A stretch of DNA of 60,198 nucleotides, the filler included. It is 6 parts of 6 records of this genome, joined end to end, with 100 filler letters (N's around TTAATTAATTAA, not from the genome) between each part and the next. Parts side by side here need not be neighbours in the genome. Positions count along the whole stretch, not along the records: positions 1 to 20,461 come from SRR2962707_429; 5 more parts are not named here. One strand, written 5' to 3'. Positions within the stretch are counted from its first letter, which is position 1. The number at the start of each line of letters is the position of its first letter. Both the position numbers and the translations under genes were made by a program. Positions 1-60,198 of this stretch are shown here, in pieces. The notes under the pieces were generated by a model. That model searched no databases, was not told the origin of the DNA, and saw only the letters and a program-made list of their open reading frames with translations.

Positions 1-26
1 CACTGGTTCGAGTCCAGTTCCCGCTA
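1..26 (+). tRNA. 3' fragment of a tRNA (T-arm plus acceptor 3' strand), probably initiator tRNA-fMet; truncated by window start
   Basis: ACTGG-TTCGAGT-CCAGT T-stem/loop followed by TCCCGCT-A, resembling Bacteroidetes tRNA-fMet 3' ends. No encoded CCA. Anticodon not visible, so identity is inferred. Confidence 0.8.
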
Positions 27-37
27 CTAGAAAAGAT

Positions 38-68
38 AAGGCTTTCGAGAAATCGGGAGCCTTTTTTT
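38..68 (+). terminator. Intrinsic terminator after tRNA
   Basis: AAGGCTTTCGA-GAAA-TCGGGAGCCTT hairpin followed by a T run. Confidence 0.8.
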
Positions 69-145
69 ATTTCATATAGTACAGAATTTTGGATCCTGGA
101 TCATTCCCAATTGTTGTAAAATTAATTATCCCCCATCCAACTCCT

Positions 146-178
146 ATTGGGATTAAATTTATAAAACCTGTAAATTTG
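146..178 (+). promoter_or_regulatory. Candidate Bacteroidetes sigma-A promoter (-33 TTG / -7 TAAATTTG)
   Basis: TAAATTTG at 171-178 matches TAnnTTTG; ATTG lies 21 nt upstream; 13 nt before the ATG at 192. Confidence 0.5.
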
Positions 179-191
179 AAGAAAAAGTACT

Positions 192-818
192 ATGAAGAAA
201 AAGCATATGGGATTTGGGGGACTTATACTCATTCTTGGATTGTTTGTACTTAAACCTTTGCTCACCAACAGTATTAAAAAATATAGGTATGAGAATGAAA
301 TTCTTCCTATCCGAAAAGGAATAAAAGAGCGTATAAAGCGAGAACAACAAAGTTTCCCTGGCACTAAGGGAATTATTTATTCCCTCTCTACTTTTCCTAA
401 TCCTGAGATTGCTTATGTAACAGGCTATCAAGAAAAAAAAAATAGCGCGCTCCCCTATTTTGATTTGACAGTTGAAACTCCTTTAGGACATAGAACTTTT
501 TCAAGAGATACTACCATTGGGCAAGTGGTAGGAATTTTAATAAACCATCATGACTCTATCCCTGATGAAGATAAAAACCGCATTTTTAATATTTATTACA
601 AACTTGGTACTGATTTAATTGATAAAGAAATAAATCGTTCCGTAAGTATAATGAGAGTATATTTAAAGGACTCTTTATATGATGCCGTATTTATTGCTAA
701 TACCTTCACTAAGAATTTCAATAGTAAATCTAATGAATTAGCCAGAAAGCGACTCAAACGTATTGAGAAAGAATTAGGCACAATCAAGACTCAATATTAT
801 CAGCAGACCATTAAATAA
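192..818 (+). CDS. Hypothetical protein with N-terminal hydrophobic segment
   Basis: 208-aa ORF in AT-rich DNA, N-terminal TM/signal stretch, upstream promoter-like motif; no recognisable family. Confidence 0.65.
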   Translation: MKKKHMGFGGLILILGLFVLKPLLTNSIKKYRYENEILPIRKGIKERIKREQQSFPGTKGIIYSLSTFPNPEIAYVTGYQEKKNSALPYFDLTVETPLGHRTFSRDTTIGQVVGILINHHDSIPDEDKNRIFNIYYKLGTDLIDKEINRSVSIMRVYLKDSLYDAVFIANTFTKNFNSKSNELARKRLKRIEKELGTIKTQYYQQTIK

Positions 819-845
819 TCCCCCTATAAATTCTTTCTAAGACTT

Positions 846-1493
846 TTAATTCAAGCTAAAAACAACCCCTCCTCCAAGACTAAATTGATAAAATGTAGAG
901 TATGTTACTACGGTTGCTTGGGGTCCATATCCATCAAAATAAAATCCACCACCAGCTCCCTGAACTGCTGAGAGCAATTGCGCTTGCATCCGAATTCCAA
1001 AATAGTCGTTCATCCAAAAAATCCCTCCTAATTTAGCTCCCCAACTAAATTTTGTTGCATCAGAGCTTCTTCCATTATCTGGATTGTCTAAGTTTGCTAT
1101 TACCATTCCCGCCATTAATCCTCCATATCCTTGGAATTGAGAACTAGGTCTCGAAAAATAACGATTTGCACCCAACATTAAGTAATTTATCCCTAAATCA
1201 AAATTGGTATATTGCTCTCTTATCGTATTGTAAGTTTGATACCAAGTTGGTGAATTTGTATCCTGACGTAAATAAGTAAATTCAAACCCCATATACGGAC
1301 TCGGTTTATATTCCAGTCCTCCACCCCATTGAAAGCCTCCTTTTATTTTTCCTTCGTAATAAGCCTGATAATCATAATACGAATCGAAACTATCATCAAA
1401 AGCATAACTTCCATAAAAGTTAACATAAATATCTTGAGCTTGAGCGCTACCAATTCCTAAAAACAAAACCAATAGATAAAAGAATTTTTTCAT
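846..1493 (-). CDS. Outer membrane beta-barrel protein
   Basis: Signal peptide (AQA|Q), alternating aromatic/Gly beta-strands, C-terminal strand GGGVVFSLN. Confidence 0.8.
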   Translation of the reverse strand: MKKFFYLLVLFLGIGSAQAQDIYVNFYGSYAFDDSFDSYYDYQAYYEGKIKGGFQWGGGLEYKPSPYMGFEFTYLRQDTNSPTWYQTYNTIREQYTNFDLGINYLMLGANRYFSRPSSQFQGYGGLMAGMVIANLDNPDNGRSSDATKFSWGAKLGGIFWMNDYFGIRMQAQLLSAVQGAGGGFYFDGYGPQATVVTYSTFYQFSLGGGVVFSLN

Positions 1494-1532
1494 TATTATT
1501 TTTTTTAATTACTACCTATTATATAATTCAAT

Positions 1533-2588
1533 TTACTTTTTCTTTATTCCGAAGCGATAATTTGCCGATAGCATAATTTGGTTTCTCCCTTTTCCAACCC
1601 CAGTTTCAAGACGATACCACCAACGTTTTCCATGGTTATACTGAACCCCTAATTGTAAAGACACATGCCCTAAAGGCTCTTTCTCAAACTGATAGCCCAA
1701 TGTTCTATCTCCGGGTGTTCTTCCTTCCAGCCAGTCGTCAATTTCTTTTACAATTTGATTTACAACTACCTTTTGAGCTGGTTTCAAACCATCATACCAA
1801 TTATTTGCTGTATCTGAAATATCATTTTTTATTTCTTGGATTTTCCCTTTATCAACCTTAGAAAACATATCACTTATGCGAAGCTCGCCAGATGAATCTC
1901 TTGCCAAATATTGATGTTGAGCTCCTATACTAAAATTAATATTATGAAACCGTTTATGAAATCCGAAACTACGGCCTACACGAAAAGAAGTAACTGTTCC
2001 GAATACCTTATCGTCTAAAGAACTTACATCCGACCAAGTTGCATTGAAATTCAAAATAGCAAAATAATTTCCTGCTCCATATGCCAAAACAGTTCCCAAT
2101 CCATAAGTATCTGCAGTGGGATTAGTTGGGATATCTAATTCGAAAGGGTTTGTTAACTTTATGGCGTTATTGCTTTCTGAATGCGCATATAAGCCATATA
2201 CATTTAAGAAGGGAAACAACCAAGCTTCTAATCGTACGTTTACAACATTTGCAGTATTTTCAAAAGTTTCAAACTCCAAAAAATCCATATCTACAAATTC
2301 GGAGTCGTCCAATCTCAACGCTATATTATCAATATTTAATTTAGTGTCTTGAGCAATATAATTTACCATTATCCCAAAAGGAAGTGGCAAATCATGACCT
2401 GTTTTCTGGACTCTGTCTCCATAAATAGGTAAAACATAAGGGTAATCATGACTCATCAAACTGTCTCTATAAGCTTGATCTATCTTCCGAATAGCTAAAT
2501 CTTGCCCAAAAACATCATTACAATTTACTATTGCAACAATCAATAGTAACCCTATCTTAAAAAAAAAGTCTTTTTTGATATACCTCAT
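1533..2588 (-). CDS. Putative outer membrane protein (hypothetical)
   Basis: Signal peptide, LPLPFG motif, amphipathic beta-strands, C-terminal SANYRF. Confidence 0.7.
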   Translation of the reverse strand: MRYIKKDFFFKIGLLLIVAIVNCNDVFGQDLAIRKIDQAYRDSLMSHDYPYVLPIYGDRVQKTGHDLPLPFGIMVNYIAQDTKLNIDNIALRLDDSEFVDMDFLEFETFENTANVVNVRLEAWLFPFLNVYGLYAHSESNNAIKLTNPFELDIPTNPTADTYGLGTVLAYGAGNYFAILNFNATWSDVSSLDDKVFGTVTSFRVGRSFGFHKRFHNINFSIGAQHQYLARDSSGELRISDMFSKVDKGKIQEIKNDISDTANNWYDGLKPAQKVVVNQIVKEIDDWLEGRTPGDRTLGYQFEKEPLGHVSLQLGVQYNHGKRWWYRLETGVGKGRNQIMLSANYRFGIKKK

Positions 2589-2754
2589 ATATTATATTTT
2601 TACAGGAAAAATAACAGAACCAGTAATCCATTGTATAAAACCTCTCCTATAATAATATCTCCGTTTAAACAAAACTGAGAAAAATTTAAAATGAATATTT
2701 ATCCTTTATTTCAAACTTGAAATATTATCCTTACTCTTCTAAAGCATTAATTTC

Positions 2755-3372
2755 TTACGCCTTATTATTCTCTTTATGTATGGCATCAATCATATACTTT
2801 TCCAAAGTACCATCTCTCCCAAAGCTGTTTAAAGAATTCATTGCATCTTTCATAGAAATTGGGATAAACTCTATATCTACCTTGGCTATAAAACGTATTT
2901 CTCCTGCATCCATTCTGGGAGCATCTGGAACATAAACACTAAAAAAACCATCTTTATAACTAGTAATAAAAGCTATTCGGTAGAAGATATCTTCTTTTAA
3001 AAGAATGGATTTCCAATTATCATCATCTTTTTTTGCTGGCTTATCTCCAAGCAATCTATACTTCAACATTTGCAAACTTGGAAAAAGTAAAAACAATTTA
3101 TCCTCAACTTTTTGCCCCCAATCATTCACAAGTCCTTTCTGCACTAGATATCCACTTAGATAGCAAATAAAAACTAAAATTGCTACTGTAAATATGGTTA
3201 CTGTAGCAGCTCCAAAAACAGAATGAATATTAAAAATATCAACCAATTTTCTACCTAAAGGTGTAGCAAGCTTGATAGCATGTGTAATTAGAACAATAAA
3301 AATGAGTAAGGGAATTAGAAAAAATATCCCTCCTAATATTACAGCATTAGTAGATTTATTAAATATTTTCAT
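2755..3372 (-). CDS. DUF502-like membrane protein
   Basis: Two N-terminal TM helices (GGIFFLIPL...), C-terminal VYVPDAP...GEI motif typical of DUF502. Confidence 0.7.
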   Translation of the reverse strand: MKIFNKSTNAVILGGIFFLIPLLIFIVLITHAIKLATPLGRKLVDIFNIHSVFGAATVTIFTVAILVFICYLSGYLVQKGLVNDWGQKVEDKLFLLFPSLQMLKYRLLGDKPAKKDDDNWKSILLKEDIFYRIAFITSYKDGFFSVYVPDAPRMDAGEIRFIAKVDIEFIPISMKDAMNSLNSFGRDGTLEKYMIDAIHKENNKA

Positions 3373-3420
3373 AGTGTTTCAAGCTAAGTGATTATTTACC
3401 TTTCTAATACCTCCAAAAAT

Positions 3421-4213
3421 CTACATAAACTGTAAATTAATCCCCGTAAATACTTGAAAAATTGGCTGAGTTCCTGCTGTTAGCATAGAATATTGCGGTT
3501 CTATAAAACAATTAATCATTGTATCATTAAGTTTAATAACTTTTCCTATCCCCAACGCTATTGGCACACTGTACGCATCATTTTTAATATCGAAATACCA
3601 AATTGGAGCTCCTCTTAAATACAATCCTTTACCTAATTGCCAAAAGTAAAAAGGTTGGAATGCTGCATTATTAGTGCTTTCTCTATCACTTTGTCCAGCA
3701 AATGAGGTTTGCCAAGTAACTAAAGCTCCATATTGGAAAATTGGAGATTTAGCAAAGAAAGCAACAAAAGCAAAACCTGCTTGCCATTTCCCTGTACCTA
3801 AGGCTTGATTAGTTGAAGTTGGTGCTGTTATTAAAGGCCCTGCACCCATAGTAGTTGTAGGGTTTGAAACAAAATTATAGGACATAAATGCATTCATATC
3901 TCCTAAACCATTTAATGTTTTTACATTTCCATTTACTTCGGGTAATCCAATAGTACTTATAGGAGTGGATACTCTTAGTAATAATTTCCCGCCAGAAAGC
4001 GGTTTTAGCAAAGCGTACCCATGCAGTATTCATATATGCATCGTCTGGAGCATTTGACAATTTTGGCATGTAATAATCGTGAAAGTTCAGCGCAGTCATA
4101 TTTGCAAGCGGATTGTTTGCTTGCGCCGCATTCCCCTCTGCTTCTTGAGAAAAAACTGAAATGCTTATTAAAAAGCACATAAATAAGCACACTCTTATTC
4201 TTAATGTTTTCAT
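3421..4213 (-). pseudogene. Frameshifted outer-membrane/transporter-like protein (ANNPLA family)
   Basis: N-terminal half (signal peptide, AAQANNPLA) and C-terminal half (GLGD...GTGKWQAG...INLQF) join if one T of the TTTT run at 4003-4006 is removed, giving ...WVRFAKPLSGGKLL; may be a sequencing error. Confidence 0.75.
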
Positions 4214-4270
4214 AACGAATTTAGATTAAGTAAAATTAACTGAAGGATTTATAGGGGGGATAATCTATAT

Positions 4271-4278
4271 CAAAAATA
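4271..4278 (-). promoter_or_regulatory. Candidate Bacteroidetes -7 promoter element (TATTTTTG)
   Basis: TAnnTTTG match about 60 nt upstream of the 4213 start codon. Confidence 0.4.
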
Positions 4279-4324
4279 CAATAATATTTCTATAAAAATG
4301 ATTTAGATGAAAAATAGATTTATT

Positions 4325-4615
4325 TTATTCATACAATTGTAATCTGTTTCTTAAATATTGAAGCTCTTCATTCATGCTTTCTACCCGATTTAACAAGTGG
4401 GAAATAGCTTCCAAGCCTTCTAAGTTTATTCCTAAATCTTGATGCAGACGCACCATTTTTTCTAGTTTAAGGAAATGATGTTCTGTAATCAAATTCCTAC
4501 CTCCTTCTTTTTTAATTTGAATGATTTTTGCCTCAATAAAATGCGACACAAAAACTTCATCTACTTGATAATTCTTACAAAAATCGTGAATACTAATTCT
4601 ATATTTTGTCTCCAT
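4325..4615 (-). CDS. cbpM: Chaperone modulator CbpM (MerR-like HTH)
   Basis: RLHQDLGINLEG motif; directly downstream of cbpA. Confidence 0.85.
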   Translation of the reverse strand: METKYRISIHDFCKNYQVDEVFVSHFIEAKIIQIKKEGGRNLITEHHFLKLEKMVRLHQDLGINLEGLEAISHLLNRVESMNEELQYLRNRLQLYE

Positions 4616-4626
4616 AACTTACCACA

Positions 4627-5529
4627 TTAAAGATCTGTCTTTTTCAATTCCTCAAAAAGTTCCCTTTGTTTTTCGGTAAGATTTGAAGGTAAATCTATCT
4701 GATAGGTAATATATAAATCTCCAAAACTCCCCTCCTTTTTATACTCAGGGAAACCCTTTCCTTTCAATTTAACTTGTTGTCCGTTTTGAACTCCGGGTGC
4801 TACTTTTAATTTAACTTTTCCATCAAAGGTTTCTGCTGTAATTTCTCCTCCTAAAACGGCAGTTGTTAAGTTTATTAGAACTGTTTTATAAAGATTTGCT
4901 TTCTCTCTCTTAAAAGGAGTATTATTTATAATTGAAAATGTAATATAAAGGTCGCCATTTGGACCGCCATTACTTCCAGTAGCTCCATGCCCTTTTATTT
5001 TTATTGTCTGTCCGTTTTCAATCCCCGCAGGTATTGTTATTCGGATTTTCTTATTGTTAACGGTTAAAGTTTGTTTTTGAGAGGTATACACATCTCGTAG
5101 TTGCAATTGTAGTTCAGCATTAAAATCTTGACCACGAAAGGCTGTTTGCCTTCGCTGATTTCTAAAACCTCCTCCTCCAAACATCGATTCAAAAAAATCT
5201 GAAAAGTCTTCATCAGTAGCGCCTCCACTATAAGAATATGAATCTCCAGAGGCATATTGTTGACTCCTTTGCTGTTGAGTCTTCGCTTTTTCAAATTCTT
5301 CAGCATGCTGCCAATCTTTTCCGTACTCGTCGTATTTTTTACGCTTTTCTGGGTCGCTTAAAACCTCATTAGCTTCATTGAGTCTTTTAAATTTTAACTC
5401 AGCTTCTTTATTATTAGGATTTAAATCTGGATGGTATTTCCTTGCTTGTTTTCTATATGCCTTTTTTATTTCGGCTGTAGTAGCACTTTTATCAATTTCT
5501 AAAATTTTGTAATAATCAATAAATTCCAT
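4627..5529 (-). CDS. cbpA: DnaJ-class chaperone CbpA (no zinc finger)
   Basis: J domain with HPD, G/F region, DnaJ C-terminal domain. Confidence 0.9.
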
Positions 5530-5609
5530 ACTTCCGAGAAGATTAATTTTGAAATTACGCTAAATGTGTAACTTAAATTTACGGATTTATTTTGAATCTA
5601 GAAATCCTA

Positions 5610-6206
5610 TTAATCAGTATTGAATTTAATTTTGTATGCCCGCTTATATGTTTCAACAGTATCAATATCTATTACCAAATCATCAGCTTGAAAGGTTTCT
5701 ACATCTTGAAAGTGAGATTTTATAATATGTTTTGCACCAGTATCTGTATCCAACTTCTTTAAATCCTCAAAATATTCAGCAGAAAAAATTGCAGGCACCC
5801 CTACACTTCCAGCAAAGCGAGAAGCTATAATATTTTTTTCTCCTGAATTAAAACTATTTATTAATTCTTTTAAATAATAAGAAGTTACAAAAGGCTGATC
5901 TGCCAACATAATTAATACCCCATCAAAATCTAATTTTTGAAGCGTTCCAACCCCAAAAGCAATAGAACTTCCAAGGCCTTGCTCCCAATCTTTATGGTAT
6001 AAAGCTTCCGCATTCAAAGTTATTTTTTGCTGAATTAACTCGGCATTAGCTCCCAAAACCACAAATGATGATGCATTTTCCACATTTACAGCTGTAGAAA
6101 CTGCATTTTCTAATAATGTTTCTTTGCCCCATTTCAAGAGTTGCTTAGGAGTTCCCATTCTTTTGGAAGCCCCTGCACTTAGAATTAAAATAGCTACTTT
6201 TTTCAT
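5610..6206 (-). CDS. mocA: Molybdenum cofactor cytidylyltransferase-like nucleotidyltransferase
   Basis: LSAGASKRMGTPKQLL, DQP and DIDT motifs; adjacent to xdhC. Confidence 0.8.
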   Translation of the reverse strand: MKKVAILILSAGASKRMGTPKQLLKWGKETLLENAVSTAVNVENASSFVVLGANAELIQQKITLNAEALYHKDWEQGLGSSIAFGVGTLQKLDFDGVLIMLADQPFVTSYYLKELINSFNSGEKNIIASRFAGSVGVPAIFSAEYFEDLKKLDTDTGAKHIIKSHFQDVETFQADDLVIDIDTVETYKRAYKIKFNTD

Positions 6207-6222
6207 TGAAAAGCTTTAAAAC

Positions 6223-7260
6223 CTATATTTCTTTTTCTTCAGAATGTATTCTTCCTTTTTTGTCTTTCAACAAATAAACTTCCTCTTTTCTTACTACAGC
6301 CAATATTTCTGCAATAATAGAAACTGCTATTTCCTGAGGGGTTTCTGCTCCAATATTAATTCCTGCTGGGGCATGGATCTTTTCAAAAAATAATGAATCT
6401 ATAGCTGGATTATGCTCTAATATTTCTTGAAAAAGCTTTTCTCTACGTCTAGCTGGTCCTAAAATTCCGAGATATTTTAAATTTAAATCTGTTAACCTTA
6501 AAAGGTATTGTAAATCTTTGGAATAACTATGCGTCATTAAAACAACCGCAGTTTCCTTATCTATTATATTTTGGTTGAATGTTTGCGGACTCACATTTTC
6601 TATATGCTTTGCTCCAGGGAAATTTAATAAAGTTTTTGGGTCGCTCTCAGGGGCAACTATAGTTACTTCCCAACCATTTAATGACGCTAGAACACCTAAT
6701 TGAACCGCATCATGCTCGGCGCCAATAAGTACTAATTTTAAGGACGGTTTTAATTTTTGATTAAAAACTTCTAAACCTTCCTTAACCTTATTGTCTTTAT
6801 TATCCTCATTTAAATAAAACTGATTTTCATCATCAAAAACAACACAAGAACCAAAATTTACATTCTCCTCATCTGTCCTTTTAAAATATGAAGTAATGTA
6901 AAATGCTTGTCTATTATCCAATACTTTTTCAAAAGCTTGTAAGAAATGTTTTTGTAATGATAAAGGTTCTATTAATATATATAAAATCCCTTCGCAACCT
7001 AATCGGTAACGCCCATCATATGTCATTATTTTAGGAATTCGGGTAGTAAAAACCGACTGACTCTGACGAAGAATTTCTTTTTCAACACATCCGCCACTAA
7101 CTGCGCCTGTCATTTTACCATCTTCTCGAATAAGCATTCTAACGCCAGGCCTCCTATACGACGAGCCTTCCATAGCTACTACAGTTGCTAAAACCGACTT
7201 TAAGTTTTTCGATTTCGCCTTTAAATAACTTTCTATTATTTGCTTAAATTCATGCGTCAT
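6223..7260 (-). CDS. xdhC: XdhC/CoxI family molybdoenzyme maturation factor
   Basis: GSSYRRPG, GAVSGGCVE, GCEG, GAETPQEIAVSI motifs. Confidence 0.9.
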   Translation of the reverse strand: MTHEFKQIIESYLKAKSKNLKSVLATVVAMEGSSYRRPGVRMLIREDGKMTGAVSGGCVEKEILRQSQSVFTTRIPKIMTYDGRYRLGCEGILYILIEPLSLQKHFLQAFEKVLDNRQAFYITSYFKRTDEENVNFGSCVVFDDENQFYLNEDNKDNKVKEGLEVFNQKLKPSLKLVLIGAEHDAVQLGVLASLNGWEVTIVAPESDPKTLLNFPGAKHIENVSPQTFNQNIIDKETAVVLMTHSYSKDLQYLLRLTDLNLKYLGILGPARRREKLFQEILEHNPAIDSLFFEKIHAPAGINIGAETPQEIAVSIIAEILAVVRKEEVYLLKDKKGRIHSEEKEI

Positions 7261-7266
7261 AACACA

Positions 7267-8457
7267 TTATCTGGTTGCTATAAATGGAGCCACTTCTTCT
7301 TTTTTATACAATTCTTTATTTGGAGAAAGTGCTATAAATCCATCTGTATGTGCTAAGCTCATTAAATCTCCAGAACCATTCTCTTTTATTGGAAAAGCAT
7401 ACGTAATTCCATTTTTACTTTCAATTTTTACTCTAACAAAAAGGGTTAATTTTGTAGGGTTAAAAAAATCTTCTCCTAGAACAATATTTTCTTTTTCGTT
7501 CTCTATTCCAAGCGACTCATAAAGCCAATCTTTAAAATACACATAATAATTAGCAAAGGTAGAAACAGGGTTTCCAGGAAATGAAAAAACAACGGTGTTT
7601 GTTTCTTTATGGATTCCAAACCAAAAAGGTTTTCCTGGCCTTTGGGCAACCCGATGAAATATTTTTTCTACCCCCAACTCTTCAAAAGCTTCGGGGATAA
7701 AATCAAATTTCCCTTTAGACACTCCACCACTCAACATTAAAACATTATTGGTGCGCAATAATTCATTTAAACCATTTTTTATTTCCTCCTTATCATCATT
7801 TAAATGTACATGCGTTGCTAGTATATTTTCTTCCTCTAACAAAGCATGCAGCGAAAGCATGTTTGAGTTTCTAATTTGATGTGGTTTGGGAGTTTCATGT
7901 ACTGCCACTAACTCATTTCCTGTTGATATTAAAGCAATTTTTGGTAACTTTTTAACCCTTACCTCTACTTTTCCTACGGAAGCTAAAATCCCAATCTCAG
8001 CAGCTGTAATTTTTGTATTCTTCATAATTACAACAGCGCCTTGCTCAACGTCGGTTCCTTGCCTGTGGATATTTTGTCCTTTTTTTATTTCTGAATTAAC
8101 AATTGCGCTTCCATTTTCAATAGTAATATCTTCATACATTACAACGGTATCTGCATTTTCTGGAAGCACCGCTCCCGTCATTATTTCCAAACAGTCATTA
8201 GTATTATTTAATTTTACTTTTGGAGTACCAGCTGCAATAATTCCCTGAATTTTAAATTGCTTTTTAGTGTTCTCTCCCGCTCCATAATTAATTGCAATTC
8301 CGTCTTTTGTAGCACGATGAAACGGAGGAAAATCTCGATCGGCTAAAATATCTTCAGCTAAAATTCTTCCTAAACTATTGGTAAAAAAAACATTCTCTTC
8401 TTCAAAAGAAAGTAGTTTTTCCATCACTTTTTTATGTGCTTCTTCAAAAGAAATCAT
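7267..8457 (-). CDS. moeA: Molybdopterin molybdenumtransferase
   Basis: PPFHRATKDG, IMTGA, STGNEL, SGGVSKG, PGKP, PGNPVS motifs. Confidence 0.95.
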   Translation of the reverse strand: MISFEEAHKKVMEKLLSFEEENVFFTNSLGRILAEDILADRDFPPFHRATKDGIAINYGAGENTKKQFKIQGIIAAGTPKVKLNNTNDCLEIMTGAVLPENADTVVMYEDITIENGSAIVNSEIKKGQNIHRQGTDVEQGAVVIMKNTKITAAEIGILASVGKVEVRVKKLPKIALISTGNELVAVHETPKPHQIRNSNMLSLHALLEEENILATHVHLNDDKEEIKNGLNELLRTNNVLMLSGGVSKGKFDFIPEAFEELGVEKIFHRVAQRPGKPFWFGIHKETNTVVFSFPGNPVSTFANYYVYFKDWLYESLGIENEKENIVLGEDFFNPTKLTLFVRVKIESKNGITYAFPIKENGSGDLMSLAHTDGFIALSPNKELYKKEEVAPFIATR

Positions 8458-8468
8458 ACCTTTTTTAT

Positions 8469-9257
8469 TTAAAAATCAATTAATCCAAGTCCGTTATTTA
8501 ATAAAACACGGACTCCTACAATAAACACTAAAATAGCTGTGAGTAATTTTATTCCACGACCACTTAATTTATTTAAACTAATTCGGATTCCTATTTGTCC
8601 TCCTATAAAAACCACTGCCAAAAGTACCAGCCCTTCCTTCCACGGAAAAACAAACATTCCGTTAGAAACTAAGCCTGCAACTCCAGAGATAGAATTTACC
8701 AAAATGAAAAAACTAGCTAAAGCTGCTATTTTGATAGACGATTCCCATCGCATGTGGTTTAAAATTGGGGCTAAAAATATTCCCCCTCCAATACCTACAA
8801 GTCCTGATAAAAATCCGATTCCAGCTCCCAAGATATAAGTTACCCAAATTGGATACTTCTTTGCTGTAAGCCTTGTTTTTCGTTGTCGTTCCTTTATACT
8901 TTGTGTAACTAATAAAATTGCAGAAGTCATTAAAGCCACTCCTAAAATGATAAAAAACACATATTCTTTAAGCCGAAAAGATGCCCCTATAAATGCTAGA
9001 GGAATACTAGTAGCCACAAACGGAATAAACTTTTTGACATCAAAATGTCCATTTTTGTAATACAGATAAGTACTCCCAGAAACCACAATTAAATTACACA
9101 CAAGCGCTACGGAACGGATTACAAAAAAGCTTGCAAAAAACAGGGTCAATAATGCTAAATAACTACTTCCCCCACCAAATCCTACCGAAGAATATAGCAC
9201 TGCAATTATAAAAAAACATAAGGCTAAAATACTAAGAGATTCAGGTGTTAACTGCAT
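8469..9257 (-). CDS. Sulfite exporter TauE/SafE family membrane protein
   Basis: VGFGGGSSY and GIGGGIFL repeats, about 8 TM segments. Confidence 0.85.
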   Translation of the reverse strand: MQLTPESLSILALCFFIIAVLYSSVGFGGGSSYLALLTLFFASFFVIRSVALVCNLIVVSGSTYLYYKNGHFDVKKFIPFVATSIPLAFIGASFRLKEYVFFIILGVALMTSAILLVTQSIKERQRKTRLTAKKYPIWVTYILGAGIGFLSGLVGIGGGIFLAPILNHMRWESSIKIAALASFFILVNSISGVAGLVSNGMFVFPWKEGLVLLAVVFIGGQIGIRISLNKLSGRGIKLLTAILVFIVGVRVLLNNGLGLIDF

Positions 9258-10314
9258 GTTTTAAATAATTATTTAAACCACCCTCTAATTCAAGGAAAGT
9301 GGTGTTTATTTTATCTTTTAATTGCACTAAGGCTTTTCCACTTCTAACGCCAGATTGACAAACTAAATACACAGGTTTAGAGCTATCAATTTCTGAAATT
9401 CTCTCGGAAAGTTCCTGCAAAGGGATGTTCTTCGAAGTATCAAAATGAAAATCTTCAAACTCTAAAGGGGTTCTTACGTCTATAATTTGAAGAGGTTTTT
9501 TCTGATTTAATAAAGTCGAAAAATCTTCCGCAGAAATTACAGCATCAACATCACAAGAAACATTTTCATAAGTTGCTTCTAGCGCTGTTCGTTTTAAATT
9601 TTCTTGTTGAGCGTCAAAAGTTATTTTTTGATATTGTTGACTTAATCCATCAAAAATAAGTAAGGTTCCCGACAATGGTTTTCCTATTCCAGTAATCACT
9701 TTTACTGCTTCTAAAGCTTGTAAATTTCCTATAATTCCGGGTACTATTCCCAAAACTCCATTTTCATTGCAATCTGGCATTTCTCCTTTGCTTGGCATGG
9801 TTGGAAATAAACAACGATATGTAGGCCCACTTTTGTAATTAAAAACACTTACCTGGCCTTCAAACTCGTGTAAAGCCCCATAAACAAAAGGCTTATTTAA
9901 CAACACACAAGCATCGTTAATTAAATACCGCGTTGGAAAATTATCGGTTGCATCTACAACAAGATCGTAATTTTTTATAATTTCTAATGCATTGTCCTTA
10001 TGTAAAAAAGTATCGTATGCATTGATTTTAGTTTCAGAATTCTGAGCCTCTAGTTTTTGCTTTATAACAGCTAACTTTGAGAGTCCAACATCTCCTTCTC
10101 CGTATATAACTTGTCGTTGTAAATTGGAAAGGTCTATGGTATCGCTTTCCACAATTCCTAAAACTCCAACTCCCATAGCGTTAAGGTATTGCAGTACAGG
10201 AACTCCTAATCCACCAGCACCAACCACTAAAACTTTGGCTTGTTTTAGTTTCTCTTGAGCTTTAACACCAAAACTCTTCAATACAGTTTGTCTTATGTAT
10301 CTATTAGCATTCAA
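9241..10314 (-). CDS. moeB: Molybdopterin synthase adenylyltransferase MoeB with C-terminal rhodanese domain (MoeZ-type)
   Basis: RYIRQ, GAGGLG, SNLQRQ, DNFPTRY; rhodanese CQSGVRS; TTG start. Confidence 0.9.
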   Translation of the reverse strand: MNANRYIRQTVLKSFGVKAQEKLKQAKVLVVGAGGLGVPVLQYLNAMGVGVLGIVESDTIDLSNLQRQVIYGEGDVGLSKLAVIKQKLEAQNSETKINAYDTFLHKDNALEIIKNYDLVVDATDNFPTRYLINDACVLLNKPFVYGALHEFEGQVSVFNYKSGPTYRCLFPTMPSKGEMPDCNENGVLGIVPGIIGNLQALEAVKVITGIGKPLSGTLLIFDGLSQQYQKITFDAQQENLKRTALEATYENVSCDVDAVISAEDFSTLLNQKKPLQIIDVRTPLEFEDFHFDTSKNIPLQELSERISEIDSSKPVYLVCQSGVRSGKALVQLKDKINTTFLELEGGLNNYLKHAVNT

Positions 10315-10318
10315 TTTC

Positions 10319-10915
10319 TTACTTATTTTTCAGTTTTTTCACAACTTCTATACGTTGTTTTTCTTCATTTACATTTAAAAGTACGTCATCTTGAAGTGGT
10401 TTCACAATTTTGACATTACTATTCCTCAAAAACTTTATTGGAGCGAACGATTTTTGCGCTGCAATAAAAACCTCAGCTTGCTTTAAACCCCCGGCCTCCC
10501 AAATAGCACACAGAGGCTCGGGCATTTCTTTAGTGGAAGCAGTAAAAACCGTTGCAATACTATTTACGTCTCTTTCTACAATTAATTGCTTTATGGCACG
10601 CTTATTTATTAAAGGCAAATCGCAGGCAATGATAAGCCAAGCACTATTTTTATCAAAATGATGCGCACTTAAAATCCCGTTAAAAGGACCTTTATACACA
10701 TCTTCATCTATTATTAATTTTTCTTCGGAAGTAAATTCGTTTTCTTGCTCTTTACGGATGCTAATATAGGCTTCATCACAAACCTCTTTTAGCAATTTAT
10801 AAAGGTATGTACGTTGAGGAACTCCGTGGTATGCAATCAAGCCTTTATCTGTTTTCATTCGGGTACTCAATCCCCCCGCCAATACCAATCCATATAATTT
10901 ACCTGTTGAAGTCAC
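10319..10915 (-). CDS. mobA: Molybdenum cofactor guanylyltransferase-like NTP transferase
   Basis: LAGGLSTRMKTDK, GP, ACDLP, EPL, NVN motifs; likely GTG start at 10915 overlapping the moaC end. Confidence 0.85.
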   Translation of the reverse strand: MTSTGKLYGLVLAGGLSTRMKTDKGLIAYHGVPQRTYLYKLLKEVCDEAYISIRKEQENEFTSEEKLIIDEDVYKGPFNGILSAHHFDKNSAWLIIACDLPLINKRAIKQLIVERDVNSIATVFTASTKEMPEPLCAIWEAGGLKQAEVFIAAQKSFAPIKFLRNSNVKIVKPLQDDVLLNVNEEKQRIEVVKKLKNK

Positions 10916-11369
10916 TTTTTCCTCCCGATTTTTTCTCAAGCTGAATATTGGCAATTTTTATATCGTGAGAAAGCGCCTTACACATATCATAAATTGTAAG
11001 TGCACTCACCGAAACACCTGTTAACGCCTCCATTTCTACCCCTGTACGCTCCGTACATTTTACAGTACAATTAATAATAAACGAAGTTTTTTTAGGTTTA
11101 ATATCAATCTGAATTTTAGACAAAGCTAACTGATGGCAAAGCGGAATTAAATCGGCCGTTTTTTTTACCGCTTGAATTCCTGCAATTACTGCTGTCTGAA
11201 TTATGCTTCCTTTTTTATTTGAAAACTGATTTTTCTCTAATTCTGAAAAAACCTCAGCAGGAAAAATAACTTCTCCAGAAGCAGTTGCTACTCTTGCTGT
11301 TACTTCTTTAGTAGAAACATCCACCATAGTTGCCTCTCCAGCTTCATTTATATGTGATAATTTACCCAT
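10899..11369 (-). CDS. moaC: Cyclic pyranopterin monophosphate synthase
   Basis: MVDVSTK, LIPLCH, TGVEMEAL, YDMCKA, KSGGKS. Confidence 0.95.
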   Translation of the reverse strand: MGKLSHINEAGEATMVDVSTKEVTARVATASGEVIFPAEVFSELEKNQFSNKKGSIIQTAVIAGIQAVKKTADLIPLCHQLALSKIQIDIKPKKTSFIINCTVKCTERTGVEMEALTGVSVSALTIYDMCKALSHDIKIANIQLEKKSGGKSDFNR

Positions 11370-11387
11370 TTTTTGTTTTTAGCAGGT

Positions 11388-11574
11388 AGTATAAAGTATC
11401 AAGTACGAAGTATTAAGATTCTAGACTTTACTTGTCTTTGCTCTATATTCTTTATTCTAAATACTTGATAATTAATACTTTATTCTAAATACTTTTATCT
11501 CTTTGCTCTTTACTCTAAATACTTCGTACTTGATACTTTGTACTTAATACTTTATTCTAAACACTTTGTACTTC
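11388..11574. repeat. Degenerate 7-bp tandem repeat tract containing a 22-bp perfect inverted repeat
   Basis: Units such as AATACTT/CGTACTT/GATACTT/TGTACTT; AAAGTATCAAGTACGAAGTATT (11393-11414) is the exact reverse complement of 11518-11539. Confidence 0.85.
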
Positions 11575-11579
11575 AAAAA

Positions 11580-12563
11580 CTACCCTCCAATTGAGGTCAT
11601 CGAATTATTAAAAACACCTTTGTATTTTTCTTGTTCTTCAAAGCCTGTTTTAGAACGACTTCCTATGGTTGCTAGAATATGTTGTTTTATTTTTTCTTCT
11701 GAATTTTCACTTCTTAATAGGGTTCTAATATTCATCCTTGGTTTTCCGTACAGGCAAGTAATAACATCTCCAGTAGCAGAAATCCGTAGGCGATTGCAAC
11801 TTCCGCAAAATGTTCTCGAAAAAGACGGGATAAGCCCAAAAGTTCCTTTATAATCTTTGATTTTATAATTTATAGAGGTAGATGTTTTTTCTGAAACTAA
11901 TTTTTCAATCGCATCAAAACGATTGGCAATATGCTCATAAATAGCTTTATAGTCCCATTTAATAGTATTGAAGCTTTTTGAACCTCCATTAAAAGGCATT
12001 TCTTCCAAAAACCGAACTGAGACATTGTAATATTTTGTGAGTTCTACTAATGGAATAATCTCTTCAATATTCTGCCCCTCTAAGGCAATACAATTAATCC
12101 GCACATTAAAACCTTCAGAAATCAATTTTATAAGGTTTTCATAAACCGTTTCATACTGATTTCTTCTGGTTATTCTCTCAAAAACATCTTTATTTATAGC
12201 ATCTAAACTTACATTGATGTTTTTTATTCCTAAGGACTTTAATTCGTTTATATAGGGTCCAATTAAAGTAGCATTGGTAGTAACAGAAATATCGTCTAAA
12301 CCTTCTAAAGAAGCTAAATGACGAAATAAAACCATTAAATCTTTTCTAACAAAAGGCTCCCCGCCTGTTAATCTAATTTTATTAATCCCTTGAGAAACCA
12401 TTATACTACTCAACCTACAAAGCTCCTCCATTGAAAATAAATCTTTGCGCTTTGCAAAATCAATCCCTTCTTCTGGCATACAATAATTGCAACGTAAATT
12501 GCAACGGTCTGTAACCGCCAATCTTAAATAATTTATAACTCTATTATGGTTGTCTATTAACAT
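11580..12563 (-). CDS. moaA: GTP 3',8-cyclase (radical SAM)
   Basis: CNLRCNYC, TGGEP, FCGSCNRLR, C-terminal MTSIGG; likely start MLIDNHNR. Confidence 0.95.
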   Translation of the reverse strand: MLIDNHNRVINYLRLAVTDRCNLRCNYCMPEEGIDFAKRKDLFSMEELCRLSSIMVSQGINKIRLTGGEPFVRKDLMVLFRHLASLEGLDDISVTTNATLIGPYINELKSLGIKNINVSLDAINKDVFERITRRNQYETVYENLIKLISEGFNVRINCIALEGQNIEEIIPLVELTKYYNVSVRFLEEMPFNGGSKSFNTIKWDYKAIYEHIANRFDAIEKLVSEKTSTSINYKIKDYKGTFGLIPSFSRTFCGSCNRLRISATGDVITCLYGKPRMNIRTLLRSENSEEKIKQHILATIGSRSKTGFEEQEKYKGVFNNSMTSIGG

Positions 12564-12588
12564 ATAATTTTTTAATAGCTTCATAAAA

Positions 12589-12828
12589 TCATCCGCCACT
12601 AACTGGAGGAATCAGTGCAATTTCATCATCAATTGTGATATTATCTTCTTCTTGCGCATACTTATTATTTACAGCAATTGCCAACGAAGAAAGTTTTTTG
12701 AGTGCTGGATACTGCTCCATCAGAAAAAGCCTAAGCTGCTGTACAGTTTTTATTTTTTCTTCCGCAGAAATATATAAAGAAGCATCTCCAACTATCTCTC
12801 TTGTGATCCCAAAAAGTAAAATATTCAT
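12589..12828 (-). CDS. moaD: Molybdopterin synthase sulfur carrier subunit
   Basis: About 80-aa ubiquitin-like protein ending IPPVSGG. Confidence 0.9.
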   Translation of the reverse strand: MNILLFGITREIVGDASLYISAEEKIKTVQQLRLFLMEQYPALKKLSSLAIAVNNKYAQEEDNITIDDEIALIPPVSGG

Positions 12829-13039
12829 AATTGACACTTCGTTTTCTTATTGACTCGGCAATTGGTATTTAATACATCAAGGCAATTTACACCTCCAATA
12901 ATAATGGTTAAGTTAACCAAAAACAAAAGATTAGATTAAATTTTTCAGCTTATTTAACACTAAAAATGTACTTCTTTAAATTTATAAATGCTTTTTGCTC
13001 GATAATCAAAGTTTAACGCTCCAATACTTACATAACATT

Positions 13040-14371
13040 TTACTTTTTCAAAAGTGATTTCGACAAATCCTCAAGAGATTTTCCCTTTGTTTCTGGCATT
13101 AAAAAGATTACAAATAACAATTGTAAAATCATCATTCCAGCAAAGAAATAGAATATTGGCGCTGGCCCTACAACTTCTGTAAAGTAAGGGAAAAAGTTTG
13201 TTATCAATGCTGCAAAAATCCAATGTGTAGAACTTCCTAAAGACATTCCGTAAGCTCTTACTTTATTTGGGAATATTTCAGAAATAAAAACCCAAATTAC
13301 AGCTCCTTGACCAATAGCATGAGATGCAATAAATATAAATGATAATATAGGCACTATGCTCCCTTCAGTATTTCCTGTATCAAAAGCTCTTCCTATAAAA
13401 AATAACGAAATAATATACCCGATAGAACCAATATACATAAGCTTTTTTCGTCCGCTTCTATCTATTAGATACATTCCAACAAGGGTAAATATTAAATTTA
13501 TAATCCCAATTCCTACCGTAGAAAACATTGAAGATTCGCTCCCCAGCCCAGCATCTCTAAATATTCTTGGTGCATAATAAATTACAGAGTTAATTCCTGA
13601 AAGCTGATTAAAAAATGCAAATAAGAATGCCAAGAGAATAACAAAACTATATTTCTTAGATAAAAACCTTTCTTTAAGTGATGTTTTAGTTGCATCCATT
13701 GCTGCGGAGGCTTTTATTTCCTGTAATTCCGCTTCATAATTATCATTATTAATTAATTTTAAAGTCTGTAGTGCTTCTTCTTCGGCATTGTGTTTTAACA
13801 ACACCCACCTTGGGCTTCTTGGGAGTTTTCTTACTAAAAGTGCAAAAGCTAAAGCTGGAATTGCTTCTACTCCCAACATCCATCTCCAAGCATTTTCTAA
13901 ATTTAGTAAGCTAATAACATAATTAGACACATAAGCCATTAAAATACCTAAAACTAGATTTAATTGAAAAGACGCTACTAATTTCCCTCTATTTTGCGCT
14001 TGAGAAATTTCTGAAATATAAATAGGCGCTGTTACAGAGGATGCTCCAACAGCAATTCCTCCAATAAATCTAAAGATTACAAAGGAGTATATATCTAATG
14101 CTAAAGCTGAACCTATGGCCGATACGAGAAACAAAATTGCAATCCAAAAAAGGGTTTTTCTTCTTCCATATTTATCCGAAGGAAATCCTCCAAAAATAGC
14201 TCCTATTAATGTACCGTAAAGCGCAACTGCAATTGCAAAACCATGCATCAAGTCGCTTAAACCCCATGTTTGCTGTATTGATTGTTCTGCTCCAGAAATT
14301 ACTGCGGTATCAAAACCAAATAAAAAACCACCAAGCGAGATGATGATGGCCCATTGTAATACTTTACTCAT
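13040..14371 (-). CDS. Sugar porter family MFS transporter
   Basis: GGFLFGFDTAVISG, DKYGRR, QLSGIN, PETKGKSLE. Confidence 0.95.
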   Translation of the reverse strand: MSKVLQWAIIISLGGFLFGFDTAVISGAEQSIQQTWGLSDLMHGFAIAVALYGTLIGAIFGGFPSDKYGRRKTLFWIAILFLVSAIGSALALDIYSFVIFRFIGGIAVGASSVTAPIYISEISQAQNRGKLVASFQLNLVLGILMAYVSNYVISLLNLENAWRWMLGVEAIPALAFALLVRKLPRSPRWVLLKHNAEEEALQTLKLINNDNYEAELQEIKASAAMDATKTSLKERFLSKKYSFVILLAFLFAFFNQLSGINSVIYYAPRIFRDAGLGSESSMFSTVGIGIINLIFTLVGMYLIDRSGRKKLMYIGSIGYIISLFFIGRAFDTGNTEGSIVPILSFIFIASHAIGQGAVIWVFISEIFPNKVRAYGMSLGSSTHWIFAALITNFFPYFTEVVGPAPIFYFFAGMMILQLLFVIFLMPETKGKSLEDLSKSLLKK

Positions 14372-14450
14372 TCTAAGTTTTCATTTTGAAGCATACTATT
14401 CCTTCCGAAACAGAAATGCTTCTGGTTGACTGGTTTTAAAGGTAAGAATT

Positions 14451-15230
14451 CTATTGAAGTTCCAAAGCCTTTTTTAAATCTAGCTCCGCAACAGAATTTA
14501 TTATCAAATCTGGTTTAAATGCATAATCGTTTAAATCGTTTTCTTTAGAAACTCCAGAAAGCGTCAAAATAGTAGTATATCCTAATTGGACACCTCCTAA
14601 AATATCGGTATCCATTGTATCTCCAATTATAATAGTCTCTCGAGCTTCTAAACCTAGATACTTTCTTGCAGAACGCATCATTACGGGGCTCGGTTTCCCT
14701 ACAGAAAAAGCTTTTTTTCCAGTAGCTTCTTCAATCATGGCAACAATAGCTTTTATTCCTAAATTAGACCATCCCTTTTTCATAGGAGATGGATCTAAAT
14801 TGGTAGCTATTAATTTTGCTCCTGAGAGGATCATATCTACTGCATTGTTTACCATTTCTAAAGTGAAGTTTCTTCCTTCTCCAACCACCACAAAATCTGG
14901 ATTTTGATTTACTAATGTATATCCGTGTTGATGTAAACTGCTTATTAATCCACCTTCACCTAAAACATAAGCTGTTCCGTTTGGGTTCATAAAAGATAAA
15001 AAATAAGCCGTAGCCATTGCGCTTGTATAGACGTTTTCTTCTTTTATTTTTATCCCCATCCTCGCCACTTTATTTACTGTGTCTAAAGGGGTACGCTGAC
15101 TATTATTGGTCATAAACAAAAAAGGGATATTCTCTTTTTGCAATGTTTTTATAAATTTATCAGCGCCAGGAATTAAGGTGTCATTACCATAAATTACACC
15201 ATCCATATCAATTAAAAATCCTTTCTTCAT
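14451..15230 (-). CDS. HAD-IIA phosphatase (NagD-like)
   Basis: DMDGV, TNNS, GKP, GDTMDTDI motifs. Confidence 0.9.
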   Translation of the reverse strand: MKKGFLIDMDGVIYGNDTLIPGADKFIKTLQKENIPFLFMTNNSQRTPLDTVNKVARMGIKIKEENVYTSAMATAYFLSFMNPNGTAYVLGEGGLISSLHQHGYTLVNQNPDFVVVGEGRNFTLEMVNNAVDMILSGAKLIATNLDPSPMKKGWSNLGIKAIVAMIEEATGKKAFSVGKPSPVMMRSARKYLGLEARETIIIGDTMDTDILGGVQLGYTTILTLSGVSKENDLNDYAFKPDLIINSVAELDLKKALELQ

Positions 15231-15369
15231 CTTAGAATCTCTTTATTTCTTTTACTTTTACTTATGCAACTAAATTACAATTTAATATTTTTCTCTTGTA
15301 AGAAATAGCAATAAAAACGTCCAATACTACTAGGATTTCACAAAATCAATATTTATACTCAATTAAACT

Positions 15370-15705
15370 ATGGAAAAGACATATTACGACCCAGCAGATT
15401 TAAAAAAATTCCCTAAAATAACAGAATGGAGTGAGGAGTTAGGAGAAAAATTTTTTGATTACTACGGAAAAGTTTTTGAAGAAGGAGCTCTTACAGCCAG
15501 AGAGAAGTCTTTAATTGCATTAGCAGTATCTCATGTTGTAAAATGCCCATATTGCATAGATGCATATACAAAAGACGGTCTCCAAAGAGGGATTACTAAA
15601 GAAGAAATGATGGAAGCCGTGCATGCTGGAGCTGCTATTGAGAGTGGCGCTACTTTGGTCCATGGGGTTCAAATGATGAAGAAATACGATAAGTTGTCCA
15701 TGTAA
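15370..15705 (+). CDS. CMD/AhpD-like protein (arsenosugar-cluster-associated peroxidase-like)
   Basis: EKSLIALAV...CPYCIDAY motif; first gene of the arsS cluster. Confidence 0.85.
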   Translation: MEKTYYDPADLKKFPKITEWSEELGEKFFDYYGKVFEEGALTAREKSLIALAVSHVVKCPYCIDAYTKDGLQRGITKEEMMEAVHAGAAIESGATLVHGVQMMKKYDKLSM

Positions 15706-15899
15706 TTGTAAAATATGGATTGTTAGTTGTTATTACGGAATTAAGGGTTATATTTTTCAAAAATATGAATCTGCTACAACTTCTCTAGCAGTAGCTGTAC
15801 TGTGTAACAACGTAACTTCATAACTTTACAACTCTAAAATGTAAGGCTTATTTCCTTTACAGGACAATTTTAAAAGACATTATACGCTAACATATCAAC

Positions 15900-16955
15900 A
15901 TGCTAAAAAAATCGTTACATAAACGAGCAAACCAACTTTCTCAATCGAAAAAGCAATTAGAAATACTTTCTAATGGAATTTTTGCGAATGGAGAACTACC
16001 TACTTTTAAAGACAAAATTGCAGAGACAAATCAGTTTCCGCTTCGTCCAAATAAAACAGAAATCCTACAAATTAATGTGGGATATATGTGCAACCAAGTA
16101 TGCTCCCATTGCCATGTAGATGCAGGCCCCGACCGTAAGGAAATAATGACAAAGGAAACCATGCAACAATGTCTAGATATTATAAAAAATACGGGGGCTC
16201 ATACGCTAGATTTAACTGGAGGAGCTCCAGAAATGAATCCTAATTTCCGATGGTTTGTAGAGGAGGCTTCCAAAATTGGAGTGGAAGATTTTATTGTACG
16301 AAGCAACCTTACCATTATTGAAGCGAACAAAAAATACAACGACCTTCCAGATTTTTTTAAAAAACACAATATCCATGTAATTTCTTCCATGCCACATTGG
16401 ACCAAAGAAAAGACCGATAAACAACGCGGACAGGGAGTTTTTAACAAATCAATAGAAGCTTTAAAAAAATTAAATGCTGTTGGCTACGGAATGCCGAATA
16501 GCAATTTAAAACTGGATTTGGTTTACAATCCTGCTGGCGCTTTCTTACCTACCAATCAAGCCTCCATGGAAAAGGATTTCAAAAAAGCATTAATAGACGA
16601 TTTCGGAATTCAGTTTCACAATCTGTTTGCCATTACTAATCTTCCTATTTCTAGATTTTTGGAATACCTCATCGCTTCAGAAAACTACGAAGATTATATG
16701 TATTCCCTAGTAGAAGCTTTTAACCCTTCCGCAGTAAAAAATGTAATGTGCACCAATACTATTTCCATTAGTTGGGATGGTTGGCTTTATGATTGCGACT
16801 TCAACCAAATGCTCGACCTCAAAGTAGATAGTAAAGTAAAACATGTTAGTGAGTACAATGAAGATATTTTAAACAATAGAGATATTATTATCTCTCAACA
16901 TTGCTATGGTTGTACTGCTGGCGCAGGAAGTAGCTGCCAAGGAACAGTAGTCTAA
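15900..16955 (+). CDS. arsS: Arsenosugar biosynthesis radical SAM protein ArsS
   Basis: CNQVCSHCHVDAGP, DLTGGAPE, YDCDFNQML, Cys-rich C-terminus HCYGCTAGAGSSCQG. Confidence 0.9.
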   Translation: MLKKSLHKRANQLSQSKKQLEILSNGIFANGELPTFKDKIAETNQFPLRPNKTEILQINVGYMCNQVCSHCHVDAGPDRKEIMTKETMQQCLDIIKNTGAHTLDLTGGAPEMNPNFRWFVEEASKIGVEDFIVRSNLTIIEANKKYNDLPDFFKKHNIHVISSMPHWTKEKTDKQRGQGVFNKSIEALKKLNAVGYGMPNSNLKLDLVYNPAGAFLPTNQASMEKDFKKALIDDFGIQFHNLFAITNLPISRFLEYLIASENYEDYMYSLVEAFNPSAVKNVMCTNTISISWDGWLYDCDFNQMLDLKVDSKVKHVSEYNEDILNNRDIIISQHCYGCTAGAGSSCQGTVV

Positions 16956-16971
16956 AATAATGTGCTTTTAA

Positions 16972-17580
16972 ATGAAAGAAAAAAATATTTTAATCATATT
17001 TATCCGTAATCCAGAATTAGGAAAAGTAAAAACTAGACTTGCTAAAGATATAGGTGATAAAAAGGCCCTTGAGATATACATTTTTTTACTCGAACACACC
17101 GCCAAAGTTGCCAAAAGGGTTAACAGTAATAAAGTTGTATATTATTCTGAAGAAATTCCGAAAAAAGATTTGTGGAATCTAGAACATTTTGAAAAAAAAC
17201 TGCAATGTAGTAGTGACCTCGGAGAACGAATGATGCATGCTTTTGACGAAAGTTTCAAAGAAGGTTACCAAAATGTAATAATTATTGGTAGTGATATGTA
17301 CGATATTACTGAAAAACACATTGAAGAAGCCTTCCAAAAACTCAATAATTATGATGCGGTAATTGGACCGGCTACAGATGGAGGTTATTACCTTTTAGGT
17401 TTAAAAAGAATGTATCCTAAAATATTTCAACAAAAAAAATGGGGCACAGATACTGTTTTAAGAGAGACTTTAGAAGATTTAAAAACCATTAATGTAGCTT
17501 TGTTAGAAGAACTTAATGATGTGGATGTGTATGAAGATATTGAGGAACATCCTGCATTTCAAAAATTTTTAAAAGATTAA
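16972..17580 (+). CDS. DUF2064/TIGR04282-type glycosyltransferase-like protein
   Basis: PELGKVKTRLA, DLGERM, IGSD, GPATDGGYYLLG, DVD motifs. Confidence 0.85.
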   Translation: MKEKNILIIFIRNPELGKVKTRLAKDIGDKKALEIYIFLLEHTAKVAKRVNSNKVVYYSEEIPKKDLWNLEHFEKKLQCSSDLGERMMHAFDESFKEGYQNVIIIGSDMYDITEKHIEEAFQKLNNYDAVIGPATDGGYYLLGLKRMYPKIFQQKKWGTDTVLRETLEDLKTINVALLEELNDVDVYEDIEEHPAFQKFLKD

Positions 17581-17583
17581 ATT

Positions 17584-18399
17584 ATGACCAAAAACGAATT
17601 ACTAGAAACAACAGCATATTTAAAAAGTAAGGGCTTTGAAGCTCCAGAAGTTGGGATTGTTTTAGGAACTGGACTAGGAAAATTGGTAGATGAAATTGAA
17701 AATCCAATTGTAGCTCATTACAATCATATTCCATTTTTTCCTTTGGCTACCGTAGAATTCCACAGCGGAAAATTAATTTATGGTGAAATTGAAGGTAAAA
17801 AAGTAGTGGTTATGCAAGGTCGTTTTCACCTGTATGAAGGTTACGATTTTATTGATATTACTTATCCAATTCGTGCTATGCATGAACTCGGAATTAAAAA
17901 ACTACTTATTTCTAATGCTGCAGGCTCTATAAATTTAGATTATAAAAAAGGAGATTTAATGCTTCTTGAAGACCATATTAATTTACAAGGCGGTTCTCCA
18001 CTAGCATTTAAAGGAGTTAGCGAATTTGGAGAACGATTTGTGGATATGAGTCAGCCCTACGACGTTGACATGAGAAATACAATTATCAACACAGCAAAAC
18101 AAGAAAATATTTCCCTCCAAAAAGGGGTGTATGTTTCGGTAGTTGGTCCGCAATTAGAAACAAAAGCGGAATACAGATACCTTAAAATTATTGGCGCCGA
18201 TGCTGTAGGAATGAGTACCGTTCCAGAAGTTATTGTTGCCAACCATTTAAAACTGCCAGTTGCCGCTATTTCTGTAATTACAGATGAAGGAGATCCAGAT
18301 AATTTAGAACCTGTAGATATTAATGAAATTATTAGAATTGCCGGGGAAGCAGAACCAAAAATGATTACACTCTTCAAAAAACTAATTAAGCAGCTATGA
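17584..18399 (+). CDS. Purine nucleoside phosphorylase (trimeric PNP/MTAP family)
   Basis: LGTGLG, QGRFHLYEG, NAAG, GPQLETKAE, GMSTVPEV. Confidence 0.9.
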   Translation: MTKNELLETTAYLKSKGFEAPEVGIVLGTGLGKLVDEIENPIVAHYNHIPFFPLATVEFHSGKLIYGEIEGKKVVVMQGRFHLYEGYDFIDITYPIRAMHELGIKKLLISNAAGSINLDYKKGDLMLLEDHINLQGGSPLAFKGVSEFGERFVDMSQPYDVDMRNTIINTAKQENISLQKGVYVSVVGPQLETKAEYRYLKIIGADAVGMSTVPEVIVANHLKLPVAAISVITDEGDPDNLEPVDINEIIRIAGEAEPKMITLFKKLIKQL

Positions 18400-19364
18400 G
18401 TTATTTAGAAACTACAAAAGACGTATATAAAAATGCTGCTTTAACTCCAGATGTTGGACTTTGTTGCACCACAAATCCTATTTGGGAATTACCGGGATTA
18501 AAAATTCCGAAAATAATGCAAGAGATGAACTATGGTTGCGGGAGCACTGTACACCCAAGAGATTTGGTTAACAATCCAAAAATTCTATATGTTGGTGTAG
18601 GCGGAGGCATGGAACTTTTACAGTTTGCTTATTTTTCTCGTCAAAAAAATGGGGTTATTGGTGTAGATGTTGTAGATGAAATGTTAGAAGCTTCTCGTAA
18701 AAATTTTAAAGAAGCCGAAACCCAAAACAATTGGTTTAAAAGTGATTTTATAGACTTAAAAAAAGGCGATGCTTTACACCTTCCTGTTGCAGATAATAGT
18801 ATTGATGTGGCAGCGCAAAATTGTTTGTTTAATATTTTTAAAACTGAAGAATTAAAAAAGGCTATTTCAGAAATGTATCGGGTTTTAAAACCACATGGGC
18901 GACTTGTAATGAGTGATCCCACTTGTGAGCAACCAATGAGCGAGGAACTCCGAAACAACGATAAGCTTAGAGCATTGTGTTTAAGTGGAAGCCTCCCTAT
19001 AAAAGAATATGTAAAAATGCTTACCGATGCTGGTTTTGGAACCATCGAAATAAGAGCTAGAAAACCATATAGAATTCTAGATCCATTGCACTACAATACA
19101 GAAGAATTAATTTACATTGAATCGATTGAAGTGGCTGCCATAAAAGATCCAATGCCGAAAGACGGCCCTTGTGTTTTTACTGGAAAAGCTGCCATTTATT
19201 ACGGTAAAGAGGATTATTTTGATGATAAAAACGGACATGTTCTATTACAAAACCAACCCCTTGCTGTTTGTGATAAAACTGCTAACACCTTGAAAAATTT
19301 AGAGAGAAATGATATTTTTATTTCTGAATCTACTTGGCATTACGACGGCGGTGGATGTTGTTAA
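18396..19364 (+). CDS. arsM: Arsenite S-adenosylmethionine methyltransferase (arsenosugar-cluster ArsM)
   Basis: GLCCTT, NYGCGS, SAM-binding GVGGG, QNCLFN, ALCLSG, C-terminal GGGCC; ATGA overlap with PNP. Confidence 0.88.
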   Translation: MSYLETTKDVYKNAALTPDVGLCCTTNPIWELPGLKIPKIMQEMNYGCGSTVHPRDLVNNPKILYVGVGGGMELLQFAYFSRQKNGVIGVDVVDEMLEASRKNFKEAETQNNWFKSDFIDLKKGDALHLPVADNSIDVAAQNCLFNIFKTEELKKAISEMYRVLKPHGRLVMSDPTCEQPMSEELRNNDKLRALCLSGSLPIKEYVKMLTDAGFGTIEIRARKPYRILDPLHYNTEELIYIESIEVAAIKDPMPKDGPCVFTGKAAIYYGKEDYFDDKNGHVLLQNQPLAVCDKTANTLKNLERNDIFISESTWHYDGGGCC

Positions 19365-19494
19365 ACTATAACTTAACAGTAAAATCTAACCAATAACATA
19401 TGTTTTAAAAAGTAAGTTATTGAATAATATTCCGACTTTTTTATGGAAAATCCTTATCATAAAAATAGATTTTAAAAGCTAAGAAGAGCATCCT

Positions 19495-20394
19495 TTGGAA
19501 AAGTATTTCGACATTATAAAAAATTCGTATTCAGGATATTTTAATTACCTGATTTCTGAAATTACCAGCTTCCATTGGGAGAATTACTTTTATGGACTAC
19601 TCATTATTTCTTTCACCATTTGGGGGCTCGAAATTTTATTTCCTTGGCGAAAAAATCAGAAAATTTTTAGAGAAGATTTTTGGTTAGATACCTTCTATCT
19701 CTTCTTTAATTTTTTCTTATTAAATCTTATTGCATTAATTGCACTATCCAATACCGCAGCCGAGATTTTTAATGATTTCCTAAATGTTTTCGGAGCTTCA
19801 CTTTCTAATTTTCAACTTTTTGATGCTTCAAAACTACCTTGGTTATTAGGCCTATTTATCTTTTTTATAGTAGCCGATTTTATTCAATGGGGAACACATA
19901 TTTTATTACACAGGATTCCATTTCTTTGGAATTTTCATAAAACACATCATTCCGTAAAAGAAATGGGATTTGCAGCTCACTTTCGCTATCATTGGATGGA
20001 ACCAGTAGTTTATAAATCTATTTTATACTTTCCTATTGCTATTATTGGAGGTTATAACATCGAAGCAGTGGCTATTGTTCATTTTTTTAATATTACTATT
20101 GGACATCTAAACCATGCAAATATTGGTTGGGATTATGGTCCGTTTAAATACATTTTAAACAATCCTAAAATGCATATTTGGCATCATAGTAAAGAAATGC
20201 CAAATAAATATGGGGTTAACTTCGGAATTACATTGAGTATATGGGACTATATATTCAAAACTAATTACATTCCTTACAGCGGAAGGGATATTGAATTAGG
20301 TTTTCATGATGACGATGAATATCCGAAGAAATTTATAAATCAGGAATTATATCCATGGAGTTCTAAAGAGAATTCAATAAACAAAAAAAAGTAA
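19495..20394 (+). CDS. Sterol desaturase / fatty acid hydroxylase family membrane protein
   Basis: His boxes HILLH, HKTHH, HLNH, HIWHH; TM segments. Confidence 0.88.
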   Translation: MEKYFDIIKNSYSGYFNYLISEITSFHWENYFYGLLIISFTIWGLEILFPWRKNQKIFREDFWLDTFYLFFNFFLLNLIALIALSNTAAEIFNDFLNVFGASLSNFQLFDASKLPWLLGLFIFFIVADFIQWGTHILLHRIPFLWNFHKTHHSVKEMGFAAHFRYHWMEPVVYKSILYFPIAIIGGYNIEAVAIVHFFNITIGHLNHANIGWDYGPFKYILNNPKMHIWHHSKEMPNKYGVNFGITLSIWDYIFKTNYIPYSGRDIELGFHDDDEYPKKFINQELYPWSSKENSINKKK

Positions 20395-20461
20395 ACTCCT
20401 TGCGGAAAAACTGCGAGGCATTAAGAGGGATAATCAACTACCTCGGGGCAAGCCCACGAGG
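20393..20461. repeat. Two related REP-like hairpins at the contig end
   Basis: CCTTGCGG-AAAAA-CTGCGAGG (20398-20418) and CCTCGGGG-CAAG-CCCACGAGG (20441-20461), both preceded by AACT(A). Confidence 0.5.
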
Positions 20462-20561
20462 NNNNNNNNNNNNNNNNNNNNNNNNNNNNNNNNNNNNNNN
20501 NNNNNTTAATTAATTAANNNNNNNNNNNNNNNNNNNNNNNNNNNNNNNNNNNNNNNNNNNN
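20462..20561. other. Artificial contig spacer
   Basis: N44-TTAATTAATTAA-N44 (stops in all six frames); composition changes across it. Confidence 0.99.
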
Positions 20562-20588
20562 TGTGTGTGTGTGTGTGTGTGTGTGTGT
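20562..20588. repeat. (TG)n microsatellite
   Basis: Perfect dinucleotide run at the contig start. Confidence 0.95.
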
Positions 20589-21222
20589 AAAGCCACAACA
20601 GCCTTTTGACATAGCCTGTACAAAAGTGGTCTTGCTTACACATAGCCTGTACACATGTCCGGCCTTTTTTGGAGAGGAGTCTGCCCGGTCTGCTCAGACA
20701 ATAGTCGCCCCGATGGGGCAGTATGGTTTTTCTGGGAAGAGCCGGCTATTGCGATTCACTTATCATGGAGGACCTTCCTTCTGAATGTTTCACATACATT
20801 ACCAGATTCAGAAGCAGCTCTGTATGGCGGAAGTTCTGATGGAGCGGCGCAATAGGGGGTGGGTGTACTTTTTCAATGGCTGAATGAGTATGCTACGCTG
20901 TAAGATGAATGAAGTCTAAGATACAATACAAGGAGATCTGGAGGTAATGCATCCTTCCTATTCGCAGAACAGAATGAATGTCGTTGTGTGTATGTCTGAG
21001 CCGTTTCAACTGTTGGTGGGCTCTCTTGTGAGAGTTTGCTGGTATGTCTGGTTCAAACACATTGGTAGTTGTTCAAAATACAATTTTAGTTGAGGTGCTT
21101 TATCGACACAAAGATTGTGACTTGGCTTCCGAAAGAGGTTCACTGAGCCACTTGGAAAAACGTGGTACCGGTGATGTTTTGACACAAATCACATCGTCTA
21201 CTGTTCTGCGGCTACAGCATGC

Positions 21223-24200
21223 TCAAATGCCTACCGGTACTTCGGGGGCACTTTGCGTTTTAGCCGGCTCAGCACTCCCGCTCTTCGAGCTAATCGGTGT
21301 ATCGTTGTCTTGTGGCTGTACTTTTGCAGAGGATACAGTTTGCTTTCGTTTGGCGTTGACGGCTACAACTGCAGCCACCACAGCAACCAGAACCGCTGCT
21401 ACGACGGCAGCGGATATTCCACCGACAACTTCGGCAGGTAGGCCTTCCTGGTCAATGCTGTTGGGGTTTAGCTGTGAAGTAGTTGTGTCTGCTGTGTGGC
21501 CATTGGTGGTCGGCAAAGGCGACAACGAGGGATCGGTCATAGTATCCCACTGCGCAACACACTGGTCCGCGGCAGTGGTTTGGTCCCAACCGACAATACA
21601 CTCGTCACATGCATCACCCGCATAACCCTTAAAACAGATGCATTCGGCAGTGGCAGGATGGCAAGTTCCACGATTGGCTGGGCAATTGGCACAGCGCTGC
21701 AGCACGAGGCCGCAATCTTCGACGCAACAGTCAATGGATGGATGGTCATAGCAGGTTTCGCCGCCCTGACAAACGCCATCTCCACAGTAGCCACCCAGCG
21801 AGGAATCAACGGACACCTGACAGTCGCTTCCACTGATGCACAGCGGAGTTGACAAAGTATAGTCGATGCCTGCACCAAACGCAACGACTTCGACAGTGAG
21901 GGAGATACCGCCGGAAACCCCGAGTAATCGCTGCCGTTGTTGTGAGGGCGAGCCTGCGTTGGTAGACCTGACGTCTTTGACGGTGCAATTCAAGCGGTTG
22001 GAAGCTGCGGTAACGTTTGCACAGACATCATCGATAAAGGCATCAACAACATCTGCACAATCACTGTCAAATAAACCAGCCGCGCAGGCAGCAGATATGT
22101 CACTACTTTCAATAGAGACTGCTCCTTCTACTGCACATGATGAGCCGTCACCGTCGCACATCCCACAACCGTCGAACGAACCCGACCAGCAGCAAGTGCC
22201 ATCGGGACTGAGTGCAGTGGTACAACACGCTCCATCTTTGGCAATTGCAATTGCTGAGCCACCGCAGACCCCACACGCGTCAAGCATGGACGCATCTCCT
22301 TCGCAACATGTGCCCGTGGAATCCAACACGAACATAGATCCTGAAGCAGCAGATTGCACGGCATCCTCGCAGCACTCGCCAAATTCGTCGCTGAGCCCGC
22401 TGGAGCAGCACTTGCCGCGGATGTTCTGAACACCTGATGCACAGGCTGCCAAATTAATTTGACAGTACGGTCCTGCAAATCCAGTCTCACACAAGCAAGC
22501 GCGTGCGCCGCATGTTCCGTGTCCACTGCACGGTGTGGTCGTGTTGCCAGTGGACGGCATGCAGAGGTGCGTGCAACCTTGCAGCATAGCTGTTGCGGAT
22601 GGACTGCATGTTCGTTCTTGCACTGGTGCATTTGACACATTTCCACACAATGACCAGTCGTCATATTCGATTGCCCTTTTGGCAGAATAGTCATAGCACA
22701 ATACCTCACGCCTTTGGATCGCGCTCTCACAGTAAGCACTGAAATTGGCGAGCATACAACTTGACCACTCGAGGGCTTTCCAACCAACAGACGGAGCACA
22801 GTCAAAAGTGTTGCACACTTCGCTTGACTTTGGCTGGCTTGCTGCGAGACCAGAGTGCATTTCGCATGGACTACTTCCATTCACTTCCGACACAACGCCA
22901 AGACAAGACTCACACGTGACTTTTCGGCTACGTGTGCCTCCACCGCACGTGACTGAGCATGCAGACCAAGCCGTTGTAGTCCAACTCCATCCGTTAGCTG
23001 CATCTGTCGCTGTGTAATCTGGATCACAAGCTCGGACAAGGTCACTACGGCTCGGCTCGGTTTCGATTTCGCACAATGAAGCGGCCGCCACCACGCCCTC
23101 GCTTGAAACACACTGCCACGTACGTGACTGCGTGTAACCACCCACTCCAGCACCGATGCAGGCAAACGAGCAGTCGCCAAAGTTGGAATAGCGAATGGTG
23201 TAGGTGACACAGCGAATATCGTTGCAGCTCTCTTCCTCTGATGGTCGCGGGTCTGCCAGTGCCAGCAAACACTGTGCATCATCAACTACGGGCCATGCAT
23301 CTATTGTAGTCCCAGCGCTCAGGTCAACGCGTCGACACTGCACGGTTCGACTTCGAGTTCCAGAACTTGGCCCGCACGATTGATCACAAGGGCCGAAGTC
23401 GCCAACTTCCCAGACAAGCTGTTGCGTACAATTCAGAAGTGTGGGAATGCACTCTTCGACGACTGAAATATCCACAACGTCGGCACATTCAGACATGTTG
23501 GCTTGACGCAAGCGAGGGACCGGTGTATATTCAGTGCGAACACTGACTGATGGTCTTGAAACACAATCTATCACAGGGAAAAAGTTCGCGTACTTGACAC
23601 CGTTATTGGAGGCCTGCAGCCGAGCTACCGTGTCGTCAGAAACACGATGAGTTCGATATTCACGACACTCTGTTTGTTCGACGTATTCGCAGCCGCTCAG
23701 AGTAAAGTTGGATTCGATGACCCACCAACCCGCTAAAAAACCATCGACCCAGCCATAGTCCCATCGATCAAGCCATTGGTTGTAATTGTAAAAAGCTTCA
23801 GCTTTGCCCCCCAAAGAGTCGGTGCAGTCACGCGATTGCCCGGACATGGCTGGGTTGAACACAGGAGCATACTGTCCCTCCGCGTGGGCTAATCTAGCGT
23901 CACGTTCTGTGCATTCTGAGGTGCGATTTCGCATACCAGTTGTAGAGCCACATGAAGCGGAGCAAGGACTCCACGCGGAGGTTGATACCTGGTACTTCGA
24001 TACAACAGAGAAAAAACTGCTAAAGTTGCTTCCACCTTCTCCCACCACTTCGAGCATATACGTGCGGCCAGGTTGGAGAAAACGGGGAACGCGAAAGCCG
24101 CCTGCTAATTTGCCAGTCTGTGGCACGTACAATCCTACAGTCGCCACCTTTGACCCACCATTGCACGATGGTCCATCCCACAAATATAGGTGTACACGTG

Positions 24201-27200
24201 ATCGCGAATTCATTCCAGTTGAATCCCATTCAATGTCGTAGTTGCCATCCACCACCCAAACAGTATTCACAGTTGGCTCAAGTACCGCCGGAGCTCCTAC
24301 AAAACTTGCAGGTACGTAAGCTGGCTCACCATTCCATCGGCTTGGACTATACTCCAAGACTCCATTACTGTTGACACAAACACTATCATCAGTGCGGTCC
24401 ACATCAACGTCCACATCGGCATGCTGGTTTTGAGATATAAAGTCCTGAAGGGCCTTCCACTTCGGTGCGTCGTGTCCTTGGCCAGTGAACTCCTGGTGCC
24501 CCCATGTTCCATACTTCGAGTATGCACCGGTCGAAGAAAACGCCATAAATGGCCGAGTGGCATTTGCAAGGCCGTACTTTGTTGACATCACCTCCAAAAA
24601 GTCTGTGTACCTGTGACAACCACCAACCACAAGGTTAACTCAAAACGCCCGTTGGAGGTCACAAAGCAAAACAAACATCCAGAAGTAAAAATATTTCTGT
24701 AATGCGGAATTTGCTTTTCTCACGAACACTGCAGCCATCCCGTCGTCTCGAGCAGTTGCAACAAGAAGCTCTGTGATGTGCCCATTGGCACTTCCACCTT
24801 CAATAACACCTGGTTCAACTAGTCCTGGTCCTGCCTCGTAAGTAATAACATCGACCCGCTGAACAGAATCGCCGCTGGTATTATGAAGTGCCACGTCACT
24901 GGTGGTAACGAAGGCAAAAATCTCAGCAAGACTGTTTCCAATGTTATCATTGTCGATGCCCGCGTCGCGATACTGTTCAACTGTTGACTCCAATGTAGCA
25001 AGCACTTGCTCGACAGAGTACGTGGCCCAACTTGAGTCGATTTCTGGCGTTGCACTGAGATAGCCTGTGACGCCAATGTAGTCTACCCAGCGAGCGGTAT
25101 CATTCCAAGACAGCATTTCTTCAACCCACGACTTCCCAGCGTACGTCCATGTCCCCAAAACCACTTTGAGGCGCCCCTCCTTTCCCCAGTCGCTTGTTAC
25201 CTTGCCTAAATCAAATAATTGGTGGGCAGTTTCATGCCACACTTGTGAAATTTCTTTAGATCGCTGGGCATTCCACCGAGCACGGTTGCATTGATCACCA
25301 TACAACTTGCAGCCCCCAGTGGCTGCCAAGGGCGCGCCACGAATTGTTGCGTACTGGCCTGCCGGAAACAGAGTATTCCAAACCTCATTGGAATACCTGC
25401 ATGTTACACATTTGTCGCAGACACACGATACGTCAACATCGGCACGGATCGACGATGCAGCCATTGGCATGCGTTTGACACACACAAGGTGACTTACTCA
25501 ACAAAAACTTTCGTATCTGAGCGTTTGTCCAGCTCAGTGAGGACCATTGTGGCCATGGCCCGAACATATGCATCATCGGCGGCGTGTGGTACGCAGTACC
25601 ATGCGTTAGCGCCAATAGTGTTCGTCAACAAAAGCGAATACTCAAACGCAGTACCGCCCGAATCGTGGTTGACTTGTGTTCGGTCAGATGGTAGTGTGCG
25701 CCTTTTCCACACAGGAGTAGAATTCACAGGCCAGCCATTCGTTGAGTGGAAGTCCATGAACCGCAGAGTCTGGAACCTGGACATGTCTTTCAAGAAAACT
25801 GGGTGGAACGGCTGTTGGAGATATGACTTTGCGTAATACTCACCAGGGAGCAGTATGCGGATGTTACGAGGCGGGTCTTTCACATCGATGGCTTCCCATG
25901 TGATTGCAACTCCATTATCAGTGCAGTAGGGTAGCCATCCTGCGCGGTCAAACCAGCACGCAGGATCGCACGAAAGCTCTACACGGACGTCAACACGGCC
26001 TTTTCGACGTGATACTATCATCGCGTCCATGCCTTCGAAGCTCAGCGTGCCGTTTCCGTCGAACAACACGGTGTACACTCCATTGGTGCCGTGATGACAA
26101 AGATCTCGTAATGTCAATGCAACGAGATTTTGACGCCGAGAGTTTAGACGCACCGGGTAACCCTTGCCTAACGTGTCTGGTGCAACAGCGATGGCAGCTG
26201 ATGAGTTGATATCACCATCATGCTGCCAGATGGGTTCGCCATTCCCCCACACATATTGACTTTCTTCATCACCCAAATCAGCGGCGTTGATGGACGTGAG
26301 ATAGCTCGAGTGTTTCATAACATCCACGAATATGCTCTCCAGCCCATACCCAACCTCACCAACGTTCATTCCCACGGGAGAATTGTAGTTCGGGCGCCGT
26401 GCGGCATCAAAAAATTCGCATGTCTGCCCAGAAAATCCTGCCCAACACTGACAAGCACCGTTTACGCATGTTCCTTGCTCTGAACACCCTCGATCACCAC
26501 AGCCACAGACTCCGGGGCCCACACAATCAGTTGTCAATGCGGAGTGACCACAGTCACACGACCACACACACGTTGCCTGATCACTGCTCCATTCCCACCC
26601 ATCGTCACAGATACATGGAACATCGCCAAGGTTGGCCTCACCAATCAAAACTGCAGGATGACACTGGCCATGTCCGTGGCAACCACAGTCAATCTGACAT
26701 TCATCGCCAGTAAATCCCGGGTAGCAACTGCAGATATCAACATCAAGGCAGTCACCGTTCCACGAGCAGTTTCCTTCACAGGTCGCGCGAGCACATGTAC
26801 GTCCAAAGTAGCCGTCACTGCAGTCACACCCATATAAGCGAAAGGACGGTGGCTCCGTATGGGCCACTCGGCAAGCTCCCCGGTCAAAAGAGCACTTGTA
26901 CCCACAGTCAAATTCATCAACATAGTGCACTACAGAGCAGTCCTCTCCCTCGAACCCAGTAAAACATAAGCATGTCGCTGCGGTGCCATCTAAGCACCAC
27001 CCGTTGCCACTGCCACACGTACCTCTCGTTTCCGCGGTGCACATGTCAATGAAGCGGTTCACACGGCGAATATCGTCAACGGAACAAGACAACTCGCGGC
27101 TGGTGTGACTAGCTGCATCCTCCCAAACTACATCCAAGATACCTTGGTACTTTGGAGCGGTCTGCGGATTCTGTGTGGAGCCTTCCAGTAACGACCAGCT

Positions 27201-30200
27201 CCCGTATTGACTGTATTCGCCAATTGTGCCAAAGTGCAGCGCTTTGTCCATTGTTTGCAAAACATGCCGATAGAACGTTGCTGTGAGATTGCGCATTCGT
27301 GGACTTCGATGAGCTGCGATAACCAAATCATCAGAGGCACCAGTGCTGAGCCCAGCAGGTCCACACTCATATGCAAGGACCCGAAGAGTTCCATTCGAAC
27401 GGTTGCGAATCAACGCGGCGTGCTCTGCAGCACTCACAATTGTTGATGGCATGAGTTCCCAAAGCTGATCTAGCACAGCTTCAGTGGAAGCAGCAACGTT
27501 CTCCATCGCTGGGCCAAAATATATGGCAGGCCCGATGGCGTCGATCCCGCCTGCAAGACCTTCTTTGCGAGCGCTTCTGTTCCATTCAGAATCTGGTGCT
27601 TTCGTTGGCATCGGGCCAAAATCACAATCTTCGAGAATGTGCCGTGTGACATCAACATTACTCAGTTGAGTGGACAAAAAAAACTGAAGACGCGGAAGTT
27701 TGGTAACCGATGACTCAGCTTGCAAGTCACTGAACACGCCTCTCATGGTCGCACTTGCGTTCCGCGTTGCCTCAACTGCCCAACAATGCCTTGATGGCAA
27801 GCCTCTCCGCGTAGCTTCCAATGCTGCGTAGTCTCCACCAAAGAAACCTGTGTGCCACAGTTCATTGCCAACTTCTATCACGACCTCTACATCGGGTCGA
27901 AGCTCTCTTGCTAGCAGGTGTGCCAGCCCTGTGTAGTAGTTTGTTGTTGCTTCCACGGGCGTATTGATCCATAGATCTTTTCCAAGCAAGTTAGCAGTCA
28001 GTACAATGTACCTAGTTACAACATCAACATATTTGCATGGCCAAACTGAACGAATTGTTGCCGCGTAATTCAACTCTTGAACAACAAACCCGAAGAGGAG
28101 ACAACACGTCACAGCAACTCAAACCCAGGTTTGGAACTTTGAGTGAGTGCTGCGGTCACGTACTCAAGTGGAATACCACCCGGACCTGTCACAACGCGGT
28201 TCCGAAAGTCTGGTCTTCCATTCCAGTTAGGATCTGGTTGACCTTCTTCATTGGCATGCATCCAGTCCATGAATCGTAGATGCCCAAAGGGTTCTAGAAA
28301 CTGCAGGAAATGTGGATGGAACGGTAAAGCAGGCAATGGCCCGTGTAGTAGTTGACCATGTGTCACCACGCCGTGCTGCCGTAGACGGCCTTCCTTATCT
28401 GTGGTGTTGTATGTGCTTTGGGTCGCTACCTCGTCAGTTTCTGCTGCCGCCCACTCACCTTCGTCGAACCCGGGGAGAAACGCACGGATGTTTCGTACTG
28501 GATCTGCAGGGTTTGTAAACAGAATTGTGACAAGTAGGCCATTGTTGAGTTCAGATGTGAAAACCACGTCACATTCCATATACCCAGCCAGTTCGTCGGT
28601 GCGCGCGCGCACGACCCCGTCACTAGCCACGTCTAAACCCGCGCAGCTTAAAATTCCATCACCATCCCAGCGAATTACAAACTTTCCATTGACTGTGCCA
28701 ATCTGCTCCAGGTCCCGCATCACAAGAGATTGAATTTTCTCGTTGGTCCCGAGCTGGCGGGGGTACCCGTGGACGTCAAAATCGACGTCAAAGTTTTCAT
28801 CCCACACGGAATTGCCGTAGTGATATTGTTCAACCCAATCACCCATTACACGGTAAACATCAGTCAAAACAATGCCAGTCGAATAGTAGTTCAGGCCACT
28901 CAAACCAACACCAAGGCGAGCGCTGACGTTTTGTGTGTCGCAACGTCCACCTTGAGAATCGGCCAGGTCAATGTTGGCGCAAGTGGAACCCGAGAATCCA
29001 CGGAAGCATGTGCAAGTTCCATTGATGCAAATACCCTGTCGTACGGTGCATGAATTATTGCACCCGGCAACAATTCGTGGCACCACGTCATCAGATGTCA
29101 CGGGAAAGTTGCTTGGAGCTGTACCAGTCTCCGAAATCGCTTTCAGTGGCGCGGAGGGGTCTGTAGCAAAGTCTGTCAGCGCTTTCCATAAAGGAGAATC
29201 CCAGTCAAGCCCTTCATTGTCACTGTAGTACGAAACTGTCTCATGCCAAGCGTCGCGATCCGCTTCAATTTCGTCAGGTGTAAGTCGGCTGGCATTCCCT
29301 CCACGAACGCTGGAAAATATCTGCGACAGATCTGTCACCGATGCTGAAGATGAAGATGGACTGCCACTACTGTCAGTAGAAAAAAACACTTCCTCAGTGG
29401 CATTTGCGGCGCGTGGACGCACAAGGCCAGTGATGCCGCAGTCTTTCCCCCCAGTTGGGCAAGTGTGGACAGGTCCAACGTCAAAAAGATTGGCGACCAC
29501 ACCTCCACTGCCAGGAAGACGTGACCAACGGCGCAGCAGGTCAAGCGCCAAGTCATGACCAACCAACCAGGATCCCCCAAGAGCAACCAGTCGTGCCTCA
29601 AGTTCGGCTTCAAGACGATCCATACCAACGATATCAAGCCAATATTGTTCCAACTGCTGGATATTCCATTCAAAGGGTTCTTGACCGCTGTTCACTAGCG
29701 TACCATAAAGACCATCTGCCCGAGCCTCTTCCGAGACCCGTCGAAGGCCGCTGGAAGTCCAAGAAATACAACCATGGGTACTATCGTACAGCGCCTGCAT
29801 CTCGGTCGCCGAGGCAAGTTCATCTTCGCCCAAGCCGCCACGAACAACAGCATCCACAAACCACTCTGGACGAACAAAACAAGAGCCCACCCCTTCAGGT
29901 GGAGCGAAGTTGCCACCTTCCTGCGCGTATGATTGGATATTCGTGTGTGGATCGGATAAAAATGTACAACTGCGATTACTTTTTCCCGGTGGCAGGTAGA
30001 ATCCCCCGCATTCAGTAGCATTCATTCTACTGCACAAGCCTGCACATACTGGCGCGTCACGGAGGTCTGCACCTTCACCAATTGCAATGTTGGAAATCGA
30101 TGCGGCCACATCTTCCGTGACGGGCATTGCGTTAGCACAATTGAATTGTTTCTGCTCATAGTACGTGGACAGATCTGGATCGTTGGCTGTCCATTTGGCA

Positions 30201-31714
30201 AAGGTGGTTTCGTATGATTCGGCGAATCCGAGCCGCTCTTGAAAAGCGAGGCGGCACTGCTTAGCGTACGAAAGTGACCAGCGCCACCCGTACCCAGCAG
30301 CCCGAAGCCCGTCGTCGAATGTGGCAACTGCAGTGACTGTGTGCTGCAACGTGTCATTGTAGTTGTCTCGAAGGAAACCTAAGTAGCCAAGAAGGGGTAC
30401 CATTTGCTCCTCTGCGTACAGCTCAGCATTCCGTACAGCGGCAACCAATTCTGCATCTGAAGCATTGGCGTACGTAAAACCACCCTCCCAGCTGTCAAAC
30501 GAATCTCGAGGCTGTGCACCAGCCAACTCCAAGCGCGGTGTTGTCATCACAACCGTAGAGTTTCCTCTTGGATCGAACCACAGCGGCCATGCAGCAGCGG
30601 TATGACTGTAGTAGTCGCCGGCTACAACAAAGACAAGCCGGTCAGCGGGTCCGTGGAAACGACCACCATCAGCTTCACGGGTTTGCCAAGTGGAGTGCAT
30701 TGCATTCGTCCAAATGCGGAACAATAACTCAGACTGCTGCTGTTGTCGGTCGAAGTTACCAAAGGATTTTGTCCACCGATGCTGCAATAACACGCGTAGG
30801 TCCGAGCCTAAACGCTGCGCAACAAACGCGGCTGCGTTATTAGCATAGTCATCACTTTCATCTGCTAGATCTGGTAGCGTCAGCCAGGCGTCAGCTTCGA
30901 CCTCATTGCACAAGTTCACAATGTGGTCCAGTGCGACACCGTACGGTAAGCGCTTCGAGCCTCGCTGTGTCTGCTGAGCAATGCGTGGTCGATCTGTCCA
31001 TGAGCGACCCGCCAAATTGTTTGGATTATAGTCGTTGTCGTCAATGCCAAACCAACCGTGGAAAATAATGGTGTTGAAAGGGGCTAAACGTTCCAAAAAA
31101 TCGGGATGGAATGCACTGGCATTTCCCGCACGCACAGCTTCTTCAAAATCCAGAGGAACAAGGCGTATAAGGGTCACAGGATTGGACAACGAAGACCGAA
31201 GAATTCGGATTTTGAGCCCATGCGCAGGACGAATTTGAAAGACCAATCGCCCTGTAGATGTCTCAAGTGGAAGAGAAACGTTGTCCGCAGGAGCTGTTTG
31301 AACATGAGAACCTGCGGTTGGCAGTGCCACAGCGTCGCCGTCCAACGCAACAACACCATCCCCCTCGAAGAGGCACACATATTCGCCAGCAGGGAGGTTC
31401 GCTCCGCCTTCCCCAATTGTGGCAGCCACCGTCATGATTTTATCGCGGTTGAAGTCGCTCTCGTTTTGTAGGCCAAGCGGGTAGCCATCGGCGTCGAAGG
31501 TCGGGTGGTATGCCGAATTGTATTCGGTGCCGAAGGTTTTGTACGTCTGCCCGCCGTCCTCCGACAAACCCCACTCCACTGAAAACTCGGAGCTGTGCTG
31601 CATGAGGTCAAGAAATACGTTGACATTCGTGGAGGAGAAATCCACTCCCGATGTTGGATGAACACCAAGCGGGGCCACGCTCACAGCCACTATAGGCGGC
31701 GAAGGGCTCGCCGC
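21223..31714 (-). CDS. Giant spliced eukaryotic type-I membrane protein: 3 glycoside-hydrolase-like modules, EGF repeats, 5 TSP1 repeats, Cys-rich repeats, TM helix (5' incomplete)
   Basis: Predicted exons 31714-28164, 28011-25498, 25396-24728, 24610-21223. GT-AG introns join four ORFs in frame (10122 nt, 3373 aa plus stop) and restore the motifs GIPLE|YIVL, VFVE|YSNEVWN and MAAV|YTDFL. Further 3' exons are possible. Confidence 0.8.
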
Positions 31715-31795
31715 CTGCACAATCCAGAAAGTGGAGGACAATGCAAAAATTAGTGGGAATAGAATAACATGCCTGTCCGTTGAGACCGACCTTCG

Positions 31796-31895
31796 NNNNN
31801 NNNNNNNNNNNNNNNNNNNNNNNNNNNNNNNNNNNNNNNTTAATTAATTAANNNNNNNNNNNNNNNNNNNNNNNNNNNNNNNNNNNNNNNNNNNN
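31796..31895. other. Artificial contig spacer
   Basis: N44-TTAATTAATTAA-N44. Confidence 0.99.
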
Positions 31896-31907
31896 CTTCA
31901 TACCTAT

Positions 31908-31942
31908 TGGGCCCGAGAGCAATCTCGCGGCCCATTTTTTTT
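31908..31942 (+). terminator. Intrinsic terminator of a gene upstream of the contig start
   Basis: TGGGCCCGAGA-GCAA-TCTCGCGGCCCA hairpin followed by T8. Confidence 0.7.
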
Positions 31943-32031
31943 GGCCGGATTTCACTTCGTATTCTCGCCCGCCTGGACAGAGGGCGGTCTTGTCCATCGC
32001 AGCCCCTCATTCCCAGTCAGAACAATGACCG

Positions 32032-32074
32032 GGCCACCCCTTTTGGATGCCGTGCTGCAATCCAGGGGGTGGCC
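32032..32074. terminator. GC-rich hairpin downstream of the epimerase gene
   Basis: GGCCACCCC...TGGAT / ATCCA...GGGGTGGCC inverted repeat, 17 nt past the stop codon on the minus strand; no strong U-tract. Confidence 0.45.
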
Positions 32075-32090
32075 TAGGCCCTTTCAATAT

Positions 32091-33140
32091 TCAGGCCGAT
32101 AGTCCCGCACGGTCCGATACATTGACAGCCGGAACCGGTTTCGAAGCGACCGGTTCTTCCAGACACCCAAGACTGCTCAGCGTTTCGCGAACCGCCTGAT
32201 CAAGCGGCGTATGCGGCTCGGCGCCAAGGAACGCCACCAGCCTGTCATTGCGCATATGCAGCGGCTTGCGCCAAAAGTAGCGCATTTCCAGCAGCTCGCG
32301 GAAAACTGGCACGAACGGCGCGGCCAGCCACAGCATCCACCAGGGAAACCGTTTTGTGCGCAACCACGGCCGGCCGGTCACCCGCCGTATCGCCTCGCCC
32401 AATTGCGCACCATCGTGATCCCACACCCCTTCCATGTGGAAGCGGGCGAAGGCAGGCAGCTCTGCGCGCTCAACTAGCTGCACCATGGTTTCGGCAACAT
32501 CGGGCAGATAAGCCCATTGATGTCCGGCGCCCGGGTCTGACGGGTTGGTGATCGCTTTGACCGGGACACCGGGTTTGATGACGGCCTGCGCAAACCAGTT
32601 GTTGCCGGCACCGGGCCCGAAGAAGTCCCCTGCCCGCACTAGAATCACCTGCACGCCCCGCCTCGACGCCGCTTCGAGCCGCTCTTCCAGCTTGACGCGG
32701 ATCTTGCCCTTGTAGGTCAACGGCTGCTGCGAACTGTCCTCGTGGATGGTATCAAACACCTCCGGCCCATAATTGTAGATCGTCCCCGGCATCAGGATGC
32801 GCGCCCCCACAGCCTCCGCCGCAGCGATGGTGCTCTCGATCATCGGCAGCACCAGCGTGCCCCAGTTGCGATATCCGGGAGGGTTGACCGCGTGGACGAT
32901 CAACTCGACGCCCTCGGCAGCCGCCACCACGTCATCCCGGTTCATCGCATCGCCGCCAACCCATTCGTACTGCGGTGTCTTTTGCGCCTGCGTGGCTGCG
33001 TCGCGGTGCATTGCCCGAACGGTGTAACCGCGCCGCAAGAGCTTTTCGGCGACAGCGCTGCCCACTCCGCCGGTTGCACCAAGCACGAGCGCCACCTTCT
33101 TGCCAGGTGCTGTCAGTGTTTGTGTCATGTCATTGGTCAT
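32091..33140 (-). CDS. NAD-dependent epimerase/dehydratase (atypical SDR)
   Basis: LGATGGVG Rossmann motif, HAVNPPGY, RAGDFFGP, WAYLPD. Confidence 0.9.
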   Translation of the reverse strand: MTNDMTQTLTAPGKKVALVLGATGGVGSAVAEKLLRRGYTVRAMHRDAATQAQKTPQYEWVGGDAMNRDDVVAAAEGVELIVHAVNPPGYRNWGTLVLPMIESTIAAAEAVGARILMPGTIYNYGPEVFDTIHEDSSQQPLTYKGKIRVKLEERLEAASRRGVQVILVRAGDFFGPGAGNNWFAQAVIKPGVPVKAITNPSDPGAGHQWAYLPDVAETMVQLVERAELPAFARFHMEGVWDHDGAQLGEAIRRVTGRPWLRTKRFPWWMLWLAAPFVPVFRELLEMRYFWRKPLHMRNDRLVAFLGAEPHTPLDQAVRETLSSLGCLEEPVASKPVPAVNVSDRAGLSA

Positions 33141-33233
33141 GTCTGATCTCCATCGGTTGTGATGGCCTGACTATGATCCAGATCCATACTAACCGGAATT
33201 GCGCATTATCCTTGAGTTGCTATACAATAATGC

Positions 33234-34145
33234 ATGACCATGCTTTCGCTCGACTGGGATCACTACAGGACTTTCCTCGCAATCCTCCAGGAAGGATCTC
33301 AATCAGGTGCCGCGCGCGCGCTAGGGCTGACCCAGCCGACCGTGAGCAGGCACCTTGATGCACTGGAACTTGCGGCTGGCAAACCGCTGTTCCTGCGCTC
33401 CTATCAGGGATTGCTGCCGACGGAGACGGCGCTGAGCATGCGCACCTATGCCGAAACAATGGCAGCCAGTGCTGCCGCACTGGCCCGCGCCGCCTCGGGG
33501 GACAGTGCAAACCCCGAAGGCACGGTGCGCATCAGCGTCAGCGAGGTGATCGGGCTCGAGGTGCTGCCGCCCATCCTGGCTGAGCTTCAGGAGCGTTATC
33601 CGGGCCTCACAATCGAGCTGTCGCTCTCCGATGCCGTCGAAGATCTGCTCAAGCAGCAAGCCGATATTGCTGTGCGCATGGTGGAACCAACACAAGGGGC
33701 ACTGGTCAGCCGCAAGATTGGCGGCATTCCAATCGGCGTGTTTGCCCATCGTCGCTATCTTGAGCGGCACGGCTTGCCGGAAACGCTTGAAGACCTGGCC
33801 GGACACCGGCTGATCGGTTTCGACCGCCAGCTCGCCTATGTCCGGGAAGCCATGAAAGTTTACCCGGCCATGGCCGAGGTGCATTTCCATTTCCGCTCCG
33901 ACAGCAACGTCGCTCAACTGGCGATGATCCGCGCCGGAGGCGGCATCGGCATGTGCCAGGTTGGGCTCGCCGCCCGCGATCCGGATCTGGTCCAACTCTT
34001 GGCCGGGCAGTTCGATATGCAACTGATGACCTATCTGGTCATGCACGAAAACCTGAAAATGGTCCCGCGCTGCCGGGTTGCCTTCGATGCGCTTGCAGAT
34101 GGCTTGCTTGCCTATCGTGGTACAGTAGACGGCCTCAACTCCTGA
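33234..34145 (+). CDS. LysR family transcriptional regulator
   Basis: GSQSGAARALGLTQPTVSRH HTH; substrate-binding domain; divergent from the epimerase. Confidence 0.93.
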   Translation: MTMLSLDWDHYRTFLAILQEGSQSGAARALGLTQPTVSRHLDALELAAGKPLFLRSYQGLLPTETALSMRTYAETMAASAAALARAASGDSANPEGTVRISVSEVIGLEVLPPILAELQERYPGLTIELSLSDAVEDLLKQQADIAVRMVEPTQGALVSRKIGGIPIGVFAHRRYLERHGLPETLEDLAGHRLIGFDRQLAYVREAMKVYPAMAEVHFHFRSDSNVAQLAMIRAGGGIGMCQVGLAARDPDLVQLLAGQFDMQLMTYLVMHENLKMVPRCRVAFDALADGLLAYRGTVDGLNS

Positions 34146-34227
34146 AGCGCTCGGGATTTTTTCGGCCGCCTTTGAACCAGATCGTTGCCCACCGCCACCT
34201 ATACGTATCCGAACAAGGACACAATGG

Positions 34228-34779
34228 ATGCGCACGAAGCAGCAATTGGCCGAGGACTATCTGGTGGCCGGCGCCCGATTGGGCAGCGACAGCGCCATTG
34301 CCAAGCTGGCTGTTCTGCGTGGACCCGGCCTGTTTCGCCATGCCATGCGGCTGCTCGGCAATTCCGACGATGCCCATGACGCGGTTCAGGAGGCATGGAT
34401 CGAGATCATCAAGGGTCTGCCGCGCCTGCGTGACGACCGGGCCTTTGCAGCCTGGGCCTACCGGATTCTGACCCGGCGCGCAGCACGGATCATCTCGGTT
34501 CGGATCAGGGACCGCAATCAGATCAACGACACCGCTCAACCAGACGATGTCAGCGTGCCGGAATCCGGTTCAATGGCCGCCGACGCCCATGCCGTTCGCC
34601 AGGCGATCAAGGCGCTTCCGCCGCCGCAGGCTGCAGCCATATCCCTGTTTTACCTTGAAGACATGAGTATTGCCGAGGTCGCCATTGCCCTCGACGTGCC
34701 ACCCGGCACCATCAAGACCCGTCTGATGCATGCACGGGCAAAACTGAACAAAGCCCTGAAAGGAGACCTCGATGAGTAA
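34228..34779 (+). CDS. ECF RNA polymerase sigma factor
   Basis: DAHDAVQEAW, FAAWAYRI, EVAIALDVPPGTIKTRL. Confidence 0.92.
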   Translation: MRTKQQLAEDYLVAGARLGSDSAIAKLAVLRGPGLFRHAMRLLGNSDDAHDAVQEAWIEIIKGLPRLRDDRAFAAWAYRILTRRAARIISVRIRDRNQINDTAQPDDVSVPESGSMAADAHAVRQAIKALPPPQAAAISLFYLEDMSIAEVAIALDVPPGTIKTRLMHARAKLNKALKGDLDE

Positions 34780-35134
34780 GCTCGACCAACTGATAGAAGA
34801 AGCACTGTCGGACCAGGACAAGGAGATCATGCGCGAAACCCGGGAACTGGGCTGGTTCGCGCTTGGCGCCAGCCAGTTTACCGGAAAACTCGGTTGGGTG
34901 TCGTGGGTCTTGATGATCACGCAAACCGCCCTGTTTCTGCTGGCGGTCTGGACCGGATGGCAGTTCTTCGCAGCAACCGACGTGCTGGCCGCTCTGAAAT
35001 GGGGTCTGCCCGCAGCCACTCTGATGATTGTCGCGACCATTCTCAAGACCAGCCTCATGCCTCAAATGCAAGCCGACCGGATCATGCGTGAACTCAAACG
35101 CGTCGAACTGATGATTGCACACAGGAACGTGTGA
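34772..35134 (+). CDS. Small 2-TM membrane protein, putative anti-sigma partner (DUF6768-like)
   Basis: Overlaps the sigma factor stop; MSKLDQLIEEAL, two TMs, RELKRVEL. Confidence 0.75.
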   Translation: MSKLDQLIEEALSDQDKEIMRETRELGWFALGASQFTGKLGWVSWVLMITQTALFLLAVWTGWQFFAATDVLAALKWGLPAATLMIVATILKTSLMPQMQADRIMRELKRVELMIAHRNV

Positions 35135-35329
35135 CCCTTTTCTCGCGCGTCCCGTGCCAGCCACGGGGAGAAACGCCGAGCGGGTCTGTGCACACTTCCC
35201 GGCCTGTCCCGGCCGGGCAGTGATCCACATGCTTCCGGTGTCCGTACAGATATCGAGTTGCAAGGCATCATGGAACTTAAAGGCCGCTGTTTTGTTATAG
35301 TGCGTCGTTCCATGATCACGAGGGCCGAA

Positions 35330-36274
35330 ATGCGCATCACCATGATACTCAATCAGGACGGCGGTACCATTCGGGGAATGGACGCAAAGGAATTTGGCGA
35401 CATGGCATGCGCCAGGCTGTCAAAGCGCGGTGAAGAGTGTGTGCTTCGCCTGGTCTCGGGCAAGGATCTTGTCAAAACCCTCAATGAGCTGGCAGACGAC
35501 GCGGAAACCGGAACCATCGTGGCCGGCGGCGGCGACGGCACGATCTCAGCGGCAGCCGGTGTCTGCTTCAAATCGGGCAAGACCCTGGGCGTGTTGCCGA
35601 TGGGCACGATGAACATGTTTGCGCGCAGCCTAAGCCTCCCCCTCGACCCAGCCGAGGCGCTTGATGCATTGGTTGAGGCCGATGAAATGCCGCTCGACAT
35701 CGCCACCGCCAATGGCCGTCCCTATGTGCATCAGTTCTCGGTCGGCCTGCACGCCCGCCTGGTCCATCAGCGGTCGAGGCTCGACACCTCGACGCGGCTG
35801 CGCAAGATTACCTCGACCATCCAGTCGCTCGGCCGGGTAATTCTCAATCCCCCGCGCTTCGGGGTCGAGATCGATACCGGTTCAGGACGGACCCGCCAGA
35901 TCGTGTCAGCCGTCTCCGTGTCCAACAACCTGTTCGGGGATACGCCGCTTGCCTATGCGGCAGCGCTCGACGAAGGGATCCTCGGCGTCTACCGCTCACG
36001 CGCGCTTGAACCCGGCACGGTCTTCCGGATGACATTGCGCGCGGCTATCGGCAAACTCAGGGAAGACCCTGATATGAGCGTCGAGCCGGCGCTCAAGGCC
36101 ACCTTGAAGTTCCCCAATGCCCGCGGCGGTTCGAAAGCCGCGATTGACGGCGAGATCATACCGCTCGAGCAGGAGGTGGAATGCATCTGCCATCCCGGCG
36201 CATTGCGAACCCTTGTTCCCAAATCCTATGCAGCCAGTGTCGCCGAGCGCGCGCCCGAGCTGAAAACGGGATAG
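35330..36274 (+). CDS. Diacylglycerol kinase family lipid kinase
   Basis: GGGDGT, LPMGTMNMFARSL, IDGE motifs. Confidence 0.88.
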   Translation: MRITMILNQDGGTIRGMDAKEFGDMACARLSKRGEECVLRLVSGKDLVKTLNELADDAETGTIVAGGGDGTISAAAGVCFKSGKTLGVLPMGTMNMFARSLSLPLDPAEALDALVEADEMPLDIATANGRPYVHQFSVGLHARLVHQRSRLDTSTRLRKITSTIQSLGRVILNPPRFGVEIDTGSGRTRQIVSAVSVSNNLFGDTPLAYAAALDEGILGVYRSRALEPGTVFRMTLRAAIGKLREDPDMSVEPALKATLKFPNARGGSKAAIDGEIIPLEQEVECICHPGALRTLVPKSYAASVAERAPELKTG

Positions 36275-36380
36275 GCCCGCAAAGGCCGTCTCAGCCTGAA
36301 AGGAAATTCTCCATGACACTGCAGTTTTGGCCCACGTCCAGCCCCGCCCGGAAGATCATCAAAGCCAGCGTGGCCGCTCA

Positions 36381-36785
36381 ATGATCCCGGCGGGCTTTCT
36401 CAAGGCATGGGCCGGAACCGCAGTTTTCCTTCTTGCCATCGATGCAGTCTGGCTCGGCCTTGTCGCCAGGGGATTTTATGCCCGCCAGCTTGGCGACCTG
36501 ATGCTTGACCAGCCGCGCCTGTCCATCGCCGCCATCTTCTACGTGATGTATTCCGCGGTCGTGGTCCTGCTTGCGTCCGCACCGGCCTTCCGTTCAGGCT
36601 CACTGCAGGATGCGCTGATGCTGGGCGCCATCCTCGGATTTGCCGCCTACGGCACCTACGACATCACCAATCTCTCAACGCTGAAGAACTGGCCGCTGAT
36701 GATGAGCCTTGTCGACATGGCCTGGGGAACTCTGCTGACCGCGGCCGCCGCCGCAGTGGGCTTCTGGATGTTGCGCTGGGTTTGA
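36381..36785 (+). CDS. DUF2177 family membrane protein
   Basis: IDAVWLG, YGTYDITN, DMAWG motifs. Confidence 0.85.
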   Translation: MIPAGFLKAWAGTAVFLLAIDAVWLGLVARGFYARQLGDLMLDQPRLSIAAIFYVMYSAVVVLLASAPAFRSGSLQDALMLGAILGFAAYGTYDITNLSTLKNWPLMMSLVDMAWGTLLTAAAAAVGFWMLRWV

Positions 36786-36789
36786 AATG

Positions 36790-36819
36790 AAAACGGCCGC
36801 CCCGAACAAGGGCGGCCGT
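36790..36819 (-). terminator. Terminator between convergent genes
   Basis: ACGGCCGCCC-N7-GGGCGGCCGT with a T run on the minus strand. Confidence 0.7.
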
Positions 36820-36864
36820 CATTCCAGGATCAGGGCAAACTTGGCACCCTGTTAGCAGCTGAGC

Positions 36865-37297
<433 letters not shown>

Positions 37298-37397
37298 NNN
37301 NNNNNNNNNNNNNNNNNNNNNNNNNNNNNNNNNNNNNNNNNTTAATTAATTAANNNNNNNNNNNNNNNNNNNNNNNNNNNNNNNNNNNNNNNNNNNN
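37298..37397. other. Artificial contig spacer
   Basis: N44-TTAATTAATTAA-N44. Confidence 0.99.
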
Positions 37398-37420
37398 CTC
37401 TCTCTCTCTCTCTCTCTCTC
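37398..37420. repeat. (CT)n microsatellite
   Basis: Perfect dinucleotide run at the contig start. Confidence 0.95.
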
Positions 37421-37595
37421 TTTTCTTGGTCTCCCGTCCTCACGCGTAGAGACTCCTCCGCGCCCTCGCGTCGCGCAAAAGATCTCTGGGAGCTTCGTGA
37501 AGCGTGTCTTTTTGTCAATTTCGTTGACGTGCGTTCTGGGACAATAGGAGTTCGAACAAACCCAGAAACGAACGGCAAAAGAAAAAAAATATATA

Positions 37596-40218
37596 ATGGG
37601 GCGCACAAGCAGTGCTCCAGCCCTGGCAGCTTTAGCTTTGTTGACTGCTGCAACGGGGAGGACTGATGCCGTATCTTACTATGTCTCGAACTCTGGCAAC
37701 GACGCTGCAGACGGTCTTTCACCGTCCACTGCATGGCGCTCTCTCACTCACGCGAGCACAGCTCGACTGTCGGGCGCCAACGACAGCCTCCTCCTTGAGC
37801 GCGGCTCGATATTTGCAGACGACTTTTTGACGCTGGCGTTCCCCACTGGAATCTTGGGCGCGTATGCCAGTGCCAATTCCAACTCGTCAGCAGCACTTTC
37901 ACAGCACTGGACGAAGCAGGCAGGTCAGCCGCAGCCGCGACCGCAAATTGTGCGTCGCTGGGCACCAGGCCCTGTGAGTTGCGTCCAAGTGATGAATCCC
38001 GACGGATTCACAATTCAAGACATCCATTTTGCGGGCTGCTCACAAGGGCTAGTTATCGAAGTGACTGCTGGGGCCAATGTCAGCGATGTCACGCTCGAGA
38101 ACAACTTCTTCCGCGACATTCGTGCCATTGATCAAGTTTACAACCCATCCAAGAGCACATGGGGAACAGCCATTGTTCTTGGTGGGGGTGGTACCCTGCA
38201 CAATTTCACGGCACTGCACAACGTCGGAATCCGAATGGACACTTTTTTTGGGATGAAAGGCGTTCAAATTGATGGTTTAATCCTTGACAGCAATACAGTT
38301 GCCAAGTGCGGCTTCAATTGCTACTTGATTGCTCAGGGAAACGACATGCGTTTGCGCAACTCGGTATTTTTACATGACACCTCGCCCCGGTTGTTTATGT
38401 ACGGAACCACTGATGTGATTATTGGCTCAGTCACGGGTGACAATGCAATTGAGGTATGTGGCGCCCCATGCTACCTGGAACTGTTCTAACAGCACACGAT
38501 GGTTTGTGTGACGACTGCCGCTGTTTGTTGTTGTTGGGGTGGGGTAGAACTGCGACTTCAATAGTCGGGGTGAATATGAAGCAGGTCCTGATGGCTGTGC
38601 CATCGATTTTGAAACGTCTGCGACTGGGTTTCAAATCGTAGAAAACACAATCTACCGCAGGTATTTTTTCAAGCCTGTGCTCTATTTCGTGAGCAAGCGT
38701 GCACATTTGAGTCGAGTGTTGTCAACTTTGGGCCTATTCCACGTGCAACTGATTTTTGGATGGCGTGCAACTATTGCCTCTGTTGTGATCTGATCACCGG
38801 TGGAAAAAGTTGGGGCGGTGGCATTATGGTTTTTGGGCATGAGACCACATCGCATGATCTCAACCTTACTGGAAACAATTTCATTTACGCTGGATGTGTG
38901 CAGCCGCGTGGGGATCGTGCAGGAATCGCGTTCATGTGCCCCGGCGGACACAAGCCGAATGGCACAGTAGCCAACAACAACTTTGCCACTTGTAATGGAG
39001 TACCAGCAATGTCTGATCAAATCCCCAACTGCAGCAGGTTTGTAGACTGTGCAGTTACTAACTGCTCAGTGCGAGAGGAGAAGGCCCAACAAAAAGTGTG
39101 GGGGCATTGCTTGTTTTCTCCGAATCAAACATTTGTTTGGTTGCATCTTGGCCTATGTAGCGAAATGATCAAGACGAACAACCGAATTGACGACGGTTTG
39201 GTTTTTGCCGAAGAGCCACAGATCTCCTTCAGCCCGCCAGGTCCAGAATCAGGCGCTGTAAGTCATGGATTGAAAGCTCACGCAGTTCATCAACGTGCTA
39301 ATGGCGCAGCTGAAAATGTTTTCTGTTTTTTTGTCTCGATTTTGTGACGTTCTATTCCAGCCCGTCGTGACCATCCCCACACTCGCTTCATGTGTGAGCC
39401 CAAACGTGACACTTCGGTACACAATGGATGGATCACGGCCGACCGCTTCGTCTCCGGAAGTTCCCGTGGCCGGGGTGCCAATTCAGTGGCCTGGCGACAG
39501 TATTGTTTTCAATGTGAAAGCTTTTCCTGTGCCAGGATCCGACATTCTCCCAAGTGTGACCAACGGTGAGTTGTTCTCAATACACGACTGACGGTTCCGG
39601 ACAACAAGACACAACGCAATGGTGCCATGCAGCATCGTGTATTCCGCTTTTGCTCACCGTCGAATCTGTTGTTGGATGCCTATTTTGTACCGGTATGCAG
39701 GGGTCGTGATTGAACGCTACAACTACCGGCCCAGAACCGGGTTTGGGCCTTGGCCGCACGATTGCGAGTTGGAACAGGCTGTGGATTCAGTGTCGATAAA
39801 TGCCACGACGGGTGCAGTAGCGGCTGCTGGTTGGGTCGTTGACGGATGCTCGACTGATCATTTGGGAACGCCCCCGGCATCCATCCAACTCCGAGTGGAT
39901 ATGGTCCCAGATGTCACTGTGGTCGCCAACAGCTCTCGGTGCGAATTGCAGCAGAAGTCGTGTGAAGGTGAATGGAGCTCTTAAAGCTATGCCCTTAGTT
40001 TAGAAGCCTGTGCTTTGATTGACTGTAGGCCCGATCTTGTACCAAAGGAAGCGCCCAATCCTGAACACGGATTTAACGTCCAGGTTTCTAGTGAAGCCCA
40101 AGCGCGTCTCCTAGCTAAGGGCAAGCATGTTCTGGACATTTGGGTCGTGGACTCTCCGCTAAGTCCTCAAAAGATTCAAACACAGTGCTTTTGCGACGGA
40201 GACCTGTGTGATTGCTGA
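37596..40218 (+). CDS. Spliced eukaryotic secreted right-handed beta-helix protein with Fn3-associated/chitobiase-C domain and a bacterial-type C-terminal repeat
   Basis: Predicted exons 37596-38453, 38548-38660, 38810-39037, 39161-39257, 39361-39565, 39701-39938, 40029-40218 (all GT-AG, 1929 nt, 642 aa). Signal peptide, YYVSNSGND.ADGLSP.TAWRSL, LRYTMDGSRPT, ANSSRPDL...HGF. Confidence 0.8.
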
Positions 40219-40355
40219 CTGTGATGACGACAACACTCGGCGCGCACAACCTCGGACAGCGATTATGCTAAACAATTACTCATGTGCCAATAAGTATCGA
40301 CTTTTGTTGGCAAACTTGGACGCGACGAGCCTGCGCGAATGGTCAGTCGTAGATT

Positions 40356-43300
40356 TCAGACACCAGATGGTGCATTCTCATTCGCCGCAATAGGCCGGCC
40401 AGCACAAAGACATGAGTCAGCCATGTCGAAGTGCGGGTAGTAGAACATTGACAAATGCTGAATTTGGCTTTCAAGGCGCTTGATTCGTTGCGATAGGAGA
40501 CCAACGGAGGCGTCCTCGCACTGACCCTGGCTTTCTTCATGTCTCGAGCTGCAAGCACAACTCCTCGTCAAAGTTGGCAAAGAATCTGGCATCGATTCCA
40601 CAGAGCGGTGTCGAAGTAGTTGCTGCCTCATTAGTGTCAGGCACTTGCATAGACCTTTCAGAGACCATAGGTTCTGTGGGAACGCTTGTAAGTCTCCAGT
40701 GTACGCTTCCTGTTGACGAACGCGCATTGGTACAGTGAATACAGTCAGGTCGCAAGAACAGACTTCAGCTGCTGGCAGCCATCGAGAACCACCATGCGAG
40801 ATTGCACCAGTAGAAGCTGGGCGAAGAACAAACCTCTACTTCAGGTAAAGCATGTCGGTCAAGAAGATACTGCTCCATTCGCAATGCTCCCAAAGCATGT
40901 CGCGTTGGCACGAGCCAACCAGCCGGTTCGTCATACGCAAGGGAGTCTTCTGTCGCCACAGCTTGGCGAAGGCTTGCAAAGGCTTTTTCAAACTCGCCTT
41001 TTCGGTAGGCAAGTTCTCCCTCCAGCATGCACTTACCAACCTACGCATTCAAGCAAATACAACAGTGGGGCACGCAACACAGCATGCGACACTCAGCTAT
41101 TCGACCGGACCGAATCTGCTGTGCCAACAAAAAAGGGCCTAGTCACTCGAGATGCAAAGCTGCACGCACAGACAGTGAGTCTTTGCTGTCCACATTGTGA
41201 ATGCGCCGTGATGTTGGGATTTTGTCAAACGCTGCATGGAACTTTCGTTGACAATCCTCGGCCTGCCGCAATTAAAGAATCGATGGCTCAATTTCGAATA
41301 CCACACCATCACGTTGCACCCGCAGCATTTTTTTTTTTTTGACGTACAGCGGCAATATTCCCCAGCACTGCATTCGCTATCCCCTTTGCGTAATATGCGG
41401 TGGCTTTGCAAACACAAAAACGATCGGAATCCGCTGGCACAGGCTTATCGAGAATCTCAATCCATTGTCCAAACCGTATGAGTACATGCCAGTCTGTTGC
41501 CACATACCTAACGCATTGAAAAACCAACTTCCACATAAAATAATTCGCGATCCAACTGTTGCCACAAGCGACAGCCAGCGCAATTCGAAAGCATACCCGT
41601 CCATAAAGAACAGTAAAAAGTCGTAGAATGGTCGCGAGAATCGGCAATGGGCAATCACTTGAGCGTGGTCGATTGCAGCACGAAAGTCTCCGGCGAACAT
41701 GGCAGCCCATGTCAGCATGTGGTGGTTGTGCAGAGTGTACGTGTGATAGTAGGTATTGGTGTGCCCAAGCTGCATGTGGTACCTGGACAGTCGTTCGCCA
41801 CGATTAAAACATGCAGAATCCAAGCGCGGCACGAGGGTAGCAATGCAGCCAACCAAACGAGCCTCGTATCCGGCAAGATCCCGGCTTCGTTAGCACGAAT
41901 GGCAGCATTGTAGTCACCGGCAAGCATGTCAATATGAGATGCCATGTGCAATAGGTGGCCTGCCGCAGGCCATTGGCTACGCAAGAGGTCAGCCTGAGCT
42001 GAGGCCCGGGCTACCGCAAAATCGCGATCCGGGCACAACTCAAAAAAGTGGACAACAAAGTGCGCAAGCCCGGCGTGGCGGATCGACCTGCAATGTTTGC
42101 CACGACAGCAACGCCAACACAGGCAAGAAAAGCGATGGCGCTTCAACAACTTAGCACCAAGTGCCGCTCGTTGTGCCATGAATGGGAATCTCACGATCGG
42201 CCCGGGACACGCAATATGGTGCGACAATATACGCAAGCTAAAATTTCTCATGCAGAGCGCAAATACAACACCAACCCATAATTGTTGGCTTGCGATAGGA
42301 CCGCAAACACCTCCGTAGTTTCAGGATCCAGATTCAGCTTTACAGCAAGGTCTTCCATTTGGAGATCTTTGTCTCCTAATAAATGTTGTGGCAGTCGAGG
42401 CTGCAAGCTGTCTACGCCGTTGCCCACCGAATCTCTGCGTGGAAGCCACATTTTCCAAGGACGCTTGTTCATCAACGCTTCCACAAACAAAACGGCAACG
42501 TCAATATGCTCCGGAGTGTTCGGCCGATCAGAGCAGGAGTTTCCAAACAGCCCTCCACATGTAACAAACGCCTCGCGCATGGCATTAGCATACGCATCGT
42601 TGCAATTCCCAAGAATCCCGTCTGGAACTAGTTCATTGGCGTCAGGTCCGCCGTCGAGCTCCAGTTGCTGTTTCGTCGCGGGGTCATCCAAGTTCACAAC
42701 TCGTGTCTGAATTGCCGCAACTAGCATGCGTTCAACCTCAGAGACAGGATTCGTCTTTGATGGCAAAGTGTACCGAAGGGCAAATCGCGCATGTTTGTAC
42801 GCCTCCCGCATGTCGTGCAAGGACATCGACCAGTCGTTGTAGTTGACTCCTAATGTGTACGCAACGCCCCAATGCGCCATCGCAACAGTCGCCACAATGT
42901 CGCCTCTGTACTCTCCAAACTCAATTCCCATTGCCGCAGAGGCATTGCCCTGAGCACGGCCATGGGTCAACGCAAGAATATGACGAAAGCATCGACGTGC
43001 CTCAAGGTGATTAAAGCCCCAGCAAAGCAGCAACGCGCGGTCAAACCAAAGTTGGAGTTCAGGGGTGGACTTCGAAAGACGGAACGTGCGCGCACGACAT
43101 GCATCCAGCTGAGCATAGTACGGGTAAGAGCCTGTCGTAGATGGCGGAGGCAAGCGTTCGTCAGCTTCCGTAGATTTCGACACGAAAGGTTCAATCGGTT
43201 CGGTGAGAGGGACATCCTGGGTAACAGGTGCAGTGCCAAGGGGGACTTTTTGATGGGAAATTGCAGGAGCCGAAGACCAAAGGCATATTGGCGCGTGTGC

Positions 43301-44632
43301 TGCAAGATCATTTACACTGCCAAAGTGGGAGCAATAACTGGTGCCATCGACCCGGCGAATACCAACAAGACCGAGCTGTTCTAGGGCGTAGTCCAGCTCA
43401 GATTTGACTGTGGAGTCGCGAGGGCCAGTGGCGATGTGCCCACCAGTGTTTCCATTTCCAGCACCAGCATCATTCTTGGATGAAGCCCTGCCAAGCTTAC
43501 GGCTTGAAAACAACGAATTGAATGCTGCAAACACAAGGTCACCGATGCCAGCTTTGACAAGCTCTTGCGGCATAACGACCGGTGGGGCCGGGTGCCTCGT
43601 ACCCGTTGCATCCAACAATATGGTGATACCCGAAGTTTCTTCGTGGCAGTGCTTTTGCAACAAGGTCAAAGTCACGCAGTCAATGGACGCCACATCGGCG
43701 CGTCCTTCTTTGACGGCGCGAAGTGAGTCACGGTGACTCCCGGTCACCAACACGTCTGGGTCAAAAAGCAGGTCAACGTCATTCACATCGCAAAGCTTGG
43801 AGTTGGATATCAGCGGCTGTGGCGACTGAGAACTGCTGCTTTGTCCTGACCTCTGGAAATCTCGAAGCAGTGCTGATGTCCGTGCTACCTCTGATTGCAA
43901 AAGAATTGCACCAGAAAAGCTCCCTGGAGAGTTAACTGCTAATCTACTTCCTGCAAGACGTCGATAATTGAATTCAACAGAACCAGAACAACTAGAAGCG
44001 CTGGCGAAAGATGAGAAGTCCCCCTCAGCTGTTGAACACTGGCCGATGAGATCATCCGGGTGGTTCCACGGCTGCGGGCGACCGGGTCGTTGTGCCTGGC
44101 TAAATCGACTTGTCGCGCGGGTAATGATTGAGCTGCAGTACTGCCCTGGCTTGCAGCCAGCATGACAGGCATACAATGGAACAAAGATGGGCTCAAGACT
44201 ACCAGCACCAGCACGGCCAGCAGTTGCAGCAGCAGGCGCTCCAACTTGGTGCGTTTGGGAGCCGTCTTTTTGTTCCCGTGCGATTGAGTAGTAGAGTTGG
44301 CCACACATGTGTGTGAATAGAAAAGTGGGCTCCCTCCACAGTGACTGGCACAACTCCTCAGACTGCCCCACGCGAGTGAGCCGGGCGCCCTCTGCCAGCG
44401 ACCGACGAACCTGCTCCAACGTGTCCAGTGAGTCACAGAACACTGCAGCTGCAGCGCTTCCTCCCTCTGTGTGCTTTTTCTGGAGTGCCGAGATATTTTG
44501 CTCCGTCAGACGCAGACACTCCTTCCTGAAAGCCTCGAACACGACGTCGTTGAATCTCTGGACTTCAGGAGCATCGTACATTGGCCATGAGCACCTCAAA
44601 GGCTCCCCTTTACCCGGAGTCACAGCAGACAT
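40356..44632 (-). CDS. Spliced eukaryotic fusion: PhnD-like periplasmic-binding domain plus TPR-like protein
   Basis: Large first exon with PMYD, AVNSPGSFSG, GSHRDSLRAVKEGRADVASIDCVT, then WFDR...WGFNH.EA. Later exons carry HAGLAHFVVH, HLLHMASHI, HNHHML, LAYDEPAGW, NLWSLKGL, SCLC. Internal exon boundaries only partly resolved. Confidence 0.75.
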
Positions 44633-44854
44633 CTCGCTTGTTCGCTAGTCTGAAGGCGGAAAGCTCACGGTTGGCACAACGGTGATTCTCGGAGTGTGGA
44701 GGCCAAAGTGAAGAGGAACACGAAATTCTTGAAGTAGTCTCTGTGACTTGTTTCCGATTGTTTTATGGCGTCCAGCCCGCAAAGCCTCGAATAAAAACTA
44801 AATTCCAAATTCCAAAATCCCAACAACAACAACCCTGAACAACACAACCCTGAA

Positions 44855-44954
44855 NNNNNNNNNNNNNNNNNNNNNNNNNNNNNNNNNNNNNNNNNNNNTT
44901 AATTAATTAANNNNNNNNNNNNNNNNNNNNNNNNNNNNNNNNNNNNNNNNNNNN
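44855..44954. other. Artificial contig spacer
   Basis: N44-TTAATTAATTAA-N44. Confidence 0.99.
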
Positions 44955-45001
44955 TGTTCCGCGTTGTTTCGACGCCCGGGTTCGATAAGGACCCACTCTA
45001 T

Positions 45002-45033
45002 AAGAGCCACCCACATGGGTTGGCTCTTTTTTT
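45002..45033 (+). terminator. Intrinsic terminator (possibly bidirectional)
   Basis: AAGAGCCACCCA-CA-TGGGTTGGCTCTT plus T run. Confidence 0.75.
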
Positions 45034-45063
45034 ATGGCTCTCTTTTTATCAGGGCTCTATTGA

Positions 45064-47253
45064 TCAGGGCTCTATGATTCGCCGGAAAGGCGGTAAGGCG
45101 TCCAACAACAACTGCCCGTATCGACGGGCGATGATGCGACGATCAAGGATGGTGACGCGGCCGGTGTCCGACTCGGTCCGTAGCAGGCGACCAACGGCCT
45201 GCACCAGTTTGATGGAGGCGTCGGGTACGGTTATTTCCATGAACGGGTTACCGCCGCGGTGAGTCACCCATTCCGCCAGGCTGGCTTCGATGGGATCATC
45301 CGGTACCGAAAACGGCAGTCGGGTAATCACCACATGGCTCAGGTACTTGCCAGGCAGGTCGATGCCCTCTGCAAAACTTGCCACACCGAACAACACGCTG
45401 GGCAGCCCCTCATCTACACGGCTGCAATGGCGGCGCAGGACCTCGCCCTTGGCCATATCGTCCTGAGTGGTGATCAGATCCGGGTATTCCGGCGCCAGGG
45501 CATCCCGCACCAACTGCATCTGGCGCCTGGAGGTAAACAACACCAGGGTCGCCTTCTCCCCGGCCCACAAGGCCGGTAGCCGCGATACCACCTGGTCCGT
45601 AAAGCTATCGTCCGTGGGCATGGCGGTCATGGCCGGTACTTCCACGGTTGCCATTTCGCCATAGCGGAAGGAACTGGGCACCACCACGAAGCGGCTGGCT
45701 TCGGGCAGGCCTGCTCTGGCCTTGAGCCGGTCAAAGCGCCCAAGGGCGGTCAGGGTTGCACTGGTCAACACAGCGCCATAGGCCCGCGACCAGAGCCTGG
45801 AATAAAGCAGATTATCCGCCAGCACCGGGCTACTGTAGAGCGTAATGTCTTCCGCGTGTTCCCAGCGCTGTCGCACCGACCAACGGGCGGCCGGTGGCCC
45901 GGACCGCTTCTTAGGCTCAGGCGCTGATTCCTCACCTTCTGCCGGCTCACTGGCCGGTTGGCCCGGATTATCACACCACGCGACCCACAACCGCAGTTGG
46001 TCCTCAGCACGGCTGTGGAACGATCCAATCACCGGATACCAGGATTCCGCCGTATCGCGGTCGACATCGCTGGCCTTGCGTTCATCGAAGGCCGTCTGTA
46101 ATTCGTCCACCATCACACCAAGCTGGCGAACCAGGGTGGCCGTCGCCACCCGGGTTTCCACCGCCAGGCCTGCAAGCAGCTCGGGCAATTCGCCCTCCGG
46201 GTATCGCCACTGGGCGGAGCGTCGCTCCTCATTGAACTCCCAACCGGTATTCTGTTCGGCCTCGTCGTACACCTTCGTCAGACAGATATCCACTTCACGG
46301 GAGGCGGAACTGATCCTGTCGATGGTCTTCGCGGCCTGGGTGCCGGGCGTGAGGAACGGCTGCATCTTTCCCAGTGCCTGGGATAGCTGCTTGAGCCATT
46401 GCCGCGTGGCATTCAGCGGCACTGACGCCGCAAAGTGATTCAGTGCCTTGTCCGGCAGGTGATGCGCCTCATCAAAGATAAACAATGCATTTTCCGGCTC
46501 CGGCAGAATGGCACCACCGCCAAGGGCAAGGTCCGCCAGCACCAGATCGTGGTTGGCCACCACGATGTCGGCATCATCGAGGTCTTTTCGGGCGTCGAAG
46601 AAGGCACAGCTGTCGAAATAGCTACAGTGGCGATTGGTACACTGACGATGGTCGGTGGTGACCTGGCGCCAGATGTCATCGGGTATCTGATCCGGCCAAT
46701 GGTCGCGATCACCGTCCCACTTCCGGGACCCGTAACTGGCCAGCATGTCTTCAAAATAGGCCCGGGTGCCGGGTTCTTCCTTGCCGGGCCCATCCAGCAG
46801 GAACAGCGGCATGGTATCGCTGTCGCCGTTACCCTCGTCATGCAGGCGAGCTTCGAGACGAGACATACACAAGTAGCGGCCACGACCTTTGGCAAGGGTC
46901 CAGGTGAAATCCAGTTTGCTGTGCTTTTTCAGGTCCGGAAGGTCTTTGTGGACGATCTGATCCTGCAGGGCAACGGTCGCTGTTGATATCACCAGTGTCT
47001 TGCCAAGGGCACGGGCCACCGGAATGGCGGCAATCAGATAAGCCAGGGTCTTGCCCGTGCCTGTGCCCGCCTCTACCACGCAGGTGCCGGCTGGTGACGT
47101 GCGCTGGCCGTCATTCTCGGTGATCTCGCCCATGTAGCGGGCGATCTCGGCGATCATCAGGCGCTGGCCGTAACGGGCGCGGATGTCCTTGCCGGCCAAC
47201 ACGTCACGGTAGGTCTGCTGAATCTGCTGTTTGACGTCCTCGGTGAGTGCCAT
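45064..47253 (-). CDS. dinG: ATP-dependent DNA helicase DinG
   Basis: EAGTGTGKT, KGRGRYLC, Fe-S cysteines, DEAHH, SFAEGIDLPG, QAVGRLLR. Confidence 0.95.
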   Translation of the reverse strand: MALTEDVKQQIQQTYRDVLAGKDIRARYGQRLMIAEIARYMGEITENDGQRTSPAGTCVVEAGTGTGKTLAYLIAAIPVARALGKTLVISTATVALQDQIVHKDLPDLKKHSKLDFTWTLAKGRGRYLCMSRLEARLHDEGNGDSDTMPLFLLDGPGKEEPGTRAYFEDMLASYGSRKWDGDRDHWPDQIPDDIWRQVTTDHRQCTNRHCSYFDSCAFFDARKDLDDADIVVANHDLVLADLALGGGAILPEPENALFIFDEAHHLPDKALNHFAASVPLNATRQWLKQLSQALGKMQPFLTPGTQAAKTIDRISSASREVDICLTKVYDEAEQNTGWEFNEERRSAQWRYPEGELPELLAGLAVETRVATATLVRQLGVMVDELQTAFDERKASDVDRDTAESWYPVIGSFHSRAEDQLRLWVAWCDNPGQPASEPAEGEESAPEPKKRSGPPAARWSVRQRWEHAEDITLYSSPVLADNLLYSRLWSRAYGAVLTSATLTALGRFDRLKARAGLPEASRFVVVPSSFRYGEMATVEVPAMTAMPTDDSFTDQVVSRLPALWAGEKATLVLFTSRRQMQLVRDALAPEYPDLITTQDDMAKGEVLRRHCSRVDEGLPSVLFGVASFAEGIDLPGKYLSHVVITRLPFSVPDDPIEASLAEWVTHRGGNPFMEITVPDASIKLVQAVGRLLRTESDTGRVTILDRRIIARRYGQLLLDALPPFRRIIEP

Positions 47254-48020
47254 CAGTCGGGGCTCACCCAGTTGCGAACCACACCCACCCGGAAGCGACG
47301 GCCATCCATGCTCAGCTCCACGCCTTCCTCGGTAATCCGTTCGACGGTGATACCGGAAAACGACTCTCCGGGGCGCAGGTAGTTGTCATTGATCATGACC
47401 CGGCGGGCCGACGGCTCGGACGCATAGATATGGCTGTTAAAAATCAGGTCTGGCACCCTTTTCTGGAAGGAAAGTGGAAGCTCTACAAGGTGCGGCGCCG
47501 TCTGTGCGGTGGCACCGTCCCGCTCGCTGGGATTGACGGCACTTGGCGTTCGCGGCGTGGGCACAATCACCGTGGGTCGCTCCCGCTCATTCTCGTCACC
47601 GGTTTCCGCTACCGCATCCGCTGGAGAGTCGGTATTCGCTCCCGGTGTTGGAATCTCGATAGCACCCTCGAGCGTGTCACTAGTCGGCGGCGATTGTACA
47701 CGTTCGGGCGTCGATACCTGGCCCGCAGGTTCCGGCTTGTCATCAACTATAACCGGTTCAACGGTGGGTGTGGGTGCGGGCGCAGCCACGCCAGCCGACG
47801 GGATTGTCTGATCCGTCAGGGAAGCCTGACGCCCCTGGGGCCAAAAGATCCAGGCCAATACAGCCGCGTTGAGCACCAGCCCCAACGCAACCCACACCAG
47901 AATCGGAATCGATTTTTTCCGTGGTTTGTGGATCAGCTGTACCTGCTGGCCAAGGTCCGGAATCCGACCCTGCCGTCTTTCAGTTTCGGATTTGCGGAGA
48001 GCATCAAGGATATAGGACAT
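47253..48020 (-). CDS. exeB: Type II secretion accessory protein GspB/ExeB
   Basis: MSYILDALRKSE, single TM, C-terminal HIYAS...RRVMIN T2SSB domain. Confidence 0.9.
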   Translation of the reverse strand: MSYILDALRKSETERRQGRIPDLGQQVQLIHKPRKKSIPILVWVALGLVLNAAVLAWIFWPQGRQASLTDQTIPSAGVAAPAPTPTVEPVIVDDKPEPAGQVSTPERVQSPPTSDTLEGAIEIPTPGANTDSPADAVAETGDENERERPTVIVPTPRTPSAVNPSERDGATAQTAPHLVELPLSFQKRVPDLIFNSHIYASEPSARRVMINDNYLRPGESFSGITVERITEEGVELSMDGRRFRVGVVRNWVSPD

Positions 48021-48021
48021 G

Positions 48022-49734
48022 TCAGTTCACCATCCTTCCGGACGTCAGCCGGGGCACGGCGGATTCCAGGTCGTTATTCATCTGGATGATGGTCATGGCA
48101 CCGGCAATGCCATCGACCGTCAGGCCTCTTTGCTGCTGGTACCAGCGGACCTGCTCTTCGATCGGCATACGGTTGACGCGGCTCTCTTCCTGCCGGCTTT
48201 CGGCGTATCGGCTGGCGAGCTCCATCATTCTTGAGCCCATCCAGATCTGCTCGGCCACCCTTTCATTACCCTGAGCACTACCGGACGCATCGCCCAAAAT
48301 GTAGCCGGGCGCTTCCCAAAGTACGGTAAATTCGCCAAACCAATAGGGCTCCAGGCTGGAGAAGGTGACCTCCCGGCGACCACTCGGGAGTTCGATAGTG
48401 GCGCGATTATCCTGGAGGCCGCTCAGGACCGCATAGTGACTGTCCCCATTGCCGTTGCGAAGCTGAAGTATCGCCGGCCGGTCCAGAAACTCCAGGCTTC
48501 GGCGTGCGCCCTTGTTCTGCAGGCAACGCAGTCCCTGCCCCTCGGCAAACTCACACGCCACTGGGCTTTCCGAGGCGCGGTATTCCAACCCCCATAGTTC
48601 AAACAGCTCGCGAAAAGCCACTGGCAAAGAGATGGTCTGGTCCGGGAACTCAAATTCGGGCAGTGGTTCCTCCTCGCGTGAGTCACTGGTCTGCTCACTG
48701 GCTTCGGGAAGCTTTTCCGACAACTCGACAACAGGCATATCCAGCTCGACCCGTTCGATGGCGCCAGTAAGGGACCTTCCCTGATTTTCGGCGACAGCAT
48801 CGGGCTCGGGTCCACCGCTCCCCGGAAGCCCTATGAACAGCCACGTGGTCATGATGATGGCCATCAGCAGGGCTGCAGCCAACATCAGCGCATGGGACTT
48901 TCGAGACGGCCCAGCGCGCCTGGGCAGATTCTGGCCGTTCACTTCCCGGGCAGCGTTACGGATATGGGGAGCAGTGATCTGGTGCTCGCCTTCGGCGTAG
49001 GCGCCCAGCAATGCACGGTCACTGATCAGGTTAATCAGTCTCGGTACACCATGGCTGGCGCGGTACAAAGCCCGGATCGCGCGATCAGTAAAGATCTCGC
49101 CCCGGAGGCCTGCCACGCTGAGCCGGTAACGCAGGTAAGCCTCTATCTCTGCTCGACCCAGGGCGTCGAGGTGATAACGGGCCGTTACCCGCTGATTTAA
49201 CTGGCGGAGCTCTGGTAGCCCCAGAATCTCCTGCAGTTCAGGTTGTCCCAGCAACACAATCTGCAGCAGTTTTTTCTCAGCGGTTTCGAGATTGGTCAGC
49301 AATCGGAGCTGTTCAAGCACTTCGGCGGACAGGTTCTGGGCTTCATCAATCATCAGAACCTTATGGCGGCCCGCTGCATGGGCCTTGAGCAGGTCATCAT
49401 TGATCAGTCCCACCAGTTCCTTGATGGATGATCCGACCGGATGGGCAATCTCAAGCTCATCGCAGATGGATGACAACAGCTCACGGGCAGACAACCTGGG
49501 ATTGAGGATCAGTGCAATGTCTACATGATCCGGCACATTCTCGATGAAACAGCGGCTGACAGTGGTCTTGCCCGTGCCGACTTCTCCAGTGATCACGATA
49601 AAACCGCCCTGCCCCTGCACGCCATACATCAGATGCGCCAGCGCTTCTTTATGGCGTTCGCTCAGATACAGATAGCGGGGGTCCGGGGCTATCGAAAACG
49701 GGGGCTCCCGAAAACCGAAGAAATCGTAGTACAT
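48022..49734 (-). CDS. exeA: Type II secretion ATPase ExeA/GspA with peptidoglycan-binding domain
   Basis: PFSIAPDP, GEVGTGKT, IDEAQ, C-terminal GLTVDGIAG. Confidence 0.93.
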   Translation of the reverse strand: MYYDFFGFREPPFSIAPDPRYLYLSERHKEALAHLMYGVQGQGGFIVITGEVGTGKTTVSRCFIENVPDHVDIALILNPRLSARELLSSICDELEIAHPVGSSIKELVGLINDDLLKAHAAGRHKVLMIDEAQNLSAEVLEQLRLLTNLETAEKKLLQIVLLGQPELQEILGLPELRQLNQRVTARYHLDALGRAEIEAYLRYRLSVAGLRGEIFTDRAIRALYRASHGVPRLINLISDRALLGAYAEGEHQITAPHIRNAAREVNGQNLPRRAGPSRKSHALMLAAALLMAIIMTTWLFIGLPGSGGPEPDAVAENQGRSLTGAIERVELDMPVVELSEKLPEASEQTSDSREEEPLPEFEFPDQTISLPVAFRELFELWGLEYRASESPVACEFAEGQGLRCLQNKGARRSLEFLDRPAILQLRNGNGDSHYAVLSGLQDNRATIELPSGRREVTFSSLEPYWFGEFTVLWEAPGYILGDASGSAQGNERVAEQIWMGSRMMELASRYAESRQEESRVNRMPIEEQVRWYQQQRGLTVDGIAGAMTIIQMNNDLESAVPRLTSGRMVN

Positions 49735-49832
49735 GCGTGTCCAGTCAGGTGCTCAGGCGGAGCTTGCGGGAGCCGCCATCGGGCTCCCCGGCTATCGCGG
49801 TATCATACCGCCCGGCTCCCGGGGCTGTCATC

Positions 49833-50796
49833 TCATGAAGTGCCGGAATCCGCATTGCTTACCAGTCTCAGTTCGGCTGTGGAGCGGCGCTGTTCGGATT
49901 TCAAGCGGCGAATGCATCGCTCCAGGGTCTTGGAGATTCTGGCGTGGGAGCGAATCATCGAAATCTTGGGCCAGGTCGCACGCTCGCCCTGCAATATCAT
50001 CTCCCGGACCCATGCCGGATCGGGGTTGGATAACATGCGACGGTAGTCACGAAGACGATACGTCGGCGAGATGGTGACATCCCCGGAATAGCGCTGCCCC
50101 ATAATGGTGTACATCTGGCCCGCTACCTGCCGAAGCATTTCCGGCTGAACGCGTTTTCGCAGATAATCGAACAGGCCCTGGCCATGGAACTGGATTTCCG
50201 ATTTCAGCAGGTGCATCGGCAGATTGGCGACATTGATCTTTTCATCCCGGCCTCGCCGGTTCAGAAAAGGCACCACATGGGGGTTGGTCTGGCTGACAAT
50301 GGTGAAGTTCACGTCGTAAAGGTGCATCAGCCGTTCGATGGGCAAGTCGCTGACCACCGACCCGTCCACGAACTTCAGCCGCGACATGTAGGGCAGCACG
50401 TTGCCCTGAATGTCCTTCTTCATCAGCGGTACCGGCGGGAAGATGCCCGGCACTGCCGCGCTGGCCAGCACGGCACTCCAAACCAACAGATAGGGTGACG
50501 TGTAGCCACACAACAAACGGGCTTTCTGGTGGGTCTGGACCGGTGACACACTGACGTTGATGGAACGCCCGGTCTTCTGGAACGCCTCCTCAAAGGTGTA
50601 TTCCCCGATATTGGCACGCAGGCACGCCTTTAACTGCTCCTGATCCATCAGGCCGTCACCCCGGATGGCACTGAACAGCCCTCGCCATTTCCAGGCCCTC
50701 ATGTCGTGGTTTTCAGGCACCAGCATGTCCGGTATTTCCGCATCGCTGTGGACACCCAGTATGCCAGCGATAATGGCGCCGATGCTGGAGCCGGCA
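49833..50796 (-). CDS. Patatin-like phospholipase (DUF3336/TAG-lipase type), 3' part
   Basis: AGSSIG at the contig edge, TFEEAF, ASAAVPG, DGS, SQTNPH. Confidence 0.85.
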
Positions 50797-50896
50797 NNNN
50801 NNNNNNNNNNNNNNNNNNNNNNNNNNNNNNNNNNNNNNNNTTAATTAATTAANNNNNNNNNNNNNNNNNNNNNNNNNNNNNNNNNNNNNNNNNNNN
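50797..50896. other. Artificial contig spacer
   Basis: N44-TTAATTAATTAA-N44. Confidence 0.99.
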
Positions 50897-51088
50897 ATCG
50901 TAATGCGTGTGGATGTCGACCCAGCCGGGCGTGACGAGGAGCCCTGTGGCGTCGATCTCGCGCTTGCCGGTGGCTTTGACTTCGCCGACCGCCGTGACCA
51001 GGCCGTTGTCGATGGCGACGTCGGCCTGCCGCGCCGGGGCGCCCGTGCCGTCGGCGACAAGGCCGCCGCGAATGACGAGATCGTGCAT
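50897..51088 (-). CDS. N-acyl-D-amino-acid deacylase family amidohydrolase, 5' part
   Basis: MHDLVIRGG.VADGTG, PGWVDIHTHYD; GGAG RBS. Confidence 0.85.
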
Positions 51089-51180
51089 GATGGTGTCTCC
51101 TCCCAATATGTTTGAGGGGAGATTACGCCGCGAGCGGGGGTCACGCCAGCCTAAAATAGACCTTGGTCTATTTATTGATT

Positions 51181-52098
51181 TCAGACGGTGACGGGGTTCG
51201 GCAGGAGCTTGTCCGCGAAGAAGGCGTCGAGATTGGCGATCACGGCATCGCCCATGGCGATAATGGCCTCCGAGGTGCCGCCGCCGATATGAGGCGTCAC
51301 GACGACATTGGGCAGTGTCACGAGGTCGGAACGGGGTTCGGGCTCATTTTCGAAAACATCGAGACCGGCGCCTGCGATGGTGCCGTTTTTCAGGGCGGCG
51401 ATCAGCGCGTCTTCGTCGATGGCAGAGCCGCGCGAGATGTTCACGACGTGGCCGGTGGGGCCGAGCGCCTCCAGCACGGCGGCGTTGACCATGTGGCGGT
51501 TGGTTTCATCGGCGCGGTGGGCGAGGACGAGGACGTCCGCCCATTTGGCGAGGTCGAGGACGGTCTCGAAATAAGGATACGAGACCTCTTTTTTGCTCCG
51601 GTTGTGATAGCCGATTTCGGCTTCGAAGGCGGCCAGGCGGTTTGCGATCTTGAGGCCGATGGCGCCAAGGCCGACGACGCCGATCCTGCGGCCCGTGAGT
51701 CCGCGCGCGAAGAGGAGCGGGGCGGGGTTTTCGCCGCGCCACTTGCCCGCGCGGGTAAGGCGGTCGCCGGTGACAACGAGGCGGACAGAAGCGAGGAGGA
51801 GGGCGACGGCGAGGTCGGCGACCGTTGCTGCGTTGGCGCCGACGGTGTTGGTGACGGTGACGCCGCGCTCCGTTGCCGCTTTCACGTCGATCCCTTCGTA
51901 GCCCGAGCCGAAGCAGCAGACGAGTTTCAGGTCCGGCATTGCGTCGAAATAAGCGTCATCGGCGCGCATCGTGCCGACGGTGACGAGGGCATCGACACCT
52001 TCTTTCGCCTCGGGGTCCGAGACGATGGTGTAGCGGTCTGTAAGCTTGCGCTCGAAGGCCTTGCCGAGCGGAAGGGCAATCAGAACATTCGGTTTCAT
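51181..52098 (-). CDS. D-isomer specific 2-hydroxyacid dehydrogenase
   Basis: GLGAIG, NISRGS, LDVFENEP, TPHIGG. Confidence 0.92.
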   Translation of the reverse strand: MKPNVLIALPLGKAFERKLTDRYTIVSDPEAKEGVDALVTVGTMRADDAYFDAMPDLKLVCCFGSGYEGIDVKAATERGVTVTNTVGANAATVADLAVALLLASVRLVVTGDRLTRAGKWRGENPAPLLFARGLTGRRIGVVGLGAIGLKIANRLAAFEAEIGYHNRSKKEVSYPYFETVLDLAKWADVLVLAHRADETNRHMVNAAVLEALGPTGHVVNISRGSAIDEDALIAALKNGTIAGAGLDVFENEPEPRSDLVTLPNVVVTPHIGGGTSEAIIAMGDAVIANLDAFFADKLLPNPVTV

Positions 52099-52105
52099 GC
52101 GGTAC

Positions 52106-52960
52106 TCAGTTCGATGTGGCTGCGCGAGCAAGAAGGGCGCGCGCTTGTTTCAGATGGGGGATGTCGAGCATGACGCCATCAAGCGCGACGACGCCGACGT
52201 CGCCCGCTTCATCGAAGGCCGCGACGACGGCGCGGGCATGGGCGAGATCGGCTTCGCTCGGGGTGAAGACCTCGTTGATGATTGCGACCTGCGCCGGGTG
52301 GATCGCCATCTTGCCGGTGAAGCCGTCGCGGACGGCGGCGCGGGCTTCGGCTTCGAGGCCCTTCTCGTCGCGAAAATCCTTCCAGATGCCGTCAAGCGGC
52401 TGAACGCCCGCCGCGACGGCGCCGAGCAGCGTCAGTGTGCGGGCAAGCTGGTAGGGGCCGGTGTAGAGGCCGTCTGCATCCTTGTTGTCTCGTGCGCCGA
52501 GGGCGGCGGAAAGGTCTTCGGCGCCCCAGGTGAGGAAGGCAAGGCGCTCATGGCTGCCGGCATAGGTGCTGAGCGTGAAGAGGGAGGCGGCGGTCTCGGT
52601 TGCGACGCAGCCGATGCCGATTTCCTTAGCGCCGCCCATGCGGTCGATGCGGTCGCCGACTTTCTTCACGCAGTCGCCGGAAAGCGTTTTCGGCACGACG
52701 ATCATGTCGGGCTTGGCCGGGATAATTGTTTCGAGGTCTTTCTCCCAGAAAGGCGTGTCGAGCGCGTTGATGCGCAGCACGAGCTTCGGGCCTGAGCGGT
52801 CTGCTGTTTTCAGGTAGGCGGCGGCGGCATTGCGCGCGGCGTCCTTCGCGGAGAGGGCGACGGAATCCTCAAGATCGAGGATCAGCGCGTCGGCGCCGCA
52901 GCTTGCAGCCTTCGACAGTTTCTTTTCGCTGTCGGCGGGAACGAAGAGAAAGGAACGCAT
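52106..52960 (-). CDS. CitE-like CoA ester lyase (HpcH/HpaI family)
   Basis: RSFLFVP, DLEDSV, GAEDLSA, GFTGKMAIHP. Confidence 0.92.
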   Translation of the reverse strand: MRSFLFVPADSEKKLSKAASCGADALILDLEDSVALSAKDAARNAAAAYLKTADRSGPKLVLRINALDTPFWEKDLETIIPAKPDMIVVPKTLSGDCVKKVGDRIDRMGGAKEIGIGCVATETAASLFTLSTYAGSHERLAFLTWGAEDLSAALGARDNKDADGLYTGPYQLARTLTLLGAVAAGVQPLDGIWKDFRDEKGLEAEARAAVRDGFTGKMAIHPAQVAIINEVFTPSEADLAHARAVVAAFDEAGDVGVVALDGVMLDIPHLKQARALLARAATSN

Positions 52961-53424
52961 CAGGCTTCTGCCTCGCTCTTTGCAAGCATGAAAGCTTGCC
53001 TCGTGCAGGAGGCGACTTCTTCGTCGCGCTGGTTGTAGGCCTTGTGTTCGAAGGTGACGATGCCTGCCTTGGGCCGCGATTTCGAGCGGCGTTTGGAGAG
53101 CACCTTCGTTTCGATATGCAGCGTGTCGCCGTGGAAGACAGGTTTCGGGAAGACGACGTCTGTCATGCCGAGATTGGCGATAGTGGTGCCGAGCGTGGTG
53201 TCGTTCACCGAAATGCCGATCATCAGGCCGAGCGTGAAGAGGCTGTTCACCAGCGGCCTGCCGAATTCGGTTTCCGTCTCGGCATAGTGATGGTCGAGGT
53301 GGAGCGCGGCCGGGTTCATGGTCATGGTGGAGAAGAGGACGTTGTCCGTCTCCGTCACCGTGCGCCTGATCGGGTGCTTGAAGATTTGCCCGTCGTCGAA
53401 TTCCTCGAAATAAAGTCCCGGCAT
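52960..53424 (-). CDS. MaoC family dehydratase
   Basis: [34 protein letters not shown] before ATG 53424. Confidence 0.9.
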
Positions 53425-53511
53425 TTCCTCCCCCATCTTGCTTGGTATGCCTGACGATGACAGGCGGATAACGTGTGTCTAGCTTATAGCTCCGGAGAGC
53501 GAGGGGAGAAA

Positions 53512-53958
53512 GTGTTAGAGGTCAGAGGTGCCAGGACAGACGATGTGCCTGCGATCCGGGCGCTGGCCGATGCCGCCTATGCGCGCTACGTGCCGCTGAT
53601 CGGCAAGCCTCCGGGGCCGATGCTTGACGATTACGAGACGAGAATCCGGAACGATCTGGTTTTTCTGATCGAGAACGGGCCGGAGCTTGCCGCGGTTCTT
53701 GTCCTGATCGAAAAGCCCGATCATTTGCTGCTCGATAATATTGCCGTTGCACCGGCGGCTCAGGGACGCGGTTATGGCGGTCATCTGATCCGCTTTGCTG
53801 AAAAGGAAGCAAGACAACGCGGCTTTGCAGAAATCCGCCTCTATACCCACGAGGTCATGCGTGAAAACATCGGCCTCTATGAAGAATTTGGATTTGCGGT
53901 AATGCACCGGGTTCGGGAAGCGGGCTATGACCGCATCTACATGAACAAGAAACTTTGA
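53512..53958 (+). CDS. GNAT family N-acetyltransferase
   Basis: NIAVAPAAQGRGYG, LYT, N..LY..FGF. Confidence 0.88.
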   Translation: MLEVRGARTDDVPAIRALADAAYARYVPLIGKPPGPMLDDYETRIRNDLVFLIENGPELAAVLVLIEKPDHLLLDNIAVAPAAQGRGYGGHLIRFAEKEARQRGFAEIRLYTHEVMRENIGLYEEFGFAVMHRVREAGYDRIYMNKKL

Positions 53959-53973
53959 CACGGCGAGGGACGA

Positions 53974-55143
53974 ATGGATTTCCGGTTCAGCGAAGACCAG
54001 CAGGCGATCAAGGATGCCGTTCAGCGCATCTGCGCCAAGTATGACGATGCCTATTGGCTACGCCACGACACGGAAGGCGGCTTCCCGGAGGACTTCGTGA
54101 GCGATATCGCGGGCGGCGGCTGGCTCGGCGTCGCGATGCCGGAAGCCTATGGCGGTTCGGGGCTCGGCGTCACGGAAGCGGCCATCGTTGCACAGACAAT
54201 CGCGGAATCGGGCGCGTGCCTTTCGGGCGCGTCGGCCATTCATATCAATCTCTTCGGGCCCATGCCGCTCGTCGTCTTCGGGAGCGACGAACAGAAGGAG
54301 CGGAACCTGCCGCCGCTCATCCGGGGCGAGGACCGCTGCTGCTTCGGTGTGACGGAGCCCGATGCGGGGCTCAACACCACCGCGATTTCCACCAAGGCCG
54401 AATGGGACGGCAAGGCTTACGTGGTTCACGGGCGGAAGATGTGGACATCGACAGCGCAGACGGCAAACAAGATTTTGCTGCTCGCGCGGACGACGCCGAA
54501 GGAAAAATGCGCGAAGGCGACGGAAGGATTGTCGCTTTTCTATACCGATCTCGACCGCGGCGGCGCGACGGAAGTGCGCGAGATCGAGAAGATGGGGCGC
54601 AAGGCTGTGGATTCGAACGCGGTGTTCTTCGACGGTTTGCGCGTGCCGAAGGCCGATTTGATCGGCGAGGAGGGGAAAGGGTTTCACTATCTTCTCCACG
54701 GGCTCAACCCGGAGCGCGTGCTGATCGGCGCGGAGGCGGTCGGCGTCGGGCGGATCGCGCTGAAGAAGGCGACGGACTATGCGCGCGACCGTGAAGTATT
54801 CGGGCGGCCCATCGGCAAGAACCAGGCGATCCAGCATCCGCTCGCGAAATGCTGGGCGGAGCTCGAGGCGGCGAACCTGATGGTGTTCAAGGCGGCGGCG
54901 CTCTACGACGCGGGCGAGAATTGCGGCGCGGAGGCGAATGCGGGGAAGTATCTCGCGGCAGAGGCGGGTTTCCGGGCCTGCGAGACCGCGATCATGACGC
55001 ATGGTGGCATGGGCTATGCCAAGGAATTCCACGTCGAGCGCTATATGCGTGAGGTGATGATCGCCCGGATCGCGCCGGTCAGCCGCGAACTGATCCTGAG
55101 TTTCATCGCCGAGCGGGTGCTCAGCCTGCCGAAGTCGTATTGA
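53974..55143 (+). CDS. Acyl-CoA dehydrogenase
   Basis: TEPDAG, GRKMWTS, LNPER, FGRPIGKNQAIQH, HGGMGY. Confidence 0.95.
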   Translation: MDFRFSEDQQAIKDAVQRICAKYDDAYWLRHDTEGGFPEDFVSDIAGGGWLGVAMPEAYGGSGLGVTEAAIVAQTIAESGACLSGASAIHINLFGPMPLVVFGSDEQKERNLPPLIRGEDRCCFGVTEPDAGLNTTAISTKAEWDGKAYVVHGRKMWTSTAQTANKILLLARTTPKEKCAKATEGLSLFYTDLDRGGATEVREIEKMGRKAVDSNAVFFDGLRVPKADLIGEEGKGFHYLLHGLNPERVLIGAEAVGVGRIALKKATDYARDREVFGRPIGKNQAIQHPLAKCWAELEAANLMVFKAAALYDAGENCGAEANAGKYLAAEAGFRACETAIMTHGGMGYAKEFHVERYMREVMIARIAPVSRELILSFIAERVLSLPKSY

Positions 55144-55151
55144 GGCGTCAA

Positions 55152-55559
55152 ATGAGTTTTGAACTTCACGAGCGGTTGGCCGCCGACACGTTTCTGGTCG
55201 CGGATCTGCCGGTTTGCCGTGTGCTGCTGATGGACGACCGGCGGTTTCCGTGGCTGATTCTCGTGCCGCGGCGCGAGGGGCTGAGGGATTTCGACGATGT
55301 GGGGGCGGCGGAGAAGCCGAACTTTCATGCGGAAATCGACCTCGCTTCGGATGTACTGCGGGAGGCGACGGGCGCGGAGAAGATGAATGTGGCGGCGCTT
55401 GGCAACATGGTGCCGCAGCTTCATGTGCATGTGATCGCCCGGTTTTCCGCCGATGCGGCGTGGCCGGCCCCGGTCTGGGGGAAGGGTGAGGCCGTGCCTT
55501 ATGACGAGGTGGCGGCGAGGGATTTCGTGCGGAAGCTGGCGGTGGCTCTGCACGGTTAA
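55152..55559 (+). CDS. HIT family protein
   Basis: GNMVPQLHVHVIAR, DAAWPAPVWG. Confidence 0.9.
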   Translation: MSFELHERLAADTFLVADLPVCRVLLMDDRRFPWLILVPRREGLRDFDDVGAAEKPNFHAEIDLASDVLREATGAEKMNVAALGNMVPQLHVHVIARFSADAAWPAPVWGKGEAVPYDEVAARDFVRKLAVALHG

Positions 55560-55576
55560 CGATTGGTTTAAGACTC
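55555..55576. promoter_or_regulatory. Candidate CtrA box with adjacent GANTC site
   Basis: Reverse strand TAAA-N7-TTAAC (one mismatch to TTAA-N7-TTAAC); GACTC at 55572-55576; about 45 nt upstream of the response regulator. Confidence 0.55.
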
Positions 55577-55616
55577 AGCGCCTAGTGTCCCACCTGAAGA
55601 CGGGCCCATTGCCCGC

Positions 55617-56099
55617 ATGTCAGGAAACGGACCCTTGGCCACCGCGCTTATCGCCGATATTTCCGATGCTTCCCGCCGGGCCGCGAGCCATCTGCTCGAA
55701 CGGCTGGGCTACCGCGTCGCGACCGCCTCGGCGGCTGAAGAAGCGCTGGCGCTGATTGCGGGGACCGCGCCCGATCTCGTGTTGGCGGATGCGCGGATCG
55801 AGACCGCGAATGGAGACCTTCTCCCGGTGGCGATCCGCAAGCTTACCGGCGGCAAGGATATCTGCCTTTTCCACGTGACGGCCGATGCCGGGGCCTCTTC
55901 GATCCGCAGGGCGATAGATGCCGGGGCGGACGACTACCTCGTGAAGCCCTATGACGAAGCGCTGCTGCGCTTCAAGCTCATGCAGGCTCGCACGCGCGGA
56001 CGGCTCGATGCCGGACGGCCGGCGCTGAAGGTCGTGCAGGACAATTCTAGCACCGGCGTGACGTCGTGGCGCTTCGGGCTTTACGGCAAGGCCGTCTGA
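55617..56099 (+). CDS. Single-domain CheY-like response regulator with C-terminal extension
   Basis: PDLVLAD, VTA, GADDYLVKPY. Confidence 0.8.
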   Translation: MSGNGPLATALIADISDASRRAASHLLERLGYRVATASAAEEALALIAGTAPDLVLADARIETANGDLLPVAIRKLTGGKDICLFHVTADAGASSIRRAIDAGADDYLVKPYDEALLRFKLMQARTRGRLDAGRPALKVVQDNSSTGVTSWRFGLYGKAV

Positions 56100-56321
56100 C
56101 CTTCGAGCCCTTCTACGCCTGTGGACAAGCCGATTTGCCGCTGCGCGCGGAACGGCCTCGACGACACTCCTCAGATTTTGAATCCGCTTTCTCAGGCTTC
56201 GGCTCAAGGGTCTGAGATTTCGATTCAGCGACTTCAGAGATTGAATCACCAGGCAGGGTGCTGCGGTCTGCTTTCCTGACGATTTGAATCCGGTAGTTCC
56301 GCTAACCCGTTGGTCCGGAAT

Positions 56322-57740
56322 CTATTTTTCGTGTTCCGCGCTCCAGCGTTTCAGGTAGTCGAGGCTTCCAATATAGGGCTTGAGGCCGAGCAAGCCGGCC
56401 GTGATGGCGAGGGTCAAAACGATCGCCGGTACGATGGCGAGCGAGTAGCGCAGCATCATTTCATCGCCATAGACATAGTCCGTGACCAGCGCGATCGAGG
56501 TAGGCCCGAGGCCGAGGCCGATGATCGTGACCACGAAGATCAGGATAGCGGAAGCGAAGCCACGCATCTGGTTCGGCATCAGCTCCTGGAGCGCGGAAGG
56601 GCCGGCGCCGGTGGTGAAAGTGGCAAAAAAGGTAGAGGGACAGAGCAGCAGGAGTGCGATCCAGGGGTCGTCGATGAGCGGGTAGGCGATGGTGAAGGGG
56701 AATGCGGCAAGACCGGTGAAGGCGCAGACCATCATGCGGCCGTTGCGGATGCCCTTGCCTGTCAGATAGTCGCCCGCCCAGCCGCCGGCGATGACGCCAC
56801 TGGTGCCGAAGATCACGATGATGATGCCGTACCAGAAGCCCGCCTCCGGATAGGTCCAGCCATGGGTGCGAACGAAAAGGGTCGGTATCCACGCGGCGAC
56901 GCCGTAGGCCATCATGGCCGAGAGGGCGTAGCAGAAATTGAGCGGCACAATGGTGCGCCAATTTTTTCCCATATATCCAAAGACTTCGGAGACCGGCACC
57001 TCGACGCGGCGGGAGACGCCATCGGCGCCGGTTTCCTGCCGGACGTGACCGCGGCGGACGGGCTCGCGAAGGGTCCAGATCCAGAGGGCGACCAGGATGC
57101 CGGGTAGGCCGACGACGAGGAAAGTGATCTGCCAGGCGTAGATTTCGCCGATCAGGGGCAGAGTGATGCTGCCGCCTTCGGAGACGAGGGCGATAACGGC
57201 GGCGCCGATGATGAGGGCGAGGCCGGCGCCGATATAGACACCCATGCCATAGACACCGAGCGCAAAACCCAAGCGTTTCGGCGGAAAATAGTCCGCGATG
57301 ATGGAATAGGCGGCAGGTGAGAGCGCGGCCTCGCCGACGCCGACGCCGGCGCGGAAGAAGAAAAGCATCAGGAAGGAGCGGGCGGTACCGCAAAGCGCGG
57401 TCATCAGGCTCCAGATGAAGACGCCGAGCGCGATGATGTTGACTCGGTGGTAGCGGTCCACCAGACGGCCGATGGGGAGGCCAGCGACGCAATAAAAGGC
57501 AGCAAAAGCAAAGCCTTGCAGCAGGCTCATCTGCGTATCGGAGATCGCCAGGTCGCGCTTAATGGGGCCGACGAGAAGGCTCAGGATCTGCCGGTCGATG
57601 AAGGAAAAAGTGTAGGCGAGGACCAAGATGCCGACCACGTACCAGGCGTAAATCTGGCTGGGATAAGGCTTTTCCGCTGCGCCCTTATGCGGATGATGCA
57701 GTTCTTCCTCGACTTCCGAGGCGACCTCGACTTCGGACAT
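56322..57740 (-). CDS. MFS transporter (spinster-like)
   Basis: SFIDRQIL, GVGEA, SIIADYFPP, about 12 TMs; RBS GGGAGGGAG before ATG 57740. Confidence 0.92.
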   Translation of the reverse strand: MSEVEVASEVEEELHHPHKGAAEKPYPSQIYAWYVVGILVLAYTFSFIDRQILSLLVGPIKRDLAISDTQMSLLQGFAFAAFYCVAGLPIGRLVDRYHRVNIIALGVFIWSLMTALCGTARSFLMLFFFRAGVGVGEAALSPAAYSIIADYFPPKRLGFALGVYGMGVYIGAGLALIIGAAVIALVSEGGSITLPLIGEIYAWQITFLVVGLPGILVALWIWTLREPVRRGHVRQETGADGVSRRVEVPVSEVFGYMGKNWRTIVPLNFCYALSAMMAYGVAAWIPTLFVRTHGWTYPEAGFWYGIIIVIFGTSGVIAGGWAGDYLTGKGIRNGRMMVCAFTGLAAFPFTIAYPLIDDPWIALLLLCPSTFFATFTTGAGPSALQELMPNQMRGFASAILIFVVTIIGLGLGPTSIALVTDYVYGDEMMLRYSLAIVPAIVLTLAITAGLLGLKPYIGSLDYLKRWSAEHEK

Positions 57741-57900
57741 GCTCCCTCCCTGTTGCGAAGCTTTGCTCCGCGCTTTTTCACAGCTTAACGCGAACGCGCG
57801 GAAATGCTCCCCAAAAACGCGGTGTTTCCGCGTGGTGGAACGGCTTTCGGTCTGGCACGGGGCTTGCGAACTCATGGGCAACCGAAAAGGAAACGGCCCC

Positions 57901-58899
57901 ATGAGCCTTGTCGAAAACATTGCCGTACAGCCGACGATCGCCTCCGCGCTGCAGGCCGCGAGCCAGCGCACAGGGACCGATTTCGACTATCTGCTGAAGA
58001 CGGCGATGCGCGAGTCGAGCCTCGATTACGCAGCCAAATCAAGTACTTCGAGCGCAACGGGTCTGTTTCAGTTTACCGAGCAGAGCTGGCTCGGGACGAT
58101 GAAGCAGCACGGCGCGGCACTCGGTCTCGGCGAGCAGGCGGCGGCGATCAGCCAGAACGGGCGGGGCCGCTATGTGGTGGAAAATGCTGCCGAAAGGGCG
58201 GAAATTCTTGCCCTGCGCAACGATCCGCATGTGTCGGCGCTGATGGCGGGGGCTTACACGCAGGACAGCGCCGATGCGCTGGAAAACCGGCTTGGACGCG
58301 AGGCGGATGAGGGCGAACTCTATATCGCGCATTTCCTTGGGGCGGGCGGCGCGTCGAAGCTGATCTCGGCTGCGGAAGACACGCCAAGTGCCCGTGCCGA
58401 CTTGCTTTTCCCGGCGGCGGCGGCGGCGAACAAGTCGATCTTCTATGGTAAGAACGGAGAGGCGCGGAGCGCGGACGAGGTCTACCGGAATCTCGTTGCC
58501 AAGCATGAGGGAACGGACGCCACGCGGATCGCGGAACTGGCGCAGAATGCCCGTCTGTCATCGAACCGTCACGAAACTGTCACAAACAGATCGGGCGTGC
58601 TCACCGATCTCGCGGGCGGGGATAACCGCCGGAGCTATGCGACGCGGGGCGCATCGCTTCCGTCTACCGGGGCGTCTACCGGAACGGCTACGAATTCGCA
58701 GACGACGAGTTACGGGCGCTCACCGCTCAAACTTACTCCCGGCGTGGTCGAAATTCTCGCCTCGCTCGACCCGATTCCTGAAGGCAGCGAGACGCTTCGC
58801 ACGGAGCGTAACGATGCTCGCGAGGCTGCAGAGGAACGCCGCGAGGCGCATCGCGAACGCGCGGGGCTGTTGCCGCATTCCGGCTTTGCCTATAGCTGA
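57901..58899 (+). CDS. Lytic transglycosylase SLT-domain protein
   Basis: YLLKTAMRESS, SSATGLFQF, LYIAHFLG. Confidence 0.88.
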   Translation: MSLVENIAVQPTIASALQAASQRTGTDFDYLLKTAMRESSLDYAAKSSTSSATGLFQFTEQSWLGTMKQHGAALGLGEQAAAISQNGRGRYVVENAAERAEILALRNDPHVSALMAGAYTQDSADALENRLGREADEGELYIAHFLGAGGASKLISAAEDTPSARADLLFPAAAAANKSIFYGKNGEARSADEVYRNLVAKHEGTDATRIAELAQNARLSSNRHETVTNRSGVLTDLAGGDNRRSYATRGASLPSTGASTGTATNSQTTSYGRSPLKLTPGVVEILASLDPIPEGSETLRTERNDAREAAEERREAHRERAGLLPHSGFAYS

Positions 58900-58901
58900 G
58901 C

Positions 58902-59339
58902 CTAGGCCGTAAGCGCGAGGAGACGGCGCAAAGGCGCCGGACGCGCGACGAGATCGGCGAGGGTTGCTTCATCGAGAACGGCGAGCCAGGCGTCGAGGGC
59001 GTCGCCGAGCAGGCCCTTCAGGCGGCAGGCAGGCGAGATGCGGCAGGTGTTCGCCGCCGGGTCGAAGCATTCGACAATCCTGAAATCTTCTTCCATGACG
59101 CGGACGACATCGCCGACGACGATGTCTTGCGGTGCGCGCGCGAGGCGAAGACCGCCGCCGCGGCCGCGCAGGGTTTCGATGAAACCCGCCTGTCCCAACC
59201 CATGCGCGACCTTGACCAGATGATTGCGGGAGATGGCGAAAGCCTCCGCGACTTCCGAGATGGTGGCGAGCCGGTCCGGCGTTACGGCGAGATGCATGAG
59301 CAGGCGGAGCGCGTAGTCAGTGTGGAGCGTGAGGCGCAT
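58902..59339 (-). CDS. nsrR: Rrf2 family NO-responsive repressor (NsrR-like)
   Basis: MRLTLHTDYALR, SRNHLVKV, GRGGG, three Cys (VECF...C.I...C). Confidence 0.8.
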   Translation of the reverse strand: MRLTLHTDYALRLLMHLAVTPDRLATISEVAEAFAISRNHLVKVAHGLGQAGFIETLRGRGGGLRLARAPQDIVVGDVVRVMEEDFRIVECFDPAANTCRISPACRLKGLLGDALDAWLAVLDEATLADLVARPAPLRRLLALTA

Positions 59340-59397
59340 GACGGAAATTTCCCGATGACCGACGAAATGCCGCATGGCGGCGGCGCGGTCAGGCTAT

Positions 59398-59420
59398 AAG
59401 ATATATCTTGAATACATCTT
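59398..59420. promoter_or_regulatory. NsrR-type operator (11-1-11 inverted repeat)
   Basis: AAGATATATCT-T-GAATACATCTT resembles the NsrR consensus AAGATGCATTTnAAATGCATCTT; lies between divergent rrf2 and globin genes. Confidence 0.8.
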
Positions 59421-59436
59421 AAGGGAGTGCGCCACA

Positions 59437-59901
59437 ATGGACAATCGGGACGGAACGGCAGCGGAGAACGCGCAAGGCCGCTGGTGCATGGAAGCGGATG
59501 CGGGGCCGGGTGTCACAAGCGAAGCGGAGATCGAGACGCTGGTGCGCGCCTTCTATACGAAGGTGCGGGCGGACGCGGAACTCGGACCGATTTTCGACCG
59601 GGTGATCGGCGACAACTGGGAGCCGCATCTGCACAAGATGTTCGGCTTCTGGTCGAGCGTGATGCTGACCACCGGGCGCTACAAGGGCCAGCCGATGCGC
59701 GCGCATCTGAAACTCAAGACGGTGACGCCCGAGCATTTCAACCGCTGGCTGACGCTGTTCCGCGAGACGGCGGAAGAAATCTGCGCGCCGGAGACGGCCG
59801 AGCGTTTCGTCGAGAAGGCGGCGCGGATCGCCGAGAGCCTGCAACTCGGCATGTTCTTCAAGCCTGCGCTGCACGATCCGGAGCGGCGTGAAAGCAGATG
59901 A
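59437..59901 (+). CDS. Group III truncated hemoglobin (trHbP)
   Basis: LVRAFYTKVRAD..LGPIF, WEPHL..M..FWSS, GRYKGQPM.AH, HF.RWL.LF. Confidence 0.9.
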   Translation: MDNRDGTAAENAQGRWCMEADAGPGVTSEAEIETLVRAFYTKVRADAELGPIFDRVIGDNWEPHLHKMFGFWSSVMLTTGRYKGQPMRAHLKLKTVTPEHFNRWLTLFRETAEEICAPETAERFVEKAARIAESLQLGMFFKPALHDPERRESR

Positions 59902-59949
59902 GCGGAGCCGGGCGCTTTCGGCCCGGCTGCCACGTTTTTTCGGCTGAGC

Positions 59950-60198
59950 CTAGTCGGCCGCCTTGCCCACCTTGTCGAAGTCGCCTGCGTCGTGGCGCTC
60001 GGGGAGCTGGGTTTCCGGCTCGCCCCAGACGCGATTGACCATGCGGCCCCGCTTTACCGCCGGACGTTCGGCAATCTGATCCGTCCAGCGAATGACGTTT
60101 TTGTAGTCCTTCACGCTCAGGAACTCGCCCGCTTCATAGATCACGCCCTTGGCGAGAGAGCCGTACCAGGGCCAGATCGCCATGTCGGCGATGGTGTA
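59950..60198 (-). CDS. yghU: Glutathione-dependent disulfide oxidoreductase (YghU-like GST), 3' part
   Basis: YTIADMAIWPWYG, RPAVKRGRMVNR, ERHDAGDF; truncated at the window end. Confidence 0.85.
   Translation of the reverse strand, partial: YTIADMAIWPWYGSLAKGVIYEAGEFLSVKDYKNVIRWTDQIAERPAVKRGRMVNRVWGEPETQLPERHDAGDFDKVGKAAD

Follow-up and report, generated by a model that had tools for sequence, protein, structure and literature searches.

A shared, MTAP-like purine nucleoside phosphorylase as a candidate for arsenic nucleoside cleavage in a reduced flavobacterial arsenosugar-type operon

The flavobacterial DNA in the analysed window (the whole stretch of 60,198 nt) is a separate contig spanning positions 1–20461. 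It carries five co-oriented genes, encoding a CMD/AhpD-like CxxC protein, ArsS, a TIGR04282 (DUF2064) protein, a purine nucleoside phosphorylase (PNP) and ArsM (Table 1), and both the open reading frames and the junctions agree with those given in an earlier sequence-only reading. As read off the sequence, the CMD and arsS genes are 194 nt apart, 16 nt separate the arsS stop from the ATG of the DUF2064 gene, 3 nt separate the stop of the latter from the PNP ATG, and the PNP stop overlaps the arsM start in an ATGA. Further upstream, a HAD phosphatase (14451–15230) and a sugar porter (13040–14371) were considered as cluster members and rejected, being found near ArsS in just 2 and 3 of 20 loci, respectively. 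On the other side, an N-spacer begins at 20462, 67 nt past the end of a fatty-acid hydroxylase gene, and the GC content, ~0.33 before this position, rises to 0.50–0.64 after it because of the artificial contig joint; an rRNA operon was rejected as the source of this jump, as Rfam returned nothing over 14000–30000. Scans for sigma-70 promoters (22 vs 13.1 expected, sd 8.0, with a consensus that does not fit Bacteroidota) and for terminators (3 vs 1.9 expected, sd 1.7) stayed within chance.

Table 1 Features of the arsenosugar-type locus and of the adjoining contig end.
Feature	Coordinates	Strand	Description
CMD/AhpD-like CxxC protein gene	15370-15705	+	111 aa; TIGR04169 'arsenosugar biosynthesis-associated peroxidase-like protein'
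arsS, radical SAM enzyme, Cys form	15900-16955	+	351 aa; TIGR04167, Radical_SAM + DUF3641
TIGR04282/DUF2064, CofC-like nucleotide-diphospho-sugar-transferase fold	16972-17580	+	202 aa
Trimeric-class purine nucleoside phosphorylase (PNP), 'type A'	17584-18399	+	271 aa; NF006054
arsM, arsenosugar-type arsenite methyltransferase	18396-19364	+	322 aa; NF038099
Fatty-acid-hydroxylase-superfamily membrane protein, OlsE-like	19495-20394	+	PF04116 94.6 bits
Artificial contig joint, N44-TTAATTAATTAA-N44	20462-20561	no strand	Flavobacterial contig ends here

All five family scores exceeded their curated cut-offs, so that the ArsM/ArsS core and the gene identities of the sequence-only reading were borne out, including by the HMM check that it had proposed. 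ArsS reached 442.4 bits against TIGR04167 (cut-off 300) over model positions 2–302 of 303, and displays the radical SAM motif C64NQVC68SHC71 (C64x3C68x2C71), a C-terminal DUF3641 domain (PF12345, 185.5 bits) and a C-terminal cluster of cysteines (284, 299, 335, 338, and 346); among the close Flavobacteriaceae rows of the homologue search, it is 82–88% identical between genera over 99–100% of its length. ArsM matched NF038099 (AsSugarArsM) over its full length with 581.3 bits (cut-off 400). Beside ArsS, the CMD protein scored 193.7 bits against TIGR04169 (cut-off 120), matched the Pfam CMD model as well and has its CxxC motif at C59-P-Y-C62, while the DUF2064 protein scored 220 bits against TIGR04282 (cut-off 134). 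The latter resembles CofC/FbiD-type nucleotidyltransferases weakly and is not a CofC member (TIGR03552, 37.3 bits, cut-off 105); its sole solved relative is the DUF2064 protein 3cgx, a 'putative nucleotide-diphospho-sugar transferase' (E 3e-31), and its NCBI name, 'glycosyltransferase', was given by context only.

Four of the five window genes already bear arsenosugar names in NCBIfam, and the cluster is therefore not new. Within the corresponding set of models (TIGR04167, TIGR04169, TIGR04282, TIGR04283, and NF038099, with NF045521 as a neighbor), four are matched above cut-off in the window; the PNP is not a named member of this set and matches only generic PNP models. Of 301 sampled Flavobacteriaceae genera, 234 have ArsS, and the synteny of PNP with arsS and arsM, which the sequence-only reading had asked to be checked, recurred as the same gene order in 20/20 sampled loci of other genera in which ArsS is adjacent, so that this order is not due to chance. 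ArsM was present in 19 of these 20 loci, each time 3' of PNP, and an NF045521 rhodanese in 18. Most relatives carry this rhodanese, a TIGR04283 glycosyltransferase and a DUF547 gene in the cluster. In the nearest genome (G001), used as a stand-in for the window's own (same locus order, proteins 99–100% identical), the best matches reached 44.1 bits for TIGR04283 (cut-off 182; none on the window contig) and 58.2 bits for NF045521 (cut-off 145), and a search limited to the locus found no DUF547 gene in either the window or this genome. The window hence holds a reduced copy of a catalogued and common cluster type, and the earlier description of a near-complete route finds no support.

ArsM methylates As(III) to dimethylarsenite, and the product of ArsS is 5'-deoxy-5'-dimethylarsinoyl-adenosine (DDMAA); Xue et al. 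2019 reportedly described this ArsM/ArsS arsenosugar pathway in Synechocystis sp. PCC 6803. In the excerpted text of PMC13598754, which cites Cheng et al. 2021 on the Synechocystis pathway as does that of PMC12159101, ArsS splits SAM and attaches the resulting 5'-deoxyadenosyl radical to arsenic, forming DDMAA, and adenosylation of dimethylarsenite is biochemically known for the Synechocystis enzyme only. The window proteins belong to the same families above equivalog cut-offs, and the first two steps, up to DDMAA, are expected to be alike. Unlike Synechocystis sp. PCC 6803, however, the window host is a heterotrophic flavobacterium, and its genes are packed into a single operon that also includes CMD, TIGR04282, and PNP. 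The CMD gene lies directly 5' of ArsS in 39/39 family loci, split-off ArsS loci included, and one protein (P0153) fuses CMD and ArsS; this fixed place and fusion fit the candidate role proposed for the CxxC protein, i.e., keeping arsenic or enzyme thiols reduced. Among 28 long ArsS homologues scanned for fusions, ArsM was the partner in seven clear cases and one weak case, and CMD, a flavin reductase, and VTT in one each; none was fused to PNP or DUF2064.

By sequence, the PNP is a PNP-I protein, 49–60% identical to solved bacterial PNPs in three alignments. It shares with the trimeric 6-oxopurine PNPs of human and calf its membership in NF006054 (338.3 bits, cut-off 218) and TIGR01697 (292.9 bits, cut-off 197.1) as well as the phosphate and ribose residues (Arg80, His82, Tyr84, Glu192, Met210, and Ser211). 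The score against the 6-oxopurine-specific type, TIGR01700, was barely over the cut-off (298.4 vs 293.35 bits), and the Asn and His of that type are both replaced: at the columns of Phe200, Asn243, and His257 of human PNP, the window protein has Leu191, Asp234, and Ile246. The N243D variant of the human/calf trimeric enzyme takes adenosine. MTAP/MtnP, which acts at the entry of methionine salvage and in 5'-deoxyadenosine disposal, belongs to the same PF01048 superfamily and likewise has Asp at one and an aliphatic residue at the other of the two columns that govern base and 5'-group preference. Although it falls outside the MTAP family (TIGR01694, 110.1 bits, cut-off 274.85), the window PNP may thus function like an MTAP, judging from these residues. 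The Leu/Asp/Ile-Val-Leu pattern is found in the window, in 40/40 ArsS-positive rows and in 23/24 close ArsS-negative rows, the single exception carrying Met and Phe; among solved chains, 4lna has all three changes and 8swt the Asp alone.

TIGR04282 was found directly 5' of PNP in 40/40 sampled ArsS-positive genera of Flavobacteriaceae, comprising 20 loci with ArsS adjacent and 20 from which CMD-ArsS has split away. In the split loci, CMD-ArsS lies 0.4–0.9 Mb off or on another contig, and TIGR04282 and PNP are still paired in all 20, with ArsM 3' of PNP in 16. The pair was also seen in 3/3 loci of another Bacteroidota family (f9). Of 40 TIGR04282 loci in other Bacteroidota families, 36 had no phosphorylase within 7 kb. 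A single ancestral gene order may underlie the tie within Flavobacteriaceae, and the 40 genera are therefore not independent. We also sampled 80 distant ArsS loci, 51 of them with ≥3 kb on both sides. A true MTAP (TIGR01694 above cut-off) sits beside ArsS in L109, L111, and L116, and MTAP homologues do so in L108 and L099 (tblastn identities to the L109 MTAP of 61% and 70%, in the case of L108 and L099, respectively); in the other 75 loci no phosphorylase was found near ArsS. Distant bacteria have recruited MTAP next to ArsS in no fewer than two further gene orders, and the three aligned MTAPs carry Asp and either Ile or Val where the window PNP has Asp234 and Ile246.

Taken together, these patterns suggest that the PNP is probably a shared MTAP-like phosphorylase, serving both general salvage and cleavage of the ArsS product in a reduced arsenosugar-type operon. 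ArsM would convert As(III) to dimethylarsenite and ArsS would combine the latter with SAM into DDMAA, with the CxxC AhpD-like protein as a putative thiol/disulfide partner of ArsS. The single MTAP-like PNP would then handle 5'-deoxyadenosine and methylthioadenosine in general salvage and phosphorolyse DDMAA to adenine and 5-deoxy-5-dimethylarsinoyl-ribose-1-phosphate, a sugar-1-phosphate that TIGR04282 would take, most probably acting as either a nucleotidyltransferase or a sugar-transferase. Since rhodanese and TIGR04283 are missing from the nearest genome and DUF547 from the locus, the end product would be a simpler arsenic sugar derivative, or one completed by enzymes encoded elsewhere. The proposal of the sequence-only reading that PNP acts first and the DUF2064 protein follows is thus favored by their constant pairing, the MTAP-like residues and the MTAP genes beside ArsS in 5/80 distant loci, even if the PNP is not a dedicated extra gene. 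As the only enzyme of its kind in the nearest genome, it is a testable candidate for removing adenine from the arsenic nucleoside.

The sequence-only reading implied a specialised extra copy evolved for DDMAA, in line with its place in the operon, the 3-nt gap and ATGA overlap, and the non-canonical specificity residues; among the findings that would speak against it, it named a PNP that groups with the only housekeeping PNP of the genome and is not conserved beside arsS. The nearest genome indeed encodes no second trimeric PNP, and no MTAP or MtnN was found in it either, yet the PNP stays beside TIGR04282 in every sampled ArsS-positive genus. It is also kept by 43 ArsS-negative genera, shares its residues with nearly all ArsS-negative genomes that carry this PNP type, and outlives the cluster: in a genome of the same genus (G044), all arsenic genes are lost and the PNP is intact between HAD and ClpP genes, with a decayed CMD remnant adjoining it. 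Being single-copy and kept after arsenic gene loss, the PNP is therefore a shared housekeeping enzyme, and the notion of a dedicated one, largely refuted by copy number and retention, appears highly improbable. The same observations would suit a PNP that serves housekeeping only, i.e., purine salvage and clearance of 5'-deoxyadenosine and MTA from SAM enzymes including ArsS, leaving the arsenic nucleoside untouched and owing its operon place to history or co-expression. Consistent with this, ArsS-negative rows are scattered in a quick PNP tree (17 changes needed), no cluster genes lie beside the PNP in 15 of 24 ArsS-negative genomes with the same type, and the type goes with the absence of MtnN (found in 1/61 genomes with it vs 12/19 whose PNP keeps Phe and His) and of MTAP (0/61, and 0/80 overall); general salvage of MTA and 5'-deoxyadenosine could by itself account for its special residues. 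However, the adjacency of TIGR04282 outlasts the cluster split, MTAP, which is another phosphorylase subfamily, stands beside ArsS elsewhere, and an MTAP-like pocket should accept DDMAA because it is a 5'-substituted 5'-deoxyadenosine, all of which makes an exclusively housekeeping PNP unlikely.

A broader function is suggested by the other nine of these 24 ArsS-negative genomes, which keep TIGR04282 directly 5' of PNP along with rhodanese (8), DUF547 (7), and TIGR04283 (6) as near full-length matches; NF038099 ArsM was above cut-off in 0/24. This retention suggests a non-arsenical substrate, and the sugar module (rhodanese, TIGR04282, PNP, DUF547, and TIGR04283) might then act on any 5'-deoxy-5'-X-adenosine (5'-deoxyadenosine, MTA, or DDMAA), a class of SAM-enzyme waste, and yield an activated 5-X-ribose plus a glycoconjugate, with CMD-ArsS-ArsM as an optional arsenic feed. 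If true, this would explain the module kept in nine genomes without ArsS or ArsM, the location apart of CMD-ArsS (ArsM in 2/19 loci) and sugar module in a whole clade, and the replacement of MtnN/MTAP by the phosphorylase in this lineage; many TIGR04282 loci of other families also lack ArsS within 7 kb. Yet, in the PNP tree, the nine genomes are close to one another and could reflect recent losses en route to decay, NCBIfam naming and the ArsS/TIGR04282 neighborhood across phyla favor arsenic, and we know of no product from such a general pathway. The window has only TIGR04282-PNP of this module, and we regard a general module as quite unlikely.

In marine food webs, organic arsenic occurs mainly as arsenosugars. 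A full-text literature search, with Xue 2019 and Cheng 2021 outside its scope, returned no paper tying PNP, MTAP, or a nucleosidase to ArsS, and no enzyme assigned to the steps after DDMAA; as far as this search found, just the first two enzymes of arsenosugar synthesis are assigned. A shared MTAP-like phosphorylase and a CofC-like transferase, paired across a whole bacterial family, offer two candidates for the post-nucleoside steps, and the frequency of ArsS makes heterotrophic Flavobacteriaceae candidate arsenosugar producers. This idea is not special to the window, whose cluster is common, already named and present in a reduced copy. Finally, the OlsE-like hydroxylase gene near the contig end is a recurrent, optional neighbor, present in 10/20 family loci with ArsS adjacent; in the distant locus L111 an OlsE-like gene follows ArsS, and the same blastp cluster includes ArsS neighbors in L077, L090, and L128.

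Five open reading frames, on the plus strand throughout, were found where the sequence-only reading had placed the arsenosugar cluster, and HMM searches bore out the family assignments, with 5/5 proteins exceeding curated cut-offs. The spacing that had been read from the sequence also held, with 16 nt between arsS and the TIGR04282 (DUF2064) gene, 3 nt between the latter and PNP, and an ATGA overlap between PNP and arsM; the gap from CMD to arsS is 194 nt. The CxxC motif of the CMD protein is C59PYC62, and ArsS carries C64x3C68x2C71 along with a Cys cluster at its C-terminus. Four of these five genes already carry arsenosugar names in NCBIfam. The window consists of six contigs separated by five N44-TTAATTAATTAA-N44 spacers, and flavobacterial DNA is confined to the first of them (1-20461), where GC is ~0.33, compared with 0.50-0.64 in the later contigs. 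Since the nearest genome, G001, has this locus with its gene order unchanged and 99-100% protein identity, it was taken as the genome of the organism.

Coordinates of cluster genes, contig joints and related features in fetched loci
Feature	Sequence	Position	Strand	Remarks
CMD protein, TIGR04169	window	15370-15705	+	193.7 bits vs cut-off 120; Pfam CMD
ArsS, TIGR04167	window	15900-16955	+	442.4 bits vs cut-off 300
TIGR04282 (DUF2064)	window	16972-17580	+	220 bits vs cut-off 134
PNP, NF006054	window	17584-18399	+	338.3 bits vs cut-off 218
Arsenosugar ArsM, NF038099	window	18396-19364	+	581.3 bits vs cut-off 400
Fatty-acid-hydroxylase-family gene	window	19495-20394		downstream of ArsM
Contig joints	window	20462-20561, 31796-31895, 37298-37397, 44855-44954, 50797-50896
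CMD remnant	L008 (G044:C28:10827-14633)	1057-1446		between HAD and PNP
TIGR04282 fragment	L184	6622-7326		234 aa; 93.5 bits vs cut-off 134
Co-oriented run	L182 (G001:C1:102000-121000)	12094-18591		~4 kb beyond cluster, past the window's contig end
DUF2064-like match and ArsS	L106	9257-10978		one 573-aa open frame

Across Flavobacteriaceae (301 genomes sampled from 300 genera), ArsS was detected above cut-off in 234 genomes, and the ArsS of other genera is 82-88% identical to that of the window. Among 20 loci fetched from the 57 with PNP near ArsS, the usual order is CMD (20/20), ArsS, rhodanese (NF045521; 18/20), TIGR04282 (20/20), PNP (20/20), ArsM (19/20), fatty-acid hydroxylase (10/20), DUF547 (15/20) and TIGR04283 (14/20). 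The window cluster is without the rhodanese, DUF547 and TIGR04283 genes: no above-cut-off member of TIGR04283 or NF045521 was found anywhere in G001, and DUF547 is absent from the window's contig and the 19-kb G001 locus, the two sequences searched for it. In G001, the genes that come after the hydroxylase encode a ClpP-like protease, a sulfatase and a protein of unknown function. The upstream HAD and sugar-porter genes were considered as conserved neighbours and rejected, being near ArsS in only 2/20 and 3/20 loci, respectively. Farther along the G001 locus, a co-oriented run encodes an FAD disulfide oxidoreductase, a NapH-like 4Fe-4S membrane protein, a pair of GT2 glycosyltransferases and one further membrane protein; FAD oxidoreductases are likewise present in the ArsS clusters of four other loci (L037, L109, L111 and L116).

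PNP is tied to this cluster through TIGR04282. A check of PNP synteny with arsS and arsM had been suggested; PNP lies beside TIGR04282 in 20/20 adjacent-type and 20/20 non-adjacent loci, and is not adjacent to ArsS in 33/90 genera. These 90 genera are those placed for both genes among the best 150 matches of each search: PNP is 1.4-3.0 kb from ArsS in 57, ~9.6 kb away in two, separated from it by 0.38-0.86 Mb within a contig in 16, and on a different contig in 15. In the non-adjacent loci (20 fetched of 33 cases), TIGR04282 is immediately 5' of PNP in every one, and ArsM is immediately 3' in 16, its place being taken by TIGR04283 or the hydroxylase in the other four. The ArsS loci of non-adjacent genomes hold CMD-ArsS alone in 18/19 cases, one clade having it 0.4-0.9 Mb from the other cluster genes, and in the nineteenth (G098, L201) the remaining cluster is 8-12 kb away. 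Because TIGR04282-PNP is intact in these split loci and CMD-ArsS stands alone elsewhere, it is CMD-ArsS that moved, and not PNP. Twelve of the 18 CMD-ArsS-only loci (L183-L200) have a DUF2064-like fragment upstream, as in L184, where it covers the C-terminal half of TIGR04282 only, and two have ArsM. Outside the family, PNP was found within 7 kb of TIGR04282 in 4/40 loci from 21 other Bacteroidota families, three of them in the same order in a single family (f9, 3/3) and one on the opposite strand in another (f3); no PNP was found within that distance in the remaining 36.

The cluster PNP had been counted among the extra genes of the cluster, and this view did not survive the genome comparisons: it is the sole PNP of G001, whose two PF01048 genes are the cluster PNP and a uridine-phosphorylase-like protein, it also occurs in ArsS-negative genomes, and it is retained in a same-genus relative (G044) that has lost all arsenic genes. 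There, an intact PNP is preceded by HAD and then by what is left of the start of CMD, now decayed, and is directly followed by the ClpP-like gene that comes after the hydroxylase in G001. Overall, PNP is present in 276/301 family genomes, almost always as a single copy. A hand comparison of the ArsS and PNP tables gave 233 ArsS-positive genomes with PNP and one without (G045, 83% complete), and 43 ArsS-negative genomes also carry PNP (confirmed in 43/43). In a quick tree, PNPs of this type from ArsS-negative genomes are interspersed among those from positive ones, with 17 changes needed.

We compared active sites in an alignment of 84 family PNPs, and human numbering was transferred by way of a HMMER alignment with chain 8swu, where the canonical TN...NHEEV motif is present. 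At the positions corresponding to human Phe200, Asn243 and His257, the window PNP, 20/20 adjacent, 20/20 non-adjacent and 23/24 close ArsS-negative PNPs have Leu, Asp and Ile/Val/Leu (type A), the lone exception among the 24 having Met and Phe. The 19/19 divergent ArsS-negative PNPs, one clade in the quick tree, have Phe, Asp and His (type B). As Asp is found in both types, it is general to family PNPs, and the hallmark of type A is loss of the 5'-OH-binding His. Phosphate and ribose residues are retained in all aligned PNPs, and one solved chain, 4lna, has the type A pattern. MtnN (TIGR01704) was found in 12/19 type B genomes (11 above cut-off) and in 1/61 type A genomes, and MTAP in 0/80 genomes of the two types. 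With MtnN nearly absent and MTAP absent, PNP is thus the only PF01048-type candidate for methylthioadenosine/5'-deoxyadenosine cleavage in type A genomes.

The chemistry of ArsM and ArsS has been demonstrated in other systems, according to PMC13598754. The present analysis shows what the genes are, how they are linked, which residues they carry and how they are distributed among genomes, and we infer all pathway steps after ArsS. The data fit best with a shared enzyme, in which an MTAP-like PNP would salvage 5'-substituted adenosines generally and, in cluster-bearing cells, would also strip adenine from DDMAA, the arsenic nucleoside made by ArsS; the resulting sugar-1-phosphate would be handed to TIGR04282, whose sole solved relative (3cgx) is a putative nucleotide-diphospho-sugar transferase. 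Our literature search outside the two key papers found none linking a phosphorylase to ArsS. The idea that the sugar module serves arsenic alone is strained by nine of the 24 ArsS-negative type A genomes (L005-L007, L009-L012, L014 and L020), in which TIGR04282 is immediately 5' of PNP. The matches are near full-length, and these loci include rhodanese in eight, DUF547 in seven, TIGR04283 in six and the hydroxylase in two; NF038099 ArsM was above cut-off in 0/24 of these ArsS-negative genomes. This module may act on a substrate other than an arsenical.

Beyond the Bacteroidota, 80 ArsS loci of other phyla were retrieved with an alignment of distant ArsS proteins, 51 of them flanked by ≥3 kb at each end, and a phosphorylase was seen to recur independently next to ArsS. 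In three (L109, L111 and L116), ArsS adjoins a true MTAP that scores above the TIGR01694 cut-off, and in L108 and L099 it adjoins MTAP homologues, that of L099 lying on the opposite strand; no phosphorylase was seen in the other 75. These genes occur in at least two orders, with MTAP either immediately 5' of ArsS or 3' of it following a hydroxylase, and three aligned MTAPs have Asp and Ile/Val at the two specificity columns, those of human Asn243 and His257. Fused long ArsS homologues were also detected (P0145, P0160, P0164, P0177, P0183, P0198, P0235, P0153, P0168 and P0242), including fusions with an ArsM-type methyltransferase at either end (seven clear, one weak) and others to a CMD domain (P0153), a flavin reductase (P0168) and a VTT membrane domain (P0242). 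Finally, in a deltaproteobacterial MAG (L106), a single open frame covers a DUF2064-like match together with ArsS and may represent a further fusion.

Follow-up and report, generated by a model that had tools for sequence, protein, structure and literature searches.

A giant spliced surface protein of a microbial eukaryote carries three tandem bacterial-type modules, probably of an unclassified clan GH-A family

Introduction

How does a single gene of a microbial eukaryote come to encode three copies of a bacterial-type module, and are these copies enzymes? The question is raised by a locus in a window of 60,198 nucleotides, the whole stretch of DNA analysed here, which is made up of six contigs in a chain. 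The gene fills the contig at positions 20562-31795, on the minus strand and in four exons; since the contigs are simply joined end to end, the sequence flanking this one in the window is unrelated to the gene. A preliminary description of the locus had proposed a giant membrane-tethered protein with three glycoside-hydrolase modules on an adhesive stalk, a putative receptor that binds or degrades polysaccharide. Here we examine the gene, its modules and their relatives, and weigh what the protein may do.

Results

A single spliced eukaryotic gene

Four minus-strand ORFs meet at 28109-28118, 25494-25497 and 24639/24640. They had been proposed to splice into one protein of at least 3373 aa, and the spliced model is indeed a single frame of 3,400 codons with one stop, at its end. 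A 100%-identical database ORF, P0003, adds 12 residues and the start Met beyond the contig end, so that the full-length protein would be about 3,412 aa. The gene is organised as follows.

28164..31795, minus strand: exon 1, open at the contig end, with the start Met 12 codons beyond it
28012..28163, minus strand: intron 1, 152 nt, GTACGT..AG, phase 2; absent from the X1 contig
25498..28011, minus strand: exon 2, present in the X1 contig
25397..25497, minus strand: intron 2, 101 nt, GTAAGT..AG, interrupting the VEYSNEVWN acid/base motif of module 3
24728..25396, minus strand: exon 3, present in the X1 contig
24611..24727, minus strand: intron 3, 117 nt, weak donor GTTCGT..AG; absent from the X1 contig
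21223..24610, minus strand: exon 4, closed by the stop codon (21223-21225)

The exons are joined in a 10,369-nt contig from the public sequencing run X1, which has no differing letters and skips exactly 117, 101 and 152 nt, all with GT..AG ends on the gene strand. Its length equals the span 21135-31873 minus the 370 nt of introns, which leaves no room for further introns. An in-frame stop (24640-24642) falls inside intron 3, and the intron 1 junction, LEY/IVL, agrees with an ortholog, P0156, which is 54% identical over model residues 35-3294 and colinear through all three junctions. X1 is the sole sequencing run found with the gene and its library type is unrecorded, RNA being only a guess; the gene is apparently transcribed in its eukaryote, and should X1 be DNA, its contig would represent a DNA copy of the gene without introns.

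Several organisms contribute contigs to the window, the nearest prokaryote genome compared (G001) shares 31% of the window k-mers and the module family is mainly bacterial, all of which could point to a chimeric or contaminant contig or to a frameshifted bacterial gene. We regard such an artefact as highly improbable: the independent X1 contig lacks precisely the GT..AG-bounded stretches at the three breaks, an identical ORF lies on a 1.56-Mb contig elsewhere, the full-length ortholog at 54% identity and the named eukaryotic relatives described below have the layout in common, and nothing in G001 matches the gene region. Within the assembly the contig does not belong with the bacterial sequences, yet the gene on it is genuine, spliced and from a microbial eukaryote.

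Three homologous modules, one of them degenerate

29156..31711, minus strand: module 1, a full-length degenerate barrel copy with a large insertion
29957..30046, minus strand: Cys-rich stretch inside the module 1 insertion, PAN/apple-like by eye only
27108..28939, minus strand: module 2, split by intron 1; all 11 family-invariant residues kept
27852..27878, minus strand: IEVGNELWH of module 2, predicted Asn-Glu acid/base after barrel strand 4
27357..27374, minus strand: AYECGP of module 2, predicted nucleophile Glu in barrel strand 7
24421..26405, minus strand: module 3, split by introns 2 and 3; all 11 family-invariant residues kept
24826..24843, minus strand: TYEAGP of module 3, predicted nucleophile Glu

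The three modules are homologous, as had been suggested. Modules 2 and 3 match each other over about 600 aa (BLASTP E 5.5e-32) and the first ~300 aa of module 1 match both (E 2e-12 with module 2, 3e-10 with module 3), E-values that place the homology well above chance. Family-profile scores are 134.7, 349.9 and 404.0 bits for modules 1, 2 and 3. The Atlas returned nothing usable for the second half of module 1; aligned to the family profile with hhalign, this module is homologous across the entire barrel (E 2.5e-69, 453 columns). A PAN_1 match occurs in one relative, P0024.

The protein contains all the motifs listed in the preliminary description (IEVGNELWH, VEYSNEVWN, AYECGP, TYEAGP and LRFMDW/F). 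Across 60 sequences, eleven columns never vary (R219, E259, W273, P277, E307, N310, E311, W313, Y419, E480 and G482), and modules 2 and 3 of the window protein both read REWPENEWYEG at these positions. The acid/base Asn-Glu lies in NELWH in module 2 and NEVWN in module 3 and is absent from module 1; at the nucleophile position the modules have YECGP, YEAGP and, in module 1, FDDG. The substitutions in module 1 are R to I, E to D, EYSNE to QHRWT and YE to FD, and its decay extends across the family: of 13 aligned sequences none has the Asn-Glu and one has the nucleophile Glu. Of the three proposed glycoside-hydrolase modules, only modules 2 and 3 keep the predicted catalytic set; module 1 is full-length without it.

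A predicted clan GH-A barrel, probably of an unclassified family

The fold was predicted for an ortholog's module, 65% identical to module 3 of the window. The model is a (beta/alpha)8 barrel of the clan GH-A type, in which strand 1 is followed by an inserted beta subdomain and the last helix closes the module. In it N310-E311 come after the strand at 304-308, the fourth, and E480 lies inside that at 473-483, the seventh, in agreement with the acid/base and nucleophile pattern read earlier from the motifs. The nearest structures are GH51 alpha-L-arabinofuranosidases (1pz2, 3ug3, 2vrk), then GH79 (5bwi, 5l77, 5la7) and GH39 (5jvk, 1w91, 4zn2), with identities of 10-13% across the three families. 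GH51, GH79 and GH39 enzymes bear a C-terminal beta-sandwich; the module model ends after the last helix instead.

No Pfam glycoside-hydrolase family matches the four ORFs at E<=0.1, or 15 large and 25 small relatives at E<=0.001. The family profile found nothing relevant at E<=10 among 177,635 PDB sequences, and PDB sequence searches with ORF1 and ORF2 returned only EGF-type or chance matches. NCBIfam (ORFs and alignment A1) and PHROGs (A1) recognised accessory domains and not the module, and neither sequence profiles nor solved members place it in GH51, GH79, GH39, GH5 or GH1. The module family is probably unclassified within clan GH-A, in the sense that it is set apart from Pfam, NCBIfam, PHROGs and the PDB; it may already carry a CAZy GH number.

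Protein layout outside the modules

31712..31765, minus strand: predicted hydrophobic core of a signal peptide (ILFPLIFALSSTFWIVQA), by eye
28979..29062, minus strand: single EGF-like repeat in the linker of modules 1 and 2 (sequence/Pfam)
26418..27041, minus strand: EGF-like repeat array, four by Cys pattern and teneurin-type by Pfam
24004..24276, minus strand: Kre9/KNH-like Ig-like domain directly after module 3 (Pfam, 25.1 bits, cut-off 24.6)
22606..23973, minus strand: five TSP1 repeats, ADAMTS type (Pfam)
22462..22563, minus strand: EGF-like repeat (sequence/Pfam)
22126..22281, minus strand: two D.CG.C.G Cys-rich repeats (sequence)
21607..21693, minus strand: membrane-proximal EGF-like repeat (sequence)
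21358..21423, minus strand: transmembrane helix (GGISAAVVAAVLVAVVAAVVAV), by eye, followed by KRK
21226..21357, minus strand: cytoplasmic tail of 44 residues (sequence)

Every element of the stalk and anchor listed previously (EGF repeats, Ig-like segment, five TSP1 repeats, D.CG.C.G repeats, RQRLL, transmembrane helix and short tail) was recovered by Pfam and by sequence. Pfam assigns four stretches to TSP1_ADAMTS (PF19030, E 3.5e-22, 78.9 bits), the fifth TSP1 repeat to one TSP_1/CCN-type match (PF00090, 27.5 bits) and an EGF match to PF23106 (32.4 bits). The likeness to ADAMTS proteins is limited to the TSP1 and Cys-rich parts, with no Pfam match to their reprolysin-type metalloprotease or disintegrin domains. 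RQRLL, though present, is not kept in P0156, and we give it no weight.

A widespread eukaryotic family

The layout is not peculiar to the source organism: the three-module family is widespread in algae and protists. Two full modules preceded by a partial one occur in 27 of 49 large relatives (the window model and 26 others), among them proteins of volvocine algae, Mesostigma, Guillardia, Durusdinium and a bicosoecid, and the window protein has the order degenerate module 1, module 2, EGF repeats, module 3. Volvox carteri VOLCADRAFT_95837, Chlamydomonas schloesseri HYH02_002845, Gonium GPECTOR_53g111, Guillardia theta GUITHDRAFT_80080, Durusdinium trenchii proteins and Bicosoecida sp. A0A7S1CNJ1 have in common a first module that is partial or dead, then module 2, EGF repeats and module 3, often with a Kre9/KNH-like domain, and their modules are 28-44% identical. 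The C-terminal stalks vary, with REJ in volvocine algae, PA14 and TSP1 in the bicosoecid and WW domains in P0006.

Relatives are annotated only as hypothetical, EGF-like or 'Tenascin-X', and neither the architecture nor six accession numbers could be traced to a description in a literature search. The earlier reading, which did not recognise the architecture as described, agrees with this search, but the architecture belongs to a widespread family listed under 'hypothetical' and 'EGF-like' names. FMG1B, of the mucin-like FMG1 family of the Chlamydomonas ciliary coat, has 34 beta-sheet repeats, and no barrel is described in the available text of that report (bioRxiv 10.1101/2024.09.28.615573). 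The idea that the volvocine relatives are FMG1B was rejected, as the available text gives FMG1B about 34 such repeats (BCRs) where the window protein has barrels, EGF and TSP1.

Conservation across this family bears on whether the modules are enzymes at all. They could be glycan-binding pseudo-enzymes, making the protein an adhesion or sensing receptor in the manner of alpha-Klotho, which uses two GH1-like domains without hydrolysis. We consider this unlikely. The window protein keeps all 11 invariants, among them both catalytic Glu and the Asn, in modules 2 and 3, as do nearly all full-length copies of these modules in the 49 large relatives; such retention over deep divergence is not expected were catalysis dispensable, and module 1 shows how fast the residues are lost once selection is released.

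Bacterial relatives and phylogeny

The description of the locus as a eukaryotic giant surface protein built from bacterial-type modules agrees both with the splicing and with an identity of 28-31% to a bacterial protein over ~550-600 aa: residues 25-519 of P0004 match module 3 (31%, E 7e-53) and module 2 (28%, E 1e-39). In all, 1,759 relatives were found at E<=1e-3 in a search of 1.84 billion cluster representatives, and 604 were confirmed in GTDB species genomes, mostly of Planctomycetota, Verrucomicrobiota, Armatimonadota and cyanobacteria. In bacterial homologs the module is matched end to end and the invariant residues are shared; they differ in having one module (460-900 aa) and bacterial secretion or anchor domains, without EGF, TSP1 or introns. 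Their accessory parts relate to secretion and glycan enzymes (T9SS tail, dockerin, CBM60, PA14, PKD). An automatic name is 'cellulose-binding protein family protein', and cluster annotations of 10 homologs read only 'hypothetical protein'.

No recurrent neighbour gene appeared at 10 loci (61 ORFs) or at 37 further loci (73 nearest ORFs). Neighbours at these 47 loci are polysaccharide-synthesis genes, sulfatases, other glycosidases and many unrelated genes, an inconsistency from which no substrate can be deduced. These surroundings also bear on whether the live modules, instead of being degradative hydrolases, assemble or remodel the glycan coat of their own cell as transglycosylases, like the fungal GH72 Gel/Gas enzymes of the cell surface. 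This is a still more doubtful reading than the receptor: the Kre9 match is borderline (25.1 against 24.6 bits), GH72 is missing from the top structural matches, and other bacterial homologs adjoin sulfatases or glycosidases or carry dockerin or CBM domains of the degrader type.

A phylogeny against the bacterial homologs, proposed earlier as a check, separates 39 eukaryotic modules as one clade from 53 bacterial modules on a single branch (SH-aLRT 99). Module 2 and module 3 labels change twice over 38 rows (minimum one), and modules 2 and 3 of the window sit in their respective clades. The trees are unrooted quick searches, and two rows were relabelled after the first one. We infer the direction, from bacteria to eukaryotes, only from the much greater bacterial diversity.

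Discussion

A probable type I ecto-glycosidase

The reading that we favour, and hold to be reasonably probable, is that of a membrane-anchored type I ecto-glycosidase of about 3,412 aa, from a probably unclassified GH-A family, with modules 2 and 3 live. A signal peptide would direct the protein to the secretory path, the single C-terminal helix and 44-aa tail would anchor it in the membrane, and a stalk of ~1,000 aa, built of the Kre9-like Ig domain, the five TSP1 repeats and the EGF-like and Cys-rich repeats, would keep the three barrels off the membrane. To judge from the ortholog model, each module would fold into a (beta/alpha)8 barrel as in clan GH-A, an all-beta subdomain being inserted behind strand 1. 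The predicted catalytic set of modules 2 and 3 is complete, with Arg in strand 2, Asn-Glu after strand 4, Tyr in strand 6, Glu in strand 7 and Trp near strand 8, and they may act as retaining glycosidases or transglycosylases on an extracellular glycan. Module 1, which has lost the set family-wide, may help in binding or folding and not in catalysis. The family of modules would have been gained once from bacteria and tandem-duplicated before the sampled eukaryotic lineages diverged.

More tentatively, and at present short of an even chance, the module could be the catalytic domain of an unrecognised or uncharacterised clan GH-A family, whose eukaryotic form is an ancient pan-protist ecto-enzyme in a fixed dead-live-live order, gained once from bacteria, triplicated before Archaeplastida, Cryptista, alveolates and stramenopiles diverged (or spread among them) and acting on a surface glycan that free-living flagellated cells have in common.

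For a module that is predicted to bear every hallmark of a retaining glycosidase, at least 1,759 sequence clusters that match neither a solved structure nor any model in Pfam, NCBIfam or PHROGs constitute a sizeable blind spot in how carbohydrate enzymes are annotated, in bacteria and protists alike. Its eukaryotic form is a giant, deeply conserved surface protein with orthologs in Chlamydomonas and Volvox, where mutants and tagging are routine, so that its role is directly testable. The fixed arrangement of one dead and two live copies is also a natural case for how pseudo-enzyme domains persist beside active ones.

Comparison with known systems

Mammalian lactase-phlorizin hydrolase is a type I membrane ecto-enzyme with tandem homologous clan GH-A domains, catalysis being confined to the two C-terminal copies and absent from the N-terminal ones, followed by a C-terminal transmembrane helix and a short tail. 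The window protein resembles it in its tandem modules of predicted GH-A type, in the order of a dead and then two putatively live copies, and in the predicted transmembrane helix with short tail. Lactase-phlorizin hydrolase has four GH1 domains, no EGF/TSP1 stalk, and N-terminal domains that are cleaved as a pro-region; the window protein, in contrast, has three modules, an EGF/TSP1 stalk and no GH1 Pfam match, and is not known to be cleaved. Alpha-Klotho (5wi9) is a single-pass membrane protein that likewise has tandem GH-A barrels, catalytically dead ones among them. Catalytic Glu has been lost in both of its domains, whereas two of the three modules of the window protein keep both Glu.

Gene structure and genomic context

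The window contains five spacers of the form N44-TTAATTAATTAA-N44 (20462–20561, 31796–31895, 37298–37397, 44855–44954 and 50797–50896), across which G+C content changes from 33% to 50–64%. It is therefore six strung contigs rather than a single piece of DNA:

1–20461: 33% G+C; dense prokaryote-type genes (MoeA, XdhC, sugar transporter, radical SAM/DUF3641, methyltransferase)
20562–31795: 11.2 kb, about 50% G+C; giant-protein gene alone, minus strand
31896–37297: bacterial-type genes (LysR regulator, epimerase, DAG kinase)
37398–44854: about 50% G+C; long ORFs (e.g. 42248–44644, 798 aa) without Pfam match
44955–50796: bacterial-type genes (DinG-like helicase, GspA-like AAA_22 ATPase)
50897–60198: bacterial-type genes (HpcH aldolase, acyl-CoA dehydrogenase, MFS)

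Since the gene is alone on its own contig, its neighbours in the window are uninformative. The bacterial-type genes of the third, fifth and sixth contigs (56–64% G+C) indicate that the assembly mixes at least two bacteria with one eukaryote. G001, the nearest prokaryote genome compared, has 31% of the window k-mers in common, probably those of contig 1–20461, and no match to it was found in the gene region. Contig 37398–44854 may derive from the eukaryote that carries the gene. On the downstream side of the gene, its contig terminates in a (TG)n microsatellite (20562–20588), which probably explains the assembly break at 20562.

The locus comprises four abutting minus-strand ORFs separated by three introns:

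28012–28163, minus strand: intron of 152 nt, GTACGT..AG, from junction reading
25397–25497, minus strand: intron of 101 nt, GTAAGT..AG, from junction reading
24611–24727, minus strand: intron of 117 nt, GTTCGT..AG, containing an in-frame stop (24640–24642)

The joined exons form a single frame of 3,400 codons whose start Met is absent from the contig. P0003, a 100% identical database ORF from a 1.56-Mb contig elsewhere, adds MRRSMADLMHWC upstream, so that the full protein is about 3,412 aa long, in agreement with the "at least 3373 aa" of the preliminary description. That the four ORFs splice into one protein, as proposed there, is backed by two independent lines of evidence. A 10,369-nt contig from a public sequencing run (X1) has no differing letter over 24400–28300 and lacks precisely the three introns (117, 101 and 152 nt), whose ends read CT..AC on the plus strand and hence GT..AG on the gene strand. 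The run is only guessed to be RNA; from a DNA library, the contig would instead represent a copy of the gene without introns. Its length equals the span 21135–31873 minus the 370 nt of introns, which leaves no room for others. The full-length ortholog P0156 (3,237 aa; 54% identity over model residues 35–3294) is also colinear at all three exon junctions (LEY|IVL, FVE|YSNEVWN and AAV|YTDF).

Domain organization

From the N- to the C-terminus, the protein includes:

1. a hydrophobic signal-like segment, recognized by eye
2. module 1 (m1), one EGF repeat and module 2 (m2)
3. an EGF array (PF23106, 32.4 bits), followed by module 3 (m3)
4. a Kre9/KNH-like Ig domain (25.1 bits, cut-off 24.6)
5. five TSP1 repeats (PF19030, E 3.5e-22, four stretches, plus one TSP_1/CCN-type match)
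6. an EGF repeat, two D.CG.C.G repeats and another EGF repeat
7. a Ser/Thr/Pro-rich linker and one TM helix, then KRK and a 44-aa tail

The profile matches bear out the stalk first described by inspection; signal peptide and membrane topology are by-eye readings. The whole protein carries 38 N-x-S/T sequons.

The three modules are homologous, as the preliminary description had it: m2 and m3 align end to end (26% identity, E 5.5e-32) and the first ~300 residues of m1 match both (E 2e-12 and 3e-10). No Pfam family (E<=0.1), NCBIfam family or PDB sequence covers any of them.

Predicted fold and catalytic residues

As m2 and m3 of the window are split by introns, m3 of P0156 (65% identical to the window m3) was modelled, using an alignment (A1) of 59 smaller homologs picked from bacterial-size matches. 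The model has a mean pLDDT of 85.3 and a pTM of 0.90. It was compared by VIA-align with 48,161 representative chains and by Foldseek, where all matches listed are glycoside-hydrolase structures. With a best E of 1.4e-6 and TM of 0.36–0.45, the predicted similarity is remote. The families recognized among the Foldseek matches (GH51, GH10, GH26, GH1, GH5, GH164, GH79, GH2, GH50 and GH42) are members of clan GH-A.

A1 has eleven invariant columns: R219, E259, W273, P277, E307, N310, E311, W313, Y419, E480 and G482. In the model, the Arg is on the RFMD strand (217–220), the Asn-Glu pair directly follows strand 304–308, and the Tyr and Glu are in strands 413–420 and 473–483. With the N-terminal GxN strand (17–20) taken as the first, they are numbered 2, 4, 6 and 7, the classic clan GH-A pattern known from the GH5 literature. 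Judging from the DSSP string, an all-beta segment (~98–191) may be a subdomain inserted after strand 1. The A1 profile scores 134.7, 349.9 and 404.0 bits against m1, m2 and m3, respectively, and both m2 and m3 retain REWPENEWYEG at the invariant columns, including the predicted acid/base glutamate after strand 4 and nucleophile glutamate on strand 7.

In m1 the profile (positions 29–283) extends only to the start of the acid/base motif, and the Arg is replaced by I, E259 by D and EYSNE by QHRWT. When the window m1 was aligned with the first module of each of 12 relatives (A2), none of the 13 sequences retained the Asn-Glu pair and a single one (P0028) retained the nucleophile Glu, which is Asp in both the window protein and P0156. 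Compared profile to profile, A2 and A1 match across the whole barrel (probability 100%, E 2.5e-69, 453 columns), which identifies m1 as a complete, diverged copy. It also carries a large Cys-rich insertion and keeps a C-terminal SPLWKALTDF motif, whose counterpart in m3 is APKWKAL. Lacking the catalytic set, it is a predicted dead copy.

A conserved eukaryotic family

The giant protein is not unique but belongs to a conserved eukaryotic family. An exhaustive HMMER search of cluster representatives with the exon-2 half of m2 gave 1,759 matches at E<=1e-3, of which 187 reached E<=1e-10 and 15 reached E<=1e-30; the top ones are proteins of 1,300–3,300 aa. Pfam scans of 15 large relatives found EGF-type domains in all, Kre9_KNH in four, TSP1 in two and a GH family in none. 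Among 49 collected proteins of >1,300 aa (window model and some near-duplicates included), 27 have two full modules behind a partial first one, seven have two full modules and 15 a shortened or different layout. Named members, annotated only as "hypothetical", "EGF-like domain-containing", "PA14 domain-containing" or "Tenascin-X", come from:

Volvocine algae: Chlamydomonas schloesseri, C. incerta, C. reinhardtii; Volvox africanus, V. reticuliferus, V. carteri; Pleodorina, Gonium, Astrephomene, Tetrabaena
Mesostigma viride
Cryptophyte: Guillardia theta
Dinoflagellate: Durusdinium trenchii
Stramenopile: Bicosoecida sp. CB-2014

A partial two-module member, P0219, is filed under the snail Batillaria attramentaria and may be either a protist or algal contaminant or a genuine animal protein of the family. 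The C-terminal stalk is variable, with TSP1 in the window protein and the bicosoecid, REJ in volvocine algae and WW in P0006. The latter has the same three-module ectodomain and three terminal WW domains (residues 2922–2950), which hint at possible cytoplasmic signalling or adaptor binding in some members.

The preliminary description did not recognize this architecture as described. Indeed, no paper naming it or the proteins was found in open PubMed Central full text and bioRxiv, but the layout itself recurs, as the survey shows.

Bacterial homologs and phylogeny

Lower-ranked matches are 460–900 aa long and bacterial-type in 24 of 25 scanned; the other, P0036, is a eukaryote-type fragment with EGF. 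Fifteen of the 25 are without any Pfam family and the remainder carry accessory domains only (T9SS tail, FlgD_ig, PA14, CBM60, dockerin, PKD, Calx-beta). The bacterial single-module protein P0004 (residues 25–519) aligns with m3 (31%, E 7e-53), m2 (28%, E 1e-39) and partially m1. A GTDB species-genome scan confirmed 604 relatives, mostly Planctomycetota, Verrucomicrobiota, Armatimonadota and Lentisphaerae, with some cyanobacteria (e.g. Acaryochloris marina), in keeping with the bacterial type first assigned to the modules. Bacterial clusters in the Atlas bear the automatic name "cellulose-binding protein family protein", which no Pfam family supports. An Atlas cluster of 91 members, all homologs with one module, carries the label "Viruses, Uroviricota" at 50%; the module has no match among PHROGs families.

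An unrooted tree was built from 92 module sequences (497 columns): 39 eukaryote-type rows (m2 and m3 of 19 proteins, the window's included, and one fragment) and 53 bacterial rows sampled at random from 78 collected proteins and 78 loci. After a first tree, P0173 (a fragment of the P0008 cluster) was relabelled eukaryote-type and P0035 (bacterial accessory domains only) bacterial. Under this labelling, IQ-TREE (LG+C20+F+G4, quick search) separates the eukaryotic modules as a whole from the bacterial ones at a branch with SH-aLRT 99, a grouping that FastTree reproduces. On the eukaryotic side, the m2/m3 labels require two changes on 38 rows (minimum one). Both observations are consistent with the eukaryotic module having arisen once and with m2 and m3 having duplicated before the sampled lineages diverged. 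The exception to the m2/m3 grouping is P0023 (modules at 725 and 1483), whose second and third modules pair together, suggesting possible gene conversion or recent re-duplication in that lineage. As the tree is unrooted, we infer transfer from bacteria to a eukaryote only from the much greater diversity and simpler architecture of the bacterial proteins.

Possible function and comparison with known proteins

The strict retention of the whole catalytic set across deep divergence, beside a copy without it, argues that m2 and m3 would be working enzymes. We read the protein as a predicted membrane-anchored ecto-glycosidase, or possibly a transglycosylase. Members of the eukaryotic family are present both in phototrophs and in a bacterivore, which speaks against prey digestion as the sole role and favours action on a surface or matrix glycan.

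Bacterial gene neighbourhoods are mixed. Ten loci examined widely include Wzy-like and glycosyltransferase genes (two loci), GH27-/GH78-like genes with a LacI regulator (one) and beta-helix proteins (two, one also with GHL10 and BNR-repeat proteins). The nearest neighbours at 37 further loci include five polysaccharide-synthesis genes (GT4 twice, WbsX, flippase, sulfotransferase), three sulfatases, one apiosidase-like GH and one beta-helix protein; the others are unrelated.

The putative catalytic module, of clan GH-A type and without Pfam, NCBIfam or structural representation, is found here in a conserved membrane protein that carries three copies of it. Identity of the volvocine members with the ciliary coat protein FMG1B was considered and rejected, since FMG1B is described as having 34 beta-sheet repeats. 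The closest analogy in design is lactase-phlorizin hydrolase, a C-terminally anchored protein with GH-A domains in tandem and inactive N-terminal copies; Klotho is the non-catalytic counter-example.
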